This document shows positions 1 to 64,000 of a stretch of DNA of 64,000 nt, piece by piece (the stretch's first letter is position 1; every line of letters starts with the position of its first letter). Made by a program: the position numbers and the translations under genes. Source of the stretch: Alicyclobacillaceae bacterium (GTDB taxonomy: Bacteria > Bacillota > Bacilli > Kyrpidiales > Kyrpidiaceae); NCBI GenBank assembly GCA_029961045.1, contig JASBVN010000036.1, forward strand, positions 6,079-70,078. The letters run 5' to 3'. The notes under the pieces are model-generated. The model saw only the letters and a program-made list of their open reading frames with translations, did no database searches and was not told the origin of the DNA.

Positions 1-1
1 G

Positions 2-1102
2 AACCAGCCCATTACAATCAACTACACCAGCGGAACCACTTCGCGCCCCAAGGGCGTGATCATGACCCACCGGGGCAACTATCTCAACGCCGCCGACTTC
101 CTCTTCCACTTGCGGGTTTCCCACGAGGATGTTTACCTGCACATCCTACCCATGTTTCATGTGAACGGTTGGGGCGGCGTCTGGGCGATCACCGCCGTAG
201 GAGCCACCCATGTCTGCCTGCGGAAGGTCGATCCCGCCCACATCCTCGAACTGTTTGAGCGAGAAGGCGTCACCCTGGCCTGCGGGGCGCCCACGGTGTT
301 GAATATGCTCGTGCAGGCGCCGAACCTCGACAAGGTTCGCATCACCACCCGTCCGCGCATGGCTACGGCCGGTTCTCCTCCTCCGGCCGCCATTATCGAC
401 CGGGTCCAGCGGCACCTGCATATGGAGGTCATCCACGTCTACGGTATGACGGAAACTTCCCCCTTTATCAGCTACTGCGAGTGGAGAAAGGAATTCGAAC
501 AGCTTCCTCCCGAGCAGCAGGCGACCATTAAGGCGCGCCAAGGGGTCGAAATGGTGTTTAGCGGCGAAATCAAAGTGGTGCGCAAGGACGGCACCGAGGT
601 GGAATGGAACGGCCAGGAGATCGGGGAAATCGTCGCTCGGGGCAATGTGGTCATGGAGGGATACTACAAACAGCCGGAAGAAACGGCCAATACCATCCGC
701 GACGGCTGGCTCCACACCGGTGACCTGGCGGTGGTTCATCCCGACGGCTATATTGAAATCGTCGACCGGCTGAAGGACGTGATCATCTCCGGCGGAGAAA
801 ACGTATCGTCGGTGGAAGTGGAAGGAGTCCTGTTCCAGCATCCCGCTGTGGCGGACGCCGCGGTCGTCGCCAAACCGGACGAAAAGTGGGGCGAGGTTCC
901 GGTGGCTCTGATCGTCGTCAAACCGGGCATGAACGTCACGGCCGAGGAGTTGAACGAGTTCTGCCGCGCTCGGCTGGCCCACTACAAAACGCCGAAGCAA
1001 TACGAGTTTGTGGACGAGCTTCCCCGCACAGCCACCGGAAAACTGCAGAAGTACAAGTTGCGCGAACGGTTCTGGGCCGGGCGGGAGAAACGGGTCCAGT
1101 AG
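2..1102 (+). CDS. AMP-dependent acyl-CoA synthetase/ligase, 5' end cut by the window edge
   Basis: The frame is open from nt 2. NQPITINYTSGTTSRPKGV is the AMP-binding core motif. It is followed by YGMTETS, TGDLAVVHPDGYIEIVDRLKDVIISGGENV and PRTATGKLQKYKLR. Confidence 0.9.
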   Translation, partial: NQPITINYTSGTTSRPKGVIMTHRGNYLNAADFLFHLRVSHEDVYLHILPMFHVNGWGGVWAITAVGATHVCLRKVDPAHILELFEREGVTLACGAPTVLNMLVQAPNLDKVRITTRPRMATAGSPPPAAIIDRVQRHLHMEVIHVYGMTETSPFISYCEWRKEFEQLPPEQQATIKARQGVEMVFSGEIKVVRKDGTEVEWNGQEIGEIVARGNVVMEGYYKQPEETANTIRDGWLHTGDLAVVHPDGYIEIVDRLKDVIISGGENVSSVEVEGVLFQHPAVADAAVVAKPDEKWGEVPVALIVVKPGMNVTAEELNEFCRARLAHYKTPKQYEFVDELPRTATGKLQKYKLRERFWAGREKRVQ

Positions 1103-1240
1103 TCCAAAAGGCGGTGGGACAGCGCCCCCGAACTCGCATGGGCCCTGGGGCACGCCGGAAGATCCGGCGGGGGGACGGCACTGCCGGAGTGAATGCTTCA
1201 AAGGCTTCACCGAGGCAGATGCCGTCCCCTTCAAATTTGC

Positions 1241-1435
1241 TCATCTTTGGGGCCGGTTGTGCTGTTGCCGCTGCAACCACCCGGCCAGATGCAGAACGCG
1301 CTCTTCCAATTCGCGGAACGTCAACCGGCGATTTTCGCAGACAAAAGCTTCTTTATCAGGAGCCCTGTGGGCAGCCCGCCGGGGCAATTCTCCGATGAGA
1401 AGCTGTTGGGACAACGCCAGGCTCGAAGTCGTCAT
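1241..1435 (-). pseudogene. N-terminal remnant (64 codons) of an AMP-dependent ligase
   Basis: The ATG at 1435 is preceded by GAGGAGG directly after the acyl-CoA dehydrogenase stop. MTTSSLALSQQLLIGELPRRAAHRAPDKEAFVCENRRLTFRELEERVLHLAGWL looks like a ligase N-terminus. The frame stops after 64 codons. Confidence 0.45.
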
Positions 1436-1455
1436 GGCCCGTTCCTCCTCGATCG

Positions 1456-2592
1456 CTACAATCCAAGACTCTTGGCAATGATGCTCTTCATGATCTCGTT
1501 GGTGCCGGCGAAGATCGTGTCGACCCGGACGTTCTGATAATGGCGACAAATCGGATACTCCTCCATATAGCCGTAGCCGCCGTGCAATTGCAACACTTGG
1601 GCGGCAACGCGGTTGGTCATTTCCGAAACCCACCATTTGGCCATGGAAACCTTGGTCACCAATTCCCGCCCTTGGATGTGCTCGGCCACCAACCGTTCGA
1701 CAAAGGTCCGGGCGATCTCGATCTCCGTCGCCATCTCCGCCAATTTGAAACTGTTATACTGAAAAGAACCGATGGGTTTGCCGAAAGCTTTCCGCGTCTT
1801 GGCGTATTCCAGCCCTTCTGCAAACATTTTTTCCGCCGCACACAGAGAACCGATCGCCGCCACGAGGCGTTCCTGCTGCAATTTTTCCATAAGATAGTAA
1901 AATCCTTTTCCTTCTTGCCCTAATAAATGGTTTCGGGGAACCCGGCAGTCTTCGAAGACCAGTTCGGCGGTGCCCTCCGTATGGCGGCCCATTTTTTCCA
2001 TTTTCTTGCTTTTTATGAACCCGGGCGTCCCGTCTTCGACGGCGATCAAACTGATGTTGTGGTGGGGCTTCGGCCGGTTGCCCGTCTTACAAGCCACGAC
2101 GACCAAGTCGCAATCCCAGCCGTTGGTGACAAACACCTTTTGACCGTTGAGAATATAGTAGTCTCCTTCTTCAACCGCCGCCGTCTGAATCGCCGCCAGG
2201 TCGGAACCCGCATCGGGCTCGGTCATGGCGATCGCGGTCAGGAGGTCCCCCGAGGCGCAACCCGGCAACCACCGGCGCTTTTGCTCCTCATCGCCGTAAG
2301 AGAACAAATATGGCACCACCACGTCGGAATGGAGAGAGATGGGAATGTCCACATCCGCCCGGGACATTTCCTCCATGATAATGAGAGAATATTCAAACCC
2401 AACTCCGCTGCCCCCGTACTCCTCCGGAAGCCAAGGACACAAAAACCCGTGACGACCGAAGGATTTCCAGATCTCCTTTGGGACCTGTCGCTCCTTCTCC
2501 CATTTCCGGAAATGGGGGACCACTTCTTTGTGCAAAAATTTCCGCAATGATTGGCGGAACATCTCGTGTTCCCGGGTATAGACGATCGTCAT
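1456..2592 (-). CDS. acyl-CoA dehydrogenase
   Basis: MTIVYTREHEMFRQSLRKF... with GSDLAAIQTAA...NGQKVFVTNG and QLHGGYGYMEEYPICRHYQNVRVDTIFAGTNEIM. The upstream 145 codons of the tracked ORF overlap the ligase gene out of frame, so the start was moved to the ATG at 2592. Confidence 0.9.
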   Translation of the reverse strand: MTIVYTREHEMFRQSLRKFLHKEVVPHFRKWEKERQVPKEIWKSFGRHGFLCPWLPEEYGGSGVGFEYSLIIMEEMSRADVDIPISLHSDVVVPYLFSYGDEEQKRRWLPGCASGDLLTAIAMTEPDAGSDLAAIQTAAVEEGDYYILNGQKVFVTNGWDCDLVVVACKTGNRPKPHHNISLIAVEDGTPGFIKSKKMEKMGRHTEGTAELVFEDCRVPRNHLLGQEGKGFYYLMEKLQQERLVAAIGSLCAAEKMFAEGLEYAKTRKAFGKPIGSFQYNSFKLAEMATEIEIARTFVERLVAEHIQGRELVTKVSMAKWWVSEMTNRVAAQVLQLHGGYGYMEEYPICRHYQNVRVDTIFAGTNEIMKSIIAKSLGL

Positions 2593-2630
2593 GGCGCTTT
2601 CCCCCAGACTTTTAAAATTCCCGCTGAACA

Positions 2631-4442
2631 TCAGCTTCTGCCCGGCGCACTGTTCCGGATCTCCCTTTCCCGAAGCACCCGCTTCAAGACCTTTCCGGCG
2701 GCGCTCACCGGAATTTCGTCTACAAACGCCACCTCCCTCAATTTTTTGTACGGTGCCACCCGCTCGTTCACAAAGTTCATCAGGTCTTCGGCCGTCGCCC
2801 GTTCCCCGGCCTTCAACACCACGAACGCTTTGGGGATCTCGCCGACCTCCTGCACCGGTTTTCCGATCACCGCGGCATTTGCCACGGATGGGTGCCGGAA
2901 GAGGATCTCCTCCAGTTCCCGAGGATAGACGTTGTAACCTTTGTAGATTAACATATCTTTCTTGCGGTCGACGATATACACGTACCCGTCTTCGTCCATC
3001 ATCCCGATGTCTCCCGTATACATCCACCCGTCTTTCAACACGGAGGCCGTTTCTTCCGGTTGATTAAAATATCCCCGCATCACTTGAGGCCCCCGGATGC
3101 AAATCTCGCCGACCGCCTTCGGGGGCAACGGATCCCCGCACCCGTCCAACGACACGATTTTGCACTCGGTGTCAAAGACGGGGATGCCCACGCTGCCGGC
3201 TTTCCTCAATCCGCTTCGCCCCGCCGGATTGGAGATCGCTCCCATCGCGAGTTCCGTCATCCCGTACCCCTCCACCACCGTGGCCTCCGGAAAGAACTCC
3301 GTCAAGGCGCGGAAGATTTCCCCGGGAAGGGGCGCAGCTCCGGACGAAATCTGCCGGACGGATCGCAGATCCCGACGGGGGAGATCGGGATGGCGCAACA
3401 GGGCGACAAAGACCGGCGGGGCTCCCCCGATTGTCGTCACCCGCCTCCTCTCCGCCTCTTCCAGATACAAGCCCGGGTCAAAACGCGAGTGCAGAATCAT
3501 TTCGGCTCCGGTCAAAACTGGATGGTTGAGGTATCCGACGGTCCCCATGGCGTGGAACCAAGGCGTGATGTTGATCAGCACTCCTTTCCCGACGGGCACA
3601 CGGTACTCGGCGGATGGGCCGATCAGGGAGGGATCCGCCGGTCTTAACACCAGCCCGCCGTCCTCGACCGCCGGAAGACATCCCGTGCCCCAACAGGCAA
3701 ACTGCAAAGTGTTGACGACGACGTTATAATGGGTCAACATCACGCCTTTGGAACGGCCGGTGGTACCGCCGGTGTAGGCCAAGTGGGCCAAGTCTTCCAG
3801 AGGATCGACGGCCGCAGCCGGAGGACCGGGAGTTTCGTCCAGAACGAGCCGGCCAAAGCTGTACCATTTATTCCCTAGTGCCTCCGCATTCACCGGGCGG
3901 TACGGGGGACCGGCCTCCTCTTCTCCCGTCACCATCACAAAGCGCAACGGCGTGAGGGATTCGACCGACTGAAGGGCAGAGGCAAATCGCTCGTGGGTCA
4001 CGACCGCGGCGGCGCCGCAATCGTTGAGCTGATACGCGAGGTCGTCGGGGGGAAGAAGGGGGTTGACGGGAGAGAAAATCGCACCGCTCATCAGAATGCC
4101 GTAATAAGCTACGGCGTATTGCGGGGTGTTGTGCATGTGTACGGCGACCACATCCCCCTTCCCGATGCCTTTTTTGCGGAGGGCAACGGCAAAACGGAGA
4201 GAATTTTCATACAGTTCTCGGTACGTATGCCGATGGGGACCGTAGACCAATGCGGTTTTGTTCCCAAAGCGAGCCGCACTCCCTTTGATCACCGCCCAGA
4301 CGGGAACCTCTGGATAGGCGATACTCAAAGGCAAACCTTTCGGCCAATGCCGATGCCACAGTCGTTTATCCACTTTTCCCCACCTCTTCGACTCGAACTC
4401 CGGCGGAACCTTTGACAGAGACCTTCCAAACACGCGAACCAT
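2631..4442 (-). CDS. long-chain fatty-acid--CoA ligase
   Basis: YTGGTTGRSKGVMLTH, GYGMTE, TGDIGMMDEDGYVYIVDRKKDMLIYKGYNVYPRELE and SAAGKVLKR. Confidence 0.9.
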   Translation of the reverse strand: MVRVFGRSLSKVPPEFESKRWGKVDKRLWHRHWPKGLPLSIAYPEVPVWAVIKGSAARFGNKTALVYGPHRHTYRELYENSLRFAVALRKKGIGKGDVVAVHMHNTPQYAVAYYGILMSGAIFSPVNPLLPPDDLAYQLNDCGAAAVVTHERFASALQSVESLTPLRFVMVTGEEEAGPPYRPVNAEALGNKWYSFGRLVLDETPGPPAAAVDPLEDLAHLAYTGGTTGRSKGVMLTHYNVVVNTLQFACWGTGCLPAVEDGGLVLRPADPSLIGPSAEYRVPVGKGVLINITPWFHAMGTVGYLNHPVLTGAEMILHSRFDPGLYLEEAERRRVTTIGGAPPVFVALLRHPDLPRRDLRSVRQISSGAAPLPGEIFRALTEFFPEATVVEGYGMTELAMGAISNPAGRSGLRKAGSVGIPVFDTECKIVSLDGCGDPLPPKAVGEICIRGPQVMRGYFNQPEETASVLKDGWMYTGDIGMMDEDGYVYIVDRKKDMLIYKGYNVYPRELEEILFRHPSVANAAVIGKPVQEVGEIPKAFVVLKAGERATAEDLMNFVNERVAPYKKLREVAFVDEIPVSAAGKVLKRVLREREIRNSAPGRS

Positions 4443-4512
4443 TGCACACTCCCCTATATATTCTAGTATAGCATAGAAGCAGACAATACCGAACTATTTG
4501 AAATAAAAAACA

Positions 4513-5286
4513 TCAAGGCGGCCCGCCCGGTGACGGCGGCTGCCCCGGCGAGGGCACCATTCCCGGAACGGTTGCCGGCGGCGGAACGATCCCCGGCATG
4601 CCCCATCCCGGCGGATAAATCGGAAGGCCCCGAGCATCGAAGAAATACTGAGGCACATCGCCGACGAGGACCATATACACCACCGGAACTTTGGTCTCGA
4701 TGTCCACCGGTTCGCGAACGAAGGGCGCGACGATCTGGATTTTAGCCTGGATCTTGATGCTCACCTCCGTAATCGTCTGATTGATTCCCGCCTGGCGTAC
4801 CGCCTGTTCCACCTGGGACTCCGCTGTTCCAAACGGAATCACCGTCACAGGCACCATCGGGCCGAACGCCGAGAAAATCGAACTGTTCATCGCCTGTCCG
4901 ATGGGAATTTCGATTTTTTGAGTCGAGAGACGGTCTACGACGGATTGCACCCGGGCCGTCACGTCCGTTTGAAGGCGAAGCACTTCCCGTTCGTTCAACG
5001 TCGCTCCCAGGATCCGCCCGTTCCGGTCGGTGTGCAGAGACACCAGCCGGTTGTAATCGACATCCCGCTCCAAGGTCTGAATCAAGGCTTGGTTAATGGC
5101 GTCGGCGGCCAGGCGCCGGGCCATGCCTTTGGCCAATTCCACGAAGACCGGCCGCAAGTTGAAATCCAGGGCGTAGAACAAGAGCAAAAAAAATCCGGCT
5201 ACGGCTACCAGCAGCAAAACGGCCGGCCTCCGGCCGGGAAACCGCCGGCGGCGAAAAAGGCGGCGAAAAAACCGTCTGATTGGCAC
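4513..5286 (-). CDS. yunB: sporulation protein YunB
   Basis: Basic N-terminus plus one TM helix, then a YunB-like core (RLAADAINQAL..., EIPIGQAMNSSIFSAFGPMVPV, ITEVSIKIQAKIQIV). The GTG at 5286 lies 5 nt after GGGGAGGGAAAA. Confidence 0.7.
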   Translation of the reverse strand: MPIRRFFRRLFRRRRFPGRRPAVLLLVAVAGFFLLLFYALDFNLRPVFVELAKGMARRLAADAINQALIQTLERDVDYNRLVSLHTDRNGRILGATLNEREVLRLQTDVTARVQSVVDRLSTQKIEIPIGQAMNSSIFSAFGPMVPVTVIPFGTAESQVEQAVRQAGINQTITEVSIKIQAKIQIVAPFVREPVDIETKVPVVYMVLVGDVPQYFFDARGLPIYPPGWGMPGIVPPPATVPGMVPSPGQPPSPGGPP

Positions 5287-5433
5287 GGGTGTTTTCCCTC
5301 CCCGGCCATAGGTATGCGGACAGCCGCCCAAACATGCCGGACGCCGGGGCAACGAAGCCGGCGGATGGCCCAAGAATCGACGAATAGAGCCCGGGTGCCG
5401 TCTACCGGCAAGCCCAGGGGCCCATAAAGAAGC

Positions 5434-6273
5434 TCATCCTTTCAGGCGCACCCCCCGGCCTGTAAACTCCTCCCTCATCTCCCGGGCCCGTTCGGCCGCC
5501 CGCCAGACGGCCTCGCGGACGGCGCCCGCCACATCCCGGCGATCCAGCACCTCCAAACCGGCCATGGTGGTCCCACCGGGAGACGTCACCTGCCGGCGCA
5601 ACTCCGCAGGAGACTCCCCGGTTTCCCGGATCATCTTCGCCGCCCCGTACAAGGTTTGCTCCACCAGAACCTTCGCCGTTTCCTCGTCGAGTCCGGCGGC
5701 TTTTCCGGCCTCCGTCAAGGCCTCGACAATGTAGTACAGGAAGGCAGGCCCGCTCCCCGAGAGGCCCGTAACGGCGTCCAGCCGGTCCTCGGGGACCACG
5801 ACTACCCTCCCCACGGCGCCGAACATCACCCGAGCGATCTCCAAGTGGGATTCCCCCGCGTGGCGGCCGGCGGCCAAAGCCGTGGCCGACTCTCCCACCG
5901 TACAGGAGGTATTGGGCATGGCCCGGACGACCGGAACGGGTCTCCCGATCCGTTCTTCGATCCAATCCGTCGGGATGCCGGCCAGAACGGAGATCACCAG
6001 AGGTTCTCCGGACAGTTGGGCTCGAACCTCCGACAGGGCTTCCGCCGCATCCTTCGGTTTCATCGCCAAAATCAGAACGTTCGACCGGCGGATTAATTCA
6101 TCGCGGGCCGCCCGGCGAACCCCGTACTGGTCGGCCAACCTTGTCAACCTTTCTCCGTTGTTCCGGTTGGCGACCAGGATCTGGTCCGAGCCCACCACGC
6201 CCGCGCGAAGCAACCCCCGGATCATCGCCTCCGCTATGGATCCCGCCCCCAAAAACCCCAGGATACCCCTCAT
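5434..6273 (-). CDS. proC: pyrroline-5-carboxylate reductase
   Basis: MRGILGFLGAGSIAEAM Rossmann start and the TSPGGTTMAGL motif. The ATG at 6273 follows GAGAGGAGAAAGG. Confidence 0.9.
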   Translation of the reverse strand: MRGILGFLGAGSIAEAMIRGLLRAGVVGSDQILVANRNNGERLTRLADQYGVRRAARDELIRRSNVLILAMKPKDAAEALSEVRAQLSGEPLVISVLAGIPTDWIEERIGRPVPVVRAMPNTSCTVGESATALAAGRHAGESHLEIARVMFGAVGRVVVVPEDRLDAVTGLSGSGPAFLYYIVEALTEAGKAAGLDEETAKVLVEQTLYGAAKMIRETGESPAELRRQVTSPGGTTMAGLEVLDRRDVAGAVREAVWRAAERAREMREEFTGRGVRLKG

Positions 6274-6315
6274 AGCCCTTTCTCCTCTCTCTCCTTCGAC
6301 GCTCTTTCGCGAATC

Positions 6316-6348
6316 AAAAAAAACCCTTCCGCCCTGCAGGGACGGAAG
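6316..6348 (-). terminator. rho-independent terminator after trxA
   Basis: The minus strand reads CTTCCGTCCCtgcaGGGCGGAAGgg followed by TTTTTTTT. Confidence 0.7.
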
Positions 6349-6420
6349 AGTCGACTTCCGCGGCACCATTCTTTGCAACCGCTCGGCGCCGTCCGGCCCG
6401 CCTCCGGCCGCCCGACGCTC

Positions 6421-6741
6421 TCAATTCAAATGCGGTTGCAGGGTAGCGGTGAGCTGGGCTTTGTTCTGATAACCGATGACTTGCTCCACCACTTGACCGT
6501 TTTTGAACAGCAGAAGGGTCGGGATGCTCATAATCCCAAACCGGCCCGCCGTGCCGGGATTCTCGTCGACATTGACCTTGACAATCTGGAGTTTGTCCCC
6601 CAAATCCTTTTCCAACTCATCGAGAACCGGTGCCAGCATGCGGCACGGGCCGCACCACGGCGCCCAAAAGTCGACCAGAACCGGACCGGGGACTTGTTCC
6701 ACCTGGGCCGCAAACGTCGCGTCCGTCACTTCTTTGGCCAT
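6421..6741 (-). CDS. trxA: thioredoxin
   Basis: 106 aa with the WCGPC active site ([15 protein letters not shown]). Confidence 0.93.
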
Positions 6742-6813
6742 CTCCTACTCCTCCTTCCAGCGTCCACACCCCGTAGTATACCGCAAACGAGCGGCGCTGC
6801 ACACCCTCGTCCG

Positions 6814-8061
6814 TCACCCGCTGAGCAACAACGACACCGGATTTTGCAACAAACGGATGACGTGGGCCATAAACCGGCCCGACAGGGCGCCGTCGATGAT
6901 CCGGTGGTCGAAGGTAATCGAAAGGGGCATCATATACCGGCCCACCACCCGATCATCGTCCAGAATCACCGGCCGCCGCACCACCCTGCCCGTCGCCAGG
7001 ATCGCCACTTGCGGGTAGTGAATGACGGGCGTTGCGAACATCCCCCCGAAGGACCCGATGTTGCTGATGGTAAACGTTCCCCCTTGCATCTCCCTTGGAG
7101 TCAGCGACCGCGTTCGAGCCTTTTGCTTTAGTTCTTCGATGTCCCTCGCCAACTCCATCAAGCTCTTCCGGTCCGCGTGCCGGATCACCGGCACCACCAA
7201 GCCATCCGGTGCGTCCACCGCAATCCCGATGTGATAGGCCTTTTTTAGGACGATTTCGCCCCGCTGTTCGTCCAGGCTGGCGTTGAAATACGGATAGGCC
7301 CGAAGAGCCGATACGACCGCTTTGACCACGAAGGGAAGATAGGTCAGGCGCACGCCTTCCGCGGCCGCCGCCTCCTCCGCCCGCCGCCGCCACTCCACCA
7401 GATCCGTCACATCCGCCTCGTCCATTCCCGTGACGTGGGGAATCGTAAACTTCGAACGGACCATGTGTTCGGCGATCACCCGGCGCACTCCGCGCAGGGG
7501 AATTCGCTCTTCCGGATCTTCCCCCTCCTCCGGCGCCCTTTGATCCGTCCCCGTCGTTCTGAATCCGGACATCTCCGGGGGAGCCTGGACCGGAGAGGCA
7601 GCCCTCCGGGCAAACGCCCGCACATCCTCTTCGGTCACCCGGCCTTCCGGGCCCGTCCCCGTCACCTGCCCGAGATCCACCCCCAGTTCCCGGGCCAGTC
7701 TCCGGACCGCCGGCGCCGCCTTGACCCGGCTGCGGGCGCCTCCGTCAGAGGGGGCAACCCGCGGTCCTTCCGCTGCCGCCTGCGGGGAGGCCCCCGACGG
7801 GGCCGCCCCGGTGCGGAGAGCCTGTTCCGTCTCGATCTCCACCAACACCGTTCCAACGGGTACGATCTGCCCTTCCGCTCCGTGCAGCTTGACAATCGTG
7901 CCGGCCACCGGGCTGGGGATTTCCACCGTCGCCTTGTCCGTCTGCACTTCCAATAGGATTTGGTCCTGTTCGACCCGGTCCCCTTCCCGCACCCGCCAAC
8001 GGACGATTTCCGCTTCGTGAATTCCTTCTCCCACGTCGGGGAGTTTCCACTGGAAGATCAT
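6814..8061 (-). CDS. 2-oxoacid dehydrogenase E2 (dihydrolipoamide acyltransferase)
   Basis: Lipoyl domain (LLEVQTDKATVEIPSP), E3/E1-binding segment (AAPAVRRLARELGVDL) and catalytic SITFDHRIIDGA. ATG at 8061; an alternative GTG lies at 8064. Confidence 0.9.
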   Translation of the reverse strand: MIFQWKLPDVGEGIHEAEIVRWRVREGDRVEQDQILLEVQTDKATVEIPSPVAGTIVKLHGAEGQIVPVGTVLVEIETEQALRTGAAPSGASPQAAAEGPRVAPSDGGARSRVKAAPAVRRLARELGVDLGQVTGTGPEGRVTEEDVRAFARRAASPVQAPPEMSGFRTTGTDQRAPEEGEDPEERIPLRGVRRVIAEHMVRSKFTIPHVTGMDEADVTDLVEWRRRAEEAAAAEGVRLTYLPFVVKAVVSALRAYPYFNASLDEQRGEIVLKKAYHIGIAVDAPDGLVVPVIRHADRKSLMELARDIEELKQKARTRSLTPREMQGGTFTISNIGSFGGMFATPVIHYPQVAILATGRVVRRPVILDDDRVVGRYMMPLSITFDHRIIDGALSGRFMAHVIRLLQNPVSLLLSG

Positions 8062-8130
8062 CACCGACTTCCCTCCTGAATTCCGGTCCCCGGTGCCTGC
8101 CGGACTCGGGCACCGCAGTCCGCCCCTGGA

Positions 8131-9111
8131 TCAGATGCGCATCGTTTCCTCCACCGCGGCCATTACTCGTTCCACGTCGGGAAGCCAGACATCCTCGATC
8201 GACGGCACGGGATACGGCGTATCGTATCCGGTGACGCGCACCACCGGAGCCTCCAAAGAGAAGAAGGCCCTCTCCTGGATCCGGGCCGCCACTTCGGCTC
8301 CCACTCCGCCGCTGAGCACCGCCTCGTGCACCACCACCGCCCGGCCGGTTTTCTCCACCGAGGCGACAATCGCATCGGTGTCCATCGGCGAGATGGTTCT
8401 CAGATCGATCACTTCGCAGGAGTAACCCCGTTCTTCATCCAGTCGTTTGGCCGCCTGGGCGATCACCGGAACCGTAGGCCCCCATCCGATGAGCGTCACA
8501 TCGGTACCTTCCGCCACCACCCGGGCCTTTCCGATGGGCACCGTATACCAATCCTCCGGCACCTCCGCCCGGAAAGCCCGGTACAATTTAAGGGGCTCGA
8601 AAAACAGCACCGGATCCGGATCTTCAATGGCCGCCAGCAACAACCCTTTGGCATCGTACGGGTTACTGGGCGTCACCACCTTCAACCCGGGAGTATGCAG
8701 GAACAGCGCCTCCAGGCTGTCGGAATGCAGCTCCGGGGTCCGCACGCCTCCCCCGTAGGGCGCCCGGATCACCAAGGGAACGGTGTACTGTCCATAAGAA
8801 CGGAACCGAATTCGCGCCGCCTGGGACGCGATCTGATCCATCGCCTCGTAAATGAAGCCGAGAAACTGAATCTCCGCGATCGGCCGCATCCCGGCCACCG
8901 CCAGCCCCACGGCGGTCCCGACGATGGCCGATTCCGCCAGGGGCGTGTCGACCACCCGGTGCTCGCCGAATCGTTCCTGCAAACCTTCCGAAGCGCGGAA
9001 CACGCCCCCGTTTTTCCCCACATCCTCCCCGAGCAACATGACCCGCTCGTCCCGTTCCATCGCCAGCCGCATCGCATCGTGAATGGCCTGAATGACGGTC
9101 AGCTCTTTCAT
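8131..9111 (-). CDS. 2-oxoacid dehydrogenase E1 beta subunit
   Basis: MKELTVIQAIHDAMRLAMERDERVMLLGEDVG... is typical of the transketolase-like E1 beta family. It overlaps the E1 alpha stop by ATGA. Confidence 0.9.
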   Translation of the reverse strand: MKELTVIQAIHDAMRLAMERDERVMLLGEDVGKNGGVFRASEGLQERFGEHRVVDTPLAESAIVGTAVGLAVAGMRPIAEIQFLGFIYEAMDQIASQAARIRFRSYGQYTVPLVIRAPYGGGVRTPELHSDSLEALFLHTPGLKVVTPSNPYDAKGLLLAAIEDPDPVLFFEPLKLYRAFRAEVPEDWYTVPIGKARVVAEGTDVTLIGWGPTVPVIAQAAKRLDEERGYSCEVIDLRTISPMDTDAIVASVEKTGRAVVVHEAVLSGGVGAEVAARIQERAFFSLEAPVVRVTGYDTPYPVPSIEDVWLPDVERVMAAVEETMRI

Positions 9112-10193
9112 TCCCGACCCTCCCGCCGGTTCATCCGCCGCTCAAAAGCCGCTTTCTGCCGGGCCAAGTCCGGAGGCACCGTCCCGTACACGTGGTCGAA
9201 CACCGAGGCCGGATTCGGTTTCGGATAGGACTCCGCCCGAACCACCGCTTCCTCCACCCGCCGCTTCGCCTCTTCCTGCCAGTGCCGCTCCTCTTCCTCC
9301 GACCACAATCCGCGGGTCTCTAAAAATTTCCGGAACCGGGGAATCGGATCTCGTTCGTCCCGCCATTTCCGCCATTCGGCCTCGTCCCGATAACGGGTCG
9401 GATCGTCGGCGGTGGTATGCGGTCCGAGGCGATAGGTCACCGCTTCGATCAACGTCGGCCCCTCCCCCGCCCGCGCCCGGTCCACCGCCCGTTTCATGGC
9501 GGCGTAAACCGCCAACACGTCGTTCCCGTCCACGAGAACGCCTTCCATCCCGTAGGCCAGCGCCTTTTGGGCGACCGTCGGCGTCGCCATCTGTTTCGTG
9601 AACGGCACACTGATGGCCCAAAAGTTGTTTTGGCAGAAAAACACCACCGGAATGCGGAACACCGCCGCAAAATTCATCGCCTCGTGGAAATCGCCCTGGG
9701 AGGTGGCCCCGTCGCCGAAATACGCCGTCGCAATGCTCCGTTCGCCCCTCAGCCGGCAAGCCCAGCCCGCCCCCACCGCATGCAACAGTTGCGCCGCGAT
9801 GACGATCTGGACCGGAAAAATGCGCCGGTCAGCGGGCGATTTCGTCCCTTCCGGATGACCCATGGTATAAAGCAGGGCCGTCTCCATGGGAAAACCGTGA
9901 AACATCACACCCGCCAATTCGCGGTAGCTGGTAAAAACCCAGTCCTGCGGGTCCAAAGCGGCAAAGCTCCCGATCTGGGCGGCTTCCTGCCCGCTGAAGG
10001 GGGCATAGGTTCCGATCCGCCCCTGGCGCTGGAGATTCAACGCCCGTTGATCGAAAATCCGGGTCAAGACCATCCACCGGTACAACTCTACCAGGCGTTC
10101 GCCGGACAAATCCGGCGCCTCGCCGACCAACGACCCGTCCTCCGCCAGCACCCGGTAGACCGGAACCGGTTCACAGGCGGCATACGTCTTCAT
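9108..10193 (-). CDS. 2-oxoacid dehydrogenase E1 alpha subunit (TPP-dependent)
   Basis: YFGDGATSQGDFHEAMNFAAV is the TPP-binding region. The start ATG at 10193 follows GAAAGGGG; an upstream in-frame ATG at 10238 is possible. Confidence 0.85.
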   Translation of the reverse strand: MKTYAACEPVPVYRVLAEDGSLVGEAPDLSGERLVELYRWMVLTRIFDQRALNLQRQGRIGTYAPFSGQEAAQIGSFAALDPQDWVFTSYRELAGVMFHGFPMETALLYTMGHPEGTKSPADRRIFPVQIVIAAQLLHAVGAGWACRLRGERSIATAYFGDGATSQGDFHEAMNFAAVFRIPVVFFCQNNFWAISVPFTKQMATPTVAQKALAYGMEGVLVDGNDVLAVYAAMKRAVDRARAGEGPTLIEAVTYRLGPHTTADDPTRYRDEAEWRKWRDERDPIPRFRKFLETRGLWSEEEERHWQEEAKRRVEEAVVRAESYPKPNPASVFDHVYGTVPPDLARQKAAFERRMNRREGRE

Positions 10194-10234
10194 CCCTCTT
10201 CGCCCCTTTCTCCAACCTTCGGCAACCGGCCACG

Positions 10235-11605
10235 TCACGAAAGAACCAGCACTTTTCCGGGGTTCAAGACGCCGTTGGGATCCAACGTCCGCTTGATCGC
10301 CCGCATCAGGGAAACCGACCGGCCGTGTTCTTCTTCCAGAAATTTAATTTTCCCTAAGCCGACGCCGTGTTCCCCCGTACAGGTCCCCCCTCTCTGCAGG
10401 GCATAACGAACAATCTCTGCATTGACTTTTTCCGCCCGCTCGATGTCCCGAGGATCGTCCGGATCGAGGGCAAATCCGGCGTGGTAGTTGCCGTCCCCCA
10501 CATGTCCCAAAATGAACCCGTCCAATCCGTGCGCCTCGATGATCTGTCGCGCGGCCCGCAGGGCTTCCGGTAACTCGGAAATCGGCACGCACACGTCGGT
10601 GGTCATGAGTTTCTTGCCGGGGGCCATGGCCATCAGGGCCAGCGCAGCATGATGCCGCGCTTCCCACAGCTTGGCCCTCGCCTCGGAGTCCCGTTCAAAC
10701 ACGAACGCCTCGCACCCCTCCGAGCGGACGATGTCGCCGGCCAATTCCACATCCTGCTCCACCGCCGTCCGGCTGCCGCTGAATTCCAGAAAAAGGGTCG
10801 GGCTCTCGGTGTAATCCGTCCCTTTAAAGCGGTTGACCGCCCGAATGGTGCCGCCGTCCACCAGTTCCACACGCCCGACGGTCATGCCCGAGCCGATCAG
10901 GGCCACTGCAGCCCGGCCCGCCGATTCGATGTCGGGAAAGACCGCCCGGGCGGCGACGGTGGATTCCGGAATACCGTACACCCGCACAATGATTTCGGTA
11001 AACACGCCCAGAGTTCCTTCCGAGCCGACAAAAAGGCCGGTGAGGTTGTAACCTGCGGAAGATTTCACGGACAAGCCGCCGGTGCGGAGGATCGTGCCGT
11101 CCGCCAGGACCACTTCGAGCCCGAGGACCTGATCCCTCATCGCCCCGTACCGCACCGCGTTGGTCCCGCTGGCGTTCGTAGCCGCCATCCCGCCGATGGT
11201 GGCGTCTGCTCCGGGATCGACGGGAAAAAACAGACCGTAGGAACTCAACGCCTGATTCAATTGATGCCGGGTCACCCCGGGCTGAACCCTCGCCACAAAA
11301 TCCTCGGGACGGATTTCCAGGATCCGGTTCATTCGGGTCAAATCCAAACTGATCCCGCCGCGGACGGGAATGACGTGCCCTTCCAAACTGCTGCCCGCCC
11401 CGAAGGGAACGACGGGAATGCGGTTGGAGTCGGCAAACCGCAAAACCCGGCTCACCTCTTCTTTGTCGAGAGGATACACCACGACATCCGGCGGGTGGGG
11501 CCGGTGGTACGTCAGGTCCCGACTGTGGTGCTCGATCACCGTTTCATTGGCGGTGACCCGCTCTTCGTCCGGAATCAGTTTGCGGAGCTCTTTCAACAGG
11601 CTCAT
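10235..11605 (-). CDS. FAD-linked oxidase (GlcD / D-lactate dehydrogenase family)
   Basis: PCMH-type FAD-binding N-terminal domain (VVPFGAGSSLEGH) and C-terminal GGTCTGEHGVGLGK. A GAAGGAGG RBS is present. Confidence 0.85.
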   Translation of the reverse strand: MSLLKELRKLIPDEERVTANETVIEHHSRDLTYHRPHPPDVVVYPLDKEEVSRVLRFADSNRIPVVPFGAGSSLEGHVIPVRGGISLDLTRMNRILEIRPEDFVARVQPGVTRHQLNQALSSYGLFFPVDPGADATIGGMAATNASGTNAVRYGAMRDQVLGLEVVLADGTILRTGGLSVKSSAGYNLTGLFVGSEGTLGVFTEIIVRVYGIPESTVAARAVFPDIESAGRAAVALIGSGMTVGRVELVDGGTIRAVNRFKGTDYTESPTLFLEFSGSRTAVEQDVELAGDIVRSEGCEAFVFERDSEARAKLWEARHHAALALMAMAPGKKLMTTDVCVPISELPEALRAARQIIEAHGLDGFILGHVGDGNYHAGFALDPDDPRDIERAEKVNAEIVRYALQRGGTCTGEHGVGLGKIKFLEEEHGRSVSLMRAIKRTLDPNGVLNPGKVLVLS

Positions 11606-11799
11606 CGGGAAGCGCCTCCTTCAAAGAGCCGAAATCGAACGATCGTTTGGATTTGCTATTTGAGTATATTTGATACAAAAAATTACGTCAAGAACGGCGA
11701 CCCTTGCTTTCCGGACGGCCCAGCCCCTATGATGAAGTGGAAAAACGGTGCGGTCGTTCGCAGACGCCGCAGGATGTCACGGGGAAGGAGTTCGAAATC

Positions 11800-13314
11800 A
11801 TGGATCAGACACCGGTGCGAGTCCGGTTCGCTCCCAGCCCGACCGGAGCGCTTCACATCGGCGGGGTTCGCACCGCCCTTTTGAACTGGTTGTTCGCCCG
11901 GCACTGCGGAGGCCGGATCGTATTGCGCATCGACGACACCGACTGGACCCGCTCGAACGAAATTTATTTGCGGAAAATCCTGGACGGCTTTCGGTGGCTC
12001 GGCATCACCTTCGACGAGGGAGTCGAGGAAGGGGGCGCTTACGGACCGTATCGCCAATCGGAACGGCTGCCGATCTACCGGCGCCACCTGGAGGCCCTGG
12101 TGCGGCGGGGCATGGCCTACCCTTGTTATTGTTCTCCGGAAGAACTGCAAGCCGTTCGGGAGAAGGCCCAAAGGGAAGGGCGAACTCCGCGCTATCCGAG
12201 GACCTGTTTGCACTTGTCGCCGGAGGAGCGGGCCAAGCGGGAAGCCGAGGGCCTCCGTCCGGTATACCGGCTCAAGGTCGATCTCGCCGAGCCGGTGGTG
12301 GTGGACGACCTGATCCGCGGCCCGGTGTCGTTTCCGCCGGACCAGGTCGACGACTTCGTGATCTTCAAAGGCGACGGCTGGCCCACCTACCATTTCGCCA
12401 CCGTGGTGGACGACCTGGAGATGAAAATCACCCACGTCATCCGGGCGGAGGAACATCTCTCCAATACTCCCCGCCACGTATTGTTGTTTCGGGCTCTCGG
12501 CGGACCGGTCCCCCGGTTCGCCCACGTGCCGATGATCCTGGCTCCCGACCGCTCCAAACTGAGCAAACGGCACGGAGCCACTTCGGTGGACGAATTTCGC
12601 CAGCTGGGATTTCTGCCCGAGGCGCTCGTAAACTATTGTTTGCTGCTCGGATGGTCTCCCGGCGACGGCGAAGAAATCCTATCCCTCGAAGAGGCCGTTG
12701 CACGATTTTCCATCGACAGGATCGTCAAGCACGCCGCGGTATACGATATGCAAAAATTGCGGTGGATCAACGGACACTATCTCCGTTCCCTACCCTTAGA
12801 ACGAATTTGGCAGGAAGCGCGACCTTTTCTCGTAGAGGCGGGGTACCTGCCCGAACGGCCGTCGGAAGCGGAGCAAACGCTGGCCCTCCGCCGGATTGCA
12901 GCGGTGCGGGAGCGGGTGCATACCCTGGAGGAATTGGTCGACGCCCTCTCCTACTTTTATCGCCCGGTGGAAACTTACGACGACAAAGGGGTCCGTAAGC
13001 ATTTCACCCGCCCGGGTACGGCGGAACTTCTCGAAGAGGCCGGCACCCGACTGGAGGCGGTGGAACCGTGGGATTTAGAGTCCACCGAAGGGGCCTGCCG
13101 GCAATTGATCGCCGAGAAGGGAATCAAAGGAGGAGATTTGATCCACCCCGTTCGACTGGCTCTGACCGGTCGCACGGTGGGGCCGGGGTTGTTCGACGTG
13201 ATGGTCCTGTTGGGCAAGGAGGAGACCTTGAATCGACTCCGGCGGGCAGCCGAATGGATTCGCACTCGCCCCTTCGCCGCGCCCGAATCGCCGGACGCCG
13301 ACCCCGTCCGGTGA
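11800..13314 (+). CDS. gltX: glutamate--tRNA ligase
   Basis: HIGH motif (PSPTGALHIGGVRTAL) and KMSKS motif (KLSKRHG). The ATG at 11800 follows GGGGAAGGAG. Confidence 0.93.
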   Translation: MDQTPVRVRFAPSPTGALHIGGVRTALLNWLFARHCGGRIVLRIDDTDWTRSNEIYLRKILDGFRWLGITFDEGVEEGGAYGPYRQSERLPIYRRHLEALVRRGMAYPCYCSPEELQAVREKAQREGRTPRYPRTCLHLSPEERAKREAEGLRPVYRLKVDLAEPVVVDDLIRGPVSFPPDQVDDFVIFKGDGWPTYHFATVVDDLEMKITHVIRAEEHLSNTPRHVLLFRALGGPVPRFAHVPMILAPDRSKLSKRHGATSVDEFRQLGFLPEALVNYCLLLGWSPGDGEEILSLEEAVARFSIDRIVKHAAVYDMQKLRWINGHYLRSLPLERIWQEARPFLVEAGYLPERPSEAEQTLALRRIAAVRERVHTLEELVDALSYFYRPVETYDDKGVRKHFTRPGTAELLEEAGTRLEAVEPWDLESTEGACRQLIAEKGIKGGDLIHPVRLALTGRTVGPGLFDVMVLLGKEETLNRLRRAAEWIRTRPFAAPESPDADPVR

Positions 13315-13369
13315 GCGGGCCGGCGTCCGACCTTTCAAGGGAGACGCTCGATTTCGCGAAAGACCGTGG

Positions 13370-13660
13370 CAGGAGATGACCGGTAGCCCGATGTGATGGA
13401 TGTGAGGAGTGGACCCCGGCGACGAGAAATTCAACAGGAGGCCCCGGCGGGTACGGAAACGCTCGCGGGCAGGACTGACGCTGGCGGTGTGTTTGGGGGC
13501 CTGGCGATCATTTGGATTCCGGGAAACCTGTACTGGTTGGCTTTTGTGCCGGAAGTTTTGCCTTTGCCGGTTTGTTGTTCGGAGGCGTTGGTGTTGGCAT
13601 TTGCGGCATACTGGGGTGGTTGATGCCTCGATATGTCGAACTTCTCGGCGCTTTGCCATG
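13370..13660 (+). pseudogene. degenerate inverted copy of the RBS and first ~90 codons of the 4-TM gene at 15402-15893
   Basis: Hand alignment to the reverse complement of 15618-15906 shows a 54-nt perfect block. The start codon is GTG->GTA. Two G-runs are shortened and there are other indels, so the copy is frameshifted. Confidence 0.8.
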
Positions 13661-13716
13661 GAATCACCCGACTCTTAATCGGATGGTTGGGGGTTCGATT
13701 CCCTCACGGCCCACCA
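13661..13716 (+). pseudogene. tRNA-Lys(CUU) 3' fragment (anticodon arm to CCA only), att-like scar
   Basis: Anticodon loop CTCTTAA, T arm GGGGG-TTCGATT-CCCTC, 3' acceptor strand ACGGCCC, discriminator A and CCA. There is no D arm and no complementary 5' acceptor strand upstream. Confidence 0.7.
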
Positions 13717-13890
13717 CGCATCACGGTGCCGTTCCCTTCGCTTACAAAACTTAGTCGTGTGGCCTTAACTCAATCCCTTTGCTGTTGGCTTCCGAAAACC
13801 GACGGCGAGGATTTTTTTGTGCTTTGTGGAGATCGGGCGGGTTCGCAGCCGGACCGACATTAGACACCCGCCCATCCGGCCCTAACCTCA

Positions 13891-13936
13891 GAAAAAAGAA
13901 AGGGGGCATCCTTCGTGCCTCCGTTTTCGCCCCCTT
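13891..13936 (-). terminator. rho-independent terminator of the islet operon
   Basis: The minus strand reads AAGGGGGC-(21-nt loop)-GCCCCCTT followed by TCTTTTTTC. Confidence 0.65.
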
Positions 13937-13974
13937 CCCAAATGGACCACCCGATTGGATCGCCCCCGGTCCGA

Positions 13975-14331
13975 TCAGATCCGGACGCGTTCGATCAGTT
14001 GTTCGACGGACGACCGGAGTTCCCGGATTTCCGCCTCGAGACGTTGCAATCGTTCCTCCAATTGACGGACATCGTTCCGGACGTCGGAAGAGACCCCCTT
14101 CCGGTTGGAGCGCCACCGCTGGAACCGCTCGAACAACAGCAACAGACTGGGATCATTGACCAGCACGTCAATGATCGCATCCTCGAAAGTTTCCTTGTAC
14201 CCGGGCATGCCGTGGTCTTTGCCGTACAACAAGTGTTTTTGCAACAGCTCCTGAATCCGGGGATTGTGTGGTCCGCCGCTCTGCCGGTAAAAGGCTTCAA
14301 TTCGTTCTTCCATCGTCATCTTTTCTGTCAT
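13975..14331 (-). CDS. hypothetical soluble protein with a C-terminal coiled coil
   Basis: 118 aa. The ATG at 14331 lies 6 nt after AAAGGTGGGG. The C-terminus DVRQLEERLQRLEAEIRELRSSVEQLIERV is heptad-like. I recognise no family. Confidence 0.6.
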   Translation of the reverse strand: MTEKMTMEERIEAFYRQSGGPHNPRIQELLQKHLLYGKDHGMPGYKETFEDAIIDVLVNDPSLLLLFERFQRWRSNRKGVSSDVRNDVRQLEERLQRLEAEIRELRSSVEQLIERVRI

Positions 14332-14379
14332 GAGACTCCCCACCTTTCTCCTCTCTCCTCCGTTTTGCTCGGCCGATGA

Positions 14380-15405
14380 TCAACGCCCGCCTCCCAAAAG
14401 AGGTTTAAGAAGATTGGCGAGATCCAAGGGCGGCGGTGCGGAATTTACCTTTGCCGAACGCTCCCTTTGGCCTTGGGTTGACCCGGTAGAGCCGGACCCG
14501 TACATTGTGCCGTACGAAGACCCCGATCCGGGGAAAAAGGGTATCATCAATTCTCTGGGCATCTCGTTGACGGGGAAAATTTGCATTCCCGACCGCTGTC
14601 CGGTCGAATCCCCCGAACCGCCGCCGGCCGGACCAGACCGGCTGGAGGATGCCGAACGTTGTTCGCGGTTTTCGCCATAACCGGACCTCGCCGCCGCACC
14701 ACCGGACGTCGCTTCCGCCGTTCCCGCCGCGGCGTTCCCCGGCGATTCCGCTTTTTTTCCACCGTCGCCTTGTGGTTCGGAACGGGCTTCCCCTTCCGTT
14801 TTTCCCGCTGCCTCCGATTGATTGCCGGACAACAGACCGTTGATCAAATCGGCCACTCCCTGGCCGTTGATGAGGGTCAGCGATCGCAAGTCGATGAGGG
14901 GCGCCGTCCCGGAATCTTCGATCCTTTTGTCTGTATGCAGGTTCATCGACGGCATCGACACATGGCCGGCCGCCAACCGGCTACAACGCAAGAATACGTC
15001 TTGGAGCGCCAGTTGGGGAATCGACACATCCAGCTTCAAGCCGAGTCCCCGGAGTCCCAGGGCTGTGACATCGGCCACCAAGTCGTCCAGGACCACCGGT
15101 CCGGGGCTGTCGATGCGCATCCCCCACGAAAAATCCGACTGTGTTTCCGACTGGTTGCGGATCAGGCGGAGGCCGTACGCGGTCGCCCGGCGAATTTGCA
15201 ACCGGATCACCAGGCCCCCATCGGAGCCGGTCGCCAAACTGGGCAACAACCCCTGCGCTTCAATCCGGTCTGCGCGCACGACAATCCCCGATGCCGGAGC
15301 GGATTCCTGCGCGGCCGCCGTACCCCTTTCCGGGACACCGGCCCCGAAGACCGCGACGAGGATCGCCGTGGTCCCGGTGATCCATCGCCTCATTCCCGCT
15401 TTCAT
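14380..15405 (-). CDS. hypothetical secreted protein with a Gly/Ser/Ala-rich C-terminal tail
   Basis: The start ATG overlaps the upstream TGA (ATGA). Signal-like N-terminus MKAGMRRWITGTTAILVAVFGAG. The last ~130 aa are low complexity. The tracked 506-aa ORF is an out-of-frame extension over the neighbouring gene. Confidence 0.65.
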   Translation of the reverse strand: MKAGMRRWITGTTAILVAVFGAGVPERGTAAAQESAPASGIVVRADRIEAQGLLPSLATGSDGGLVIRLQIRRATAYGLRLIRNQSETQSDFSWGMRIDSPGPVVLDDLVADVTALGLRGLGLKLDVSIPQLALQDVFLRCSRLAAGHVSMPSMNLHTDKRIEDSGTAPLIDLRSLTLINGQGVADLINGLLSGNQSEAAGKTEGEARSEPQGDGGKKAESPGNAAAGTAEATSGGAAARSGYGENREQRSASSSRSGPAGGGSGDSTGQRSGMQIFPVNEMPRELMIPFFPGSGSSYGTMYGSGSTGSTQGQRERSAKVNSAPPPLDLANLLKPLLGGGR

Positions 15406-15893
15406 CGATACCACCGGCTCCAAGCCCGGTCCTCCTTTGAAGGAAGGGTCCAGATCTCCCCTCCGCCGTCCCTCCCGGAAGCCGCTCCATCGGAAGCCAA
15501 TCGAGGAGCCCTTGTTTCGGGGCTCCACGCGATACACAGCGCTCCGCCGATCACGCTGAGGAGCGTGCCCACCACCATGCCGCCCAAGGCACCAATGATC
15601 GACACAATAGAGATAATCATGGCAAAAGCGCCGAGAAGTCTGACATATCGAGGCATCAACCACCCCAGTACGCCGCACGCCAACACCAACGCTCCGAACA
15701 ACAAACCGGCAAAGGCAAAACTTCCCGGCACAAAAGCCAACCAGTACAGGTTTCCCGGAATCCAAATGATCGCCAGGCCCCCCAAACACACCAGCGTCAG
15801 TCCCGCCCGCGGGCGGCTTCGCACCCGCCGGGGGGCCTCCTGTTGAATTTCCCCGTCGCCGGGGTCCACCTTCACATCCATCACATCGGCCAC
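15402..15893 (-). CDS. hypothetical 4-TM integral membrane protein
   Basis: GTG start 7 nt after GGAGGG. Four hydrophobic helices, for example LTLVCLGGLAIIWIPGNLYWL and LLGAFAMIISIVSIIGALGG. It may resemble DUF6114, from memory and unverified. Confidence 0.7.
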   Translation of the reverse strand: MADVMDVKVDPGDGEIQQEAPRRVRSRPRAGLTLVCLGGLAIIWIPGNLYWLAFVPGSFAFAGLLFGALVLACGVLGWLMPRYVRLLGAFAMIISIVSIIGALGGMVVGTLLSVIGGALCIAWSPETRAPRLASDGAASGRDGGGEIWTLPSKEDRAWSRWYR

Positions 15894-15906
15894 CGGTCAT
15901 CCCTCC
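15618..15906 (-). repeat. right arm of the ~290-bp inverted repeat (functional copy)
   Basis: Its reverse complement aligns with 13370-13660. Homology ends exactly where the left copy abuts the tRNA fragment. Confidence 0.8.
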
Positions 15907-15907
15907 G

Positions 15908-16456
15908 TCACTGTGTCGGATTCAACTGGAACTGCAACCCCATGCCCGGAAGCGAGATGCTGTTGGCAAACAGGTAATGCCCCTGAATCACGGGTTTTTT
16001 CAAAACGATATTGGCAGCCCCCAGGGAAAATTTCTGGGTCGGATCGCCGCTATTGTGCTCGGCGACCTCCAGTTTCGCAAAATCCCCGTCGGAATTCAGC
16101 CGGCTCAGGTCGAGGACCAACCCCGACGCCTTGACGTCCTGGGCCGCGGTGATCATCACCCGCACCTTCCCCTGACCGGCAAAGTCCACATCCTTGTAGA
16201 GCTTCAAGCCCTTGATGACCGCTTCGAGGTTCGCGGCCCCCTGAGGAAATCCATCGGTCTCACTGGTAGGCCCTATCTTGGGAAGCAGCTTGAAATTTTG
16301 AATATTAATCTCATCGGCCTCAATATAAAATCCCCCAATCCCCGCAATGGGGACCGCCAGGGCCACTCCGCCCTTCCAGATGCCCAACACCAACGCGAAC
16401 AACATGGCGAGGGCTCCCGTCATGCTCAACCAGAACCATTTCCACCGATATCGCAT
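15908..16456 (-). CDS. hypothetical N-terminally membrane-anchored protein
   Basis: 182 aa. The ATG follows GAGGGGGAGAG. One N-terminal TM helix (WFWLSMTGALAMLFALVLGIW) precedes a beta-rich-looking domain. It may resemble DUF6230, from memory and unverified. Confidence 0.7.
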   Translation of the reverse strand: MRYRWKWFWLSMTGALAMLFALVLGIWKGGVALAVPIAGIGGFYIEADEINIQNFKLLPKIGPTSETDGFPQGAANLEAVIKGLKLYKDVDFAGQGKVRVMITAAQDVKASGLVLDLSRLNSDGDFAKLEVAEHNSGDPTQKFSLGAANIVLKKPVIQGHYLFANSISLPGMGLQFQLNPTQ

Positions 16457-16566
16457 GCTTCTCTCCCCCTCTGACCCACAAGATCATCACGCCGGAACGA
16501 TCGCCGATCCGTCCCGGGCCGCTGCGCGGCCGGGCCAACCCGACCGACATTTGGTTACCCGGATCG

Positions 16567-18318
16567 CTACGCCCGCCGCGACCGGAGGACGCGCCACAGG
16601 ACGTAACAGCCCAGGATCGTGGAACCCCACAGCACTCCGGTAGTCAGTCCGCGCAACCCCGGGACCGTCTGGACCGCCGGCGACCCGAACGAGATCAAGA
16701 TCGTCCCTCCGGCGAAAAACCCGGCCGACAAGATCCCCAGGGTAAACCGGTTGACGATTTTATTGATCAACACCGAGGTATCCGGCGCCATCCGGGTCTC
16801 CACAATGAATTTCAAATCGTTCCAGGCCAGCTTCTCGAGTATTTTGTTGATTCTTCTAGGAAATGTTCCGATAAGTTTGGCTGTTTCCGTCAAAAAACTC
16901 GCATTGGCGCGGTAGTTGAATCGCCGCCCTAGCCACCGGCGTAAAATTTGGACATCGGCGCTCTCCACCACCGTGTGGTAGGTGATTTCCGGACACAGCC
17001 AGCGGGCCGTCCCCTCGGCCGCCGAAAATCCCTTGGCCCAAAGCGCCAACCCGTTTGGGATCCGGCAGTAGTTTTTCATGCCGATTGTAATAATCTGGAT
17101 GACAAGGTTTCCCCAGTTGTACCGGCTGGCCTGTTCGCTGTTGACGTAATGAATGAGCATCGACCGGAGCTGGTCTTTCAACTCGACCGGATCGGTATAG
17201 GGAGTCGGTTGAATGATATCCAGCGCCGCCTCCGCCGCATCTTCCGCCTGGTTCAACCGGCAGTGCAGGAGCAGACGGAAAATCGCCTCCGTGTGGATGG
17301 AATCCATCCGACCGACCATGCCCCAGTCGATCAACACCGCCTTTTTGGTGTTCCGGTCGATCATGATGTTGGAGCCGTGGGGGTCGGCATGGTAAAAACC
17401 TTCGAGAAACGTCTTGATATAATAATGCGCCAAGTCGGTCATTCGTTCGAATCGCTCTTCAAAGGTTAAGAAATCAACTGGAAATTCTTTTAAATTCCAA
17501 CCGTCGATATATTCCATGACGAGCACGCGCGGGGTCACATGGTACACCCGGGGAATGTGCATGGTGGCAAACTCCGCGGCAATCCGCCGGTGCTCGTCCA
17601 TGTTCTTCGCTTCTGTTCGCAGATCCAGTTCGTCCACCGAACTGCTGTAATAATCTTCAATCAACCCGGGCAGATCGACGGCCGCCGCCAGATTGGCCGG
17701 CAGTAGGCGCTGAACCCGCCGGACCAACCTCTTGATGATCTGGATATCCGTCTGAAACAGCTTATCTACCACGGGCCGGACCACTTTGACGGCACACATC
17801 CGCCCATCCCGAAGTTGCGCCTGATACACTTGGGCCAGCGAGGCCGAGCCCAACGGTTCGACTCGGATCCATTCGAAGGTATCCAGCCCTTCCTCCAGCT
17901 CGTCGTCGAGGATCGTGGCGATATACGGAAATGGCATCGGTGGAACCTGATCCAGCAACTCGGCCAGCTCCGTGGTGATCGGCTCCGGAATCAGCTCCTG
18001 GCGAGTGACCAACACCTGTCCCAACTTAATGAAGGTCGGCCCCAATTCTTCAAACACCAGTCGCAGCCGGCGACCAATTTGACGAAGTTGTTCATCTTCT
18101 TCCTGGGAGCGCCGGCGCCCGAATAGTTTCCACCACCTGCGATCCTGTAGCAGATGCAGCAGGCCGTGTTTCGAGAGCGTTCGGACGATGGCCCGATATC
18201 GCCTTCCCTTGGTGATCCTGCTGCGCATCTCCTCGATTTCCCGCCGAAAACGTTCCTTTTCATGGGGCAACAACCGAGTTCTCGACACTTGAATCCTCTC
18301 TGCCGAAGTCGCGCGCAC
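16567..18318 (-). CDS. ABC1/UbiB atypical kinase family protein
   Basis: FEELGPTFIKLGQVLVTRQELIPEPITTELAELLDQVPP and the HADPHGSNIMI kinase-like motif, with two C-terminal TM helices. Confidence 0.85.
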   Translation of the reverse strand: MRATSAERIQVSRTRLLPHEKERFRREIEEMRSRITKGRRYRAIVRTLSKHGLLHLLQDRRWWKLFGRRRSQEEDEQLRQIGRRLRLVFEELGPTFIKLGQVLVTRQELIPEPITTELAELLDQVPPMPFPYIATILDDELEEGLDTFEWIRVEPLGSASLAQVYQAQLRDGRMCAVKVVRPVVDKLFQTDIQIIKRLVRRVQRLLPANLAAAVDLPGLIEDYYSSSVDELDLRTEAKNMDEHRRIAAEFATMHIPRVYHVTPRVLVMEYIDGWNLKEFPVDFLTFEERFERMTDLAHYYIKTFLEGFYHADPHGSNIMIDRNTKKAVLIDWGMVGRMDSIHTEAIFRLLLHCRLNQAEDAAEAALDIIQPTPYTDPVELKDQLRSMLIHYVNSEQASRYNWGNLVIQIITIGMKNYCRIPNGLALWAKGFSAAEGTARWLCPEITYHTVVESADVQILRRWLGRRFNYRANASFLTETAKLIGTFPRRINKILEKLAWNDLKFIVETRMAPDTSVLINKIVNRFTLGILSAGFFAGGTILISFGSPAVQTVPGLRGLTTGVLWGSTILGCYVLWRVLRSRRA

Positions 18319-18386
18319 CTGATACAGCCTCCCATTTTCTGTATCCTAACCTACCCTCGGATTGCCGGAAAACCGGGCTACAAAGC

Positions 18387-18412
18387 GGAGCCTACCGCCG
18401 GCGATAGGCTCC
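18387..18412 (-). terminator. terminator-like hairpin between the ALDH operon and the kinase gene
   Basis: GGAGCCTA-(10 nt)-TAGGCTCC followed on the minus strand by GCTTTGT. The U-tract is weak. Confidence 0.35.
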
Positions 18413-18639
18413 GTTCGCAGCGCCATCCCAGCCGGCCTTAAGACACAAGCCCGTCCCGGACCTACTCTTTCAAAGACCCGGCACCCCTCCGCGTTTGAAG
18501 CCCTTTAGCCGGGTCCTGAATCGCCTCCGGAACAGACCGGGTCTTGCGGCGCGGCTGGCTCTATGTTAGAGAATTCGGAGAGAGGGTTTATTTTTTAAGG
18601 GGACAGGTCCTGCCATCGCGTCGTCGCATGGATTGCCTC

Positions 18640-20133
18640 TCAGGTCAGATTCACCCAAACACTCTTCACCTCGGTGTAATGTTCCAGAGCGTACCGCCCC
18701 ATTTCCCGGCCAAGGCCACTTTGTTTAAATCCGCCCCAGGGGCTGGTGGGGTCGAGGAGATTGTAACCGTTGATCCAAACCGTCCCCGCTCGCAATTCAT
18801 GAGCCACGCGAATGGCTTGCCTGACGTCCGACGTCCAGATACCGGCGGCGAGTCCGTAATCGGTGTCATTCGCCCGGCGAACGACGTCCTGCAGGCTTTC
18901 AAAGGGCATCACCGCCAGCACCGGGCCAAAGACTTCTTCCCTCGCAACCGTCATGTCATCCCGGGCCTCCAGCACCGTCGGCTCCACAAAATATCCGGAC
19001 GTGCCTTTGCGAATTCCCCCGGTCAGTCGTTTGGCTCCTTCTTCAAGGCCCTTCTCAATGTAACCCAACACCCGGTTCATATGCTGTTCACTCACCAGGG
19101 GACCCATTTGCGTGGCGGGATCCACCCCCACCCCTTGGCGAATGGCTTTGGCGCGATCCACCACCGCCTCCAGAACCCGGTCGTACACCTTTTTGTGCAG
19201 ATACAACCGCGACCCTGCGCAACAGACTTCCCCTTGATTGAAGAAGATACTCATCATAATGCCGCCGGCCACCATGTCCAGATCCGCGTCGGGAAACACG
19301 ATATTCGGCGACTTGCCTCCCAATTCCAAGGAAATGCGCTTGAAATTGTCCGCCGAGGCATGAACGATTTCCCGTCCTACCCGGGTGGAGCCGGTAAAAC
19401 TGATCTTATCCACCCCGCGGTGACGGGTCAGGGCCGCTCCCGCCGTGTGCCCGTACCCCGGGACCACATTGAGGACCCCCGGCGGAATGCCGGCCTCCAG
19501 AGCCAGCTCTCCCAAGCGCAAGGCGGTCAGCGGCGTCAATTCCGAAGGCTTTAATACGACCGTGTTTCCGCACGCCAGCGCCGGGGCGACCTTCCAAGAA
19601 GCGATCATGAGGGGGAAGTTCCACGGCACGATGGCCCCCACCACCCCCACGGGCTCCCGCCGGGTATAGACCAAATGCTGACCCGGCATTGAAACCGGAA
19701 GGTTTTCCCCGCTTAATTTCGTCGTCCACCCGGCGAAATACCGGAAGTGATCGACGGCGTACGGGATGTCCACTGCGGAGGTTTCGGAAATCGGTTTGCC
19801 GGTATCCAAAGACTCCAACTGGCTCAATTCCTCGGCGTGGGCCTCCAAAAGATCGGAGAGCTTCCACAGCAATCGGGCCCGTTCCATCGGACTGATGCTC
19901 TTCCAAGGGCCCTCCAGCGCCCTCCTGGCCGCTTGGACCGCGGCATCCACTTCCGGCTCTTCCGCTTCGTACAGCGTGGCCAACACCTCACCGGTAGCCG
20001 GGTCCACCGTTTGGAAGGTCTTCCCGGAGGCCGATGGCACCCACCGGCCCCCGATCAACATCTTCTTCGGCCCCGATTCGATAAACGCCCGGACGCGATC
20101 CGACACCACCGGGAGTTGCAACGTGCTGGTCAT
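18640..20133 (-). CDS. NAD(P)-dependent aldehyde dehydrogenase
   Basis: ELGGKSP and FFNQGEVCCAGSR (catalytic Cys region). The ATG at 20133 follows GAGGTG, 10 nt after the R2lox stop. Confidence 0.9.
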   Translation of the reverse strand: MTSTLQLPVVSDRVRAFIESGPKKMLIGGRWVPSASGKTFQTVDPATGEVLATLYEAEEPEVDAAVQAARRALEGPWKSISPMERARLLWKLSDLLEAHAEELSQLESLDTGKPISETSAVDIPYAVDHFRYFAGWTTKLSGENLPVSMPGQHLVYTRREPVGVVGAIVPWNFPLMIASWKVAPALACGNTVVLKPSELTPLTALRLGELALEAGIPPGVLNVVPGYGHTAGAALTRHRGVDKISFTGSTRVGREIVHASADNFKRISLELGGKSPNIVFPDADLDMVAGGIMMSIFFNQGEVCCAGSRLYLHKKVYDRVLEAVVDRAKAIRQGVGVDPATQMGPLVSEQHMNRVLGYIEKGLEEGAKRLTGGIRKGTSGYFVEPTVLEARDDMTVAREEVFGPVLAVMPFESLQDVVRRANDTDYGLAAGIWTSDVRQAIRVAHELRAGTVWINGYNLLDPTSPWGGFKQSGLGREMGRYALEHYTEVKSVWVNLT

Positions 20134-20143
20134 CTCCGACACC

Positions 20144-21037
20144 TCACGAGAGAACCCCGACTTCCTGTTCGCTGATCCCGTAGATTTCGTCGACAGGCCG
20201 TCCCTTGGCCCGCTCCAGGACGTCCATGCGAATCTGGAATTGTTTCGAGGCATATTGCACAAAATCATCCGGTTCCAATCCGAAGGGATACGGCTTCTCA
20301 TCCCCTAACAGTTCATTGATGACTCCAATGGCGTACGGGAGCAGTTCTCCCATCCGCTTGTTAATCGTTTTCCAGACCGTGTCATGCTCCGCAATCAGCC
20401 GGGACAGCAGGTAGGTTCCGTATCCGATATGGCGGGATTCGTCCCGCTTCAGATAGTCCACCAGCTTGATCAGGCCCGGCATTTTCCCTTGTTTGGCCAG
20501 GGCATTATAGAACGCGTAATAGCCGGTTTCGGCCAATACGCCTTCCACAATCATGTTGTAGGTGACCGACGCCTCGGCTTGAGCCTCCGGAGACGGGTCG
20601 TGGATCAACCGCTCCATGGCCTGGGGAAGGTATTCGTAGAAAATCTTTCGATAGTTCTCTTTATGATACCCCGCCAAATCTCCGCGATACTCTGCCACCT
20701 CGTCGAAGAATCGACGGAAACTTTCGACATGTTTGGCCTCCTCGAACAGGAAGGTCGTCAGATACATTTCCTCTTCCAGCCGACCTTCGGAAGCCGCAAC
20801 GCGAATGAGCGGAAGAAGGTCCCGCGTCACCGCCTCTTCCCCGGCTTGGAACAACGAACAAATTTTCAGAATCCAATCTTGTTCGGACGGAGTAAATGTC
20901 TTCCAATCCTCTCGGTCCTTTGTGAAATCCAGTTCTTTGGGGTCCCAAATTCCCAGCCTCTTCGCCTTGTGATACAACCGCATCGGCAGAAGTTCATGGT
21001 TCAGCCCCCGTTCACTGGTCGTCGCGAACACCCGCAT
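20144..21037 (-). CDS. R2-like ligand-binding oxidase (ferritin-like Mn/Fe protein)
   Basis: Ligand pattern AGEEAV, FEEAKH, YNMIVEG, RDESRH (E67, E100, H103, E165, E200, H203) plus V70 and Y160. The spacing matches the Geobacillus R2lox numbering I recall, offset by 2. Confidence 0.8.
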   Translation of the reverse strand: MRVFATTSERGLNHELLPMRLYHKAKRLGIWDPKELDFTKDREDWKTFTPSEQDWILKICSLFQAGEEAVTRDLLPLIRVAASEGRLEEEMYLTTFLFEEAKHVESFRRFFDEVAEYRGDLAGYHKENYRKIFYEYLPQAMERLIHDPSPEAQAEASVTYNMIVEGVLAETGYYAFYNALAKQGKMPGLIKLVDYLKRDESRHIGYGTYLLSRLIAEHDTVWKTINKRMGELLPYAIGVINELLGDEKPYPFGLEPDDFVQYASKQFQIRMDVLERAKGRPVDEIYGISEQEVGVLS

Positions 21038-21106
21038 CTATGATCCCCCCAACTTGTCTTTGCGTGGTTTGTCAAGGACGTAGTCAATTCAATTCCGGCA
21101 CTTCTG

Positions 21107-22150
21107 TCAGTTTAGCTTGATCACCACCTTTCCAGCCTGTCTCTGGTCGAACAAACGGTAGCCTTCCGGGGCCTCTTCCAGCGATATCCGGTGCGTCACC
21201 ACCACCGTCGGGTCGATGCGTCCTCCGCGAACCAGGGCCAGGACCGCATCGATGTCGCGATGGATGTTGGCCACGCCGATGCGGAAGGTCAGGTCCTTGA
21301 CCAAACTTTGCATGAGCGGGAAAGCGAACCGATCTTCCGAGGTCACCCCGACCGCCGAGACCCGCCCCCCACCTCGCACCAGCTCAAAGGCAAGCTGCAG
21401 GGTCGCCGGCCCCCCCACCGCTTCGATGACGACATCCACCCCTTCGCCGTCGGTCCACTCGTTGATTTTCGAGACGGGGTTGACTTCCTTAGACGGAACC
21501 GGAATGGCCCCCAGTCGAGCGGCCAGCTCCGTCCGCTCCCGAACCAAATCCACGGCAAACACTTTGGAAGCGCCGACGGCGAGGGCGCTCATCACCGCCA
21601 TGATGCCTACCGGGCCGCATCCGACGACGGCGACCGTCTCGCCCGGAGACAACCCGCTGTTGCGGACGGCTCCGTAGGCGGTGGTCAAGATGTCTCCCGC
21701 GAAGAGGGCTTGTTCATCCGTCAACCCTTCGGGCACCTTGCGGAGAGTATAGTCCGCAAAGGGGATCCTCGCGTATTCCGCTTGGGTGCCTTCCAGATTT
21801 CCGAAGGCCATTCCATAACCGAGCACTCCGCCCCGTTCGCACTGGTTGTAAGCCCCCCGCCGGCATTGCCGGCAGCACCCACAGGCCACATGAAAAGCCC
21901 CTACCACCCGATCGCCCTTTCGAAACGCCCGGACTTGGGGGCCCACCTCTTCCACGATCCCGACATATTCGTGGCCCATGACCATCCCAGGCAGCATCCC
22001 GGGAATCTTCCCATGGTACAAGTGAAGATCGGAGCCGCAGATGGCCGCCGTAGTCACCCGCAAAATCACGTCGGCAGGGTCCTTGATGACGGGGTCGTTC
22101 ACCGTTTCAACCCTGACGTCGCCGACCCCCTGAAAGGTGACCGCCTTCAT
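21107..22150 (-). CDS. zinc-dependent alcohol dehydrogenase
   Basis: GHEYVGIVEEVG, structural-Zn cysteines CGCCRQCRRGAYNQC and the Rossmann motif VVGCGPVG. The ATGA overlaps the SCP2 gene stop. Confidence 0.9.
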   Translation of the reverse strand: MKAVTFQGVGDVRVETVNDPVIKDPADVILRVTTAAICGSDLHLYHGKIPGMLPGMVMGHEYVGIVEEVGPQVRAFRKGDRVVGAFHVACGCCRQCRRGAYNQCERGGVLGYGMAFGNLEGTQAEYARIPFADYTLRKVPEGLTDEQALFAGDILTTAYGAVRNSGLSPGETVAVVGCGPVGIMAVMSALAVGASKVFAVDLVRERTELAARLGAIPVPSKEVNPVSKINEWTDGEGVDVVIEAVGGPATLQLAFELVRGGGRVSAVGVTSEDRFAFPLMQSLVKDLTFRIGVANIHRDIDAVLALVRGGRIDPTVVVTHRISLEEAPEGYRLFDQRQAGKVVIKLN

Positions 22151-22575
22151 CGCAACCCCTCCGGAAGTTCCGTGTCAATCCCCAGGGCGCTTTCCACCAA
22201 GTACTTGGCCGCCATGACATACCCCGACAAGGTCGACATGTTGCCTTTTACCAACTTCAGCCTCCCCCGCATGATCGAAGAGATCGCCTCCAACTCGCCG
22301 TCCAGCACCTGTTTCCATGTATACGGATCGGCGCTGATCACATAGGGTGCTTTCTCTTGATCCTCCGGAGTGGCCGCCCTCGCCTCGCGACATTCTCCGT
22401 GCCACAGATCCAAGTACACGGCGCGGTCCTCCTCCAAACCCACAGACGGATCCCGCTCCATCACCAGCACGAGGGGCCACTCCCACGTCTGGGCCGATTG
22501 GCGGTATTGGACGTTTTGATTTAACCTCTCCCCCCACTGTTTTGCCCACTCCGGTCCAAAGACGGGTACACCCAA
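22147..22575 (-). CDS. SCP2 sterol/lipid-carrier domain protein
   Basis: 142 aa. TWKQVLDGELEAISSIMRGRLKLVKGNMSTL is a typical SCP2 C-terminal pattern. TTG start after AAGGAGGAG. Confidence 0.7.
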   Translation of the reverse strand: MGVPVFGPEWAKQWGERLNQNVQYRQSAQTWEWPLVLVMERDPSVGLEEDRAVYLDLWHGECREARAATPEDQEKAPYVISADPYTWKQVLDGELEAISSIMRGRLKLVKGNMSTLSGYVMAAKYLVESALGIDTELPEGLR

Positions 22576-22722
22576 CTGAAACTCCTCCTTGTGGTCGTGA
22601 GTTAATTGTATCTTCGTGATTTATCCTACATTTCTTCACAAATGATGGTACCCCTGAAATGCGGGAATTTTATCCCGTTGATTTTGAGGGCCCGGGCTAG
22701 ACATCCAGACGGGGCCGCCCCA

Positions 22723-23670
22723 TCAGCAGACGGACAGTTCCCGCAAAAGCCGTTGGGCAGCCGCCTCTCCGGCAGCGATCGCCTCCCGGGCCCGGTCGAA
22801 GCGATGGGCGTCGATGTGCTCCACATCGGGATGGAGGACCCAATCGGCGGTTCGGGCCTTGTCTTGTTGGGCCGCCAATTGGGCTTCCAAAACATCGATG
22901 CTGGCGAAAAGGGCGCGCAAAAGACCGTAGTGGGTTCGCGGTTCGGGAGGATGTCCGCCGAGAACACCGATAATCTCCAGCGCGCGGGACAAGGGGGAAG
23001 GGGGGATCGCATCCCGGGCTTCCTGCAACAAAGACCGCAACCGGTTCAAGCGAACCCGGGCAAAGGTGGCTGTGACGGTCCAGGTGTCACGGGCTGATCC
23101 GACGTCCACAGCTACCGTCAGGGCCGGAGACAAGGTGCGGGCCACGTCGGAAGGGACGCGGTTGCTCACGCCGCCGTCGACCAACAACCGGGCTCCGCGG
23201 TGTACGGGGGCAAAAAGGCCCGGGACGGAGATACTGGCCCGCACGGCGTCGGTAAGCGAACCGTCCCGCAACACGACGGTTTCACCCGTCCGGAGATCCG
23301 TCGCCACAACGGCTACAGGCATCCTCAGGTCCCGAAATTCAACATCTCCGATGAGCGTGCGCAGTTGTTCGGAAATTCGGTCCCCTTGAATCAGCCCGCC
23401 TCGAAAAAAAGCAAAATCGGCGAATTTTATCAGATCCGCCATGCGAATGTCCAGGGCGGCCTTCTCCAAGCGCTCCAGGGCCCCCGCCGCATAGGCCGCG
23501 GCAACCAGGGCGCCCATGCTGCATCCCGCGATTCCCGCAATGGGGACGCCCTCCCTCTCGAAAGCCCGCAGAACGCCGATGTGGGCCAGCCCCCGGGCCG
23601 CGCCTCCCCCCAAGGCCAAGTTCACGCCACTTGCAAGATTGTTGGGTGTTCGCGCCTCTTCCTTTGGCAT
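22723..23670 (-). CDS. patatin-like phospholipase
   Basis: GGGAARG oxyanion motif, GCSMG (GxSxG) and the VDGG catalytic Asp motif. AAGGAGGG RBS. Confidence 0.88.
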   Translation of the reverse strand: MPKEEARTPNNLASGVNLALGGGAARGLAHIGVLRAFEREGVPIAGIAGCSMGALVAAAYAAGALERLEKAALDIRMADLIKFADFAFFRGGLIQGDRISEQLRTLIGDVEFRDLRMPVAVVATDLRTGETVVLRDGSLTDAVRASISVPGLFAPVHRGARLLVDGGVSNRVPSDVARTLSPALTVAVDVGSARDTWTVTATFARVRLNRLRSLLQEARDAIPPSPLSRALEIIGVLGGHPPEPRTHYGLLRALFASIDVLEAQLAAQQDKARTADWVLHPDVEHIDAHRFDRAREAIAAGEAAAQRLLRELSVC

Positions 23671-23881
23671 TTGTACCCTCCTTTTCCCGTTCCCGGCCAG
23701 CGGTTCGGCAAGTCTCCGATCCTTTAATGTCCCCCCGCCCGGGTCTTATACTCGCCGTAATGACAAAATGAAGGGGTACCCCAATAAATGAGAGGCATCC
23801 CCTCGAATGTTTCTAGATAGTACACCTTTTTCTCCCGTCGCTTGTCCTACAGCACAGCCCGAAAAAAGGGGAGATGCGACA

Positions 23882-25417
23882 GTGTTTGCTCAAGGACCTG
23901 TCTTTGCCCTTCCCTTGCTGTCTCACCGATTGTGGAACAAAATCGCCGAGCTGACCGGCAACCGGTACTCCGAGTTCCTCGTACCGTGGACCGTCAAACT
24001 CAACAGCATGGAGCTCACAGAGCGCCAAAGGGAAGCTCTCCAGGACTTGCTGGCGTTTCTCTTTCAGCAATTGCGGGCGGCCGGAGGACAGGGGTCGACC
24101 CTCATCCGATCGTTTCAGGCGTACATGATCGACAACCACCAGGTGTTGGAGCCGGTTCATGTGTTGGCGGCCCTCGCTTATTTTGAGGAGACGGTGTGCG
24201 AACTTTTGCGCCGGAAGCTCGACAAAGCCGACGCCAATCCGGCGTGCGCGTGGATCCGCAGCCTGGTTTTGAATCTGCAATACACCACCTTCGAAGCCAC
24301 CTGTCTGCCCGTATGTCCGTCCCGGGAAAACAACGAAGAATGGTCGTCCCCCTTAGTTCGGATGCTGAACCGCACCGCGTTGCGGGAACGGTGGCAATGG
24401 GTAGCCCTTTTTACTTCGGCGCCCCAAATCCGGATCTTGGAATTGGCCGTTCGGGATGAAGAGGGCACCGGTTGGAAAGCGGCAGCCGTCCAGTTGGATT
24501 TGACACGGCAGGCCCTGGCCGGCCTTCAGGGGCACGACCCGCAGATTTGCCGCCAAACGGTCATCCCGGGCATCGGGCTGGCCGCTGCGGGGGCGGCGGA
24601 TCCCCCCGGCCGCCACCGCTTGGCTCAGATCGCCCGTTGGCTGCAAGCGGCTTTTGAGTTGTCGGCCCATCTCGGCGCTCCGCCGTCTCAGAGTTCCAAC
24701 CTGCTCCGGCGGTACGAAGCCGTCCTGCAATTCGACGAAGCCCTTCTCCAATCGAGGGACCTCCAGGACATTTTTTCGGCAACCGTGGAAAACGCGTGCC
24801 GGATCGGCGGGTTTCGCCGCAGCGCCCTCTTCTGGTACACACCGCTGACCCGCACGATCCAAGGCGTGCACTCCTTCAACGTCCCTCGGGAAGACATCCA
24901 GAGCATCCGCGAACCGGTCGAAAATTTGTCCGGAATCCAAGAAGTGTTCGAGAAGCGCAAACCCGTTCATTTTGAGCGCATCCACCAAAGATTGCCGGAT
25001 CACTATGTCGAGTCTTTCCATCTATCTTCTTTGCTGGTCTGTCCGATCCCCGGCACTGCGGAAACACCGCCGATGGCGGTCCTGTTGATCGACCAGGACG
25101 GCGTGCCCTTTCAGGCGGACGAAGGAACCCTTACCGTCCTCGAGGCCATGATGTCCCGGGTATCTAAAACGGTCTCCGCCCGGTTGCTCAATCCGGTGAC
25201 AAAAGCGAGCCTCCCCTCCTCGGGGGTGTTGACTCCCCGAGAACAACAGATCCTCCAATTCATCGCAGAAGGATTGGATACGAAAGAAATTTCTCAACAA
25301 CTCCATCTTAGTGAATATACTGTATCAGAATATGTCGGAACAATACTCAGAAAATTGCGTGCATCCAACCGGGCGGAAGCCGTCGCCAAAGCGATACGCC
25401 AGAATATCATCCAATAA
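23882..25417 (+). CDS. LuxR-family transcriptional regulator with a central GAF-like domain
   Basis: C-terminal HTH LTPREQQILQFIAEGLDTKEISQQLHLSEYTVSEYVGTILRKLRASNRAEA. GTG at 23882 lies 8 nt after AAAGGGGAG; the tracked ATG at 23807 is an alternative. Confidence 0.8.
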   Translation: MFAQGPVFALPLLSHRLWNKIAELTGNRYSEFLVPWTVKLNSMELTERQREALQDLLAFLFQQLRAAGGQGSTLIRSFQAYMIDNHQVLEPVHVLAALAYFEETVCELLRRKLDKADANPACAWIRSLVLNLQYTTFEATCLPVCPSRENNEEWSSPLVRMLNRTALRERWQWVALFTSAPQIRILELAVRDEEGTGWKAAAVQLDLTRQALAGLQGHDPQICRQTVIPGIGLAAAGAADPPGRHRLAQIARWLQAAFELSAHLGAPPSQSSNLLRRYEAVLQFDEALLQSRDLQDIFSATVENACRIGGFRRSALFWYTPLTRTIQGVHSFNVPREDIQSIREPVENLSGIQEVFEKRKPVHFERIHQRLPDHYVESFHLSSLLVCPIPGTAETPPMAVLLIDQDGVPFQADEGTLTVLEAMMSRVSKTVSARLLNPVTKASLPSSGVLTPREQQILQFIAEGLDTKEISQQLHLSEYTVSEYVGTILRKLRASNRAEAVAKAIRQNIIQ

Positions 25418-25426
25418 AAATATTAA

Positions 25427-25484
25427 GGAGACCTCACCCGGCCGTTGCCCCCGCCCGGTAGACCGGGGAAAAGGTGAGGTCTCC
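25427..25484. terminator. long hairpin between convergent genes
   Basis: GGAGACCTCACC ... GGTGAGGTCTCC is a 12-bp stem enclosing a smaller CCCGG/CCGGG hairpin. Confidence 0.45.
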
Positions 25485-25541
25485 CGCCGATTCTCTGTGC
25501 CAGGATGCCGGATCCGCGGCCAAGCCGGACCCGATCACCGG

Positions 25542-26021
25542 TCATGGCCCCTTTCTTTCTCCAACGAACCCCGCGCGAACGGCGCTCCACCACGCCCCGC
25601 TGACTCCACCGGCCATGCCGCCCATCCCGCCTCCCATCATCACATTTACAATGGACATGAAATCCATCATGGTGGGCATATGCCCCATATACCATACCCA
25701 TCCGACGGCAGCCACCCCCGCCCCCACCGTAGATCCGATCACTCCGCCGACCATCGCACCCATCAGCGACCACATGGCCCCATGTTGTTTGTGGATTCCG
25801 ACGATCTCTAGAGGGAAATCCGTCTGAGTCACGAGGTTTTCGGTCCCTTTCAATCCGATCCTCCAACCGACCCCACTGCCCAAAAGTGAACCGGCGCCGG
25901 CGAACACAAGGGCCAGCAGCCCGCATGTGCCCACAAAGAAATCGATGATACCGCCAAAAAGGGCTCCGGAAACGCTTCCCCAAGCACAACCCCATCCCGT
26001 TGTCCGGTAAAGCCGGTCCAT
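25542..26021 (-). CDS. hypothetical glycine-zipper membrane protein
   Basis: MDRLYRTTGWG... with GxxxG-rich hydrophobic segments (GALFGGIIDFFVGTCGLLALVFAGAGSLLGSGVG, GAMVGGVIGSTVGAGVAAVG, MMGGGMGGMAGG). An alternative GTG start lies at 26057. Three other frames overlap here. Confidence 0.5.
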   Translation of the reverse strand: MDRLYRTTGWGCAWGSVSGALFGGIIDFFVGTCGLLALVFAGAGSLLGSGVGWRIGLKGTENLVTQTDFPLEIVGIHKQHGAMWSLMGAMVGGVIGSTVGAGVAAVGWVWYMGHMPTMMDFMSIVNVMMGGGMGGMAGGVSGAWWSAVRAGFVGERKGP

Positions 26022-26077
26022 GCGATCAACCGCCTTTCTGTTTACTGGAATTTCCACTCAGAATCCGCGAAAACATC

Positions 26078-26136
26078 GATCCGGTATTCAGAAATACCCA
26101 TTTGGGTGTATTACATACCGATTCTAACATTATACA
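26078..26136 (-). promoter_or_regulatory. conserved promoter/operator block, copy B (TATAAT plus inverted repeat AATACCCA-TT-TGGGTGTATT)
   Basis: The reverse complement matches 34799-34857 at 47 of 59 positions without gaps (hand count). Back-to-back -10 boxes face the glycine-zipper gene (-) and xdhC (+). Confidence 0.6.
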
Positions 26137-26172
26137 ATCGTTTTACGAGGCAGAAAGAACCCAATTGAGTCT

Positions 26173-26188
26173 ACACACATATGTGTGT
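26173..26188. promoter_or_regulatory. perfect 16-bp palindrome ACACACATATGTGTGT upstream of xdhC
   Basis: Read directly from the sequence. It is flanked by a further GAGTCT...AGACTC pairing and lies ~40 nt before the xdhC GTG. Confidence 0.5.
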
Positions 26189-26228
26189 GTCGAATCAGAC
26201 TCCTGTTGCACAAAGGAGGGGACCACCC

Positions 26229-27278
26229 GTGTCACGCATCGATGAAGCGCGCGAAGTGTTCGGCCGAATGGAACAAGCCTGGTCGGACGGGGAACAATCC
26301 GCCCTCTTGACGATCACCCAAGTCAAAGGCTCCGCCTACCGCCTTCCCGGCGCCAAAATGATGATGACGGAAACCGGCAAAATGCTGGGTACACTCAGCG
26401 GCGGTTGCCTCGAATCGGATCTCTACGGATGGGCTGAAAAGGCGATCAAAGAGGGGCGGCCCCGCCTCGTCCATTACGATCTCAGTGAAAGCGAACTGTG
26501 GACCCTTGGAATCGGTTGCAAAGGAACGATGGAAGTCGCCATCTTTCCCATCCGTCCGGAAGATCCCTTTTGGCAATCGGTGCGGAAAGCTGTGGCCCGG
26601 GATCGGGTCATCTCACTGGCCATCGAATTGCCGAGCGGAATCCGCGCCGCATTTGAAGGGACGACTCCAATCGCCGGAGATGTGGACCGGTTGCCGGAAC
26701 CCGTCGTCCAGCAGTTGACAAGCCGCGTCTGGAGCCGGACGAAAGCGGAAGTGGCCGAAGTGGATGGGCGGCGTTTCTACATCGACACGATGCGGCCCAA
26801 CGAACGGTTGATCATCTGCGGCGCAGGCCACGACGCCGTACCCGTGGCGGCACTCGCCGCCAAGTGCGGATTTCGCGTCACCGTGCTGGATCCGCGCAAA
26901 GAGTTTAATGGAGCCGGCCGGTTCCCCGAGGCCGAACACCTGATCACCGAACCGGACCAAGCCGATCCCGCCCAACTCACGGACAGTTGGTGGCTGATCA
27001 TGAACCACTTGCAAATGCGCGACGAAGCGGCACTGCGTCTGGCCTTGCAGGCCAAGCCCAAATACGTGGGCGTGCTCGGCCCCTTGTCGCGGACGCTCGA
27101 GATGCTCAACCACATCGGCGCCGACATGAACAGCGGTCCGATCTACGCGCCCGTTGGACTGAACGTCGGAGCAGAAACGATCGACGAAGTGGCGGTTTCG
27201 ATCGTGTCCGAATTGCTCGCCGTGCGATCCGGCCGTTCGGGAGAACCCTTGCGCGGAAAAGAAAAAATCCACAATTGA
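26229..27278 (+). CDS. XdhC/CoxI-family molybdoenzyme maturation protein
   Basis: VKGSAYRLPGAKMMM...GTLSGGCLESDL N-terminal domain and LIICGAGHDAVP Rossmann-like domain. GTG at 26229 follows AAAGGAGGGG. Confidence 0.85.
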   Translation: MSRIDEAREVFGRMEQAWSDGEQSALLTITQVKGSAYRLPGAKMMMTETGKMLGTLSGGCLESDLYGWAEKAIKEGRPRLVHYDLSESELWTLGIGCKGTMEVAIFPIRPEDPFWQSVRKAVARDRVISLAIELPSGIRAAFEGTTPIAGDVDRLPEPVVQQLTSRVWSRTKAEVAEVDGRRFYIDTMRPNERLIICGAGHDAVPVAALAAKCGFRVTVLDPRKEFNGAGRFPEAEHLITEPDQADPAQLTDSWWLIMNHLQMRDEAALRLALQAKPKYVGVLGPLSRTLEMLNHIGADMNSGPIYAPVGLNVGAETIDEVAVSIVSELLAVRSGRSGEPLRGKEKIHN

Positions 27279-27282
27279 CGGC

Positions 27283-28410
27283 TCAGGGCGCCGCTGTTCG
27301 CAGCGCCCCGCCCGTCACCACCTTTTTCCAAGTCGCGACGTCGTGCACATCGACGAAGGCGTCGATATAGGGCAAGGCCGCCGACATCCCCGTCGACTTC
27401 GGCTCATATCCCGGTTCGCCGAGCAGGGGATTGATCCACACCACCCGCCCGACACGGGAGGCCAAATCGCGCATGGCCGAATGCAAACGCTGCGGATGAC
27501 CGGCGTCGAATCCATCCGACACGATGATGACGCACGTACGCCGGTGCAGGAGACTGGGATACCGGCGAAGCAACTGCTCCAGCGCGCCGCCGATCCTCGT
27601 GCCGCCCCGCAATCCCGGCAAATCGGAAAAGGGGATGCCCGCCACCCCTTTCCGCGCGATGAGGGACGTCACCCGCAACAGGCGGGTGGAAAAGAGAAAA
27701 ATTTGTGTGCGCGCCCGGGCGCGCGTGAACGACCAGGCGAGGGAAGTGATAAAAGGCGCATACGGCTTCATGGATCCGGAAATATCGATCATCAGGACAA
27801 TTCGCGGTTTGTCGGGACGGCGTTTGCGCATTTTGAGGACAAAGGGCTCCCCCGCACGGCGCAAGGCGCACCGCATGGTTTGGCGAAGATCGATTTTCTC
27901 CTTGCCCCGTAACCGCCACTTGCGGCCGCGCGGCGCATTCATCCTGCGAACGGCCAACCGGGTCAGCTGAACCACGTCCTTCAACACCCGCTCATCCGCC
28001 CGCAACGCAAACCGTTCGCCGTCGTCGGGATGATAACCGGCCAGAAACCCCTGCACAACATCCACCGGCGGACGCGACGCCCTTTCACCGGCACCGGCAC
28101 CGCCGGCCAACTCATCCGGTTGCAGGCGGCGCTTTTCCTCCAGGCGCACCTCCCGACCGAAAAAATATTGTTCAAACAAATTCGGAAAAATTCCCCATTC
28201 CGCCGGCGTCCGCGCATAAATGGCCCGGAACGCGCTACAGACCTCCTCCATGCAGTCCACGTTCAATTCGGCCAAGGCGGCAATCGCCGTCAACGTTTCG
28301 GGTATTCCCGCACGAAATCCGCGCTTTCGCAGCCAAGGCGCAAAGCCGATCACTTGCTTCACGATGTCGCCCGTCAAGCGGCCGAGCACTTCAGCCGTCA
28401 GGCGCTCCAT
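27283..28410 (-). CDS. coxE: VWA-domain CoxE-like protein
   Basis: MIDAS motif VLMIDISGSM, with the CoxE-like length and position after coxD. Confidence 0.8.
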   Translation of the reverse strand: MERLTAEVLGRLTGDIVKQVIGFAPWLRKRGFRAGIPETLTAIAALAELNVDCMEEVCSAFRAIYARTPAEWGIFPNLFEQYFFGREVRLEEKRRLQPDELAGGAGAGERASRPPVDVVQGFLAGYHPDDGERFALRADERVLKDVVQLTRLAVRRMNAPRGRKWRLRGKEKIDLRQTMRCALRRAGEPFVLKMRKRRPDKPRIVLMIDISGSMKPYAPFITSLAWSFTRARARTQIFLFSTRLLRVTSLIARKGVAGIPFSDLPGLRGGTRIGGALEQLLRRYPSLLHRRTCVIIVSDGFDAGHPQRLHSAMRDLASRVGRVVWINPLLGEPGYEPKSTGMSAALPYIDAFVDVHDVATWKKVVTGGALRTAAP

Positions 28411-29258
28411 AGCACATCGAGTCCCTTCTCTCGCAAGACGTCCATGTCTTCCTGAGTCTTCAACAAACATCCGAGGGTCAGCCGTATCACATCTTCATCC
28501 AATTCCTCCGCCCCCAGTTCCGTCAAGGCCTGGGCAAAATCGATGGATTCGGCCAATCCCGGGGGCTTGAGCAGCGACAACTTGCGCAGGCGCCGCACGC
28601 CGCGCGCCACTTGCTTGGCCAGTTGGGGGGCAATCTCCGGGACGTGCAAGGAGATGATGTCCGCTTCTTGTTCCAGCGACGGGTAATCGACCCAAACGTA
28701 CAGACAACGGCGGCGCAAAGCGTCCGACAAATCGCGCGTGCGATTGGACGTCAAGATCACAATGGGCGGCTCGTCGGCGCGAAATGTCCCCATCTCGGGA
28801 ATGGTAATTTGAAATTCCGACAGAAATTCTAACAACAACGCCTCAAATTCCTCGTCGGCGCGGTCCACTTCGTCGATCAACAGGACGGGCGCCGGCCTCT
28901 CCCTCAGTGCCCGCAAAAGCGGCCGTTCGATCAGAAACGGCTCACTGTAAAGCGCCGCCTGGTTCACGGCGCCATCGGCCAATGCCGTGCGCGCCATCAG
29001 CAACTGTTTGGGGTAATCCCAATCGTACAGCGCCTGACTCGCGTCCAACCCTTCATAGCACTGCAAGCGGACCAGGTTCACGGAACGAACGGTGGCGAGG
29101 GCTTTAGCCAGTGCCGTTTTTCCCACACCTGCAGGGCCTTCCAACAACAACGGACGGGCCAGCCGCTGCGCTAAGTACAATACAGTGGCCAGCCCTTCCT
29201 CCGCCACATAGTGGGCACGGCGCAATTCCTCCTGCAGTCGGCGCACCTGTTCGTTCAT
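28398..29258 (-). CDS. coxD: MoxR-type AAA+ ATPase CoxD
   Basis: Walker A LLEGPAGVGKT and Walker B VLLIDEVDRA. The ATG at 29258 follows GGAGGAGGAA. Confidence 0.85.
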   Translation of the reverse strand: MNEQVRRLQEELRRAHYVAEEGLATVLYLAQRLARPLLLEGPAGVGKTALAKALATVRSVNLVRLQCYEGLDASQALYDWDYPKQLLMARTALADGAVNQAALYSEPFLIERPLLRALRERPAPVLLIDEVDRADEEFEALLLEFLSEFQITIPEMGTFRADEPPIVILTSNRTRDLSDALRRRCLYVWVDYPSLEQEADIISLHVPEIAPQLAKQVARGVRRLRKLSLLKPPGLAESIDFAQALTELGAEELDEDVIRLTLGCLLKTQEDMDVLREKGLDVLWSA

Positions 29259-29283
29259 CCGTTCCTCCTCCACTTCGGTCCGT

Positions 29284-29778
29284 TCAACCTTCGTCCGACG
29301 CCGCTTTCTCCGCTACCGCGGCCCTCGTTTCCTTCGACAGGACATTCAGCGCATTCTTCAGATTGGTGAAGACCTTTTCTGTAATTTTCCGCGCCTCTCC
29401 ATCGATCAAACGTCCTCCGAGACTGGCGATCGGCCCGCTGACCACCGCGTCGCACCGCCATTTCATGTGGGTTCCGCCATCCACGTCGCTGAGCGACATT
29501 TCGGCCTTCATATCGACCCCGCTGCCCATTCCGCCGCCGCGAATCGCCAGTGAAGCCGCCGCCCCCGGTTCCGTCACGGTTAATTCGCAGGTGAGATCAA
29601 ACTTGCCGCGCACGGGTCCCACGCCGACCCTCACCAAAGTGCGAAAACGATTTTCACTCTCCACGTTCAATTCGATTAAATCGGGAATGCACGTGCCCAT
29701 TTTATGAGGATCCGTGACAAACGCCCAAACGGTCTCCCTCGGCCGATCAATTGTAAATTCTCCCTCGTATGTCCGCAT
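29284..29778 (-). CDS. coxG: SRPBCC-fold CoxG protein
   Basis: MRTYEGEFTIDRPRETVWAFVTDPHKMGTCIPD... is a typical CoxG N-terminus. GAGAGGAGG RBS. Confidence 0.8.
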   Translation of the reverse strand: MRTYEGEFTIDRPRETVWAFVTDPHKMGTCIPDLIELNVESENRFRTLVRVGVGPVRGKFDLTCELTVTEPGAAASLAIRGGGMGSGVDMKAEMSLSDVDGGTHMKWRCDAVVSGPIASLGGRLIDGEARKITEKVFTNLKNALNVLSKETRAAVAEKAASDEG

Positions 29779-29849
29779 CGCGGTGCCTCCTCTCTTGTTC
29801 TGACCAGGTCCTTATAGGGCCGTCTTCAGCCCCGGCATTCGGCGTTTCC

Positions 29850-30863
29850 TCACGCATGACTGTGCACATACTTTTCCGGATCGCGCGCAAAGCGATCCCG
29901 GCAGCCGGAGCAGCAAAAGCCGTAGGTCGTTCCGTCCCATTCAAGACGGTAGGGAGACGTCGCCAAGTCTACCGTCATCCCGCAGACCGGATCGACGACT
30001 TGCCTGCGCACCTCCCCACCTCCGTCATGGACCGGCAATTCCAACGAGCCCGAGGTTTTCTCCGGCGGTCGCCCCTCCCAGCGCGCACGCCCATTCCGGC
30101 GCCGGCGTTCCACGAGCTGCGCCAGAATACTGAGAGCGATCTCTTGCGGCCCCACGGCGCCGATATCAAACCCCGCGGGCGCGGTGATGAATTCGATCAA
30201 TTCCCTCGGCGCACCCGCCTCCGCCAGCCCGGTGCGCACCGTCGCCCAGCGCTTCGGACTGGCGACCAATCCGAGATACCGCAGCGGCAAATCGGCGAGC
30301 GCCATCAATCCCTCGACATCGTACAGGCCCATCGTGGCCACCACGCCGTACATCCCCGTCTTGGCGCGGACGGACAGTTGGCGGCGCAGCCTCGTCAGCG
30401 GATCATCCGCACTCCTTCCGGGCCCCGCTTCTTCCAGCGAGATCCGGTGCGGCGCAAACGACAACCGGGGCGCCAATTCTTCCAGCGCGCGCGCAATCGG
30501 GGAATGCCCCACAATGATCAACAGGGGATCCACATTTCTGGGCTCCAGGAACAGTTCCACCGTTCCCTCGGAGGAGCAGGTCATCGGCAGGACCGTCACA
30601 CCTTCTTCCACGTCGGCAGGCGGCTGCGGCGTCACCAGCACGAGTTTGCTTTCGCCGGTGTTCAGGCAGTCCTGCGCTTGGCCGATGACCAGTTCCCGCG
30701 TACAGTGGCCTCCGACAAACCCTTCCATCTCGCCGTCCGCCGTGACAATCGCTTTATCGCCTACCGCCGCCGAACTCGGCCGCACGCGGCGAACCACCGT
30801 CACCATCACATACGGTTCCGCCCGTTCGTCCAATTTCCGCACCGTTTCCCAGAAATGATTCAT
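29850..30863 (-). CDS. XdhC/CoxF-like maturation protein fused to a C-terminal YHS (TRASH-like) metal-binding domain
   Basis: XdhC N and Rossmann-like parts (VMVTVVRRVRPSS..., LLIIVGHSPIARAL). The C-terminus DPVCGMTVDLATSPYRLEWDGTTYGFCCSGCRDRFARDPEKYV is a YHS pattern. The start is uncertain because the RBS is weak. Confidence 0.8.
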   Translation of the reverse strand: MNHFWETVRKLDERAEPYVMVTVVRRVRPSSAAVGDKAIVTADGEMEGFVGGHCTRELVIGQAQDCLNTGESKLVLVTPQPPADVEEGVTVLPMTCSSEGTVELFLEPRNVDPLLIIVGHSPIARALEELAPRLSFAPHRISLEEAGPGRSADDPLTRLRRQLSVRAKTGMYGVVATMGLYDVEGLMALADLPLRYLGLVASPKRWATVRTGLAEAGAPRELIEFITAPAGFDIGAVGPQEIALSILAQLVERRRRNGRARWEGRPPEKTSGSLELPVHDGGGEVRRQVVDPVCGMTVDLATSPYRLEWDGTTYGFCCSGCRDRFARDPEKYVHSHA

Positions 30864-30872
30864 CCTTTCGAC

Positions 30873-30893
30873 CCGGCGGCCTAAGGCCGCCGG
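30873..30893 (-). other. intercistronic perfect hairpin between coxL and the coxF-like gene
   Basis: CCGGCGGCC-TAA-GGCCGCCGG is a 9-bp perfect stem. Confidence 0.4.
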
Positions 30894-30929
30894 ATCTTCC
30901 CCTCCTCCATCCAACCTGGCGATCCGAGT

Positions 30930-33281
30930 TCATTCTTCAATCCCGTGCTCCCTCAAAATGCTCCACACCTTCCACGGATAAATCGGCATGTCGATGTGCT
31001 CCACGCCCAGGGGAGACAGGGCATCCACCACCGCATTGACAAACGCCGCGGGAGAACCGACATTCGGCGACTCGCCCACCCCTTTCGCGCCGATCGGATG
31101 GTGCGGAGACGGCGTCACCGTCCGGTCCGTTTCCCATTTCGGGGTGTCGAGGGAAGTGGGAACCAGATAGTCCATCCAGTTCGGCGCGAGACAGTTGCCG
31201 TCCGCGTCATACGGAATGTCTTGCATGAACGCGATCGCAAACCCCTCTGTGAGCCCCCCGTGCACTTGTCCTTCGACGATCATGGGATTGATCACATTGC
31301 CGCAATCATCGACGGCCAAGAAACGCCGCACCTTGACGGCCCCCGTGCCCTTGTCGATATCGACCACCGCGATGTAAGCACCGTTTGGAAAGGTGAGGTT
31401 TGGAGGATTGTAGTAGTACGTCGCTTCCAAACCCGGTTCCATACCTTCTGGCACATTCGTATATGCGGCAAGGGCCACATCTTTCATCGTGACCGACCGG
31501 CCGGGCAGCCCCTTCGCGGAAAAGGAAGTGCCGTCCCACACCACATCGTCTTCGCCGACTTCCAACAAATGAGCGGCGATTTTGCGCGCCTTTTCGCGAA
31601 TCCTGCGCCCGCAGAGGGCCGCCGCCGCGCCGGCCGTCGGCGTGGAACGGCTGCCGTACGTGCCCAACCCGTAGGGAGCCGTGTCGGTATCGCCTTCTTC
31701 GATCAACACGTCATCCGCGCTGAGTCCCAGCTCTTCCGCGATAATTTGAGCGAAGGTCGTTTCGTGTCCCTGCCCCTGATGCCGCACGCCGAGCCGCGCG
31801 ATCACTTTGCCGGTCGGATGGACGCGGATCTCCGCGCTGTCGAACATCTTGATGCCGAGGATGTCGAAGCTGTGGGCCGGACCGGCTCCGACAATTTCGG
31901 TGAAAGTCGAAATGCCGATTCCCATGAATTCTCCCCGGGCCCGCTTTTCCGCCTGCTCTTTGCGCAATTCATCGTACCCGATGCGTTCCAGCGCGAGCTT
32001 CAGCGTTTTTTCGTAATCTCCGCTGTCGTAGACCCATCCGGTCGGGCAGCGATACGGGAACTGCTCCTTCCGAATGAAATTGCGCAGGCGCAATTCGGCC
32101 GGGTCCATCTGCAACCGGCGGGCCAATATGTCCACCACTCGTTCGATCAGGTACGAGGCTTCCGTGACGCGGAAAGAACAGCGGTATGCCACACCGCCCG
32201 GGGGCTTATTCGTATGGACGCCGTCCACCTCGACGAAGGCCGCTTTGAAATCATACGATCCTGTCACAATGCTGAACAGCCCCGCAGGGTATTTGGTCGG
32301 ATTGGCTGTGGCATCAAACGCCCCGTGGTCGGCGATCGTCTTCACGCGGAGCGCCAGCATCTTGCCGTCCTCCGTCGCCGCAATCTCCGCGGTCATGTGG
32401 TAATCGCGGGCGAAATGGGTGCTGGCGATGTTTTCCGTCCGCGTCTCAATCCACTTCACAGGCACTCCCAACTTCATGGAAGCGACAATCGCGCACACGT
32501 AACCGGGATAGATGGGGACTTTGTTGCCGAACCCACCGCCCACATCGGGGGAAATGACGTGAATCTGATGTTCGGGGAACCCCGTCACCATCGCGATCGC
32601 CGTCCGGTGGACGTGGGGCGCCTGGGAAGTGACATAAAAAGTCAACCTGCCCGTCGCGGAATTGTAGTCGGCCACGCACCCGCACGGTTCGAGCGGCGAA
32701 GGATGGACGCGCTGGAAGCGCACATCTTGTTTGACGACAACCGGCGCGTCGCGGAAAATCGCTTCGGTTTCCTCGCGGTCTCCCGCCTCCCAATGCCAGA
32801 TGTGATTCGATTTTTTCTCCTTGTCTTCGCGGAGAATGGGAGCGTCCGGCTCGAGGGCCTTGAACGGGTCCACCACAGCCGGCAAGGGTTCATAATCGAC
32901 TTCAATCAATTGAATCGCGTCCTCTGCCTGTGCGCGCGTCTCTGCGACAACCGCAGCGACCTCTTGGTATTGAAACAAGACTTTGCCCGTGGCCAACACC
33001 ATCTGCTGGTCTCCCGCCAGGGTCGGCATCCAGGCGAGGTTCATCTTGGCCAAATCCTCTCCCGTCATCACCAGCTTGACCCCCGGTGCGGCCTGGGCAG
33101 CGGACGTATCGATGCGGCGAATGCGCGCGTGCGCATACGGACTCCGCAAGATGCAGAGATAGAGCATATTCGGCAACATAATGTCGTCCACATACCGGCC
33201 TTTTCCACGGATCAGCCGCGGATCTTCCTTGCGGAGAATCGATTTACCCATCGGTCGCAATTCAGTCTGCGGCAGTGCCAC
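30930..33281 (-). CDS. coxL: aerobic carbon monoxide dehydrogenase large (Mo-Cu) subunit, form I
   Basis: The form-I active-site signature VAYRCSFR is present ([16 protein letters not shown]), plus [20 protein letters not shown] and [14 protein letters not shown] at 33281 lies 6 nt after GGGGAGGTGG; an alternative ATG lies at 33251. Confidence 0.9.
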
Positions 33282-33777
33282 TGGTAGCCACCTCCCCCAT
33301 TGCTTTCCCGGTTTCACCCGCCATTTTGCGAGCAGCCGATTGAACGGCCTTGACGATATTCATATATCCCGTGCAACGGCAGACGTTTCCGGAAAGTCCC
33401 TCGCGAATCTCCTCCTCCGTCGGCATCGGATTGTCCTGCAACAAGGCGTAGGAAGCCATGAGCATGCCGGGTGTGCAATAACCGCAATGGAGCGCGTGCT
33501 CTTCCCAAAACGCGCTCTGCAACGGGTGCAGTTCACCGTCCTTTTCCAGCCCTTCAACGGTCAACACTTCGCAACCATCGGCTTGCACCGCCAGTACGGT
33601 GCACGACTTGACCGCTTTCCCGTCCAACAGCACCGTGCAGGCGCCGCAACTGGTGGTATCACAGCCAATGTGCGTGCCCGTCAGTTTCAGTTCTTCGCGC
33701 AGAAAGTAGGCCAGCAACGTGCGCGGTTCCACATCCGCTTCGTACAGAGTCCCGTTGACTTTGACCCGGATCTTCAT
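33262..33777 (-). CDS. coxS: CO dehydrogenase small [2Fe-2S] subunit
   Basis: [11 protein letters not shown] and CGYCTPGM ... CRCTGY cysteine clusters. ATGA overlap with the coxM stop. Confidence 0.92.
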
Positions 33778-34658
33778 TGGACCCCCACCTTTCCGTGCAA
33801 CTCTTCCGCGATTTCGCGAAGTGCGCGGGCGGCAAATACGCGCAACAGATCGCGCTTATAGGCCGCGCTGCCCCGCAGGTCATCGGCGGGTTCGGCGTCT
33901 TCCGGCACCAACCTCGACGCGTTTGCGATCGTTTCCTCCGTCAGGGGTTGTCCGATGAGAGCTTTCTCCGCCCTGGCCGCTCGCAGCGGAATCGGACCGC
34001 AGGCGCAAATGCCGATCCCCGCATCGGATACGCGGCCGTCGCTCCCGAGCGCAATGTGTACAGCCAGCCCGGCAATGGCGAAATCGCCCGCCTTGCGTTC
34101 CAGTTTCATATAACGGGAAGCAGCCGGTCCGGTTGGAGACGGGAGATGCAGCGCCACGACGAGTTCATCTTCGTTCAGCGAAGTCGCAAAGGTGTCCACA
34201 AAGAAATCGTCAATGGGAATGAGCCGGTTTCCGTGCGGCCCACGCGCTTCCACCTCGGCCCTGAGCGCAATCATCGCCGTCCCCCAATCCGAAGCGGGAT
34301 CGGCGTGAACGAGCGAGCCGCCGATGGTCCCGCGGTTGCGGATCAATGGGTCGGCAATCCACCGGGCCGTGCGGGAGAGCAACGGAAAACTGTCGAAAAG
34401 TTCCGTTGCATGTTCCAATTCGGAGTGGCGCGTCATCGCCCCAATCCGCAATTTCCCGTCGACCCGGCGCCAGCCTTTGAGATCATCGATGCGGTTAATG
34501 TCGATGAGCACGGCCGGGGCTGCGATGCGTAATTTCATCATCGGCAGCAAGCTTTGGCCGCCCGCCAACACTTTGCCGTCGTAACCGTACTCGGTCATGA
34601 GGCGGATGGCCTCGTCGACCGACTCCGGGGCTTCGTACTTGAACGCATTGGGAAACAC
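33774..34658 (-). CDS. coxM: CO dehydrogenase medium FAD-binding subunit
   Basis: [31 protein letters not shown] and [16 protein letters not shown] at 34658 lies 7 nt after AAAGGAGG. Confidence 0.88.
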
Positions 34659-34798
34659 CGCGAAACCTCCTTTGTCTACCAGAGTGAGGTTGCAAGAGGT
34701 TACAAGAGGACGGGTGGCGCACTGCAATGCGAAGAATTTCCGGCTTTAAGGGCGATTTCAAGATGATAATGAAGGATATTTCTGCTTCCTGCGACCAT

Positions 34799-34857
34799 TA
34801 TATAATGTTAGAATTAATACGTAATACACCCGACCGGGTGTTTCTCAATACCTGATT
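34799..34857 (+). promoter_or_regulatory. conserved promoter/operator block, copy A (ATTATATAAT plus inverted repeat ACACCCG-AC-CGGGTGT)
   Basis: Matches the reverse complement of 26078-26136 at 47 of 59 positions. The palindromic -10 serves the kinase operon (+) and coxM (-). The inverted repeat is centred near -43 of the putative coxM promoter. Confidence 0.6.
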
Positions 34858-34910
34858 CGGTACGTGCGATCTCCTGCCGCCAAAGCCCTCGAAAGGACGG
34901 GAGACAGCGT

Positions 34911-36167
34911 ATGCGTGAACCCTCGGATCACGCTGAAGTCGCGCAGATTTTGTCCGAAGCCCTGGAGCGCCTACAGCCGTGGATGGAGGCGGGACTGGAA
35001 TCCCTCTTGCAAGCGGTCGTGGACTACGCGCGCAAATTGGTGCGCGCTTCGTTTGCCGGAATCATCATTTTCGAACCGGAGGACCCGTCCACATTCCGGT
35101 ACTTTAAGGTTTCCGGATGGCATTTGAAGCCCGCCGAATTTCCGAAAGGGCACGGGATGTACTTTGTGCCGGCGAAAACCGGACACTCGCTGCGGGTCGA
35201 ATCCATTTCCGGACACCCCCTGTCCGTCGGTGTGCCGCCAAACCACCCGCCCGTCGAAGCATTGCTGGCCATCCCCTTGCGGCACCACGGCAAGCCGATG
35301 GGTTGCCTGTTTTTCGGCAAACCGCCCAAGGCAGGGGCGTTTACCGAAAACGATGAAGACATCATGAACGGGTTTGCTTCGATGTGCGCCACCGCCATTG
35401 CCTGGTGCGACCAAAAAGATGAAAACCGCTTTCAGATCATGGCGGAAGAACGGCGGCGAATTGCGGAGGAATTGCACGATTCCCTGTCGCAAACGTTGTT
35501 CGCGGTGGCGCGCGAGATCGACCGTTTGGAACGAGCCCTGCCGACGGTCGAGGAGAAAGATGAGTGGCGGGCACGTGTCGCGCGCTTGCGCGAATTGACC
35601 GAGCAATGCCAGGCGGAACTGCGCGCCATCTTATTCCGCCTCATGAACGATGAGCCAACCCCCAAAGTGACGGCCTTGACCCATCTGGTACAAGAATTTG
35701 AACGAGTGAGCGGAATTTCCACACAACTGATCACAGAGGGGAACTTCGGCCGGTTGAGCTTGCCCGTCCGCCAAACGATTCTCAAGATCATCGCGGAATC
35801 CTTGACCAATATTTACCGCCACGCAAACAGCCCAACCGCCCTCGTCCACGTGCTGGTCGGTGCCAATCAGGTCACCGTGGCCGTACAGGATGCCGGGGTC
35901 GGCATTTCCGACGAGGCCCTTCACTTGATGAACCATCCGACCGGTCACTTTGGATTGCACTCGATGGCGCGGTCCGTCGCCGATCTCAAGGGAAAGTTGG
36001 AGATTTTTCGCAATGAGGACGGGGGAACCACCGTGCGCTGCACGTTTCCGGTTCACGGAGACTCGAATCCGGAACAAAACCGGAACGACAATCTCGACTC
36101 GATTCCGGTCGGCCCGAGCCCAGTCTACGGTCCGGCTGCCGATTCGCAAAGAGGGTGGAATCCTTGA
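34911..36167 (+). CDS. soluble GAF-domain sensor histidine kinase (HisKA_3 type)
   Basis: No TM segment by eye. GAF-like N-terminal half, H-box EERRRIAEELHDSLSQTL, then N, G1 and G2 boxes (LTNIYRHANS, VQDAGVGIS, GHFGLHSM). Confidence 0.85.
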   Translation: MREPSDHAEVAQILSEALERLQPWMEAGLESLLQAVVDYARKLVRASFAGIIIFEPEDPSTFRYFKVSGWHLKPAEFPKGHGMYFVPAKTGHSLRVESISGHPLSVGVPPNHPPVEALLAIPLRHHGKPMGCLFFGKPPKAGAFTENDEDIMNGFASMCATAIAWCDQKDENRFQIMAEERRRIAEELHDSLSQTLFAVAREIDRLERALPTVEEKDEWRARVARLRELTEQCQAELRAILFRLMNDEPTPKVTALTHLVQEFERVSGISTQLITEGNFGRLSLPVRQTILKIIAESLTNIYRHANSPTALVHVLVGANQVTVAVQDAGVGISDEALHLMNHPTGHFGLHSMARSVADLKGKLEIFRNEDGGTTVRCTFPVHGDSNPEQNRNDNLDSIPVGPSPVYGPAADSQRGWNP

Positions 36168-36796
36168 CGGAGCGCATTGTCGTCGTTGACGACCACGAAC
36201 TGGTTCAGATCGGGTTGCACACCCTCCTGACCGATCGCGGGTTGGAGGTGGTTGGGCAGGCCAGCACCGGATCGGAGGGACTTGAGCTCATCCAATCTTT
36301 GCAACCGGATCTCGCCCTGATCGACGTGCGCCTGCCGGATATGAGCGGGATCGAGCTGTGCCAGTCTGTGCGGAAAACCAACCCCCACATCCGCCTGGCC
36401 GTCCTCACCGCGGCAATGGATAAAAATGTCGTCCACGCTTGCCTTCAAACAGGGGTTCAGGGCTACCTGCTGAAGGATATGCCCGGGGAAGAGTTGTTCC
36501 GGTCGATTCGCAAGATTTTGGACGGCAAATCCGTGCTCGATCCGTCCGTGACGGAGTACGCTTTGCACTGGATCGAATCACACAGGGAGAGCGAACCGTG
36601 CAAAGATGCGCTCGGCCTTCGGGATGTGGAGATCCTGCGGCTGATGGCCCAAGGGCGGACCAATCAAGAAATCGGAAGGCACTTGCACTTGTCCGAAAAC
36701 ACCGTGAAAGTCATCGTGAATGAAATCTACCGTCGCCTCGGCGTCAGGAGCCGCGTGGAAGCCGTGATGGAGGCACACCGGCGCGGATTGCTATAA
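36164..36796 (+). CDS. NarL/LuxR-family response regulator
   Basis: Receiver domain (IVVVDDHELV ... LALIDVRLPDMSG) and HTH (LGLRDVEILRLMAQGRTNQEIGRHLHLSENTVKV). The TTG at 36164 overlaps the kinase stop (TTGA); an alternative GTG lies at 36155. Confidence 0.88.
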   Translation: MTERIVVVDDHELVQIGLHTLLTDRGLEVVGQASTGSEGLELIQSLQPDLALIDVRLPDMSGIELCQSVRKTNPHIRLAVLTAAMDKNVVHACLQTGVQGYLLKDMPGEELFRSIRKILDGKSVLDPSVTEYALHWIESHRESEPCKDALGLRDVEILRLMAQGRTNQEIGRHLHLSENTVKVIVNEIYRRLGVRSRVEAVMEAHRRGLL

Positions 36797-36802
36797 TAAC
36801 AC

Positions 36803-36826
36803 GGCCGCCGGATTTCTCCGGCGGCC
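36803..36826. terminator. hairpin between the convergent regulator and moaA genes
   Basis: GGCCGCCGGA-tttc-TCCGGCGGCC is a 10-bp perfect stem. The T-runs are poor. Confidence 0.5.
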
Positions 36827-36846
36827 ATTCATAGGAAAACTCTGCA

Positions 36847-37881
36847 TTATCCTCCGATTTGGGACATGCGCCGCACGGTTGGCGTGTGGCTGCGGCTCTT
36901 GCCCTCCAGCGCTTCCGCCATCTCATGGCGTTCCGGCTTGATGTCCAGGGCCCGGAAAAACAATTCTTCAATGGCCTTTTCATCCCCGCCGCAACGCCGC
37001 ACGTTGAATTCCTCCTGCCAGTACAAACACGGCTTGAGGTAGCCGTCGGCCGTCAAACGCAGGCGGTTGCACGCGGCGCAAAAATGCTCGCTGACGGGAT
37101 GGATCAAACCAAAGGCCCCGAGCCCACCGCGTATCCGCCAGTTTTCCGCCGGACCGTTGCCCGGCACCTGAACCGGTTCGATCTCATATCCCAACTCCTC
37201 ACACCGGTCCAGTACCCGCCGCAATGGCAGATACGCATTCTTCCAGGTCTCATCTTCGTGACCGATCGGCATGTACTCGATAAACCGCACCACATAGGGT
37301 TTTTCGATCGACAGTCGCAGAAAATCGTCGATCTCGTCTTCATTGAATCCTTTCAGCAACACCACGTTGATCTTGATCGGCGACATCCCGGCCCGCTCCG
37401 CCGCCTTCAATCCCTCCAACACCCGGGAGAGATCCCCGCCGCGGGTGATGACCGCAAACCGGTCCGGCCGGAGCGAGTCGATGCTGATGTTGATCCGCCG
37501 CAGGCCCGCCCGGCGCAGGCGCTCCGCCCGCCGGGCCAAAAGGACGCCGTTGGTGGTCATCGCCATGTCTTCGATCCCGGGAATGGCTCCCAAGGCCTCG
37601 ATGAGCCGGTCGATGCCCGGACGGACCAGGGGTTCTCCCCCGGTGATCCGCAGGCGCCGGACGCCCAACCGCGCCGCCACGCGGACGACCCGCACGATTT
37701 CTTCATCGGTCATCAACCGCCCGGAATCCATGAACTGGACCCCTTCGGCGGGCATGCAATACAGACAGCGAAGGTTACACCGGTCGGTGACGGAGATTCG
37801 AAGATAATCGTGAACGCGGCCGAATCGATCGACGAGACGGCCGGTACCGATATTCTCGCTAAGGGACACCAGAGGTCCCAC
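36847..37881 (-). CDS. moaA: GTP 3',8-cyclase (molybdenum cofactor biosynthesis, radical SAM)
   Basis: CNLRCLYCMP radical-SAM cluster motif and C-terminal CAACNRLRLTADGYLKPCL. Confidence 0.92.
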   Translation of the reverse strand: MGPLVSLSENIGTGRLVDRFGRVHDYLRISVTDRCNLRCLYCMPAEGVQFMDSGRLMTDEEIVRVVRVAARLGVRRLRITGGEPLVRPGIDRLIEALGAIPGIEDMAMTTNGVLLARRAERLRRAGLRRINISIDSLRPDRFAVITRGGDLSRVLEGLKAAERAGMSPIKINVVLLKGFNEDEIDDFLRLSIEKPYVVRFIEYMPIGHEDETWKNAYLPLRRVLDRCEELGYEIEPVQVPGNGPAENWRIRGGLGAFGLIHPVSEHFCAACNRLRLTADGYLKPCLYWQEEFNVRRCGGDEKAIEELFFRALDIKPERHEMAEALEGKSRSHTPTVRRMSQIGG

Positions 37882-37901
37882 GGGCTCTCCCCCATTTCCT
37901 T

Positions 37902-38546
37902 CTATGATGAACCGGCGGGGCGGTTATCCCCTTCCGGCGACAACCATTCTTGAATCATTTCGTAGTCTTCCGGGGTATCGACGTCCACTCCGGTCCAGAG
38001 GTCATCCCAGGGAATGACCTTCATGGCCTCGCGAAACCTCTGAAGAACCGACCTCCCGCCTTCATCCCCTTCTAAATTTTCAAAAAAAGGAAAGAGCGCA
38101 GCGTCCAAAACGACCGGGTGGCCCGGCACTCCTTGAAACAGAGGCCGGACAATTTTCACCCCGCGTATGCGGTTCACCCGGTACTCATGCACCAACGCCT
38201 TCATCAGAGCCCGGGAAACGAGGGGTTGATCCGCCAATAAAATGAATCCCGCATCCACCTGCCCCTGCAATTGCCGGATGCCGACTTTCAGAGAAGACGA
38301 CATCCCTTTCTGAAAATCCGGATTCTCGACGATTCGAACGTCAAGGTCGGCCGTCTCCCGCCGGAAGCGCTCCGCGTCACCGCCCGCCACGACGACCACA
38401 GGTTGCAGCCCCGCCCCTAAAGCGGTTTCAACGCTATAGCGGAACAGCGGCTTACCGCCAAGGGGCAGCCACAATTTGGGCCTCCCCATGCGGGTGGACA
38501 TGCCCGCAGCGAGGACGACGGCACCGATGCGCAACGGCTGGTCCAC
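37902..38546 (-). CDS. molybdenum cofactor cytidylyltransferase-like (MobA/MocA family) nucleotidyltransferase
   Basis: AVVLAAGMSTRMGRPKLWLPLGGKPL is the N-terminal signature. The MocA versus MobA assignment is inferred from the CODH context (MCD cofactor). Confidence 0.75.
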   Translation of the reverse strand: MDQPLRIGAVVLAAGMSTRMGRPKLWLPLGGKPLFRYSVETALGAGLQPVVVVAGGDAERFRRETADLDVRIVENPDFQKGMSSSLKVGIRQLQGQVDAGFILLADQPLVSRALMKALVHEYRVNRIRGVKIVRPLFQGVPGHPVVLDAALFPFFENLEGDEGGRSVLQRFREAMKVIPWDDLWTGVDVDTPEDYEMIQEWLSPEGDNRPAGSS

Positions 38547-38620
38547 CGGATCACCCCGCCCGGAACAGGTTTCAAAATTAGTTTTTCCGCATAATTGTTT
38601 ATATTTTATTTTATGTATTA

Positions 38621-38649
38621 AGTGTATTTTGGTAAAACCCCTTTGTCAA
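38621..38649 (-). promoter_or_regulatory. sigma-A-type promoter for mocA-moaA
   Basis: The minus strand reads TTGACA-17 nt-TACACT. The -35 box overlaps the WYL gene stop codon. Confidence 0.5.
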
Positions 38650-39647
38650 GCACGATCTCCAGACATGGGACCTTTCGGGTCCTGGTACCGCTCCAACCAC
38701 TGCGACAGCGTCTCTCGCATTTCCCGGCGGTATTCGGCCGGTTCCAAAATTTCCGCCTCCGGTCCGTATGTGCGGAGCCATCGCAAAAATTCGTCCGGAC
38801 CGTTGACGGTCACTTCAAACAGGAGCGACCCGTCCTCGAGATCCCGAATCCTCGGGCGCAAAAACAACTCTTCCTCTTTGACGTAGCGGGCCGCGTCGGG
38901 GGAAAACCGGACGCGGAATGTCACCTTTTTATCCCCCCGTTCAATGGACCACGTGTCTTTCATGTACTCCTCGAGATCAAACTCCCGCTGGGGATACACT
39001 TCATCCAACACCCGAACTTCCAGAAAACGGCTCACCCGAAAGGTGCGAAACTCCCCGTTTTTATGACAGAATCCGACCAAGTAAAAGCGGTGTTCCCTCG
39101 GCAGCAAATGATAGGGATCGATTCGCCGCCAAGAGGTTTCGTTCCGCCTCTGAGAGTGGTACAGGGCGTCCACTGTCTTCCGGTGCAACATCGCCTGCAA
39201 CAGTTCGGGAAACACATTGTGTACCTCCGGCGCCCACACCGGTTTGCCGAGTTGAACGATTTCCTGCAATCGCTGCAAAAACTCCTCGTTCACCCGTTTT
39301 TCCTTGGTGTGGGCGGCCACGACCTTTTCGTAAACCGTCTTCCAGCCCGGGGGCAAAGGTCGAGGGGCCGATTCCAACCATTTGGCCGCCGTTTGGAACG
39401 CCGCCATTTCCTGTTCAGTTAAATCGAGAGGGTAGAGGGCAAAACGCCCGGTAAACCGGTATCCCCTCCCGTACCCCTCATTGCTCAGGGGGACGTTCGC
39501 CATCGTGAGGTCCACCAGGTCTCTGTAAATCGTCCGGTCGGTCACTTCGCACCTTTCCGCCAATTCCTTCGCCTGAATTCCGGGGTAGGATTGAATCAAA
39601 TAAATCAACCTCAGCAATCGGATCAGCCGGTCGCGCAATTTCCTCAT
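38646..39647 (-). CDS. HTH + WYL domain transcriptional regulator (YafY-like)
   Basis: N-terminal HTH (LIRLLRLIYLIQSYPGIQAKELAERCEVTDRTIYRDLVDL) and a central WYL-like region (HRFYLVGFCHKNGEFRTFRVSR). Strong RBS GAAGGAGGAGGGAGG. Confidence 0.8.
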   Translation of the reverse strand: MRKLRDRLIRLLRLIYLIQSYPGIQAKELAERCEVTDRTIYRDLVDLTMANVPLSNEGYGRGYRFTGRFALYPLDLTEQEMAAFQTAAKWLESAPRPLPPGWKTVYEKVVAAHTKEKRVNEEFLQRLQEIVQLGKPVWAPEVHNVFPELLQAMLHRKTVDALYHSQRRNETSWRRIDPYHLLPREHRFYLVGFCHKNGEFRTFRVSRFLEVRVLDEVYPQREFDLEEYMKDTWSIERGDKKVTFRVRFSPDAARYVKEEELFLRPRIRDLEDGSLLFEVTVNGPDEFLRWLRTYGPEAEILEPAEYRREMRETLSQWLERYQDPKGPMSGDRA

Positions 39648-39950
39648 TCGCCTCCCTCCTCCTTCTGCCACAAACCGCCCGCCCCCACCTCCGGACCGGC
39701 CCTTCCTCCTTTATACACCTGGAAGACTGACATCTGTTCGACAGCAAAAATTCATTCGCTCGATTCGATCCAATCCCCGCCGTGTATTCCCGGGCCCCTT
39801 CCGTGATATAATGAGTGGGCAAACCTAAAACCGCCCCTTCCCGGTACGACGCCGGAATCCCTGTTCGTCCAGAAAATTATGTTTCTACCCACTCTTTGCC
39901 CCCGCGCCGGAAGCTCGTACCGCCGCCCACTGCGAAAGGAGGTTCAATGG

Positions 39951-40910
39951 ATGCCGCTTCATCCGAAAGCCGCCGCGCTGTTGGAACAACTGGCCCGCTC
40001 GGGCGCACCTCCCCTGCACACCTTGCCCCCCGAGGTGGCCCGCCGGGCCTTCGACGCCCTGTTCGGGCGGCTGAACGCGGCCCGGTCCGGAGAAGGCGCC
40101 GATCTCACAAAACGGGACCTCACCATTCCCGGGCCGAAACGCGATATCCCCCTCCGGTTGTACTCCCCGCAGGCTCCGGGCCCGCATCCGGTACTGGTCT
40201 ATTTTCACGGAGGCGGATTCGTCCTGGGAACGCTGGACATGTACGACTCCCTGTGCGCCACCCTGGCCCGGGAAGCCTCCTGCGCCGTCATATCGGTGGA
40301 TTACGCCCTGGCGCCCGAACATCCGTTTCCCGAGCCGGTGGAGGAAGCATACGCCGCCACCTCGTGGATTCAGACAAACGGCGGTGAGCTGGGGCTGGAT
40401 CCCTCTCGGGTCGCCGTCGGCGGAGATAGCGCGGGCGGCAACCTGGCGGCGGTGGTCTGCCTTTTGAACCGCGATCGGGGCGGACCGGACCTGTGCGGCC
40501 AACTGCTCATTTACCCGGCCACCGACCTGTCCGGACAACCGTTTCCTTCTAAGAAAGAATACCTGCACGGCTATTTTTTAGAGCGAGAGGACTTGATCTG
40601 GTTTCAGAGAAATTATTTACCGAATCTAGAGGATGCCCGCAACCCCCTGGCCTCGCCGCTGTTGGCGGAAAATCTGGCCGGTCTGCCCCCCGCCATGGTG
40701 ATGACCGCGGAATTCGATCCGCTCCGGGACGAGGGGGAAGCCTATGCCGACCGCCTTCGCGAAACCGGAACTCCGGTACAGAGCCGGCGTTACGAAGGCA
40801 TGATCCACGGATTCGTCTCCATGGGGGACGTGTTCCCGGAGGCGAGGGAAGCCTTGAAAGAGATCGGCCGCTGGCTTCGCGACGCCTTTGCCGGAAAAAC
40901 CGGAACTTGA
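39951..40910 (+). CDS. alpha/beta hydrolase, hormone-sensitive-lipase-type esterase
   Basis: HGGGF oxyanion motif, GDSAGG nucleophile elbow and C-terminal HGF. ATG after GAAAGGAGG. Confidence 0.88.
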   Translation: MPLHPKAAALLEQLARSGAPPLHTLPPEVARRAFDALFGRLNAARSGEGADLTKRDLTIPGPKRDIPLRLYSPQAPGPHPVLVYFHGGGFVLGTLDMYDSLCATLAREASCAVISVDYALAPEHPFPEPVEEAYAATSWIQTNGGELGLDPSRVAVGGDSAGGNLAAVVCLLNRDRGGPDLCGQLLIYPATDLSGQPFPSKKEYLHGYFLEREDLIWFQRNYLPNLEDARNPLASPLLAENLAGLPPAMVMTAEFDPLRDEGEAYADRLRETGTPVQSRRYEGMIHGFVSMGDVFPEAREALKEIGRWLRDAFAGKTGT

Positions 40911-41021
40911 GCGACTGTTGACCGGTCTTCCATCGGCCGCAGCCCGTCACGCGCCGGCCGCTCCCTCACGTATGGTATTCCAAAGGGTCTTCAACCCGGT
41001 TTTCCAAGGAGGGAGCCCGCC

Positions 41022-41363
41022 ATGTGGTGGATGCGGCGGCCGCCCTGGCCGATTGCGCGGCTGGACCTGGATTTGCCCCGACTTCCCCGCTGCCGAATCT
41101 CCGAAAACGAGCGGACTGTCGAAGTGGAGGTGGAGGTGCCGCCTTGGTGCGATCCCGATGACATCGAAGTGCGGATCGAACCGCGCGCAGCTCATTTTCG
41201 CGCCGGGACGCTCCACGAGGTAAAGCGGGACCGCCCTCCATCCTTCCACCGCCGGCAACAGGCGTGGCATCACAGCGTCACTCTCCCGGCGGAAGTCGTA
41301 CCGCAATCTGTCCGGAGGCGAACCGGATCCGGAGTACTCCATCTGACCCTGGACAAAGCCTGA
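41022..41363 (+). CDS. Hsp20/alpha-crystallin-like small heat-shock protein (divergent)
   Basis: ENERTVEVEVEVPPWCDPDDIEVRIEP ... SVTLPAEVVPQSVRRRTGSGVLHLTLDKA follows the ACD pattern. AAGGAGGGA RBS. Confidence 0.6.
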   Translation: MWWMRRPPWPIARLDLDLPRLPRCRISENERTVEVEVEVPPWCDPDDIEVRIEPRAAHFRAGTLHEVKRDRPPSFHRRQQAWHHSVTLPAEVVPQSVRRRTGSGVLHLTLDKA

Positions 41364-41377
41364 CCCTGGACAAAGCC
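41344..41377 (+). repeat. perfect 17-bp tandem duplication (TGACCCTGGACAAAGCC x2)
   Basis: Read directly from the sequence. The TGA of the second copy is the hsp20 stop codon. Confidence 0.95.
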
Positions 41378-41440
41378 GGCCGGTCGCCGGAGGGAGGGCC
41401 TCCGGCAGTTGTTAAGTCGATTTTCTCAACTGGGCAAAAA

Positions 41441-41482
41441 GGGTGCAAGACGGAACGGCGTCCGTCCTGCACCCTGCTTTTG
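41441..41482. terminator. bidirectional rho-independent terminator
   Basis: GGGTGCAAGACGGA-acggcg-TCCGTCCTGCACCC (one mismatch) with TGCTTTTGG downstream on the plus strand and TTTTTG on the minus strand. Confidence 0.7.
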
Positions 41483-41494
41483 GCATCTGTCGAT

Positions 41495-42601
41495 TTACAC
41501 TCCGACCGGATCCGGGCGCCCGGCGCGGAGAGAGTCCGCCGACCGCCGGGTCCGCTCCACCGCCTCTCGCGTGAGAGCGCGCTCAAAACTGCGAAACGCC
41601 CCCAAGCGGAACCCGTGTTTCCGGGCGAGACGGTCGATTTCCCATACCCGTTCGGCCGTGAGATTCCGGCCCAGGGTAAACGGTTCGATCCGCCCTTCCA
41701 GAGCCAGCACCATGGTTTCCGCCATGCAGGCGTACACCGTTCCGGGCGGAAGACCCAGGTCCAACTTCCCCGCATACCCGCCCGGTACCTTTACCAATCC
41801 CCCGTCGATCACCAGCACGTCCGGACGAAGATCCGCCACTTGCCGGGAAACGTCCCGGGGCCGCGCCACGTCGCAAACCACGGCACCGGGCAACAGATCG
41901 GACGCTTCGACCACCGCTTCCAGCGCACTGGAACAAGCCACCACCAGGGGAGCCCGGCGCAAAATCCGGCGGATGTCGTCTTCGACCGACAGCCGCGCCT
42001 CCAATCCCCGCTGGCGAAAATATTCCCAGAGTACCTCCGCCTTCTGAGCATTCCGCACATGAGCGTACACAAAACGGCCGCGGGCTAAGAGGATTTCTGC
42101 GCACACTCTCCCGATCGCCCCCGTCGCTCCGAGCACCGCCCAGGGGGTCCTCTCCCCGTCCCACCCCATCCACGCCGCTCCTTGCTCGGCCGCTTCCAGG
42201 GCGACCGCCACCGTATAGCTGTTCCCCGTCGTCACGGCCAGCGGGAGGGCCTTAGACAGACTCACGCCGGCGTCGCCGGCCACCGCCGTGAAGGCGCCGA
42301 GCCCCAAGATGTCCGCCCCCAGTTTGGCGGCCCGCCTGCCGGCCGCCAGAAGTTTTCGATAGACCACAGGCCACGGCCATTCGAGCAGCTGGCGGGAGGT
42401 CAGCGGCGTGCCCACCAGCCATCCCGACGTCCGGGCCCCCGCCTCGCTTTCCACCCTTTCGATCCGGTCGGCCACCAAGGGCGGAAAATGTCGCAGGAGG
42501 CGATCCAACACCGGGTCCGGCAGCGCGGCCAACCCCGGCAATTTTCTCGCCACATCCTGCCGCTCAAGAGGATGGATCAAAAACGCGAACCGGAACGCCA
42601 C
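41495..42601 (-). CDS. acyl-ACP/acyl-CoA reductase-like (cyanobacterial AAR family) NAD(P)-dependent reductase
   Basis: Collinear by eye with Synechococcus AAR as I recall it: FAFLIHPLE, LGLGAFTAV, VTTGNSYTV, LGATGAIGRV, VIDGG, and VYACMAETMVLALEG, which contains the Cys aligned with the catalytic Cys. GTG start after GGAGGTGA. Confidence 0.7.
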   Translation of the reverse strand: MAFRFAFLIHPLERQDVARKLPGLAALPDPVLDRLLRHFPPLVADRIERVESEAGARTSGWLVGTPLTSRQLLEWPWPVVYRKLLAAGRRAAKLGADILGLGAFTAVAGDAGVSLSKALPLAVTTGNSYTVAVALEAAEQGAAWMGWDGERTPWAVLGATGAIGRVCAEILLARGRFVYAHVRNAQKAEVLWEYFRQRGLEARLSVEDDIRRILRRAPLVVACSSALEAVVEASDLLPGAVVCDVARPRDVSRQVADLRPDVLVIDGGLVKVPGGYAGKLDLGLPPGTVYACMAETMVLALEGRIEPFTLGRNLTAERVWEIDRLARKHGFRLGAFRSFERALTREAVERTRRSADSLRAGRPDPVGV

Positions 42602-43049
42602 GGTCGCTCACCTCCGTCCGGCTCTGCAACGCCCGCAACAGTTTGGCCATGCTCTGACCCAACTTCCACTGCGCCACCGGGTGCAACATCGCCGCCAATC
42701 CCGGCAGGCCGATCTCAAAATCGCAAAAGAACTCCACCGCCGTCCGGTCCGTTCCTTCCGAACACACGTCCCAATAACCGGCGAACCGTTTCAAATCGCC
42801 GTGCAACTGCCGGTACGCAATGCGTCCCCCGGCTTCCCCTTCCGTCCATTCATCCCGTTCGGTCCAACGGACCCGGCTTCCGCCGAGACGGGCCTCCCAG
42901 GCGCTGACCGTCCACCCTTCCCCGCGTTCGACGATGTGAACCGAGACCAAATCGGACACCCGTTCGGGATACCGTTCAAAATCCCCGACCCATTGAAACA
43001 CCTCACGCCAAGGCTTCTCGCAGACTTCCCTCACCCGGACCGTCGGCAC
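42564..43049 (-). CDS. SRPBCC (START/polyketide-cyclase-like) ligand-binding protein
   Basis: Size and the WREVFQWVGDFERYPERV ... RTAVEFFCDFEIG pattern. GTG at 43049 follows AGGAAGGAGGGG. It overlaps both neighbouring genes. Confidence 0.65.
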   Translation of the reverse strand: MPTVRVREVCEKPWREVFQWVGDFERYPERVSDLVSVHIVERGEGWTVSAWEARLGGSRVRWTERDEWTEGEAGGRIAYRQLHGDLKRFAGYWDVCSEGTDRTAVEFFCDFEIGLPGLAAMLHPVAQWKLGQSMAKLLRALQSRTEVSDRGVPVRVFDPSS

Positions 43050-44421
43050 CCGCTTCCCCTCCTTCCTGTGGCCGTCCGGCTTCCCCGGCACTTCCCTCCC
43101 GATCGCCGTACGCGCCCCAATCGGCGTCCCCGACGAGGGCCTCCAAGCGCGCCAGCACGCCGGCCCACCTCTCCACGACCCCCGACAGCACGAGGCGGTC
43201 GGCGATGAGCGGCGGTTCGATCCGGACGACCCGGTGCGAATTCAGAGCGAAGGCGGTCAGCACGCCCTGCTCCACCAATGCGCTCATGACGAGGCCACCC
43301 CGCGCCTCGTCGGCAAACTCCACGCCGAGCAAAAAACCCTCTCCCCGGACTTCTCGAATCCAAGCCGGATATTCGGCGGACAAGCGAACCAGTTGCCGTT
43401 TCAACCACGCCCCGGTTTCCGCCACCCGTTCCGGAATTTCGGCTTCCTCCAGAAAACGGAGGGTCGCCAACCCGGCCGCCGCAGCCAGGGCATTGCCGCC
43501 GAAGGTCGACGTATGAACCAGGGGGTCGCCCCAAAAGGCCCGGGCCGCATCCGGGCGCGCGACAAAACACCCGATCGGCATCACGCCGCCCCCCAGGGCC
43601 TTGGCCAGACATACGATATCCGGCACCACGTTTTCCTTTTCCATGGCGAACCATCGACCCGTGCGCCCGAGACCCGTCTGCACTTCGTCCAAGATCAACA
43701 GCGTTCCGGTGCGGTCGCAGATCCCCCGCACGGCGCGCAAATACCCCTCCGGCGGCACGCGGACGCCCCCCTCTCCCTGTACCGGCTCCAGGATGACGGC
43801 TGCCGTACGGTTTGTCACGGCTTTCTCTAAAGCCTTGACGTCCCCGTACGGCACGTGCGTCACACCGGGCAACAGGGGATAAAACGGGGCGCGGTACCGT
43901 TCCCGGCCGGAGACCGACAGGGCGCCCAAAGTCTTGCCGTGAAACCCTCCTCGGGCGGCCACGAACTCCGTCCGTCCGGTGGCGGCCCTGGCCAATTTCA
44001 GCGCCCCTTCCACCGCTTCGGCTCCACTGTTGCAAAAGAAACTGTACTGCAGGTCTCCCGGCAGCCGCGCAGCCAGCGCTTCCGCAAGTTCCGCCGCGGG
44101 GCGGCCGGGCATGACTTTCGACGACAGCGCCATGCGCTCCAACTGATCCCGCACCGCCCGGAGCACCGCGAGGGGTCGGTGCCCGAAAGGCAAGGATCCG
44201 TATCCGGACACGCAGTCGATGTACCGCCGCCCTTCTTCGTCATACAGAAAACAACCTTCTCCCCGGGCTTCACCGGAACTCACTCCCATCAAGCGATAAA
44301 GCTTGGCCAGGCCGGGGTTGATGTAAGACTCATACAGTTCCGCCACGCCGATCTTGCCTTCTGAACGCAACACTTCCTCACCTCCGGACACCCTTAGAAT
44401 GTCCGGTTCCAAATTTTCCAT
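43003..44421 (-). CDS. class III (omega) PLP-dependent aminotransferase
   Basis: FFCNSGAEAVEGALKLAR, LILDEVQTGLGRTGRWF and HTSTFGGN. The start is uncertain; a TTG 17 codons downstream has a better RBS. Confidence 0.85.
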   Translation of the reverse strand: MENLEPDILRVSGGEEVLRSEGKIGVAELYESYINPGLAKLYRLMGVSSGEARGEGCFLYDEEGRRYIDCVSGYGSLPFGHRPLAVLRAVRDQLERMALSSKVMPGRPAAELAEALAARLPGDLQYSFFCNSGAEAVEGALKLARAATGRTEFVAARGGFHGKTLGALSVSGRERYRAPFYPLLPGVTHVPYGDVKALEKAVTNRTAAVILEPVQGEGGVRVPPEGYLRAVRGICDRTGTLLILDEVQTGLGRTGRWFAMEKENVVPDIVCLAKALGGGVMPIGCFVARPDAARAFWGDPLVHTSTFGGNALAAAAGLATLRFLEEAEIPERVAETGAWLKRQLVRLSAEYPAWIREVRGEGFLLGVEFADEARGGLVMSALVEQGVLTAFALNSHRVVRIEPPLIADRLVLSGVVERWAGVLARLEALVGDADWGAYGDREGSAGEAGRPQEGGEAGADGPGEGSLREALA

Positions 44422-44545
44422 TCAAAGGAATAACAAAAAATCACCACCGGAATCCGACTTGAAAAGCGGGGAAGAAACCGGAATGAAGAGCCGTTCGTTG
44501 GGGAAAGGTGGAGAAAGAACTTTCCGGGAAGGAGGAAACAAGCCC

Positions 44546-44785
44546 GTGAGATTTCGACCGCGTCCGAAAAAAAACCGCTTAACCTTTGAAACGGGGTGGA
44601 GACAGAACATCTTACCCGAAGAGTTTCCGGAAGGACCGTACGGGATGGCCGACGATCCCCAGCCCTCCGGCAAATCGACACCTTGGGAACAAGGGCAGCG
44701 AGTCGTGTCGCGGTTCCGGGACGAAAATCCCGCCTTTTCCGACCGCAAGAGCCCAGACGGAAACGAGTTGCCAGACCTGACTTAA
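44546..44785 (+). CDS. possible small hypothetical protein (79 aa)
   Basis: GTG lies 9 nt after GGAAGGAGG. VRFRPRPKKNRLTFETGWRQNILPEEFPEGPYGMADDP... I recognise no family. Confidence 0.3.
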   Translation: MRFRPRPKKNRLTFETGWRQNILPEEFPEGPYGMADDPQPSGKSTPWEQGQRVVSRFRDENPAFSDRKSPDGNELPDLT

Positions 44786-44870
44786 CCCGAACCGCCGGCG
44801 CGGTGCGGCGCCCTTTCCACTCCCGTTTCGGATGCGGCCGGGGAGTACCTTCCCCGGCCGCGCCGCGCTT

Positions 44871-46601
44871 TCAGTCCTCCATCGTCGACAGGTCGCCGGT
44901 CGGCAAGCCCAGTTCCCAAGCTTTCAGCACCCGGCGCATAATTTTGCCGCTGCGGGTCTTCGGCAATTTATCCCGAAACTCGATCTCCCGGGGCGCGGCG
45001 TGGGCCGCCAATCCCTTTTTCACGAATTCGCGGATTTCCTCTTTCAGGGCTTCGGACGGTTCGTATCCCTGGCGGAGGGAAACAAAGGCCTTGATAATCT
45101 CTCCGCGGATGGGATCGGGTTTTCCGATCACGCCCGCTTCGGCGACCGCCGGATGCTCGACCAGTTTGCTTTCCACTTCGAAGGGGCCGACCCGTTCCCC
45201 GGCGGTGTTGATCACATCGTCTACCCGGCCCTGGAACCAGAAATAGCCGTCTTCGTCCTTATACGCCGAATCCCCCGAGATGTACCAGCCTTCGAGCCGG
45301 AAATATTCCTGGTATTTGGAAGGATTGTTCCAAATCGCGCGCATCATCGAGGGCCAGCCTTTGCGAATGGCCAGATTTCCCATCCGGTAGGGCGGCAGTT
45401 CGTTGCCTTGGTCGTCGACGATCGCCGCATAAATTCCCGGAAAGGGCTTGCCCATGGACCCCGGTTTGATCTCCATGCAAGGATAGTTGCAGATCAGTTG
45501 GGCTCCCGTCTCCGTCATCCACCACGTGTCGTGGATCCGCTGGCCGTACACCTTCAACCCCCATCGCACCACTTCGGGGTTCAACGGTTCCCCCACCGAC
45601 AGGACGTGCCGCAAGGACGACAGGTCATACCGTTTGACCAGCTCGTCTCCGGCGGCCATGAGCATCCGCAGGGCCGTGGGCGCCGTATACCACACCGTCA
45701 CTTTGTTGTCTTGGATCGTCTGATACCAGTCTTCCGGACTGAACCGGCCGCCGCGGACGACATTGGTCACCCCGTTCAACCATGGGGCAAAAATACCGTA
45801 TGAAGTCCCCGTGACCCATCCCGGGTCCGCGGTACACCAATAAATGTCCCCAGGCCGCAGATCCAACACCCAGAGGCCCGTGATATAATGTTGAATCATC
45901 GCGTTGTGGACGTGGAGGACTCCCTTGGGCTTCCCCGTGGAACCGGAGGTGTAGTGGAGCAACATCCCGTCTTCCCGGTCGACCCATTCGATGTCCAGAG
46001 ACTCGGGAGCTTGTGCCATCAACGCTTCAAAGGAATGTTCTTTCGGTCCCGGCGTTCCCTTCAGACCGTATACCACTACATGTTCCAAATGCGGAAGGTC
46101 CTGAACCGGAATCCGTCCTTTTAAGGCCTCCGTGGTCACAATCACCTTTGCCTGGCTGTCTTCCAGCCGGTCCCGAACCGCCGCTTCCATAAAAGCTTCG
46201 AACAGAGGCCCGACGATGGCTCCCACTTTCAAAGCGCCGAGAAATGCCACGTACAATTCCGGACTCCGGGGCATAAAAATGAACACCCGATCCCCTTTTT
46301 TCACCCCGAGTCCCCGGAGCACGTTGCCAAATTGATTCGAAAGATTACGTAAATTACGGAACGTATAGGATTCCCTTCGATTGGCATCACTATACAAAAG
46401 GGCGATCCGGTCCCCCCGTCCCTCGTCTACATGCCGGTCGATCGCTTCGTAGGCCGCGTTGACCTTACCTGTCCGGTGCCACGTAAAGTAGGATTCCACG
46501 TCTTCCCATTTAAAGGTGCGGCAGGCCTCCTCGTAATCTTTCAGATTAAAGTCCTTGGCCATCACCGGAATGCGTTCGTCATGGTTCAGTCCTCGCTCCA
46601 C
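44871..46601 (-). CDS. acsA: acetyl-CoA synthetase (Bacillus AcsA type)
   Basis: FNLKDYEEACRTFKWEDVESYFTWHRTGKVNAAYEAIDRH resembles the B. subtilis AcsA N-terminus. YTSGSTGKPKGV is present, and SGKIMRR carries the acetylatable Lys. It is divergent from acuABC. Confidence 0.9.
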   Translation of the reverse strand: MERGLNHDERIPVMAKDFNLKDYEEACRTFKWEDVESYFTWHRTGKVNAAYEAIDRHVDEGRGDRIALLYSDANRRESYTFRNLRNLSNQFGNVLRGLGVKKGDRVFIFMPRSPELYVAFLGALKVGAIVGPLFEAFMEAAVRDRLEDSQAKVIVTTEALKGRIPVQDLPHLEHVVVYGLKGTPGPKEHSFEALMAQAPESLDIEWVDREDGMLLHYTSGSTGKPKGVLHVHNAMIQHYITGLWVLDLRPGDIYWCTADPGWVTGTSYGIFAPWLNGVTNVVRGGRFSPEDWYQTIQDNKVTVWYTAPTALRMLMAAGDELVKRYDLSSLRHVLSVGEPLNPEVVRWGLKVYGQRIHDTWWMTETGAQLICNYPCMEIKPGSMGKPFPGIYAAIVDDQGNELPPYRMGNLAIRKGWPSMMRAIWNNPSKYQEYFRLEGWYISGDSAYKDEDGYFWFQGRVDDVINTAGERVGPFEVESKLVEHPAVAEAGVIGKPDPIRGEIIKAFVSLRQGYEPSEALKEEIREFVKKGLAAHAAPREIEFRDKLPKTRSGKIMRRVLKAWELGLPTGDLSTMED

Positions 46602-46745
46602 GGCTTGACCCCCCGAATCTTAAAATTGAATACAAATCCATGCAGTTACAATTTTAGCACGATAGTTTTCGTTGCCGCAAGCCAAAGACTTTTTGAAGCT
46701 TTTTCTTGAATTTTTCGCAACATCCACTGTGCCCTCCTGCAGTTC

Positions 46746-46776
46746 TGCAGGGCGTTCCAGTATAATCGAGGTACAA
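46746..46776 (+). promoter_or_regulatory. putative acuA promoter -10 (TATAAT 46771-46776) with an overlapping inverted repeat CCTGCAG-TT-CTGCAGG
   Basis: Read directly from the sequence. The -35 box is weak. Confidence 0.4.
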
Positions 46777-46806
46777 AGTCTCGACGACGATGGAGGTATC
46801 GGCCCC

Positions 46807-47469
46807 ATGTCCAATTCCCAAAAGCTGCCCGAGGCGCCCCCCCATCCCAAACAATACCACGCCAAGATCCTGACCACACCTCGCGGGGATTTGATCGTCG
46901 AAGGCCCTGTGCCCTCCCAAACCCTGCGATCTTTAGTATTTCACGAAGGGTTAAATGCCTTTCGCCCCCCCGACCGGCAGCACAAGGCCCTGATCCACAT
47001 CGCGGACCTCCCCGAAGGCCGGATCATCATCGCGAGGACCCAGCAAGTGGTCGTCGGCTACGTGACGTTTTTGTATCCCGACCCCCTCGAGAGATGGTCG
47101 CAGGGCAACATGCCGGACCTCCTGGAACTGGGGGCGATCGAAGTGGCGGCTCCATACCGGAACGGAGGGGTGTCCAAGGCCCTGTTGGAAGTGGCCTATA
47201 TGGACGAGGCCATGGAAAACTACATCGTGATCTCCACCGAATACTATTGGCATTGGGATCTCGACGGGACCGGCCTTAACGTCTGGGAATACAAGGAAGT
47301 CATGAGAAAAGTCATGGGCAGCGTGGGAATGGAAGTGTACACCACCGACGATCCGGAGATATGCAGTCATCCGGCCAACATGCTGATGGCCCGGATCGGC
47401 CGCAATGTACCTCCCGAGTCGATCGAGAACTTCCACCGACTGCGCCTGCAAAACCGGCCCATGCTCTAA
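46807..47469 (+). CDS. acuA: acetoin-utilisation protein AcuA (GNAT acetyltransferase acting on AcsA)
   Basis: GAIEVAAPYRNGGVSKALLE and position in the conserved acsA/acuABC arrangement. Confidence 0.85.
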   Translation: MSNSQKLPEAPPHPKQYHAKILTTPRGDLIVEGPVPSQTLRSLVFHEGLNAFRPPDRQHKALIHIADLPEGRIIIARTQQVVVGYVTFLYPDPLERWSQGNMPDLLELGAIEVAAPYRNGGVSKALLEVAYMDEAMENYIVISTEYYWHWDLDGTGLNVWEYKEVMRKVMGSVGMEVYTTDDPEICSHPANMLMARIGRNVPPESIENFHRLRLQNRPML

Positions 47470-47481
47470 GGAGGGCTTTTC

Positions 47482-48126
47482 ATGCTTGTGGAGCAAATCA
47501 TGACGCGAGACGTCGTCACGGTCAACCCCCATACGCCTTTGATCGAAGCTCTGCAATTGAGTCGCGCCCGCCGCATCCGCCATTTTCCCGTCATGCAGGG
47601 ACAGGAATTGGTGGGAATCGTCTCCGATCGCGACATGCGGGACATCTGCCCCTCGATCCTCGACCCGAACTGGGAATCGGCCGTCCGATCCCTTCACATC
47701 CGGGACTGCATGAAACGGGACGTCATCACCGTCCACCCGTGGGATTTCATCGAAGACGCCGCCGCCGAGATGTTCCGCCAGCGGGTCAGTTGTCTGCCCG
47801 TCGTGCAAGACGGGAAATTGGTCGGCATTCTGACGGAACGGGACATCTTGCACACCCTCATCGACATGATGGGCGTCCTCGCTCCCTCGAGCCGCATTGA
47901 AGTCGAATTGCCCAACCGGCCGGGAGGACTCGCCGACGTGGCCGACATCCTCCGCGCCCGGAAGGTGAACGCTTGCTCCGTTTTGGTATTCCCCGGCGAC
48001 ACGCCCCAGACCCGGCGCCTCGTTTTGCGGGTGCAAACCATGGACCCGCGCCACATCATCGACGACATCACGGCCGCCGGCTACCGGGTGATTGGGCCGC
48101 TGCGAACCGGGGGCCGGGCGGGATGA
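47482..48126 (+). CDS. acuB: AcuB (CBS-pair + ACT domain protein)
   Basis: Two CBS repeats (IMTRDVVTVNP..., VSCLPVVQDGKLVGILTERDIL) and a C-terminal ACT-like segment. AAGGAGGG RBS. Confidence 0.85.
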   Translation: MLVEQIMTRDVVTVNPHTPLIEALQLSRARRIRHFPVMQGQELVGIVSDRDMRDICPSILDPNWESAVRSLHIRDCMKRDVITVHPWDFIEDAAAEMFRQRVSCLPVVQDGKLVGILTERDILHTLIDMMGVLAPSSRIEVELPNRPGGLADVADILRARKVNACSVLVFPGDTPQTRRLVLRVQTMDPRHIIDDITAAGYRVIGPLRTGGRAG

Positions 48127-49298
48127 AAAGACGTTCGGTCATCATCTACAGCGAGGACGTCCTGCGGTACAGATTTGGCGAGGAACACCCTTTTAATCCG
48201 TTGCGGCTGCGGATGACGTGGGACTTAATGAATGAACTGGGGCTTGTGACGGAGGACCACATCCGGGTCCCCCGTCCGGCCTCCGAAGAAGAACTGGCGC
48301 TCGTCCACTCCCCCGCGTACATCGAAGCCGTCAAGCGGGCCGGCTCGGGACAAGCCCCGCCCTCGCCGCCGGGCGGCGGCGAACCCACGTGGGAAGCCTT
48401 CGGCCTGGGAACGGAGGACACCCCGATCTTTCCAGACATGCACGAGGCTTCGGCCCTGATCGCGGGCGGCACCTTGCTGGCCGCCCAATTGGTGATGGAA
48501 GGCGAGGCCGAACACGCCTTCAATCTGGCTGGGGGCCTGCACCACGCCCACCGGCACATGGCCTCCGGTTTTTGCGTCTACAACGACATCGGCGTGGCCA
48601 TCGCCTGGCTCCGCCGGGAATACAATGTCCGCGTCGCGTATATCGACACCGACGCCCACCACGGAGACGGGGTCCAGTGGCTGTTTTACGAAGATCCGAA
48701 CGTGTTGACCATTTCTTTTCACGAAACGGGAAAATACCTGTATCCCGGAACCGGGGACATTCACGAGCGGGGGGACGGTCCGGGATACGGCTACGCGGTA
48801 AATTTCCCGCTGGAACCGTTCACCGAAGACGATTCTTGGATCGAAATGCTGCATCAGGCCCTTCCGACGTTGATCAAGGGGTTCGAGCCGGACATCATCA
48901 TCAGCCAGAACGGGTGCGACGGCCACCACTGGGACCCGCTGACCCATTTGTCGGCGACGACCCGCCTGTACCGGGAAATCCCTCGCCTCGTTCATCAGCT
49001 CGCCCATGAGGTGTGCGGGGGCCGGTGGGTGGCCGTGGGGGGAGGCGGCTACGACATCTGGCGGGTGGTCCCGCGGGCATGGACGATGCTGTGGGCGGAA
49101 TTATCCCATCAATCGATTCCCGACGAGATTCCCACAGCCTGGCTGGCCCGCTGGCAACCCCTCGCCCCCGATCCACTTCCGGTCTTCTTCATCGATCCGC
49201 CGGGTACGTTCCCGGCCATCCCCCGGCGGCAGGAAATCGAAAACCGCAACCGGATCACCCTGCGCAGATCGCTGATGGGCACTCCGTTTTTCACCTGA
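48123..49298 (+). CDS. acuC: AcuC (class I histone-deacetylase-family protein deacetylase)
   Basis: HPFNPLRL, GGLHHA, DTDAHHGDGVQ and Y..GGGGY. ATGA overlap with the acuB stop. Confidence 0.9.
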   Translation: MKRRSVIIYSEDVLRYRFGEEHPFNPLRLRMTWDLMNELGLVTEDHIRVPRPASEEELALVHSPAYIEAVKRAGSGQAPPSPPGGGEPTWEAFGLGTEDTPIFPDMHEASALIAGGTLLAAQLVMEGEAEHAFNLAGGLHHAHRHMASGFCVYNDIGVAIAWLRREYNVRVAYIDTDAHHGDGVQWLFYEDPNVLTISFHETGKYLYPGTGDIHERGDGPGYGYAVNFPLEPFTEDDSWIEMLHQALPTLIKGFEPDIIISQNGCDGHHWDPLTHLSATTRLYREIPRLVHQLAHEVCGGRWVAVGGGGYDIWRVVPRAWTMLWAELSHQSIPDEIPTAWLARWQPLAPDPLPVFFIDPPGTFPAIPRRQEIENRNRITLRRSLMGTPFFT

Positions 49299-49308
49299 CA
49301 TCACCGAA

Positions 49309-49337
49309 GGACCTCACCCCGGGGAGGTCCTCTTTTC
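49309..49337 (+). terminator. terminator after acuC
   Basis: GGACCTC-acccccggg-GAGGTCC followed by TCTTTTCT. Confidence 0.6.
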
Positions 49338-49406
49338 TCCACTCCCCATTCCAGCCGGCCCCCGAAGCCGTTCCCGCCGCCCGGCACCGGAAAACCCCGC
49401 CTGGCG

Positions 49407-49441
49407 AAAAAAAACGCCTCCCCGGATCGCCGGGAAAGCGT
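49407..49441 (-). terminator. rho-independent terminator after aroA(G)
   Basis: The minus strand reads ACGCTTTCCCGG-cgat-CCGGGGAGGCGT followed by TTTTTTTT. Confidence 0.7.
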
Positions 49442-49465
49442 ATGAAGCCTCTTCGCGAACCCGCC

Positions 49466-50560
49466 TTAGCGCACCGCCTGTTGCGCCGGCTCGGGCAAAA
49501 AGCCCCCTTGGCGAAGGGAATCCATCAGTTTAGCAAACTGATCCAGATCGATTTGTTGCTTCGCGTCGGACAGAGCCACACTGGGCTCCGGGTGCACCTC
49601 CACCATGATGCCGTCCGCTCCCGCCGCCAGCGCCGCCTTCGCCACCGGAGCGAGGATGTCTTTCCGGCCCGTGGAGTGGCTGATGTCCACCAACACCGGC
49701 AAATGGCTCTCTTGCTTCAGGATCGGCACAGCGGATATGTCCAGCGTATTGCGCGTGGCCTTTTCGTATGTGCGGATGCCCCGCTCGCAGAGAATAATCT
49801 GACTGTTGCCCCGGGACATGATGTATTCCGCAGCAAACAACAACTCTTCGATGGTCGCCGACAGCCCCCGCTTCAGCAGCACCGGCGTCCGGACAGATCC
49901 GGCCGCTTTGAGCAATTCGAAGTTTTGCATGTTCCGGGCGCCGATCTGGATGATGTCCACGTACTGGGTCGCCATCTCGATGTCCGCAGGGGTCACGATT
50001 TCGCTGATCACAACCATCCCGTATTTGTCCGCCGTCTCGCGCAGAAGGATCAACCCTTCTCGACCCAGTCCCTGGAAATCATAGGGCGATGTGCGGGGTT
50101 TGTACGCTCCGCCCCGGAGCAGCACGATCCCCTGGGCTCTCAAGCCCGCGCCGACCCGTTCCATCTGCTCCCGGGTCTCCACCGAACACGGCCCGGCGAC
50201 CACCACCGGGCGGCCGTCCCCGATGCGAACCCCCTTGACCTCGACCACGGTGTCCTCCGCCCGCCGCTTCCGGCTCACCAGGAGGTGCATTTTCTCCTCT
50301 TCCTGCAATTGGAGGGAAGCTTGGAAAATCTGCTTGAATAGATGCCGGATCGTGCTGTCGTCAAAGGGCCCCGGATTGGCCGCCACGATTTTGTCCAGCA
50401 TCTCTTTCTCCCGGGCCGGATCGAATCGCTGTACCCCTTGTGCCTGTTTGAGCCGGCCAATCCGCTGGACGATGTCCGCCCGCTGGCTCAGCAGGCGAAG
50501 CAGATCCATGTTGATCTCGTCGAGTTTAGCGCGCAATTGTTCCATCGTTTCCCCACTCAT
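49466..50560 (-). CDS. aroA: bifunctional chorismate mutase / 3-deoxy-7-phosphoheptulonate synthase (Bacillus AroA(G) type)
   Basis: N-terminal AroQ-type chorismate mutase ([30 protein letters not shown]) fused to a KDO8PS-like DAHP synthase ([23 protein letters not shown]). Confidence 0.88.
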
Positions 50561-50597
50561 CTTCGCTTCCTCCCTCTCCCTTTGGGATGCGTTTCTC

Positions 50598-51725
50598 TCA
50601 ACGCGCCCGTTGCAGGGCCATTTCCTGCAAGACTTCGGCCATCGCCTTCAACAGGCGTTCGTTTTCGTCCGCGGTTCCAATGGTGATCCGCAGATAATCC
50701 GGAAGCCCGAAAGCCGCGCCGTCCCGGACGATGACGCCCCGGCGCAGCAGCTGTTGAAAAATGTCGGTGGACCGGTAGGGCACGCGTACGAGAATGAAAT
50801 TAGCCTCCGTCGGGACACAGCGACAGCCCAACGATTCCAGGCCTTCGTACAGTTGCCGTTTGCCCTCGCGATTGGACGTCAGGCTGCGCCGGCGGTGTTC
50901 GTCGTCTTCCAGAGCCGCCGCGGCGGCCGCCTGAGCGAGGGCGTTGACGTTAAAAGGCTCGCGCACCCGGTTGATCAACGCGATGATCTCCGGATCGCCG
51001 ATCGCGTAACCCACCCGCAGGGCCGCCAGGGCGTATAACTTGCTGAAGGTCCGGAGGACCACCACCTTGTACCCCTGCTTCAGAAGCGCCAAGCCGTCCC
51101 CGCAATCGGGAGCCTCCACATACTCGTGATACGCTTCGTCGAGGACCACCAGAACGCCCTCGGGCACCCGGCGGAGAAAAGCTTCCAGTTCCCCGGCCGG
51201 AATGTAGGTCCCCGTCGGGTTGTTGGGAGTGCAAAGGTAAATGATTTTCGTCCGCGGGGTAACGGCCTCGAGAAACGCATCCAGTTCGTAGCGAAACCCC
51301 TCACCGAGGGGGACGGGAACCGTTTTTCCCGCCATCACCCGGGCCGCAAACTCGTACTCCGAAAAAGACGGGGTCGGGACGATGACTTCGTCCCCCGGTT
51401 CGACAAAAGTCTCCGCAATGAGCTTGATCAGTTCGTCCGATCCGTTTCCGACCAGGAGGCTGCTTTCCGGAACCTGGTAATACCGGGCGAGGGCCTCCCG
51501 CAGATGCGTCGCGCCCCCGTCGGGATACCGGTGCAAGCTGGCCGCCGCGCGAACCACCGCTTCCTGAACCTTCGGCGAAGGACCGAGAGGGTTCTCGTTG
51601 GACGCGAGTTTGACCACCTCGCTCAGGCCGAATTCCCGTTGAACTTCTTCAATCGGCTTACCCGGTACGTAAGGCTCAATGCCCAGAATCGTCGGGCGTA
51701 CCCGAGATCCGATCGCGCCGCCCAT
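50598..51725 (-). CDS. hisC: histidinol-phosphate / aromatic aminotransferase
   Basis: [23 protein letters not shown] and [16 protein letters not shown] (PLP Lys). The ATG at 51725 follows AAGGGAGGGAG. Confidence 0.88.
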
Positions 51726-51812
51726 CTGTTGTGACTCCCTCCCTTGACGGGGCCGCCGCCCCCGATTCACGACGGATCGCCGGCCGGGTCACGGGGTCCT
51801 CTAAATACAATG

Positions 51813-52105
51813 AAAAAAGAGCCGCACCCCAAGGGGCGAAGCACGGCTCCGCGGTACCACCCTCATTGACGGCCGTCAAACGACCGCCCACTTTGCGCGT
51901 CCCTTTTTTCGGGACGCCGTCCGAATAACGGGGACGAACCGGCTCAAACTACTCGCCCGCCGGACTTCGCTTCCGGCGGCTTTCCCCTGAGCGGCCCAGG
52001 AGTGAACTTCGGCGGGTTTCCCCCAGGGGCGCTTCCAGTCGCGGCGCCCCCTCCCTGTGAGTTAACGCCCGCTTACTCTCTCCTGCATTGCCTTGGCAAA
52101 ACTAT
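51813..52105 (-). promoter_or_regulatory. T-box riboswitch leader (specifier probably UUC, Phe) with a terminator
   Basis: The minus strand carries AGAGAGUA near the 5' end, an F-box-like CCGUUA and the T-box AGGGUGGUACCGCG (51850-51863). A hairpin (51819-51849) plus UUUUUU follows. The GAAGUUCA specifier loop has UUC at 52004-52006. Confidence 0.8.
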
Positions 52106-52114
52106 TTGGCGAGG

Positions 52115-52143
52115 ATTATAGCATACCTTTGGGGGAGCGGCAA
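52115..52143 (-). promoter_or_regulatory. sigma-A promoter for the T-box leader
   Basis: The minus strand reads TTGCCG-17 nt-TATAAT with an extended -10 TGc. Confidence 0.65.
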
Positions 52144-52416
52144 TAGGAGGGGCGCGGATTTTCAGCCATTTTCACCGGGGAAATGACCGGAGAAATGCCG
52201 GCAGGGGGAGATAGCCCGAAGTTTCATGGCCGGACATCCGGAAAGTCCGCTCAGAACGGGCAGGCCCGTCCTTTTCGGGTGAAAAGGCAGAGGCGGGCGG
52301 ACGCCCGATGCCCCGGGCCGGCATACGGGAAAACCGCAAAGCGGAAGCAGGACATACGGACAAAACGGACGAAATTTAGCCCGGATACAGTCCCGGAACG
52401 GAGGGAAACTCCTGAC

Positions 52417-53283
52417 ATGGACAGACCGGTCGTGAACGGCATCGGTCCGAATGACCGCCGCCCGATTCCTTTGGAAAACCGGAGCCGCTTCTCCGATGCG
52501 GCCGCCGCCGGCGCTTTCGCCCGGAAGCTCTCGGAGGCGATCGACGCCCGCCGCAACTTCGCCCCGGACGTGACGGCCGTGTCCACCGCGAAGTCGCCGG
52601 TCGGGGAGGACGTTCAAACGGGCCGGAAAGCCGGCGTCTCCTCCTTCGATGACGAAGCGTGGCTGTCCATGGTGCGCCTCTGGGCAGCGGAACGCATGGC
52701 CGCCCTCCCCGGCGCGGAAAACAACTCCACCCCCGGCCTGTCCGAACCGGCCTTCGGCGACTTGGGGTGGTGGTGGTTGTGGGAAGCGGCCGCGGGCCGG
52801 AACGGTTCCGGCCGGCCTCCGTCCCTGCGGTCCCCGGGCGCCCCGGTCGCTGCTGAAACCGTTTTGCCGGGCCGGCCGAAGGCCCCCGATGGAGCGGCCG
52901 GAACGGAGCGATGGATGCCGCTGATTCTGCAAACGGCCGGCCGCTACGGCCTTGATCCGGCCTTGCTCCGGGCGGTCATGGCGGTCGAAAGCGGCGGGAA
53001 CCCCTCCGCCCGCTCGCCGGCCGGCGCCCTCGGCCTCATGCAACTGATGCCTTCAACGGCCCGGAGCCTGGGGGTTGACCCCCTCGATCCCGCCCAAAAC
53101 CTGGACGGAGGCGCCCGGTATCTCCGGGATCTTTTGGCGCGGTTCCGGGGAGACGTCGTCCTGGCGCTGGCGGCCTACAACGCCGGCCCCGCCGCTGTGG
53201 AACGACACGGCGGGATTCCGCCCTACCCGGAAACCCGGGAGTACGTCCGCCGCGTTACGGAGCTGTACCGCAGGTTCCGCTAG
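52417..53283 (+). CDS. lytic transglycosylase (SLT domain)
   Basis: LLRAVMAVESGGNPSARSPAGALGLMQLMPSTA ... AAYNAGP. The ATG at 52417 follows GGAGGGA. The upstream part of the tracked ORF looks noncoding. Confidence 0.85.
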   Translation: MDRPVVNGIGPNDRRPIPLENRSRFSDAAAAGAFARKLSEAIDARRNFAPDVTAVSTAKSPVGEDVQTGRKAGVSSFDDEAWLSMVRLWAAERMAALPGAENNSTPGLSEPAFGDLGWWWLWEAAAGRNGSGRPPSLRSPGAPVAAETVLPGRPKAPDGAAGTERWMPLILQTAGRYGLDPALLRAVMAVESGGNPSARSPAGALGLMQLMPSTARSLGVDPLDPAQNLDGGARYLRDLLARFRGDVVLALAAYNAGPAAVERHGGIPPYPETREYVRRVTELYRRFR

Positions 53284-53298
53284 TCCCGGATTTCAAGG

Positions 53299-54354
53299 TT
53301 AAATCAAATAAAATCCCAGTCCCATGATGATATAGGCTCCCAGGGCCATCGCCCCTTCCAGCCAATTGGACTCCCCGTCCAGGGACAGCAGGGTGATCAA
53401 AGCCACTCCCAAGACCATCGCCGCAATCTCCGGCCATGTAAACACCAGCGTCATGGGATGGCCGACAAACAAACTCGTGAACACCAACAAGGGCGCCACG
53501 AACATGGCGATTTGCAAACTGCTGCCGATGGCGATCTCCAGGCTGACATCCATGCGGTTTCGCCACGCCATCAGCACCGCCGAACTGTGTTCCGCGGCAT
53601 TGCCGATGATCGCCACGACAATGACCCCGATAAACACCTCCGACCATCCCAGAGCCCGGGACACATGCTCGATGGTTTGAACCAGCAGTTCGCTTTCATA
53701 GGCAACGGCGGCGGTCGCCCCGGCCAGCACCGCGAGCGACCGCGCCATTCCCCACTCTGCCTCTTCCTGCGACAAATCTTCCGTGTAATTAAAGATATTC
53801 TTATGGGTAAACAAGGAAAAGAAAAGCCCCAATAAGTAGATGGCCAGACTCACGGCCGCCACGCCGATGCTCAACTCCACGCCGATGGCGGGGCGCTGCA
53901 TGGTGAAGATCGCGGGGATGACCAAGGCGATGACCACCCCGATCAACATCATGGAAGCGTTGGTGCCCGCGGCCCTCTGATTGAACGTTTGAATCGGGTG
54001 GCGGATTCCCCCGATTAAAAAACTCAAGCCCCCGACCAGGAGCAAGTTCCCCAGGATCGAGCCCGTTAGGGACGCCTGGACCACCTGTACGAGGCCTTCC
54101 CGAATGGCAAAAAAGCCGATGATCAATTCCACCGCGTTGCCGAAGGTGGCGTTCAGCAGACCGCCGATGCGCGGACCGCTCAAAACGGCGATGTTCTCGG
54201 TGGCCTTCCCCATCAAGCCGGCCAGCGGGATGATGGCGATACACGCCAACCAGAACAAGGCCATTTCCGGCCAGTGCAAAATATCCCCAATAACGGTCAG
54301 GGGCAGCGCAATCACCAGTATCCACGTCATCCACCGGTCCAATGGATGCGTCAA
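53299..54354 (-). CDS. Ca2+/H+ antiporter (CaCA/CAX family)
   Basis: Two alpha-repeats, GNAVELIIG and GNAAEHSSAV. About 11 TM helices by eye. Confidence 0.88.
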   Translation of the reverse strand: MTHPLDRWMTWILVIALPLTVIGDILHWPEMALFWLACIAIIPLAGLMGKATENIAVLSGPRIGGLLNATFGNAVELIIGFFAIREGLVQVVQASLTGSILGNLLLVGGLSFLIGGIRHPIQTFNQRAAGTNASMMLIGVVIALVIPAIFTMQRPAIGVELSIGVAAVSLAIYLLGLFFSLFTHKNIFNYTEDLSQEEAEWGMARSLAVLAGATAAVAYESELLVQTIEHVSRALGWSEVFIGVIVVAIIGNAAEHSSAVLMAWRNRMDVSLEIAIGSSLQIAMFVAPLLVFTSLFVGHPMTLVFTWPEIAAMVLGVALITLLSLDGESNWLEGAMALGAYIIMGLGFYLI

Positions 54355-54412
54355 CCTCCTTCATCCGTCCCAGACTGCCACCGTCATCGTAACATGTTTC
54401 ACCCTCCCGTGC

Positions 54413-54439
54413 AAAAGAAAATACCGCCCTTTGGGCGGC
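54413..54439 (-). terminator. rho-independent terminator downstream of actP
   Basis: The minus strand reads GCCGCCC-aaa-GGGCGGt followed by ATTTTCTTTT. Confidence 0.65.
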
Positions 54440-54490
54440 TTCGCGCCTTCTTCCGCTTTGGAGCCCGCCTGTGGGGAACCGGTCGCCGGG

Positions 54491-54523
54491 GGTTCGGGCC
54501 GCGACGGGAGCGCGGCCCGAACC
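54491..54523. other. 13-bp perfect GC-rich hairpin just after the actP stop
   Basis: GGTTCGGGCCGCG-acgggag-CGCGGCCCGAACC. Confidence 0.6.
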
Positions 54524-54538
54524 GTCTCCCCGGAACCC

Positions 54539-56044
54539 TTACTCGGCCCCGATACCCGTCTGAGACCGGACGAACAATTCCGCAAACTTGCTGTCCGCAT
54601 CCGCCTCGCGGCGTCCCAAATAAGTCCCCAGCCATGCGGCCAAAAACCCAAGCGGGATGCTGACCACACCCGGATTTTGCAACGGAAACAGGGCGCTCTT
54701 GGCATCCATGACCGCCGGGCTGATAAACACCAGAATCAGCGAAGACAACAATCCGACCGCCATGCCCGTCACCGCCCCCGCCGTGTTAAACCGTTTCCAG
54801 AACAGCGAGAACACGATCACCGGGACGTTCGCGCTCGCCGCCACCGCGAAGGCGAGAGCCACCATGTACGCGACATTCCACTGGCGGGCCGCAATGCCGA
54901 GGGCGATGGACGCCAAACCCACCACCAGCGACGTGTACCGGGCCACCCGAACCTGTTCTTCCTCTTTCGCCTGTCCGCGGCGGATCACATTGGCGTAAAA
55001 GTCGTGGGCAAAGGCCGAAGACGCCGCGATGGTCAGACCGGCCACCACAGCGAGAATGGTGGCAAACGCGACGGCGGCGATAAACGCCATCATGAAGTCT
55101 CCGCCCAAATGTTTCGCCAACAGCGGCGCCGCCATGTTCCCGCCTTTATCAAGTTTCAGAATTTCTTCCTTTCCAACCAACGCCGCCGCTCCGAATCCGA
55201 GGAACGTGGTGAGAATATAGAAGGTTCCGATGATCACCGTCGCCCAGACGACCGATTTGCGGGCCTCTTTTGCAGAGGGGACGGTGTAAAAGCGAATCAG
55301 GATGTGCGGCAGGCCGGCCGTGCCCAGGATCAGCGCCAGACCGAGAGAAATTTGATCGATGGGGTTCTTGAACCGAAGGCCCGGTTCCAAATACGCCGGA
55401 CCGTACTTGTCCACCACGGCCTGGAACATTTCGTTTACACTGAAATGAAACTTGACAAGAACCAGCAGACTGATGATGATGGTCCCGGCCATCAGGAGAA
55501 CGGCTTTGATAATCTGCACCCAAGTGGTCCCGAGCATCCCGCCGAAGACCACGTACAGCACCATCAGAATCCCTACGACGAGGATCGCCGTGGTGTATTC
55601 CATCCCGAGTAGAAGGTGGATCAGTCCGCCCGCACCGACCATCTGGGCGATCATGTAAAAAGTGCTGATGACGAGGGTGCTCAGAGCCGCCATCGAGCGA
55701 ACCGGCACCGGACTCAACCGAAAGGCCACCACGTCGGCCATGGTGTATTTTCCGGAATTGCGCAGGGGCTCGGCCACCACCAACAGGACCGTCAGGTAAG
55801 CCACGAGCCATCCCACCGAGTACATAAACCCGTCGTAACCGCTCAGGGCGATCATACCCGAAATGCCCAGAAAAGAAGCCGCGCTCATGTAATCGCCCGC
55901 AATGGCCAAGCCGTTCTGCCACCCGGTCAGGGAACGGCCGGCTGCGTAGAATTCCGAGACGGTTCGCGTCCTTCTCGACGCCCAATACGTGACGGCCAAG
56001 GTCACCAGAACGATCAGACCGAACAAAATAAACGCTTGATTCAT
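54539..56044 (-). CDS. actP: cation/acetate symporter (SSS family)
   Basis: SEFYAAGRSLTGWQNGLAIAGDYMSAASFLGISG is the ActP-type N-terminus. It is coupled to the upstream DUF485 gene. Confidence 0.88.
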   Translation of the reverse strand: MNQAFILFGLIVLVTLAVTYWASRRTRTVSEFYAAGRSLTGWQNGLAIAGDYMSAASFLGISGMIALSGYDGFMYSVGWLVAYLTVLLVVAEPLRNSGKYTMADVVAFRLSPVPVRSMAALSTLVISTFYMIAQMVGAGGLIHLLLGMEYTTAILVVGILMVLYVVFGGMLGTTWVQIIKAVLLMAGTIIISLLVLVKFHFSVNEMFQAVVDKYGPAYLEPGLRFKNPIDQISLGLALILGTAGLPHILIRFYTVPSAKEARKSVVWATVIIGTFYILTTFLGFGAAALVGKEEILKLDKGGNMAAPLLAKHLGGDFMMAFIAAVAFATILAVVAGLTIAASSAFAHDFYANVIRRGQAKEEEQVRVARYTSLVVGLASIALGIAARQWNVAYMVALAFAVAASANVPVIVFSLFWKRFNTAGAVTGMAVGLLSSLILVFISPAVMDAKSALFPLQNPGVVSIPLGFLAAWLGTYLGRREADADSKFAELFVRSQTGIGAE

Positions 56045-56391
56045 GCCCGTACCCCCTCCGCCTTGCGGGACCGCTCGTGCTCGTCGCGTACCAATTGTTC
56101 TGCTAATTGGTCAAATTCCGACGCTTTTCGCACATAGATCCAGCACAGCACCCAGACCATTGCGAATTGCGAGAGGGCAAACAGGTAACCAAAGGTGATC
56201 TGACCGACGACCCGCCAGCCCATCAGGGATTTCGCCCACCCGGCGAATATGGGCAGCAAAAAGTAGTACACGAGGAAAAAGACGATGGCCGGAATGAGGA
56301 ACCTCTTCTTTTTTTTCACCAGCTTTTGAAAGGTCGGTGATTCGGCCAGCTCCTTCCAAGACGGAGAAACGGGGGTGTGAAAAGCGGCCAT
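56041..56391 (-). CDS. yjcH: DUF485 (YjcH-like) small membrane protein
   Basis: 116 aa, two TM helices. It overlaps the actP start, which is the standard yjcH-actP pairing. Confidence 0.8.
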   Translation of the reverse strand: MAAFHTPVSPSWKELAESPTFQKLVKKKKRFLIPAIVFFLVYYFLLPIFAGWAKSLMGWRVVGQITFGYLFALSQFAMVWVLCWIYVRKASEFDQLAEQLVRDEHERSRKAEGVRA

Positions 56392-56429
56392 AGGATCCCT
56401 CCTCCAAGAAGATTATGATTACACCGTTA

Positions 56430-56459
56430 AATGTAATATATAGACAAAAAGCTTGTCAA
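56430..56459 (-). promoter_or_regulatory. putative promoter of yjcH-actP
   Basis: The minus strand reads TTGACA-18 nt-TACATT in an AT-rich divergent intergenic region. Confidence 0.4.
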
Positions 56460-56689
56460 CCATAATTTTTCTTAATAAAAGGTTTTTTCTATCTGCTAAG
56501 TCCATTATAATGGCGCAGGGTATGCAACACTTAGAGGGCCCTCGAACGCCCTTCGTTCGTTGACGGACAGGTGACAAAACGGTACGCTGAAGGTACGAGC
56601 AACTCCCGGGCCGGAAGGAGGACGGGGGAACCCCCATTCCACGATCGGCCCCGGGCGCGAAAACCTCAGAGACGGAGGAGGTTTCTTCT

Positions 56690-57181
56690 TTGGAGACGGA
56701 CAAACTCATCGTAGACGCTTTCATTGAAATCCCGAGTGGCAGCCAAAACAAGTACGAATTCGACAAAGAAAAGGGCGTTTTTCGGTTGGACCGGGTGCTG
56801 TATTCGCCGATGCACTATCCCACCGAATACGGGTACATCCAGGAAACCCTGGCCGAGGACGGCGATCCGCTGGACGTCCTGGTCCTCACCACGTTTCCGA
56901 CCTTTCCGGGCTGCGTGATTGAAACCCGGGTGGTGGGAGTCCTCTTGATGACCGACGACAAAGGCAAGGACGAAAAGCTCCTCGGCGTGCCGACGGAGGA
57001 TCCCAGGTGGAAACAGGTCCGGTCCCTCGAAGACGTTCCTCCGCACATTCTCGAGGAAATCGCCCACTTCTTCTCGGTGTACAAACAACTGGAAGGCAAA
57101 GAGGTCAAAGTAGAAGGCTGGCGTGGAACGGACGAAGCGGCCCGACTGCTGGAGGACGCGCGCAGGCGGTACCGGTCATGA
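56690..57181 (+). CDS. ppa: inorganic pyrophosphatase (family I)
   Basis: EIPSGSQNKYEFDKE, YGYIQETLAEDGDPLDVLVL and DDKGKDEKLL. The TTG start lies 8 nt after GGAGGAGG. Confidence 0.92.
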   Translation: METDKLIVDAFIEIPSGSQNKYEFDKEKGVFRLDRVLYSPMHYPTEYGYIQETLAEDGDPLDVLVLTTFPTFPGCVIETRVVGVLLMTDDKGKDEKLLGVPTEDPRWKQVRSLEDVPPHILEEIAHFFSVYKQLEGKEVKVEGWRGTDEAARLLEDARRRYRS

Positions 57182-57241
57182 CCGCCGGTCGGAGGGATCG
57201 GGAGCCCTTGCACTTCCGCCCGGAGGTGTAAGGGCTCGCGG

Positions 57242-57499
57242 TCACCGAAACATCCGGAAACCGCGACGCCGGAGGGCGCGGATCGTCAGACCGCTGGCCG
57301 CCGCCCCGACTGCCCCGATGCAGACGAGGGTCCAATCGAAAGCCTTGAGATGCCCCCCCGTCTTCGCGAGGACGTACAGAATCAACACCGCGTAAACGGC
57401 CGAACTGGTCCACCAGGGGGCGATCATGTTCACGATAAACCCCACCCCGAAGGTGACCACCAAGGCCAACAAAGACAGCACGATCAAAAGGGCAATCAT
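57242..57499 (-). CDS. small hypothetical membrane protein (85 aa, ~3 TM)
   Basis: MIALLIVLSLLALVVTFGVGFIVNMIAPWW... The ATG follows GAAAGGAAG. The longer tracked ORF overlaps the crotonase gene end. Confidence 0.5.
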   Translation of the reverse strand: MIALLIVLSLLALVVTFGVGFIVNMIAPWWTSSAVYAVLILYVLAKTGGHLKAFDWTLVCIGAVGAAASGLTIRALRRRGFRMFR

Positions 57500-57687
57500 C
57501 GCGAGGCTCTTCCTTTCGTCGTCCCCGTTTGGGAGGGCGCCGGCCGGGGCGCCCATCCGAGACGCTTCCAGTGTGCCAGCCGCGGCGAAGATTGTCAAAC
57601 CGGCCGGCCGGTCCGGGGGCTCGATGTGGAACATACCGGCGAACGATCTGCGGACCGTTCGCGGATCGCCGCGTCCACCAGCCGGAC

Positions 57688-58473
57688 TCACCGGTGTTTA
57701 AACTTCGGGGCCCTCTTCTCGAGGAAGGCCTGCACTCCCTCTTTGACGTCTTCCGTCTGAAACACTTCGTCGAACAGGTCGGCTTCGTACTCGAGCGCTT
57801 CTTTGAGGGGACGCTCCAGCCCCTGATCGACCAGTCGTTTGATCCGGCTCAAAGAAACCAGCGTCCTGGAGGCGATCGTCTTGGCCAGGTCCTTTGCCGC
57901 TTCCATGACCTGGTCATCCGGAACCACCCGGTTTACCAGCCCGATCCGCAAGGCTTCCTCGGCGGAAATCGGATCACCCGTGAACATGAGTTCCTTGGCC
58001 TTCGCCTCGCCGACGAGCCGGGGCAACCGCTGGGTCCCTCCGGCGCCGGGAAACAGGCCCAGCTTGATCTCCGGCAATCCCAATTGGGCGCTCTTTCCCG
58101 CGATGCGAATGTCGCAGGCCAACGCCAGTTCGCACCCTCCCCCCAACGCATAGCCCAAAATGGCGGCGATGGTGGGCTTTTCGAGGTCGTCGAGACGGTT
58201 CAACACCTTCTGCAATTCCCTGGACATGGCCCCCGCCGCACCGGGTTTCATCCGGGAAGGAAACTCCTTGATGTCGGCGCCCGCCATGAAGGCTTTCGTG
58301 CCCGCTCCGGTCACGATGACGGCGACAACCTCCCCGTCGGCCGCGACTTCCTCCACACACTCCCCGAGTTCTCGGGCCACCGCCTCGCTCATCACGTTGA
58401 GGGGTGGATTGTCGATGGTGATCACCGCATACCCTTCCTCTTTGGTCCATTGCACCTTCGTCCTCTGCGTCAT
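57688..58473 (-). CDS. enoyl-CoA hydratase/isomerase (crotonase family)
   Basis: KAFMAGADIKEF, ILGYALGGGCELALACDIRIA and GLPEIKLGLFPGAGGTQRLPRLVG. Confidence 0.92.
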   Translation of the reverse strand: MTQRTKVQWTKEEGYAVITIDNPPLNVMSEAVARELGECVEEVAADGEVVAVIVTGAGTKAFMAGADIKEFPSRMKPGAAGAMSRELQKVLNRLDDLEKPTIAAILGYALGGGCELALACDIRIAGKSAQLGLPEIKLGLFPGAGGTQRLPRLVGEAKAKELMFTGDPISAEEALRIGLVNRVVPDDQVMEAAKDLAKTIASRTLVSLSRIKRLVDQGLERPLKEALEYEADLFDEVFQTEDVKEGVQAFLEKRAPKFKHR

Positions 58474-58674
58474 TTCCTCGCCTCCTGTTCAACTGGGCAT
58501 CCAAATGAATGTCCTAATTTTACAATATTCCACGCCGGCCGCAGAAATCCTGCCCGAACCTCCCGGAGGAGGCGGCGTTCGCCGGAAGGAAACGACCGCC
58601 GTGTGGACAGCGGGATTTAAATTGTTATATGATACACCCGTCAGACGCACATCGTCCATAGACGGAGGATGCTC

Positions 58675-59811
58675 ATGTTGGAATTGATTTTGTTCGACGT
58701 CGACGGAGTATTGTTGAGCGAAGAACGCTATTTCGACGGATCGGCGCTCACGGTATGGGAACTGCTGTACAGTCCGAATTACCTGGGATTGTCCGGAACC
58801 TATACCCCCGATCCTTCAGAGGAACAGATTCGAGCCGTCCGCCGCGAAGTCTTCTTAGACGACCGGATCTTACACCTGCTGAAAAGCAAAGGCGTCAATT
58901 CGAACTGGGACATGGTCTATCTGAGCTTTTCGTTCCAACTCCTCCTGGGTTTGAAAAAAATTCGTGAAATTTCGGTTCAAGAAGCGGAAAAATGGCTTCA
59001 GAAACCGATCGATCGGGATGCGCTGCCGGAGCTGGGCGCCCGCCTTCGGGACGCGGGGTTCCAACCGGATTTTTCAGCCTTTTATGAAGCCCTCTCCAAC
59101 GCCTCCGCGGTCCAGCACCAACTGTTACAGGCATTGAACGATTGGGCGGAAGCGCTGACGGGGATCCCGACCCGCCAGTTCGGGCGGATCAGCCCCTTGT
59201 GGTCGGTCACCATGAACGCCTTTCAAGAATGGTATTTGGGAGCCGATCACTACCTGGAACGGTACGGCCGGACGCCGGTGGAACGCAAACGCGGTTTTCT
59301 CTACGATGAAATTCCGATCCGGCCGGCCCCCGAAATCCGCCGGGTTCTCGACTGGCTCAGGAACCGGGGCTACCTGCTGGGAATGGGCACCGGCCGTCCC
59401 CGGGTGGAAACCCGGGTGCCCTTATCCGCCCTCAACCTGTTGGAGCCCTTTGAAGACGACCGGATCGTGACCGCCGACGACGTCTTGGAAGCGGAGCGAA
59501 AGGCCCCCCGTTTCGCTCCGCTGGCCAAACCCCACCCCTACACGTATCTGCGCGCCATCGATCCCGTTTCCGAAGTCGGGGAACTGCTGGAGAGGCCATT
59601 GCCGATCCGGGACGCCGACAAAATCTTAATCGTCGGCGACTCCCTCGCGGATTGGATCGCGGCCCAAAAGATCGGATGCCGTTTCGCCGCCACCCTGACC
59701 GGGCTCAGCGGCGCCAAAGCCCGAAGCAGTTTTGAGGAGCGGGGAGTGGAGTGGATCCTCGACGATGTGACCGGCTTGCCGGATCTCCTCGAACGCCCGG
59801 CGGCCCGCTGA
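58675..59811 (+). CDS. HAD-superfamily hydrolase (long cap variant)
   Basis: Motif I LFDVDGVL, motif IV-like VGDSLADWIAA. ATG at 58675 lies 5 nt after GGAGGA; an alternative ATG lies at 58669. Confidence 0.75.
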   Translation: MLELILFDVDGVLLSEERYFDGSALTVWELLYSPNYLGLSGTYTPDPSEEQIRAVRREVFLDDRILHLLKSKGVNSNWDMVYLSFSFQLLLGLKKIREISVQEAEKWLQKPIDRDALPELGARLRDAGFQPDFSAFYEALSNASAVQHQLLQALNDWAEALTGIPTRQFGRISPLWSVTMNAFQEWYLGADHYLERYGRTPVERKRGFLYDEIPIRPAPEIRRVLDWLRNRGYLLGMGTGRPRVETRVPLSALNLLEPFEDDRIVTADDVLEAERKAPRFAPLAKPHPYTYLRAIDPVSEVGELLERPLPIRDADKILIVGDSLADWIAAQKIGCRFAATLTGLSGAKARSSFEERGVEWILDDVTGLPDLLERPAAR

Positions 59812-59848
59812 CGGCCCGGACGGCCCGCTCCCCCCGATATACGGCACA

Positions 59849-59894
59849 GGGGGCGTCCCTCCCCCGAAACCGGAGAGACGCCCCCGTTTCGTTT
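59849..59894 (+). terminator. rho-independent terminator after the HAD gene
   Basis: GGGGGCGTC-(19 nt)-GACGCCCCC followed by GTTTCGTTT. Confidence 0.6.
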
Positions 59895-59918
59895 ACGTGA
59901 CGGTACAATCCGAAGCGA

Positions 59919-60368
59919 TCACGAAGGGCGATCGGCCGCACGGAGGGGTTGCGGTTCCGGCGATTCCAACACCTCCGCCAAGGTCAGCCCGTCCAACGCT
60001 TTCGCGATGCCCTCGCTCAGCTTGACCCACACCTTGCGGGTGTGACACGTCGGAATCCGGTCGCACCACAGGGTGTCCACATCTTCCGCGACGCAGCCGA
60101 TGGGTACGAGAGAGCCTTCGAGAACCCGGACCACGTCCCCGACGTACAGGCGATCGGGGGGCTGGGCCAACAAAAACCCGCCGTTGACCCCCCGCACGCT
60201 TTTGACGATTCCCGCCTTGCGCAGGGAGACCATGATCTGATCGAGAAACGGCTCCGGGATTCCCTCGATCTCCGCAATCTGCCGAGTGGACATCGGACGG
60301 CCCCCCGATCGCTCGGCCAGGGTCACCAGCGCCCGCAACCCGTATTCCGTGCGATTGGACAACCTCAT
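59919..60368 (-). CDS. Rrf2-family transcriptional regulator (three-Cys, possibly Fe-S binding)
   Basis: MRLSNRTEYGLRALVTLAE ... winged HTH, with a cysteine cluster GCVAEDVDTLWCDRIPTCH. Confidence 0.85.
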   Translation of the reverse strand: MRLSNRTEYGLRALVTLAERSGGRPMSTRQIAEIEGIPEPFLDQIMVSLRKAGIVKSVRGVNGGFLLAQPPDRLYVGDVVRVLEGSLVPIGCVAEDVDTLWCDRIPTCHTRKVWVKLSEGIAKALDGLTLAEVLESPEPQPLRAADRPS

Positions 60369-60405
60369 GCGAGCCACCTCATCTCCTGTCGTCCGATTCC
60401 ATGGC

Positions 60406-60720
60406 TTACAGATCGTCCGCGTCGATCCAAATTCCGCCGTCGCGAACGTGGACTTCATACGTACGCAACGGCGAGAAAGCGGGCAGGTGAACGGCCGCCC
60501 CGGTCCGGACGTCGAAACGGCCTCCGTGTTTTGGACAGGTGACCACCGGTCCGTCCAGCGTACCCTCCGTGAGGGACGCCACCGCGTGGGTGCATAAATC
60601 GGACGTCGCGTAAAACCGGCCGCCGACATTGTACAGGGCTACATCCGCATCCTCCACCCGGACCCGCTTCATTTGACCCGGTTGCAGTTCGTCCACCGAC
60701 GCAATTTTGACCAACGCCAT
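60406..60720 (-). CDS. Rieske [2Fe-2S] ferredoxin-like protein
   Basis: CTH ... CPKHGGRF (CxH / CxxH Rieske ligands). 104 aa. Confidence 0.85.
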   Translation of the reverse strand: MALVKIASVDELQPGQMKRVRVEDADVALYNVGGRFYATSDLCTHAVASLTEGTLDGPVVTCPKHGGRFDVRTGAAVHLPAFSPLRTYEVHVRDGGIWIDADDL

Positions 60721-60743
60721 GCCGTTCGACTCCTTCGTCCCGG

Positions 60744-62141
60744 TTAACCGATCGATCCTTCCATCTCAAACTTGATCAAGCGGTTCATTTCCACCGCGTA
60801 TTCCATGGGCAACTCCCTCGTAAAGGGCTCGATGAACCCCATGACGATCATGCGCGTCGCCTCTTCTTCGGTCAGTCCCCGGCTCATCAGGTAGAACAGC
60901 TGTTCCTCGCTGACCCGGGACACCGTCGCCTCGTGCTCCAGCGTCACGTCGTCGTTCAAAATCTCGTTGTACGGGATGGTATCCGACGTGGACGCTTCGT
61001 CGAGGATCAAAGTGTCGCATTTGATGTTTGCCTTGGCCCCCTTCGCCTGGGGCGCAAAATGGGCCAAACCGCGGTAGGTGGTCTTGCCGCCCTGTTTGCT
61101 GATGGACTTGGACACGATCGTCGAGGTGGTATCCGGCGCCGCGTGGATCACCTTTGCGCCGGCGTCTTGATGTTGGCCCTTGCCCGCCACGGCGATCGAC
61201 AGGACCGTCGCCTTGGCGCGCGGCCCCATCATGTACACCGCCGGATACTTCATTGTCAATTTCGAGCCGATGTTGCCGTCGATCCACTCCATGGTCGCAT
61301 CGGCATAGGCCACCGCCCTCTTGGTCACCAGGTTGTAAATGTTCGGCGCCCAATTCTGGATGGTGGTATACCGGCAGCGGGCCCGGTCCTTCACGATGAT
61401 CTCCACCACCGCGCTGTGCAAGGAATCGGTGCTGTAGATGGGCGCGGTACAGCCCTCGACGTAGTGGACGAAACTGTCCTCATCGGCGATGATGAGAGTT
61501 CGCTCGAACTGCCCCATGTTTTCGGAGTTGATGCGGAAATACGCCTGAAGGGGCACCTCGCACTTCACTCCTTTGGGCACGTAAATGAAACTCCCGCCGC
61601 TCCACACCGCCGAATTGAGGGCCGCGAACTTGTTGTCCTCCGGCGGCACCACCGTTGCAAAATATTGCTTGAACAACTCGGGATACTCCCGCAGCGCGGT
61701 ATCGGTGTCGGTGAAAATGACGCCCTGTTCCGCCAGTTCCTTTTGAATGCTGTGGTATACGACCTCCGATTCGTATTGAGCCGACACGCCCGCCAGGAAT
61801 TTCCGTTCCGCCTCCGGAATCCCCAACCGGTCGAACGTGTTTTTGATCTCCTCCGGGACTTCCTCCCACGTTTTCCCCTGTCGCTCCGTCGGCTTGACGT
61901 AATAGGTAATGTCGTCAAAGTTCAGCTCCGACAGATCGCCGCCCCAAGCCGGCAGCGGCTTCGACTGGAAAATCTCCAAAGCCCGCAGCCGAAAGTCGGT
62001 CATCCAGCCGGGTTCGTTTTTCATCATGGACAGTTCTTCGACGACCTTGCGGTTGAGTCCCTTTTGAAACTTGACCACCGCAATGTCGGGATCGCGGAAC
62101 CCATACTGGTATTCTTGAATATCGGGTATGACCTTCGCCAC
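60744..62141 (-). CDS. sufB: Fe-S cluster assembly scaffold SufB
   Basis: [17 protein letters not shown] parallels the B. subtilis SufB N-terminus. GTG at 62141 lies 5-6 nt after AAAGGAGGGG. Confidence 0.92.
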
Positions 62142-62157
62142 GGCAACCCCTCCTTTT

Positions 62158-64000
<1,843 letters not shown>

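Follow-up and report, generated by a model that had tools for sequence, protein, structure and literature searches.

A split PigE/TamH-type gene trio with an SRPBCC protein in an Alicyclobacillaceae bacterium: a candidate module for the reductive amination of acyl-thioesters

Described reductase-transaminase systems and the layout of the locus

The closest described systems are enzymes in which a thioester reductase is fused to a class III aminotransferase (AT). In the prodigiosin MAP pathway of Serratia, PigE (NF053554; PDB 4PPM) acts first as a thioester reductase and then as a transaminase on the aldehyde (PMC8341465). It is a single polypeptide with an N-domain that resembles the acyl-ACP reductase (AAR) and a class III AT as the C-domain, its substrate is a 3-acetyloctanoyl thioester, and its gene belongs to a pigment cluster that also encodes PigD and PigB. 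PtTamH, which belongs to the tambjamine YP1 pathway of Pseudoalteromonas tunicata, works with TamA to convert C12-ACP to dodecanal and then to dodecylamine in vitro with L-Glu as the donor (PMC9594044). According to its published description, on which our comparison is based, TamH carries an N-terminal class III transaminase and a C-terminal AAR-family reductase, is NADH-specific, depends on TamA as its dedicated adenylation-ACP partner and is encoded in a secondary-metabolite cluster that has no SRPBCC protein. KecF, PP_2782 and the fusions from Thermaerobacter and Thermincola, some of which come from thermophilic Firmicutes, also join a COG5322 (AAR-like) part to a class III transaminase, and their transaminase domains, the characterised half, prefer linear/aliphatic aldehydes and L-Glu (PMC6498172, PMC10829540). 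KecF and PP_2782 are found in polyketide-type clusters, whereas the thermophile fusions occur in other kinds of neighbourhood. Unfused pairs have been described as well: in the tambjamine BE-18591 pathway of Streptomyces albus, the stand-alone thioester reductase TabE is followed by the stand-alone omega-transaminase TabA (bioRxiv 10.1101/2025.08.11.669332). Like the coelimycin pair CpkC-TR/CpkG, they make a fatty or polyketide amine with separate proteins, as is proposed for the locus described here. TabE, however, is of the ALDH/LuxC type and is not homologous to the AAR fold, and polyketide TR domains are of the SDR type; both pairs are analogues of our locus, not relatives.

The initial annotation of the window (the 64-kb stretch of DNA that was analysed) proposed an operon that leads from a fatty aldehyde to a fatty amine. 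The features of this locus are as follows:

43003..44421, minus strand: class III (omega) PLP aminotransferase (AT), 472 aa from ATG 44421
42564..43049, minus strand: SRPBCC (START/Bet v 1-like, Polyketide_cyc) protein, 161 aa from GTG 43049
41495..42601, minus strand: AAR/PigE-N-domain-like NAD(P)H-dependent acyl-thioester reductase (function predicted), 368 aa, GTG start
41436..41475, minus strand: intrinsic terminator, a 15-bp GC-rich hairpin followed by UUUUU (RNA fold)
44422..44870, minus strand: intergenic region upstream of the operon, between acsA and the AT gene

All three minus-strand ORFs were found at the positions first given for them, and both of the proposed translational overlaps are real. 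The SRPBCC start, GTG 43049, overlaps the AT stop by 47 nt, and 38 nt are shared between the SRPBCC stop at 42564 and the start of the AAR-like gene, GTG 42601. The longest SRPBCC ORF (42564-43091) would give 175 aa, but GTG 43049, which is preceded by AGGAGG and is also called (161 aa) on a 99%-identical contig, is the most likely start. The AT gene stood as annotated except perhaps for its start, which the gene callers place either at ATG 44421 or at GTG 44373 (456 aa, strong RBS). Its C-terminal ~40 aa form a low-complexity tail that overlaps the SRPBCC gene. Each of the three genes has its own RBS, with GGAGGTGAG located 5 nt upstream of GTG 42601, and they share a single strong terminator. 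Its hairpin lies directly 3' of the AAR-like stop and has a folding energy of -34.2 kcal/mol (z-score -5.84); none of 200 shuffled sequences folded as well. The AT, SRPBCC and AAR-like genes form one operon. Both enzyme types of PigE are present in it, in the domain order of TamH and opposite to that of PigE, but as separate genes and with an SRPBCC protein, which PigE lacks; the KecF, PP_2782 and thermophile proteins likewise differ from it in being fused.

The reductase and the aminotransferase

The last gene had been compared with cyanobacterial AAR on the basis of short blocks, and all of these (FAFLIHPLE, LGLGAFTAV, VTTGNSYTV, LGATGAIGRV, VIDGG and VYACMAETMVLALEG) are present in its translation. 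In its placement the reductase did not group with a characterised non-AAR family; the best curated matches were the N-terminal thioester-reductase domain of PigE (NCBIfam positions 49-356; 201.8 bits, E 2e-59) and AAR (TIGR04058; 74.3 bits, E 1e-20, against an equivalog cut-off of 449.7 bits). Among the solved structures it matched 4PPM (E 1e-38) and 6JZQ (E 1.4e-15). The AF2 model (pLDDT 84.7) superimposed on 6JZQ, 6JZU, 6JZY and 6JZZ with TM 0.70-0.83 (E 1e-16 to 1e-18), while the next fold class beyond the AAR structures reached TM <=0.42, and the model is predicted to have the three-domain AAR fold (N-domain, Rossmann mid-domain and C-domain). Database names that refer to a shikimate or amino-acid dehydrogenase were rejected: the only Pfam match is of the Shikimate_DH type and covers the Rossmann domain alone (25 bits), whereas the whole protein fits the AAR/PigE fold. 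From these comparisons, we assign the reductase to the AAR/PigE (COG5322) thioester-reductase superfamily.

The residues that are important in AAR could be traced in the reductase alignment. As first suggested, the HMMER alignment places the Cys in YACMAET opposite Cys294 of Synechococcus AAR (SeAAR; MFACFAEAM), which makes Cys292 the predicted catalytic residue; it is present in 119/119 full-length homologues, and the Cys in CMAET is also conserved in PigE (~32% identity). The dinucleotide loop GATGAIG at 158-164 corresponds to GATGDIG of SeAAR, and the basic triad R189, R193 and R314 maps to R183, K187 and R312. Of these, R183 and R312 are, like Cys292, invariant in the homologue alignment. 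In AAR, for which this loop and triad were defined, the triad binds the NADPH 2'-phosphate or the CoA 3'-phosphate (PMC7089970). As the Arg/Lys triad that binds the 2'-phosphate is kept, NADPH is the likelier cofactor. Cyanobacterial AAR has in common with the reductase the three-domain fold (TM 0.74-0.83), the catalytic Cys, the GxTGxIG loop and the 2'-phosphate basic triad, at ~25-28% identity. The two differ at the acyl tunnel, where Tyr247 of SeAAR is replaced by Arg247 (CDVARPRDV), which is invariant in the reductase family and is Leu in PigE. At the tunnel mouth, M21, Y23 and Y26 of SeAAR map to the hydrophobic L21, L24 and L27. The family is large: at E <= 1e-5, where scoring in the search stopped, there were >7800 homologues. 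The reductase is ~50% identical across phyla/classes.

The AT belongs to class III (PF00202, Aminotran_3; 348 bits against a cut-off of 30.5), and its PLP-Lys motif PDIVCLAKALGGG (LAKALGGG Lys motif) is kept in 120/120 homologues. It matched PigE residues 378-735 with 419.8 bits (E 2.6e-125), and the closest solved structures were E. coli YgjG (370 bits), an ArgD/LysJ-type enzyme of T. thermophilus (305) and PigE 4PPM (304). The reductase matches the N-domain of PigE and the AT its C-domain, and the pair can thus be seen as a split PigE/TamH-type enzyme. That the two halves match a single curated model, at 49-356 and 378-735, supports this reading, while the AT scoring highest against the catabolic putrescine aminotransferase of NCBIfam (439 bits) counts against it. 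Neither enzyme reaches the curated equivalog cut-off of PigE, AAR or PatA. For PigE (NF053554) the two genes together reach 201.8 + 419.8 (622) bits against 850, with no pig cluster, and for PatA/YgjG (NF008570 / TIGR03372) the AT has 439 against 612 and 388.8 against 658.65 bits.

The operon could also run in the opposite direction. The AT would then start from a primary amine, either an alkylamine or a diamine like putrescine, and deaminate it; the AAR-like enzyme would oxidise the resulting aldehyde through a Cys thiohemiacetal to acyl-CoA/acyl-ACP, similar to the CoA-acylating aldehyde dehydrogenases. The Cys-thioester mechanism is chemically reversible, the best curated and structural matches of the AT are the catabolic PatA/YgjG (439 and 370 bits), and the operon lies beside the acsA-acuABC carbon-utilisation locus in all of the Alicyclobacillaceae that were examined. 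However, the AT remains below the PatA cut-off (439 < 612), and AAR, PigE and TamH, which are all of the AAR-family members characterised so far, work reductively. Moreover, the SRPBCC partner and the acyl-ACP-related fusion partners of its subfamily suit biosynthesis better, and the acsA neighbourhood is not retained outside Alicyclobacillaceae. We regard amine catabolism as quite unlikely.

The SRPBCC protein and the predicted route

The SRPBCC protein matched PF03364 (Polyketide_cyc; 60.8 bits) and PF10604 (37.3 bits), both above the cut-off. Its AF2 model (pLDDT 81) has seven strands and a C-terminal helix (116-148), which is the predicted helix-grip arrangement. The closest folds were TTHA0849 (2D4R; TM 0.78-0.86, 27% identity) and the aromatase/cyclases ZhuI, TcmN and WhiE; the helix-grip SRPBCC fold of ~145-165 aa is shared with TTHA0849, ZhuI, TcmN and WhiE-ORFVI. 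The substrates of the three aromatase/cyclases are poly-beta-keto chains, and their genes belong to type II PKS clusters; no such cluster is present at this operon. The database names that refer to the 'RatA toxin' (NF007999) look like over-annotation; the protein scores 19.7 against 258 bits, is flanked by enzymes and not by an antitoxin. A natural fusion (P0327) joins an SRPBCC protein of the same type to an AAR-like reductase in which the Cys is kept. Other fusion partners of the subfamily are a LuxD-like acyltransferase and, more weakly, a KAS III-like C-terminus (E 6e-4, below the Pfam cut-off).

From the gene arrangement, catalytic residues, folds, conservation and fusion links shown here, we consider it reasonably probable that the trio is a split PigE/TamH-type module for the reductive amination of a thioester, whose acyl chain may or may not be a fatty one. 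By homology, an acyl group would first be transferred from acyl-ACP or acyl-CoA to Cys292 of the reductase, and the acyl-enzyme would then be reduced by NAD(P)H to the free aldehyde. In the second step, the SRPBCC cavity may bind the hydrophobic, reactive aldehyde or acyl chain and pass it on. This hand-over would do what intramolecular channelling does in the fused enzymes and what the AAR-ADO complex does in cyanobacteria, where the aldehyde is also handed to a partner protein. The SRPBCC protein may instead have a catalytic role, as cyclase or dehydratase. Finally, the class III AT would aminate the aldehyde to a primary amine, for which L-glutamate is the most likely donor. The partner of cyanobacterial AAR is ADO, while here it is the AT together with the SRPBCC protein, and the product would thus be an amine and not an alkane; no ferritin-like ADO was present among the neighbours identified by Pfam. 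The computational checks suggested with the initial annotation (placement of the reductase, conservation of the Cys and conservation of the trio) all turned out in its favour. The thioester-aldehyde-amine chemistry that had been proposed draws support by analogy from the homologous fused enzymes, which perform the same conversion (demonstrated in vitro for PtTamH; indicated by in vivo and bioinformatic evidence for PigE).

The invariant Arg at the Tyr247 position could indicate a substrate that is non-fatty and possibly anionic. In that case, a short acyl-thioester or one with a functional group (e.g. a carboxylated, oxo- or hydroxy-acyl chain) would be the source of the amine, an omega-amino acid or a cyclising amino-ketone would be produced, and the SRPBCC protein would be a cyclase/dehydratase rather than a carrier. 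PigE itself uses a keto-acyl thioester whose amine cyclises, the aromatase/cyclases are among the closest SRPBCC folds, and the SRPBCC family has many invariant polar residues (E64, D66, Q81, D85 and K87). The ~50% identity of the reductase across phyla further suggests one fixed, conserved substrate. Nevertheless, the tunnel-mouth positions are still hydrophobic, and the Arg may merely replace the structural Tyr247-His7 contact. Additionally, the AT is closest to YgjG and PigE, for which a small hydrophobic active-site region has been described, and no adjacent gene supplies a functionalised acyl chain. We regard a functionalised substrate as an unlikely alternative to a plain acyl chain in the split module.

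Conservation, neighbourhoods and novelty

The trio is kept in three genera of Alicyclobacillaceae (Kyrpidia, Tumebacillus and Effusibacillus) despite a protein identity of only ~50-60%. Synteny of the trio was seen in Kyrpidia spormannii and on two further Kyrpidia-like contigs, at three loci of Tumebacillus and in Effusibacillus dendaii. In the window, the neighbours of the operon are acsA and genes for Hsp20, an esterase and a WYL regulator; the last three were rejected as parts of the system, as neither K. spormannii nor Tumebacillus has them conserved beside the trio. Neither an ACP nor an acyl-activating enzyme was identified as a partner, and the adjacent acsA looks like ordinary synteny. 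The trio is a conserved chromosomal unit, and no biosynthetic gene cluster could be recognised around it.

SRPBCC orthologues come after the AT in Kyrpidia, Tumebacillus, Effusibacillus, Sporomusa and Halanaerocella, and the last two retain the AT and SRPBCC genes as a conserved pair. Outside Alicyclobacillaceae, its co-occurrence with the reductase was followed at the genus level (Sporomusa, Halanaerobiales). In Negativicutes and Halanaerobiales, the pair occupies a locus separate from that of the reductase, which lies near greA with an uncharacterised 300-aa protein next to it. The AT is not adjacent to the reductase in most other Firmicutes either, and in the genome sample the AT and SRPBCC genes were adjacent at only 1/80 AAR-like loci (Tumebacillus avium). 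This unrelated 300-aa protein was found upstream of the reductase in ~47/80 genome loci, within a dusB...greA-lysS housekeeping block, and preceded it in 49/60 metagenome loci. It had no profile match in Pfam, NCBIfam or PDB, was absent from the window, and neither an AT nor an SRPBCC gene was near it in any of its 80 metagenome loci. Given the 1/80 and ~47/80 loci, the reductase may have a role that does not need the AT.

These observations could mean that the 300-aa protein is the real partner of the reductase, that the AT-SRPBCC pair is unrelated and that the order in Alicyclobacillaceae is a chance relocation, as the separate loci in Negativicutes and Halanaerobiales and the frequency of the 300-aa protein would suggest. 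Against this stand the translational overlaps with one terminator, the retention of the trio in three genera at ~50-60% identity, and the independent fusions of AT with AAR-like enzymes (PigE, TamH and KecF) and of SRPBCC with an AAR-like enzyme (P0327). We find a merely historical adjacency very unlikely. None of the KecF, PP_2782 or thermophile fusions was among the 120 closest homologues of the reductase or the AT, all of which are of single-domain length, and these fusions thus form a more distant clade.

The claim that no pathway of this kind was described in Bacillales holds in part. The logic is already published (PigE 2021, TamH 2022, KecF 2019 and the Firmicutes fusions 2024), i.e. 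in Proteobacteria and, as AT-AAR fusions with a characterised transaminase domain, in thermophilic Firmicutes (PMC10829540). The split, SRPBCC-containing form of Alicyclobacillaceae was not found in the literature: searches for SRPBCC + AAR + aminotransferase, COG5322 and AAR in Firmicutes returned only papers on fusion enzymes. This form, outside any biosynthetic cluster, is what is new; the basic chemistry is not, and the operon is a solid lead rather than a surprise. If the inferred function holds, it would offer a route from acyl-thioesters to primary amines that is naturally unfused and derives from a thermophile, of direct interest for biocatalytic fatty amine production, with a carrier-like third component that is missing from the characterised fused enzymes. 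It also offers a testable idea for the transfer of reactive aldehydes between separate enzymes. Many Bacillota carry the reductase and the AT-SRPBCC pair in core-genome contexts, and an amine or lipid that is common but has been overlooked could be their product. More tentatively, and with considerable doubt, the operon can be read as a 'Rosetta stone' that links the highly conserved AAR-like reductase (usually beside greA-lysS) and the AT-SRPBCC pair, which are scattered elsewhere, in an undescribed pathway that would be widespread in Bacillota and present in some Armatimonadota. This pathway would make an unrecognised amine-bearing lipid or metabolite from acyl-ACP, with the SRPBCC protein as an aldehyde chaperone, and would belong to primary or envelope metabolism rather than to an antibiotic cluster.

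Upstream of the AT gene, a promoter scan of 44422..44870 found no minus-strand sigma-70 promoter, and Rfam gave no match at E<=1 to a riboswitch or any other known RNA, either within the operon or upstream of it. This region contains a weak terminator-like site of acsA at 44575-44594 and, on the strand opposite to the operon, a conserved small ORF.

Organisation of the operon

Immediately after acsA of the acsA-acuABC locus, the minus strand carries three head-to-tail open reading frames, the last of which encodes a reductase that resembles the cyanobacterial acyl-ACP reductase (AAR):

43003-44421, minus strand: aminotransferase, start at either ATG 44421 or GTG 44373, of which the latter is better placed
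42564-43091 (longest ORF), minus strand: SRPBCC protein, best start at GTG 43049
41495-42601, minus strand: AAR-like reductase, start at GTG 42601

The observation of these three genes in the initial annotation was borne out, and all of the peptide blocks that it quoted were present. The window comes from the chromosome of a Kyrpidia-like bacterium in the Alicyclobacillaceae; among named organisms, those with the nearest homologues of the proteins are Kyrpidia sp. (77%) and K. spormannii (71%), and the same gene order was found on a metagenome contig that is 99% identical to the window. When read from GTG 43049, which is preceded by AGGAGG and was also called as the start on the near-identical contig, the SRPBCC gene shares 47 nt with the end of the aminotransferase gene, while the reductase start and the SRPBCC stop overlap by 38 nt. 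Reading of the DNA placed the end of GGAGGTGAG 5 nt before the reductase start. Just 3' of the reductase stop, there is a 15-bp hairpin that is followed by U5 (z -5.8); a riboswitch search and a promoter scan upstream of the operon revealed no riboswitch and no consensus promoter.

In the Kyrpidia-like genomes, the aminotransferase has a C-terminal tail of ~40 aa that is rich in Gly, Glu and Ala (43003-43130 in the window) and the SRPBCC protein has one of ~15 aa with a pLDDT below 50 (42564-42610), and the gene overlaps in these genomes are due to the two tails. Tumebacillus, Effusibacillus and Sporomusa lack both tails and have short intergenic gaps in place of the overlaps. The G+C content across the operon (0.645-0.661 at 40001-44000 vs. 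~0.60 in most of the window) is not in itself a sign of a recent transfer because the synteny is kept across genera.

Between acsA and the operon, a small ORF of ~60-100 aa with an uncertain start (44483-44785) lies on the opposite, plus strand. It carries the motif PEEFPEGPYG...GKS.PWE.GQ...DENPAFSD...ELPDL, has no match among the Pfam or NCBIfam families and also occurs upstream of the three genes in K. spormannii, Tumebacillus and Effusibacillus (45-79% identity). It may be part of the system or only of the local synteny. Elsewhere in the window (26181-38546), there is a molybdenum hydroxylase cluster of the CO-dehydrogenase/xanthine-dehydrogenase type, which comprises XdhC, a CoxE-like VWA protein, a MoCoBD large subunit (30930-33317) and an FAD subunit (33774-34727); a histidine kinase and a response regulator and then, as judged by eye, MoaA-like and MobA-like ORFs follow. 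This cluster appears to be unrelated to the operon.

Identity of the three proteins

In Pfam, the reductase matched only a Shikimate_DH-type Rossmann domain. Among the NCBIfam models, it matched positions 49-356 of PigE, a fused reductase-aminotransferase, with an E-value of 2e-59 and AAR (TIGR04058) with 1e-20, and in the PDB, PigE (4PPM, E 1e-38) and the Synechococcus AAR, SeAAR (6JZQ, E 1.4e-15). Its AlphaFold model (pLDDT 84.7) aligned with all of the AAR structures at a TM of 0.70-0.83 and with no other fold class above 0.42. When the key residues were taken from the published AAR structure (PMC7089970), the alignment matched C294, GATGDIG, R189, R193 and R314 of SeAAR to C292, GATGAIG, R183, K187 and R312 of the reductase. 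The conservation of the cysteine and the placement of the reductase were among the points on which the initial annotation had proposed to check its AAR assignment. The catalytic Cys was invariant in an alignment of 14 sequences, and none of the 119 full-length homologues retrieved lacked it; in the distance tree, the window reductase grouped with Kyrpidia, then with Tumebacillus and the Clostridia/Negativicutes and then with PigE, with SeAAR outside.

The aminotransferase belongs to class III (PF00202, 348 bits), retains the PLP lysine motif and is nearest to the E. coli putrescine aminotransferase YgjG and the C-domain of PigE. Since all of the curated cut-offs were missed, none of the window proteins qualifies as an equivalog of AAR, PigE or PatA. 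Both Pfam and the predicted model assigned the SRPBCC/START fold to the middle protein, whose nearest folds are the uncharacterised TTHA0849 and the type II PKS aromatase/cyclases. An identity as the RatA toxin was ruled out (19.7 vs. 258 bits).

Tyr247 of SeAAR, an acyl-tunnel residue in contact with His7 (PMC7089970), corresponds to Leu in PigE and to an invariant Arg247 (motif CDVARPRDV) throughout the family of the window reductase. This Arg may hint at a different substrate or may be a structural swap. Together with the cyclase-like SRPBCC fold, it suggests a functionalised substrate instead of a plain fatty acyl group, a reading that we nevertheless consider unlikely.

A putative split thioester-to-amine module

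The window aminotransferase and reductase each match one half of PigE, and further fusions of this kind are TamH, KecF/PP_2782 and those of Thermaerobacter and Thermincola (PMC9594044, PMC6498172, PMC10829540). In the best-supported reading, the three genes probably constitute a split module of the PigE/TamH type, with each step modelled on homologues. The acyl group would be transferred from ACP or CoA to Cys292 of the reductase, and the acyl-enzyme would be reduced by NAD(P)H to an aldehyde. This hydrophobic aldehyde would be handed on, with the SRPBCC protein as its carrier or possibly as a cyclase, and the aminotransferase, for which glutamate is the probable donor, would convert it into a primary amine. 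Exactly this sequence from thioester through aldehyde to amine was shown in vitro for PtTamH on C12-ACP (PMC9594044), and in vivo and bioinformatic evidence supports it for PigE on a keto-acyl thioester (PMC8341465). That the same enzymes operate in the catabolic direction is rather improbable.

The order of the three genes is shared by K. spormannii, two more Kyrpidia-like contigs, Tumebacillus algifaecis, T. avium and Effusibacillus dendaii, with a protein identity of only ~40-60% across the syntenic loci; a non-functional adjacency is very improbable. An exhaustive profile search for the SRPBCC family (589 cluster representatives at E <= 1e-10) revealed P0327 (L175:2613-4190), a protein of 525 aa in which an SRPBCC domain of the window type is fused to an AAR-like domain that has kept the Cys; no aminotransferase was found near its gene. 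In P0300 (719 aa), the SRPBCC domain is fused to a LuxD-like acyl-ACP acyltransferase and a methyltransferase, and a weaker case is a fusion to a KAS III-like domain (E 6e-4, below the Pfam cut-off). These fusion partners point to acyl-chain chemistry. Fusions to PilZ were also observed in several of the SRPBCC-family proteins P0312, P0347, P0350, P0362 and P0378.

The initial annotation had proposed this chemistry as one not known from a described pathway in Bacillales. It was right as to the kind of chemistry, but homologous enzymes have already been published: thioester-to-amine chemistry was proposed for KecF in 2019, the function of PigE was revised in 2021 (PMC8341465), the activity of TamH was demonstrated in 2022 (PMC9594044) and the transaminase half of the Firmicutes fusions was characterised in 2024 (PMC10829540). 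TabE/TabA (2025; bioRxiv 10.1101/2025.08.11.669332) are also a stand-alone pair but are not homologous to the window enzymes. In the literature, we found no description of a three-gene form that is unfused and includes an SRPBCC component or of the conservation of these genes in Alicyclobacillaceae outside any biosynthetic cluster.

Genomic neighbourhoods of the reductase family

The reductase family is very large (>7800 matches at E <= 1e-5, which was the limit for scoring in the search), with ~50% identity across Bacilli, Clostridia, Negativicutes, Halanaerobiales, Chloroflexota and Armatimonadota. Among 80 sampled species genomes, the aminotransferase and SRPBCC genes adjoined the reductase at only one locus (T. 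avium), while at ~47 of the 80 loci, a different protein, X300, was encoded directly upstream in a conserved block, dusB-(X320)-HTH-X300-reductase-greA-lysS. Reverse sampling placed the reductase directly downstream in 49 of the 60 X300 loci with enough flank, and no aminotransferase was found at the X300 loci. X300 (~300 aa, 60% mean column identity in alignment A2; e.g., L004:6078-6980, L006:5973-6875 and L007:6084-6986) is not encoded in the window and has no sequence match in Pfam, NCBIfam or the PDB; its gene directly precedes that of the reductase in some Armatimonadota and in the majority of Clostridia, Negativicutes and Halanaerobiales. The two proteins may be partners that have so far gone unrecognised, and the reductase may also have a role that is independent of the aminotransferase.

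In Sporomusa and Halanaerocella, the genes orthologous to those of the aminotransferase and the SRPBCC protein are tightly paired, and the reductase gene is absent from their locus. Both neighbourhood samplings thus indicate that, on most chromosomes, the reductase and this pair are not linked; it is in the operon of the Alicyclobacillaceae that they are brought together. Their co-occurrence in genomes was checked at the genus level. We infer that the widespread Bacillota reductase and the aminotransferase-SRPBCC pair may be parts of a single pathway; no description of this link was found in the literature.

At a few metagenome loci (L105:8948-9868, L133:9034-9927), a divergent protein of ~300 aa replaces the standard reductase after X300. 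As judged by eye, the L105 translation contains a Rossmann-like segment as well as a stretch similar to the Cys motif of the reductase from which the Cys is missing, and the protein looks like a degenerate paralogue of the reductase.
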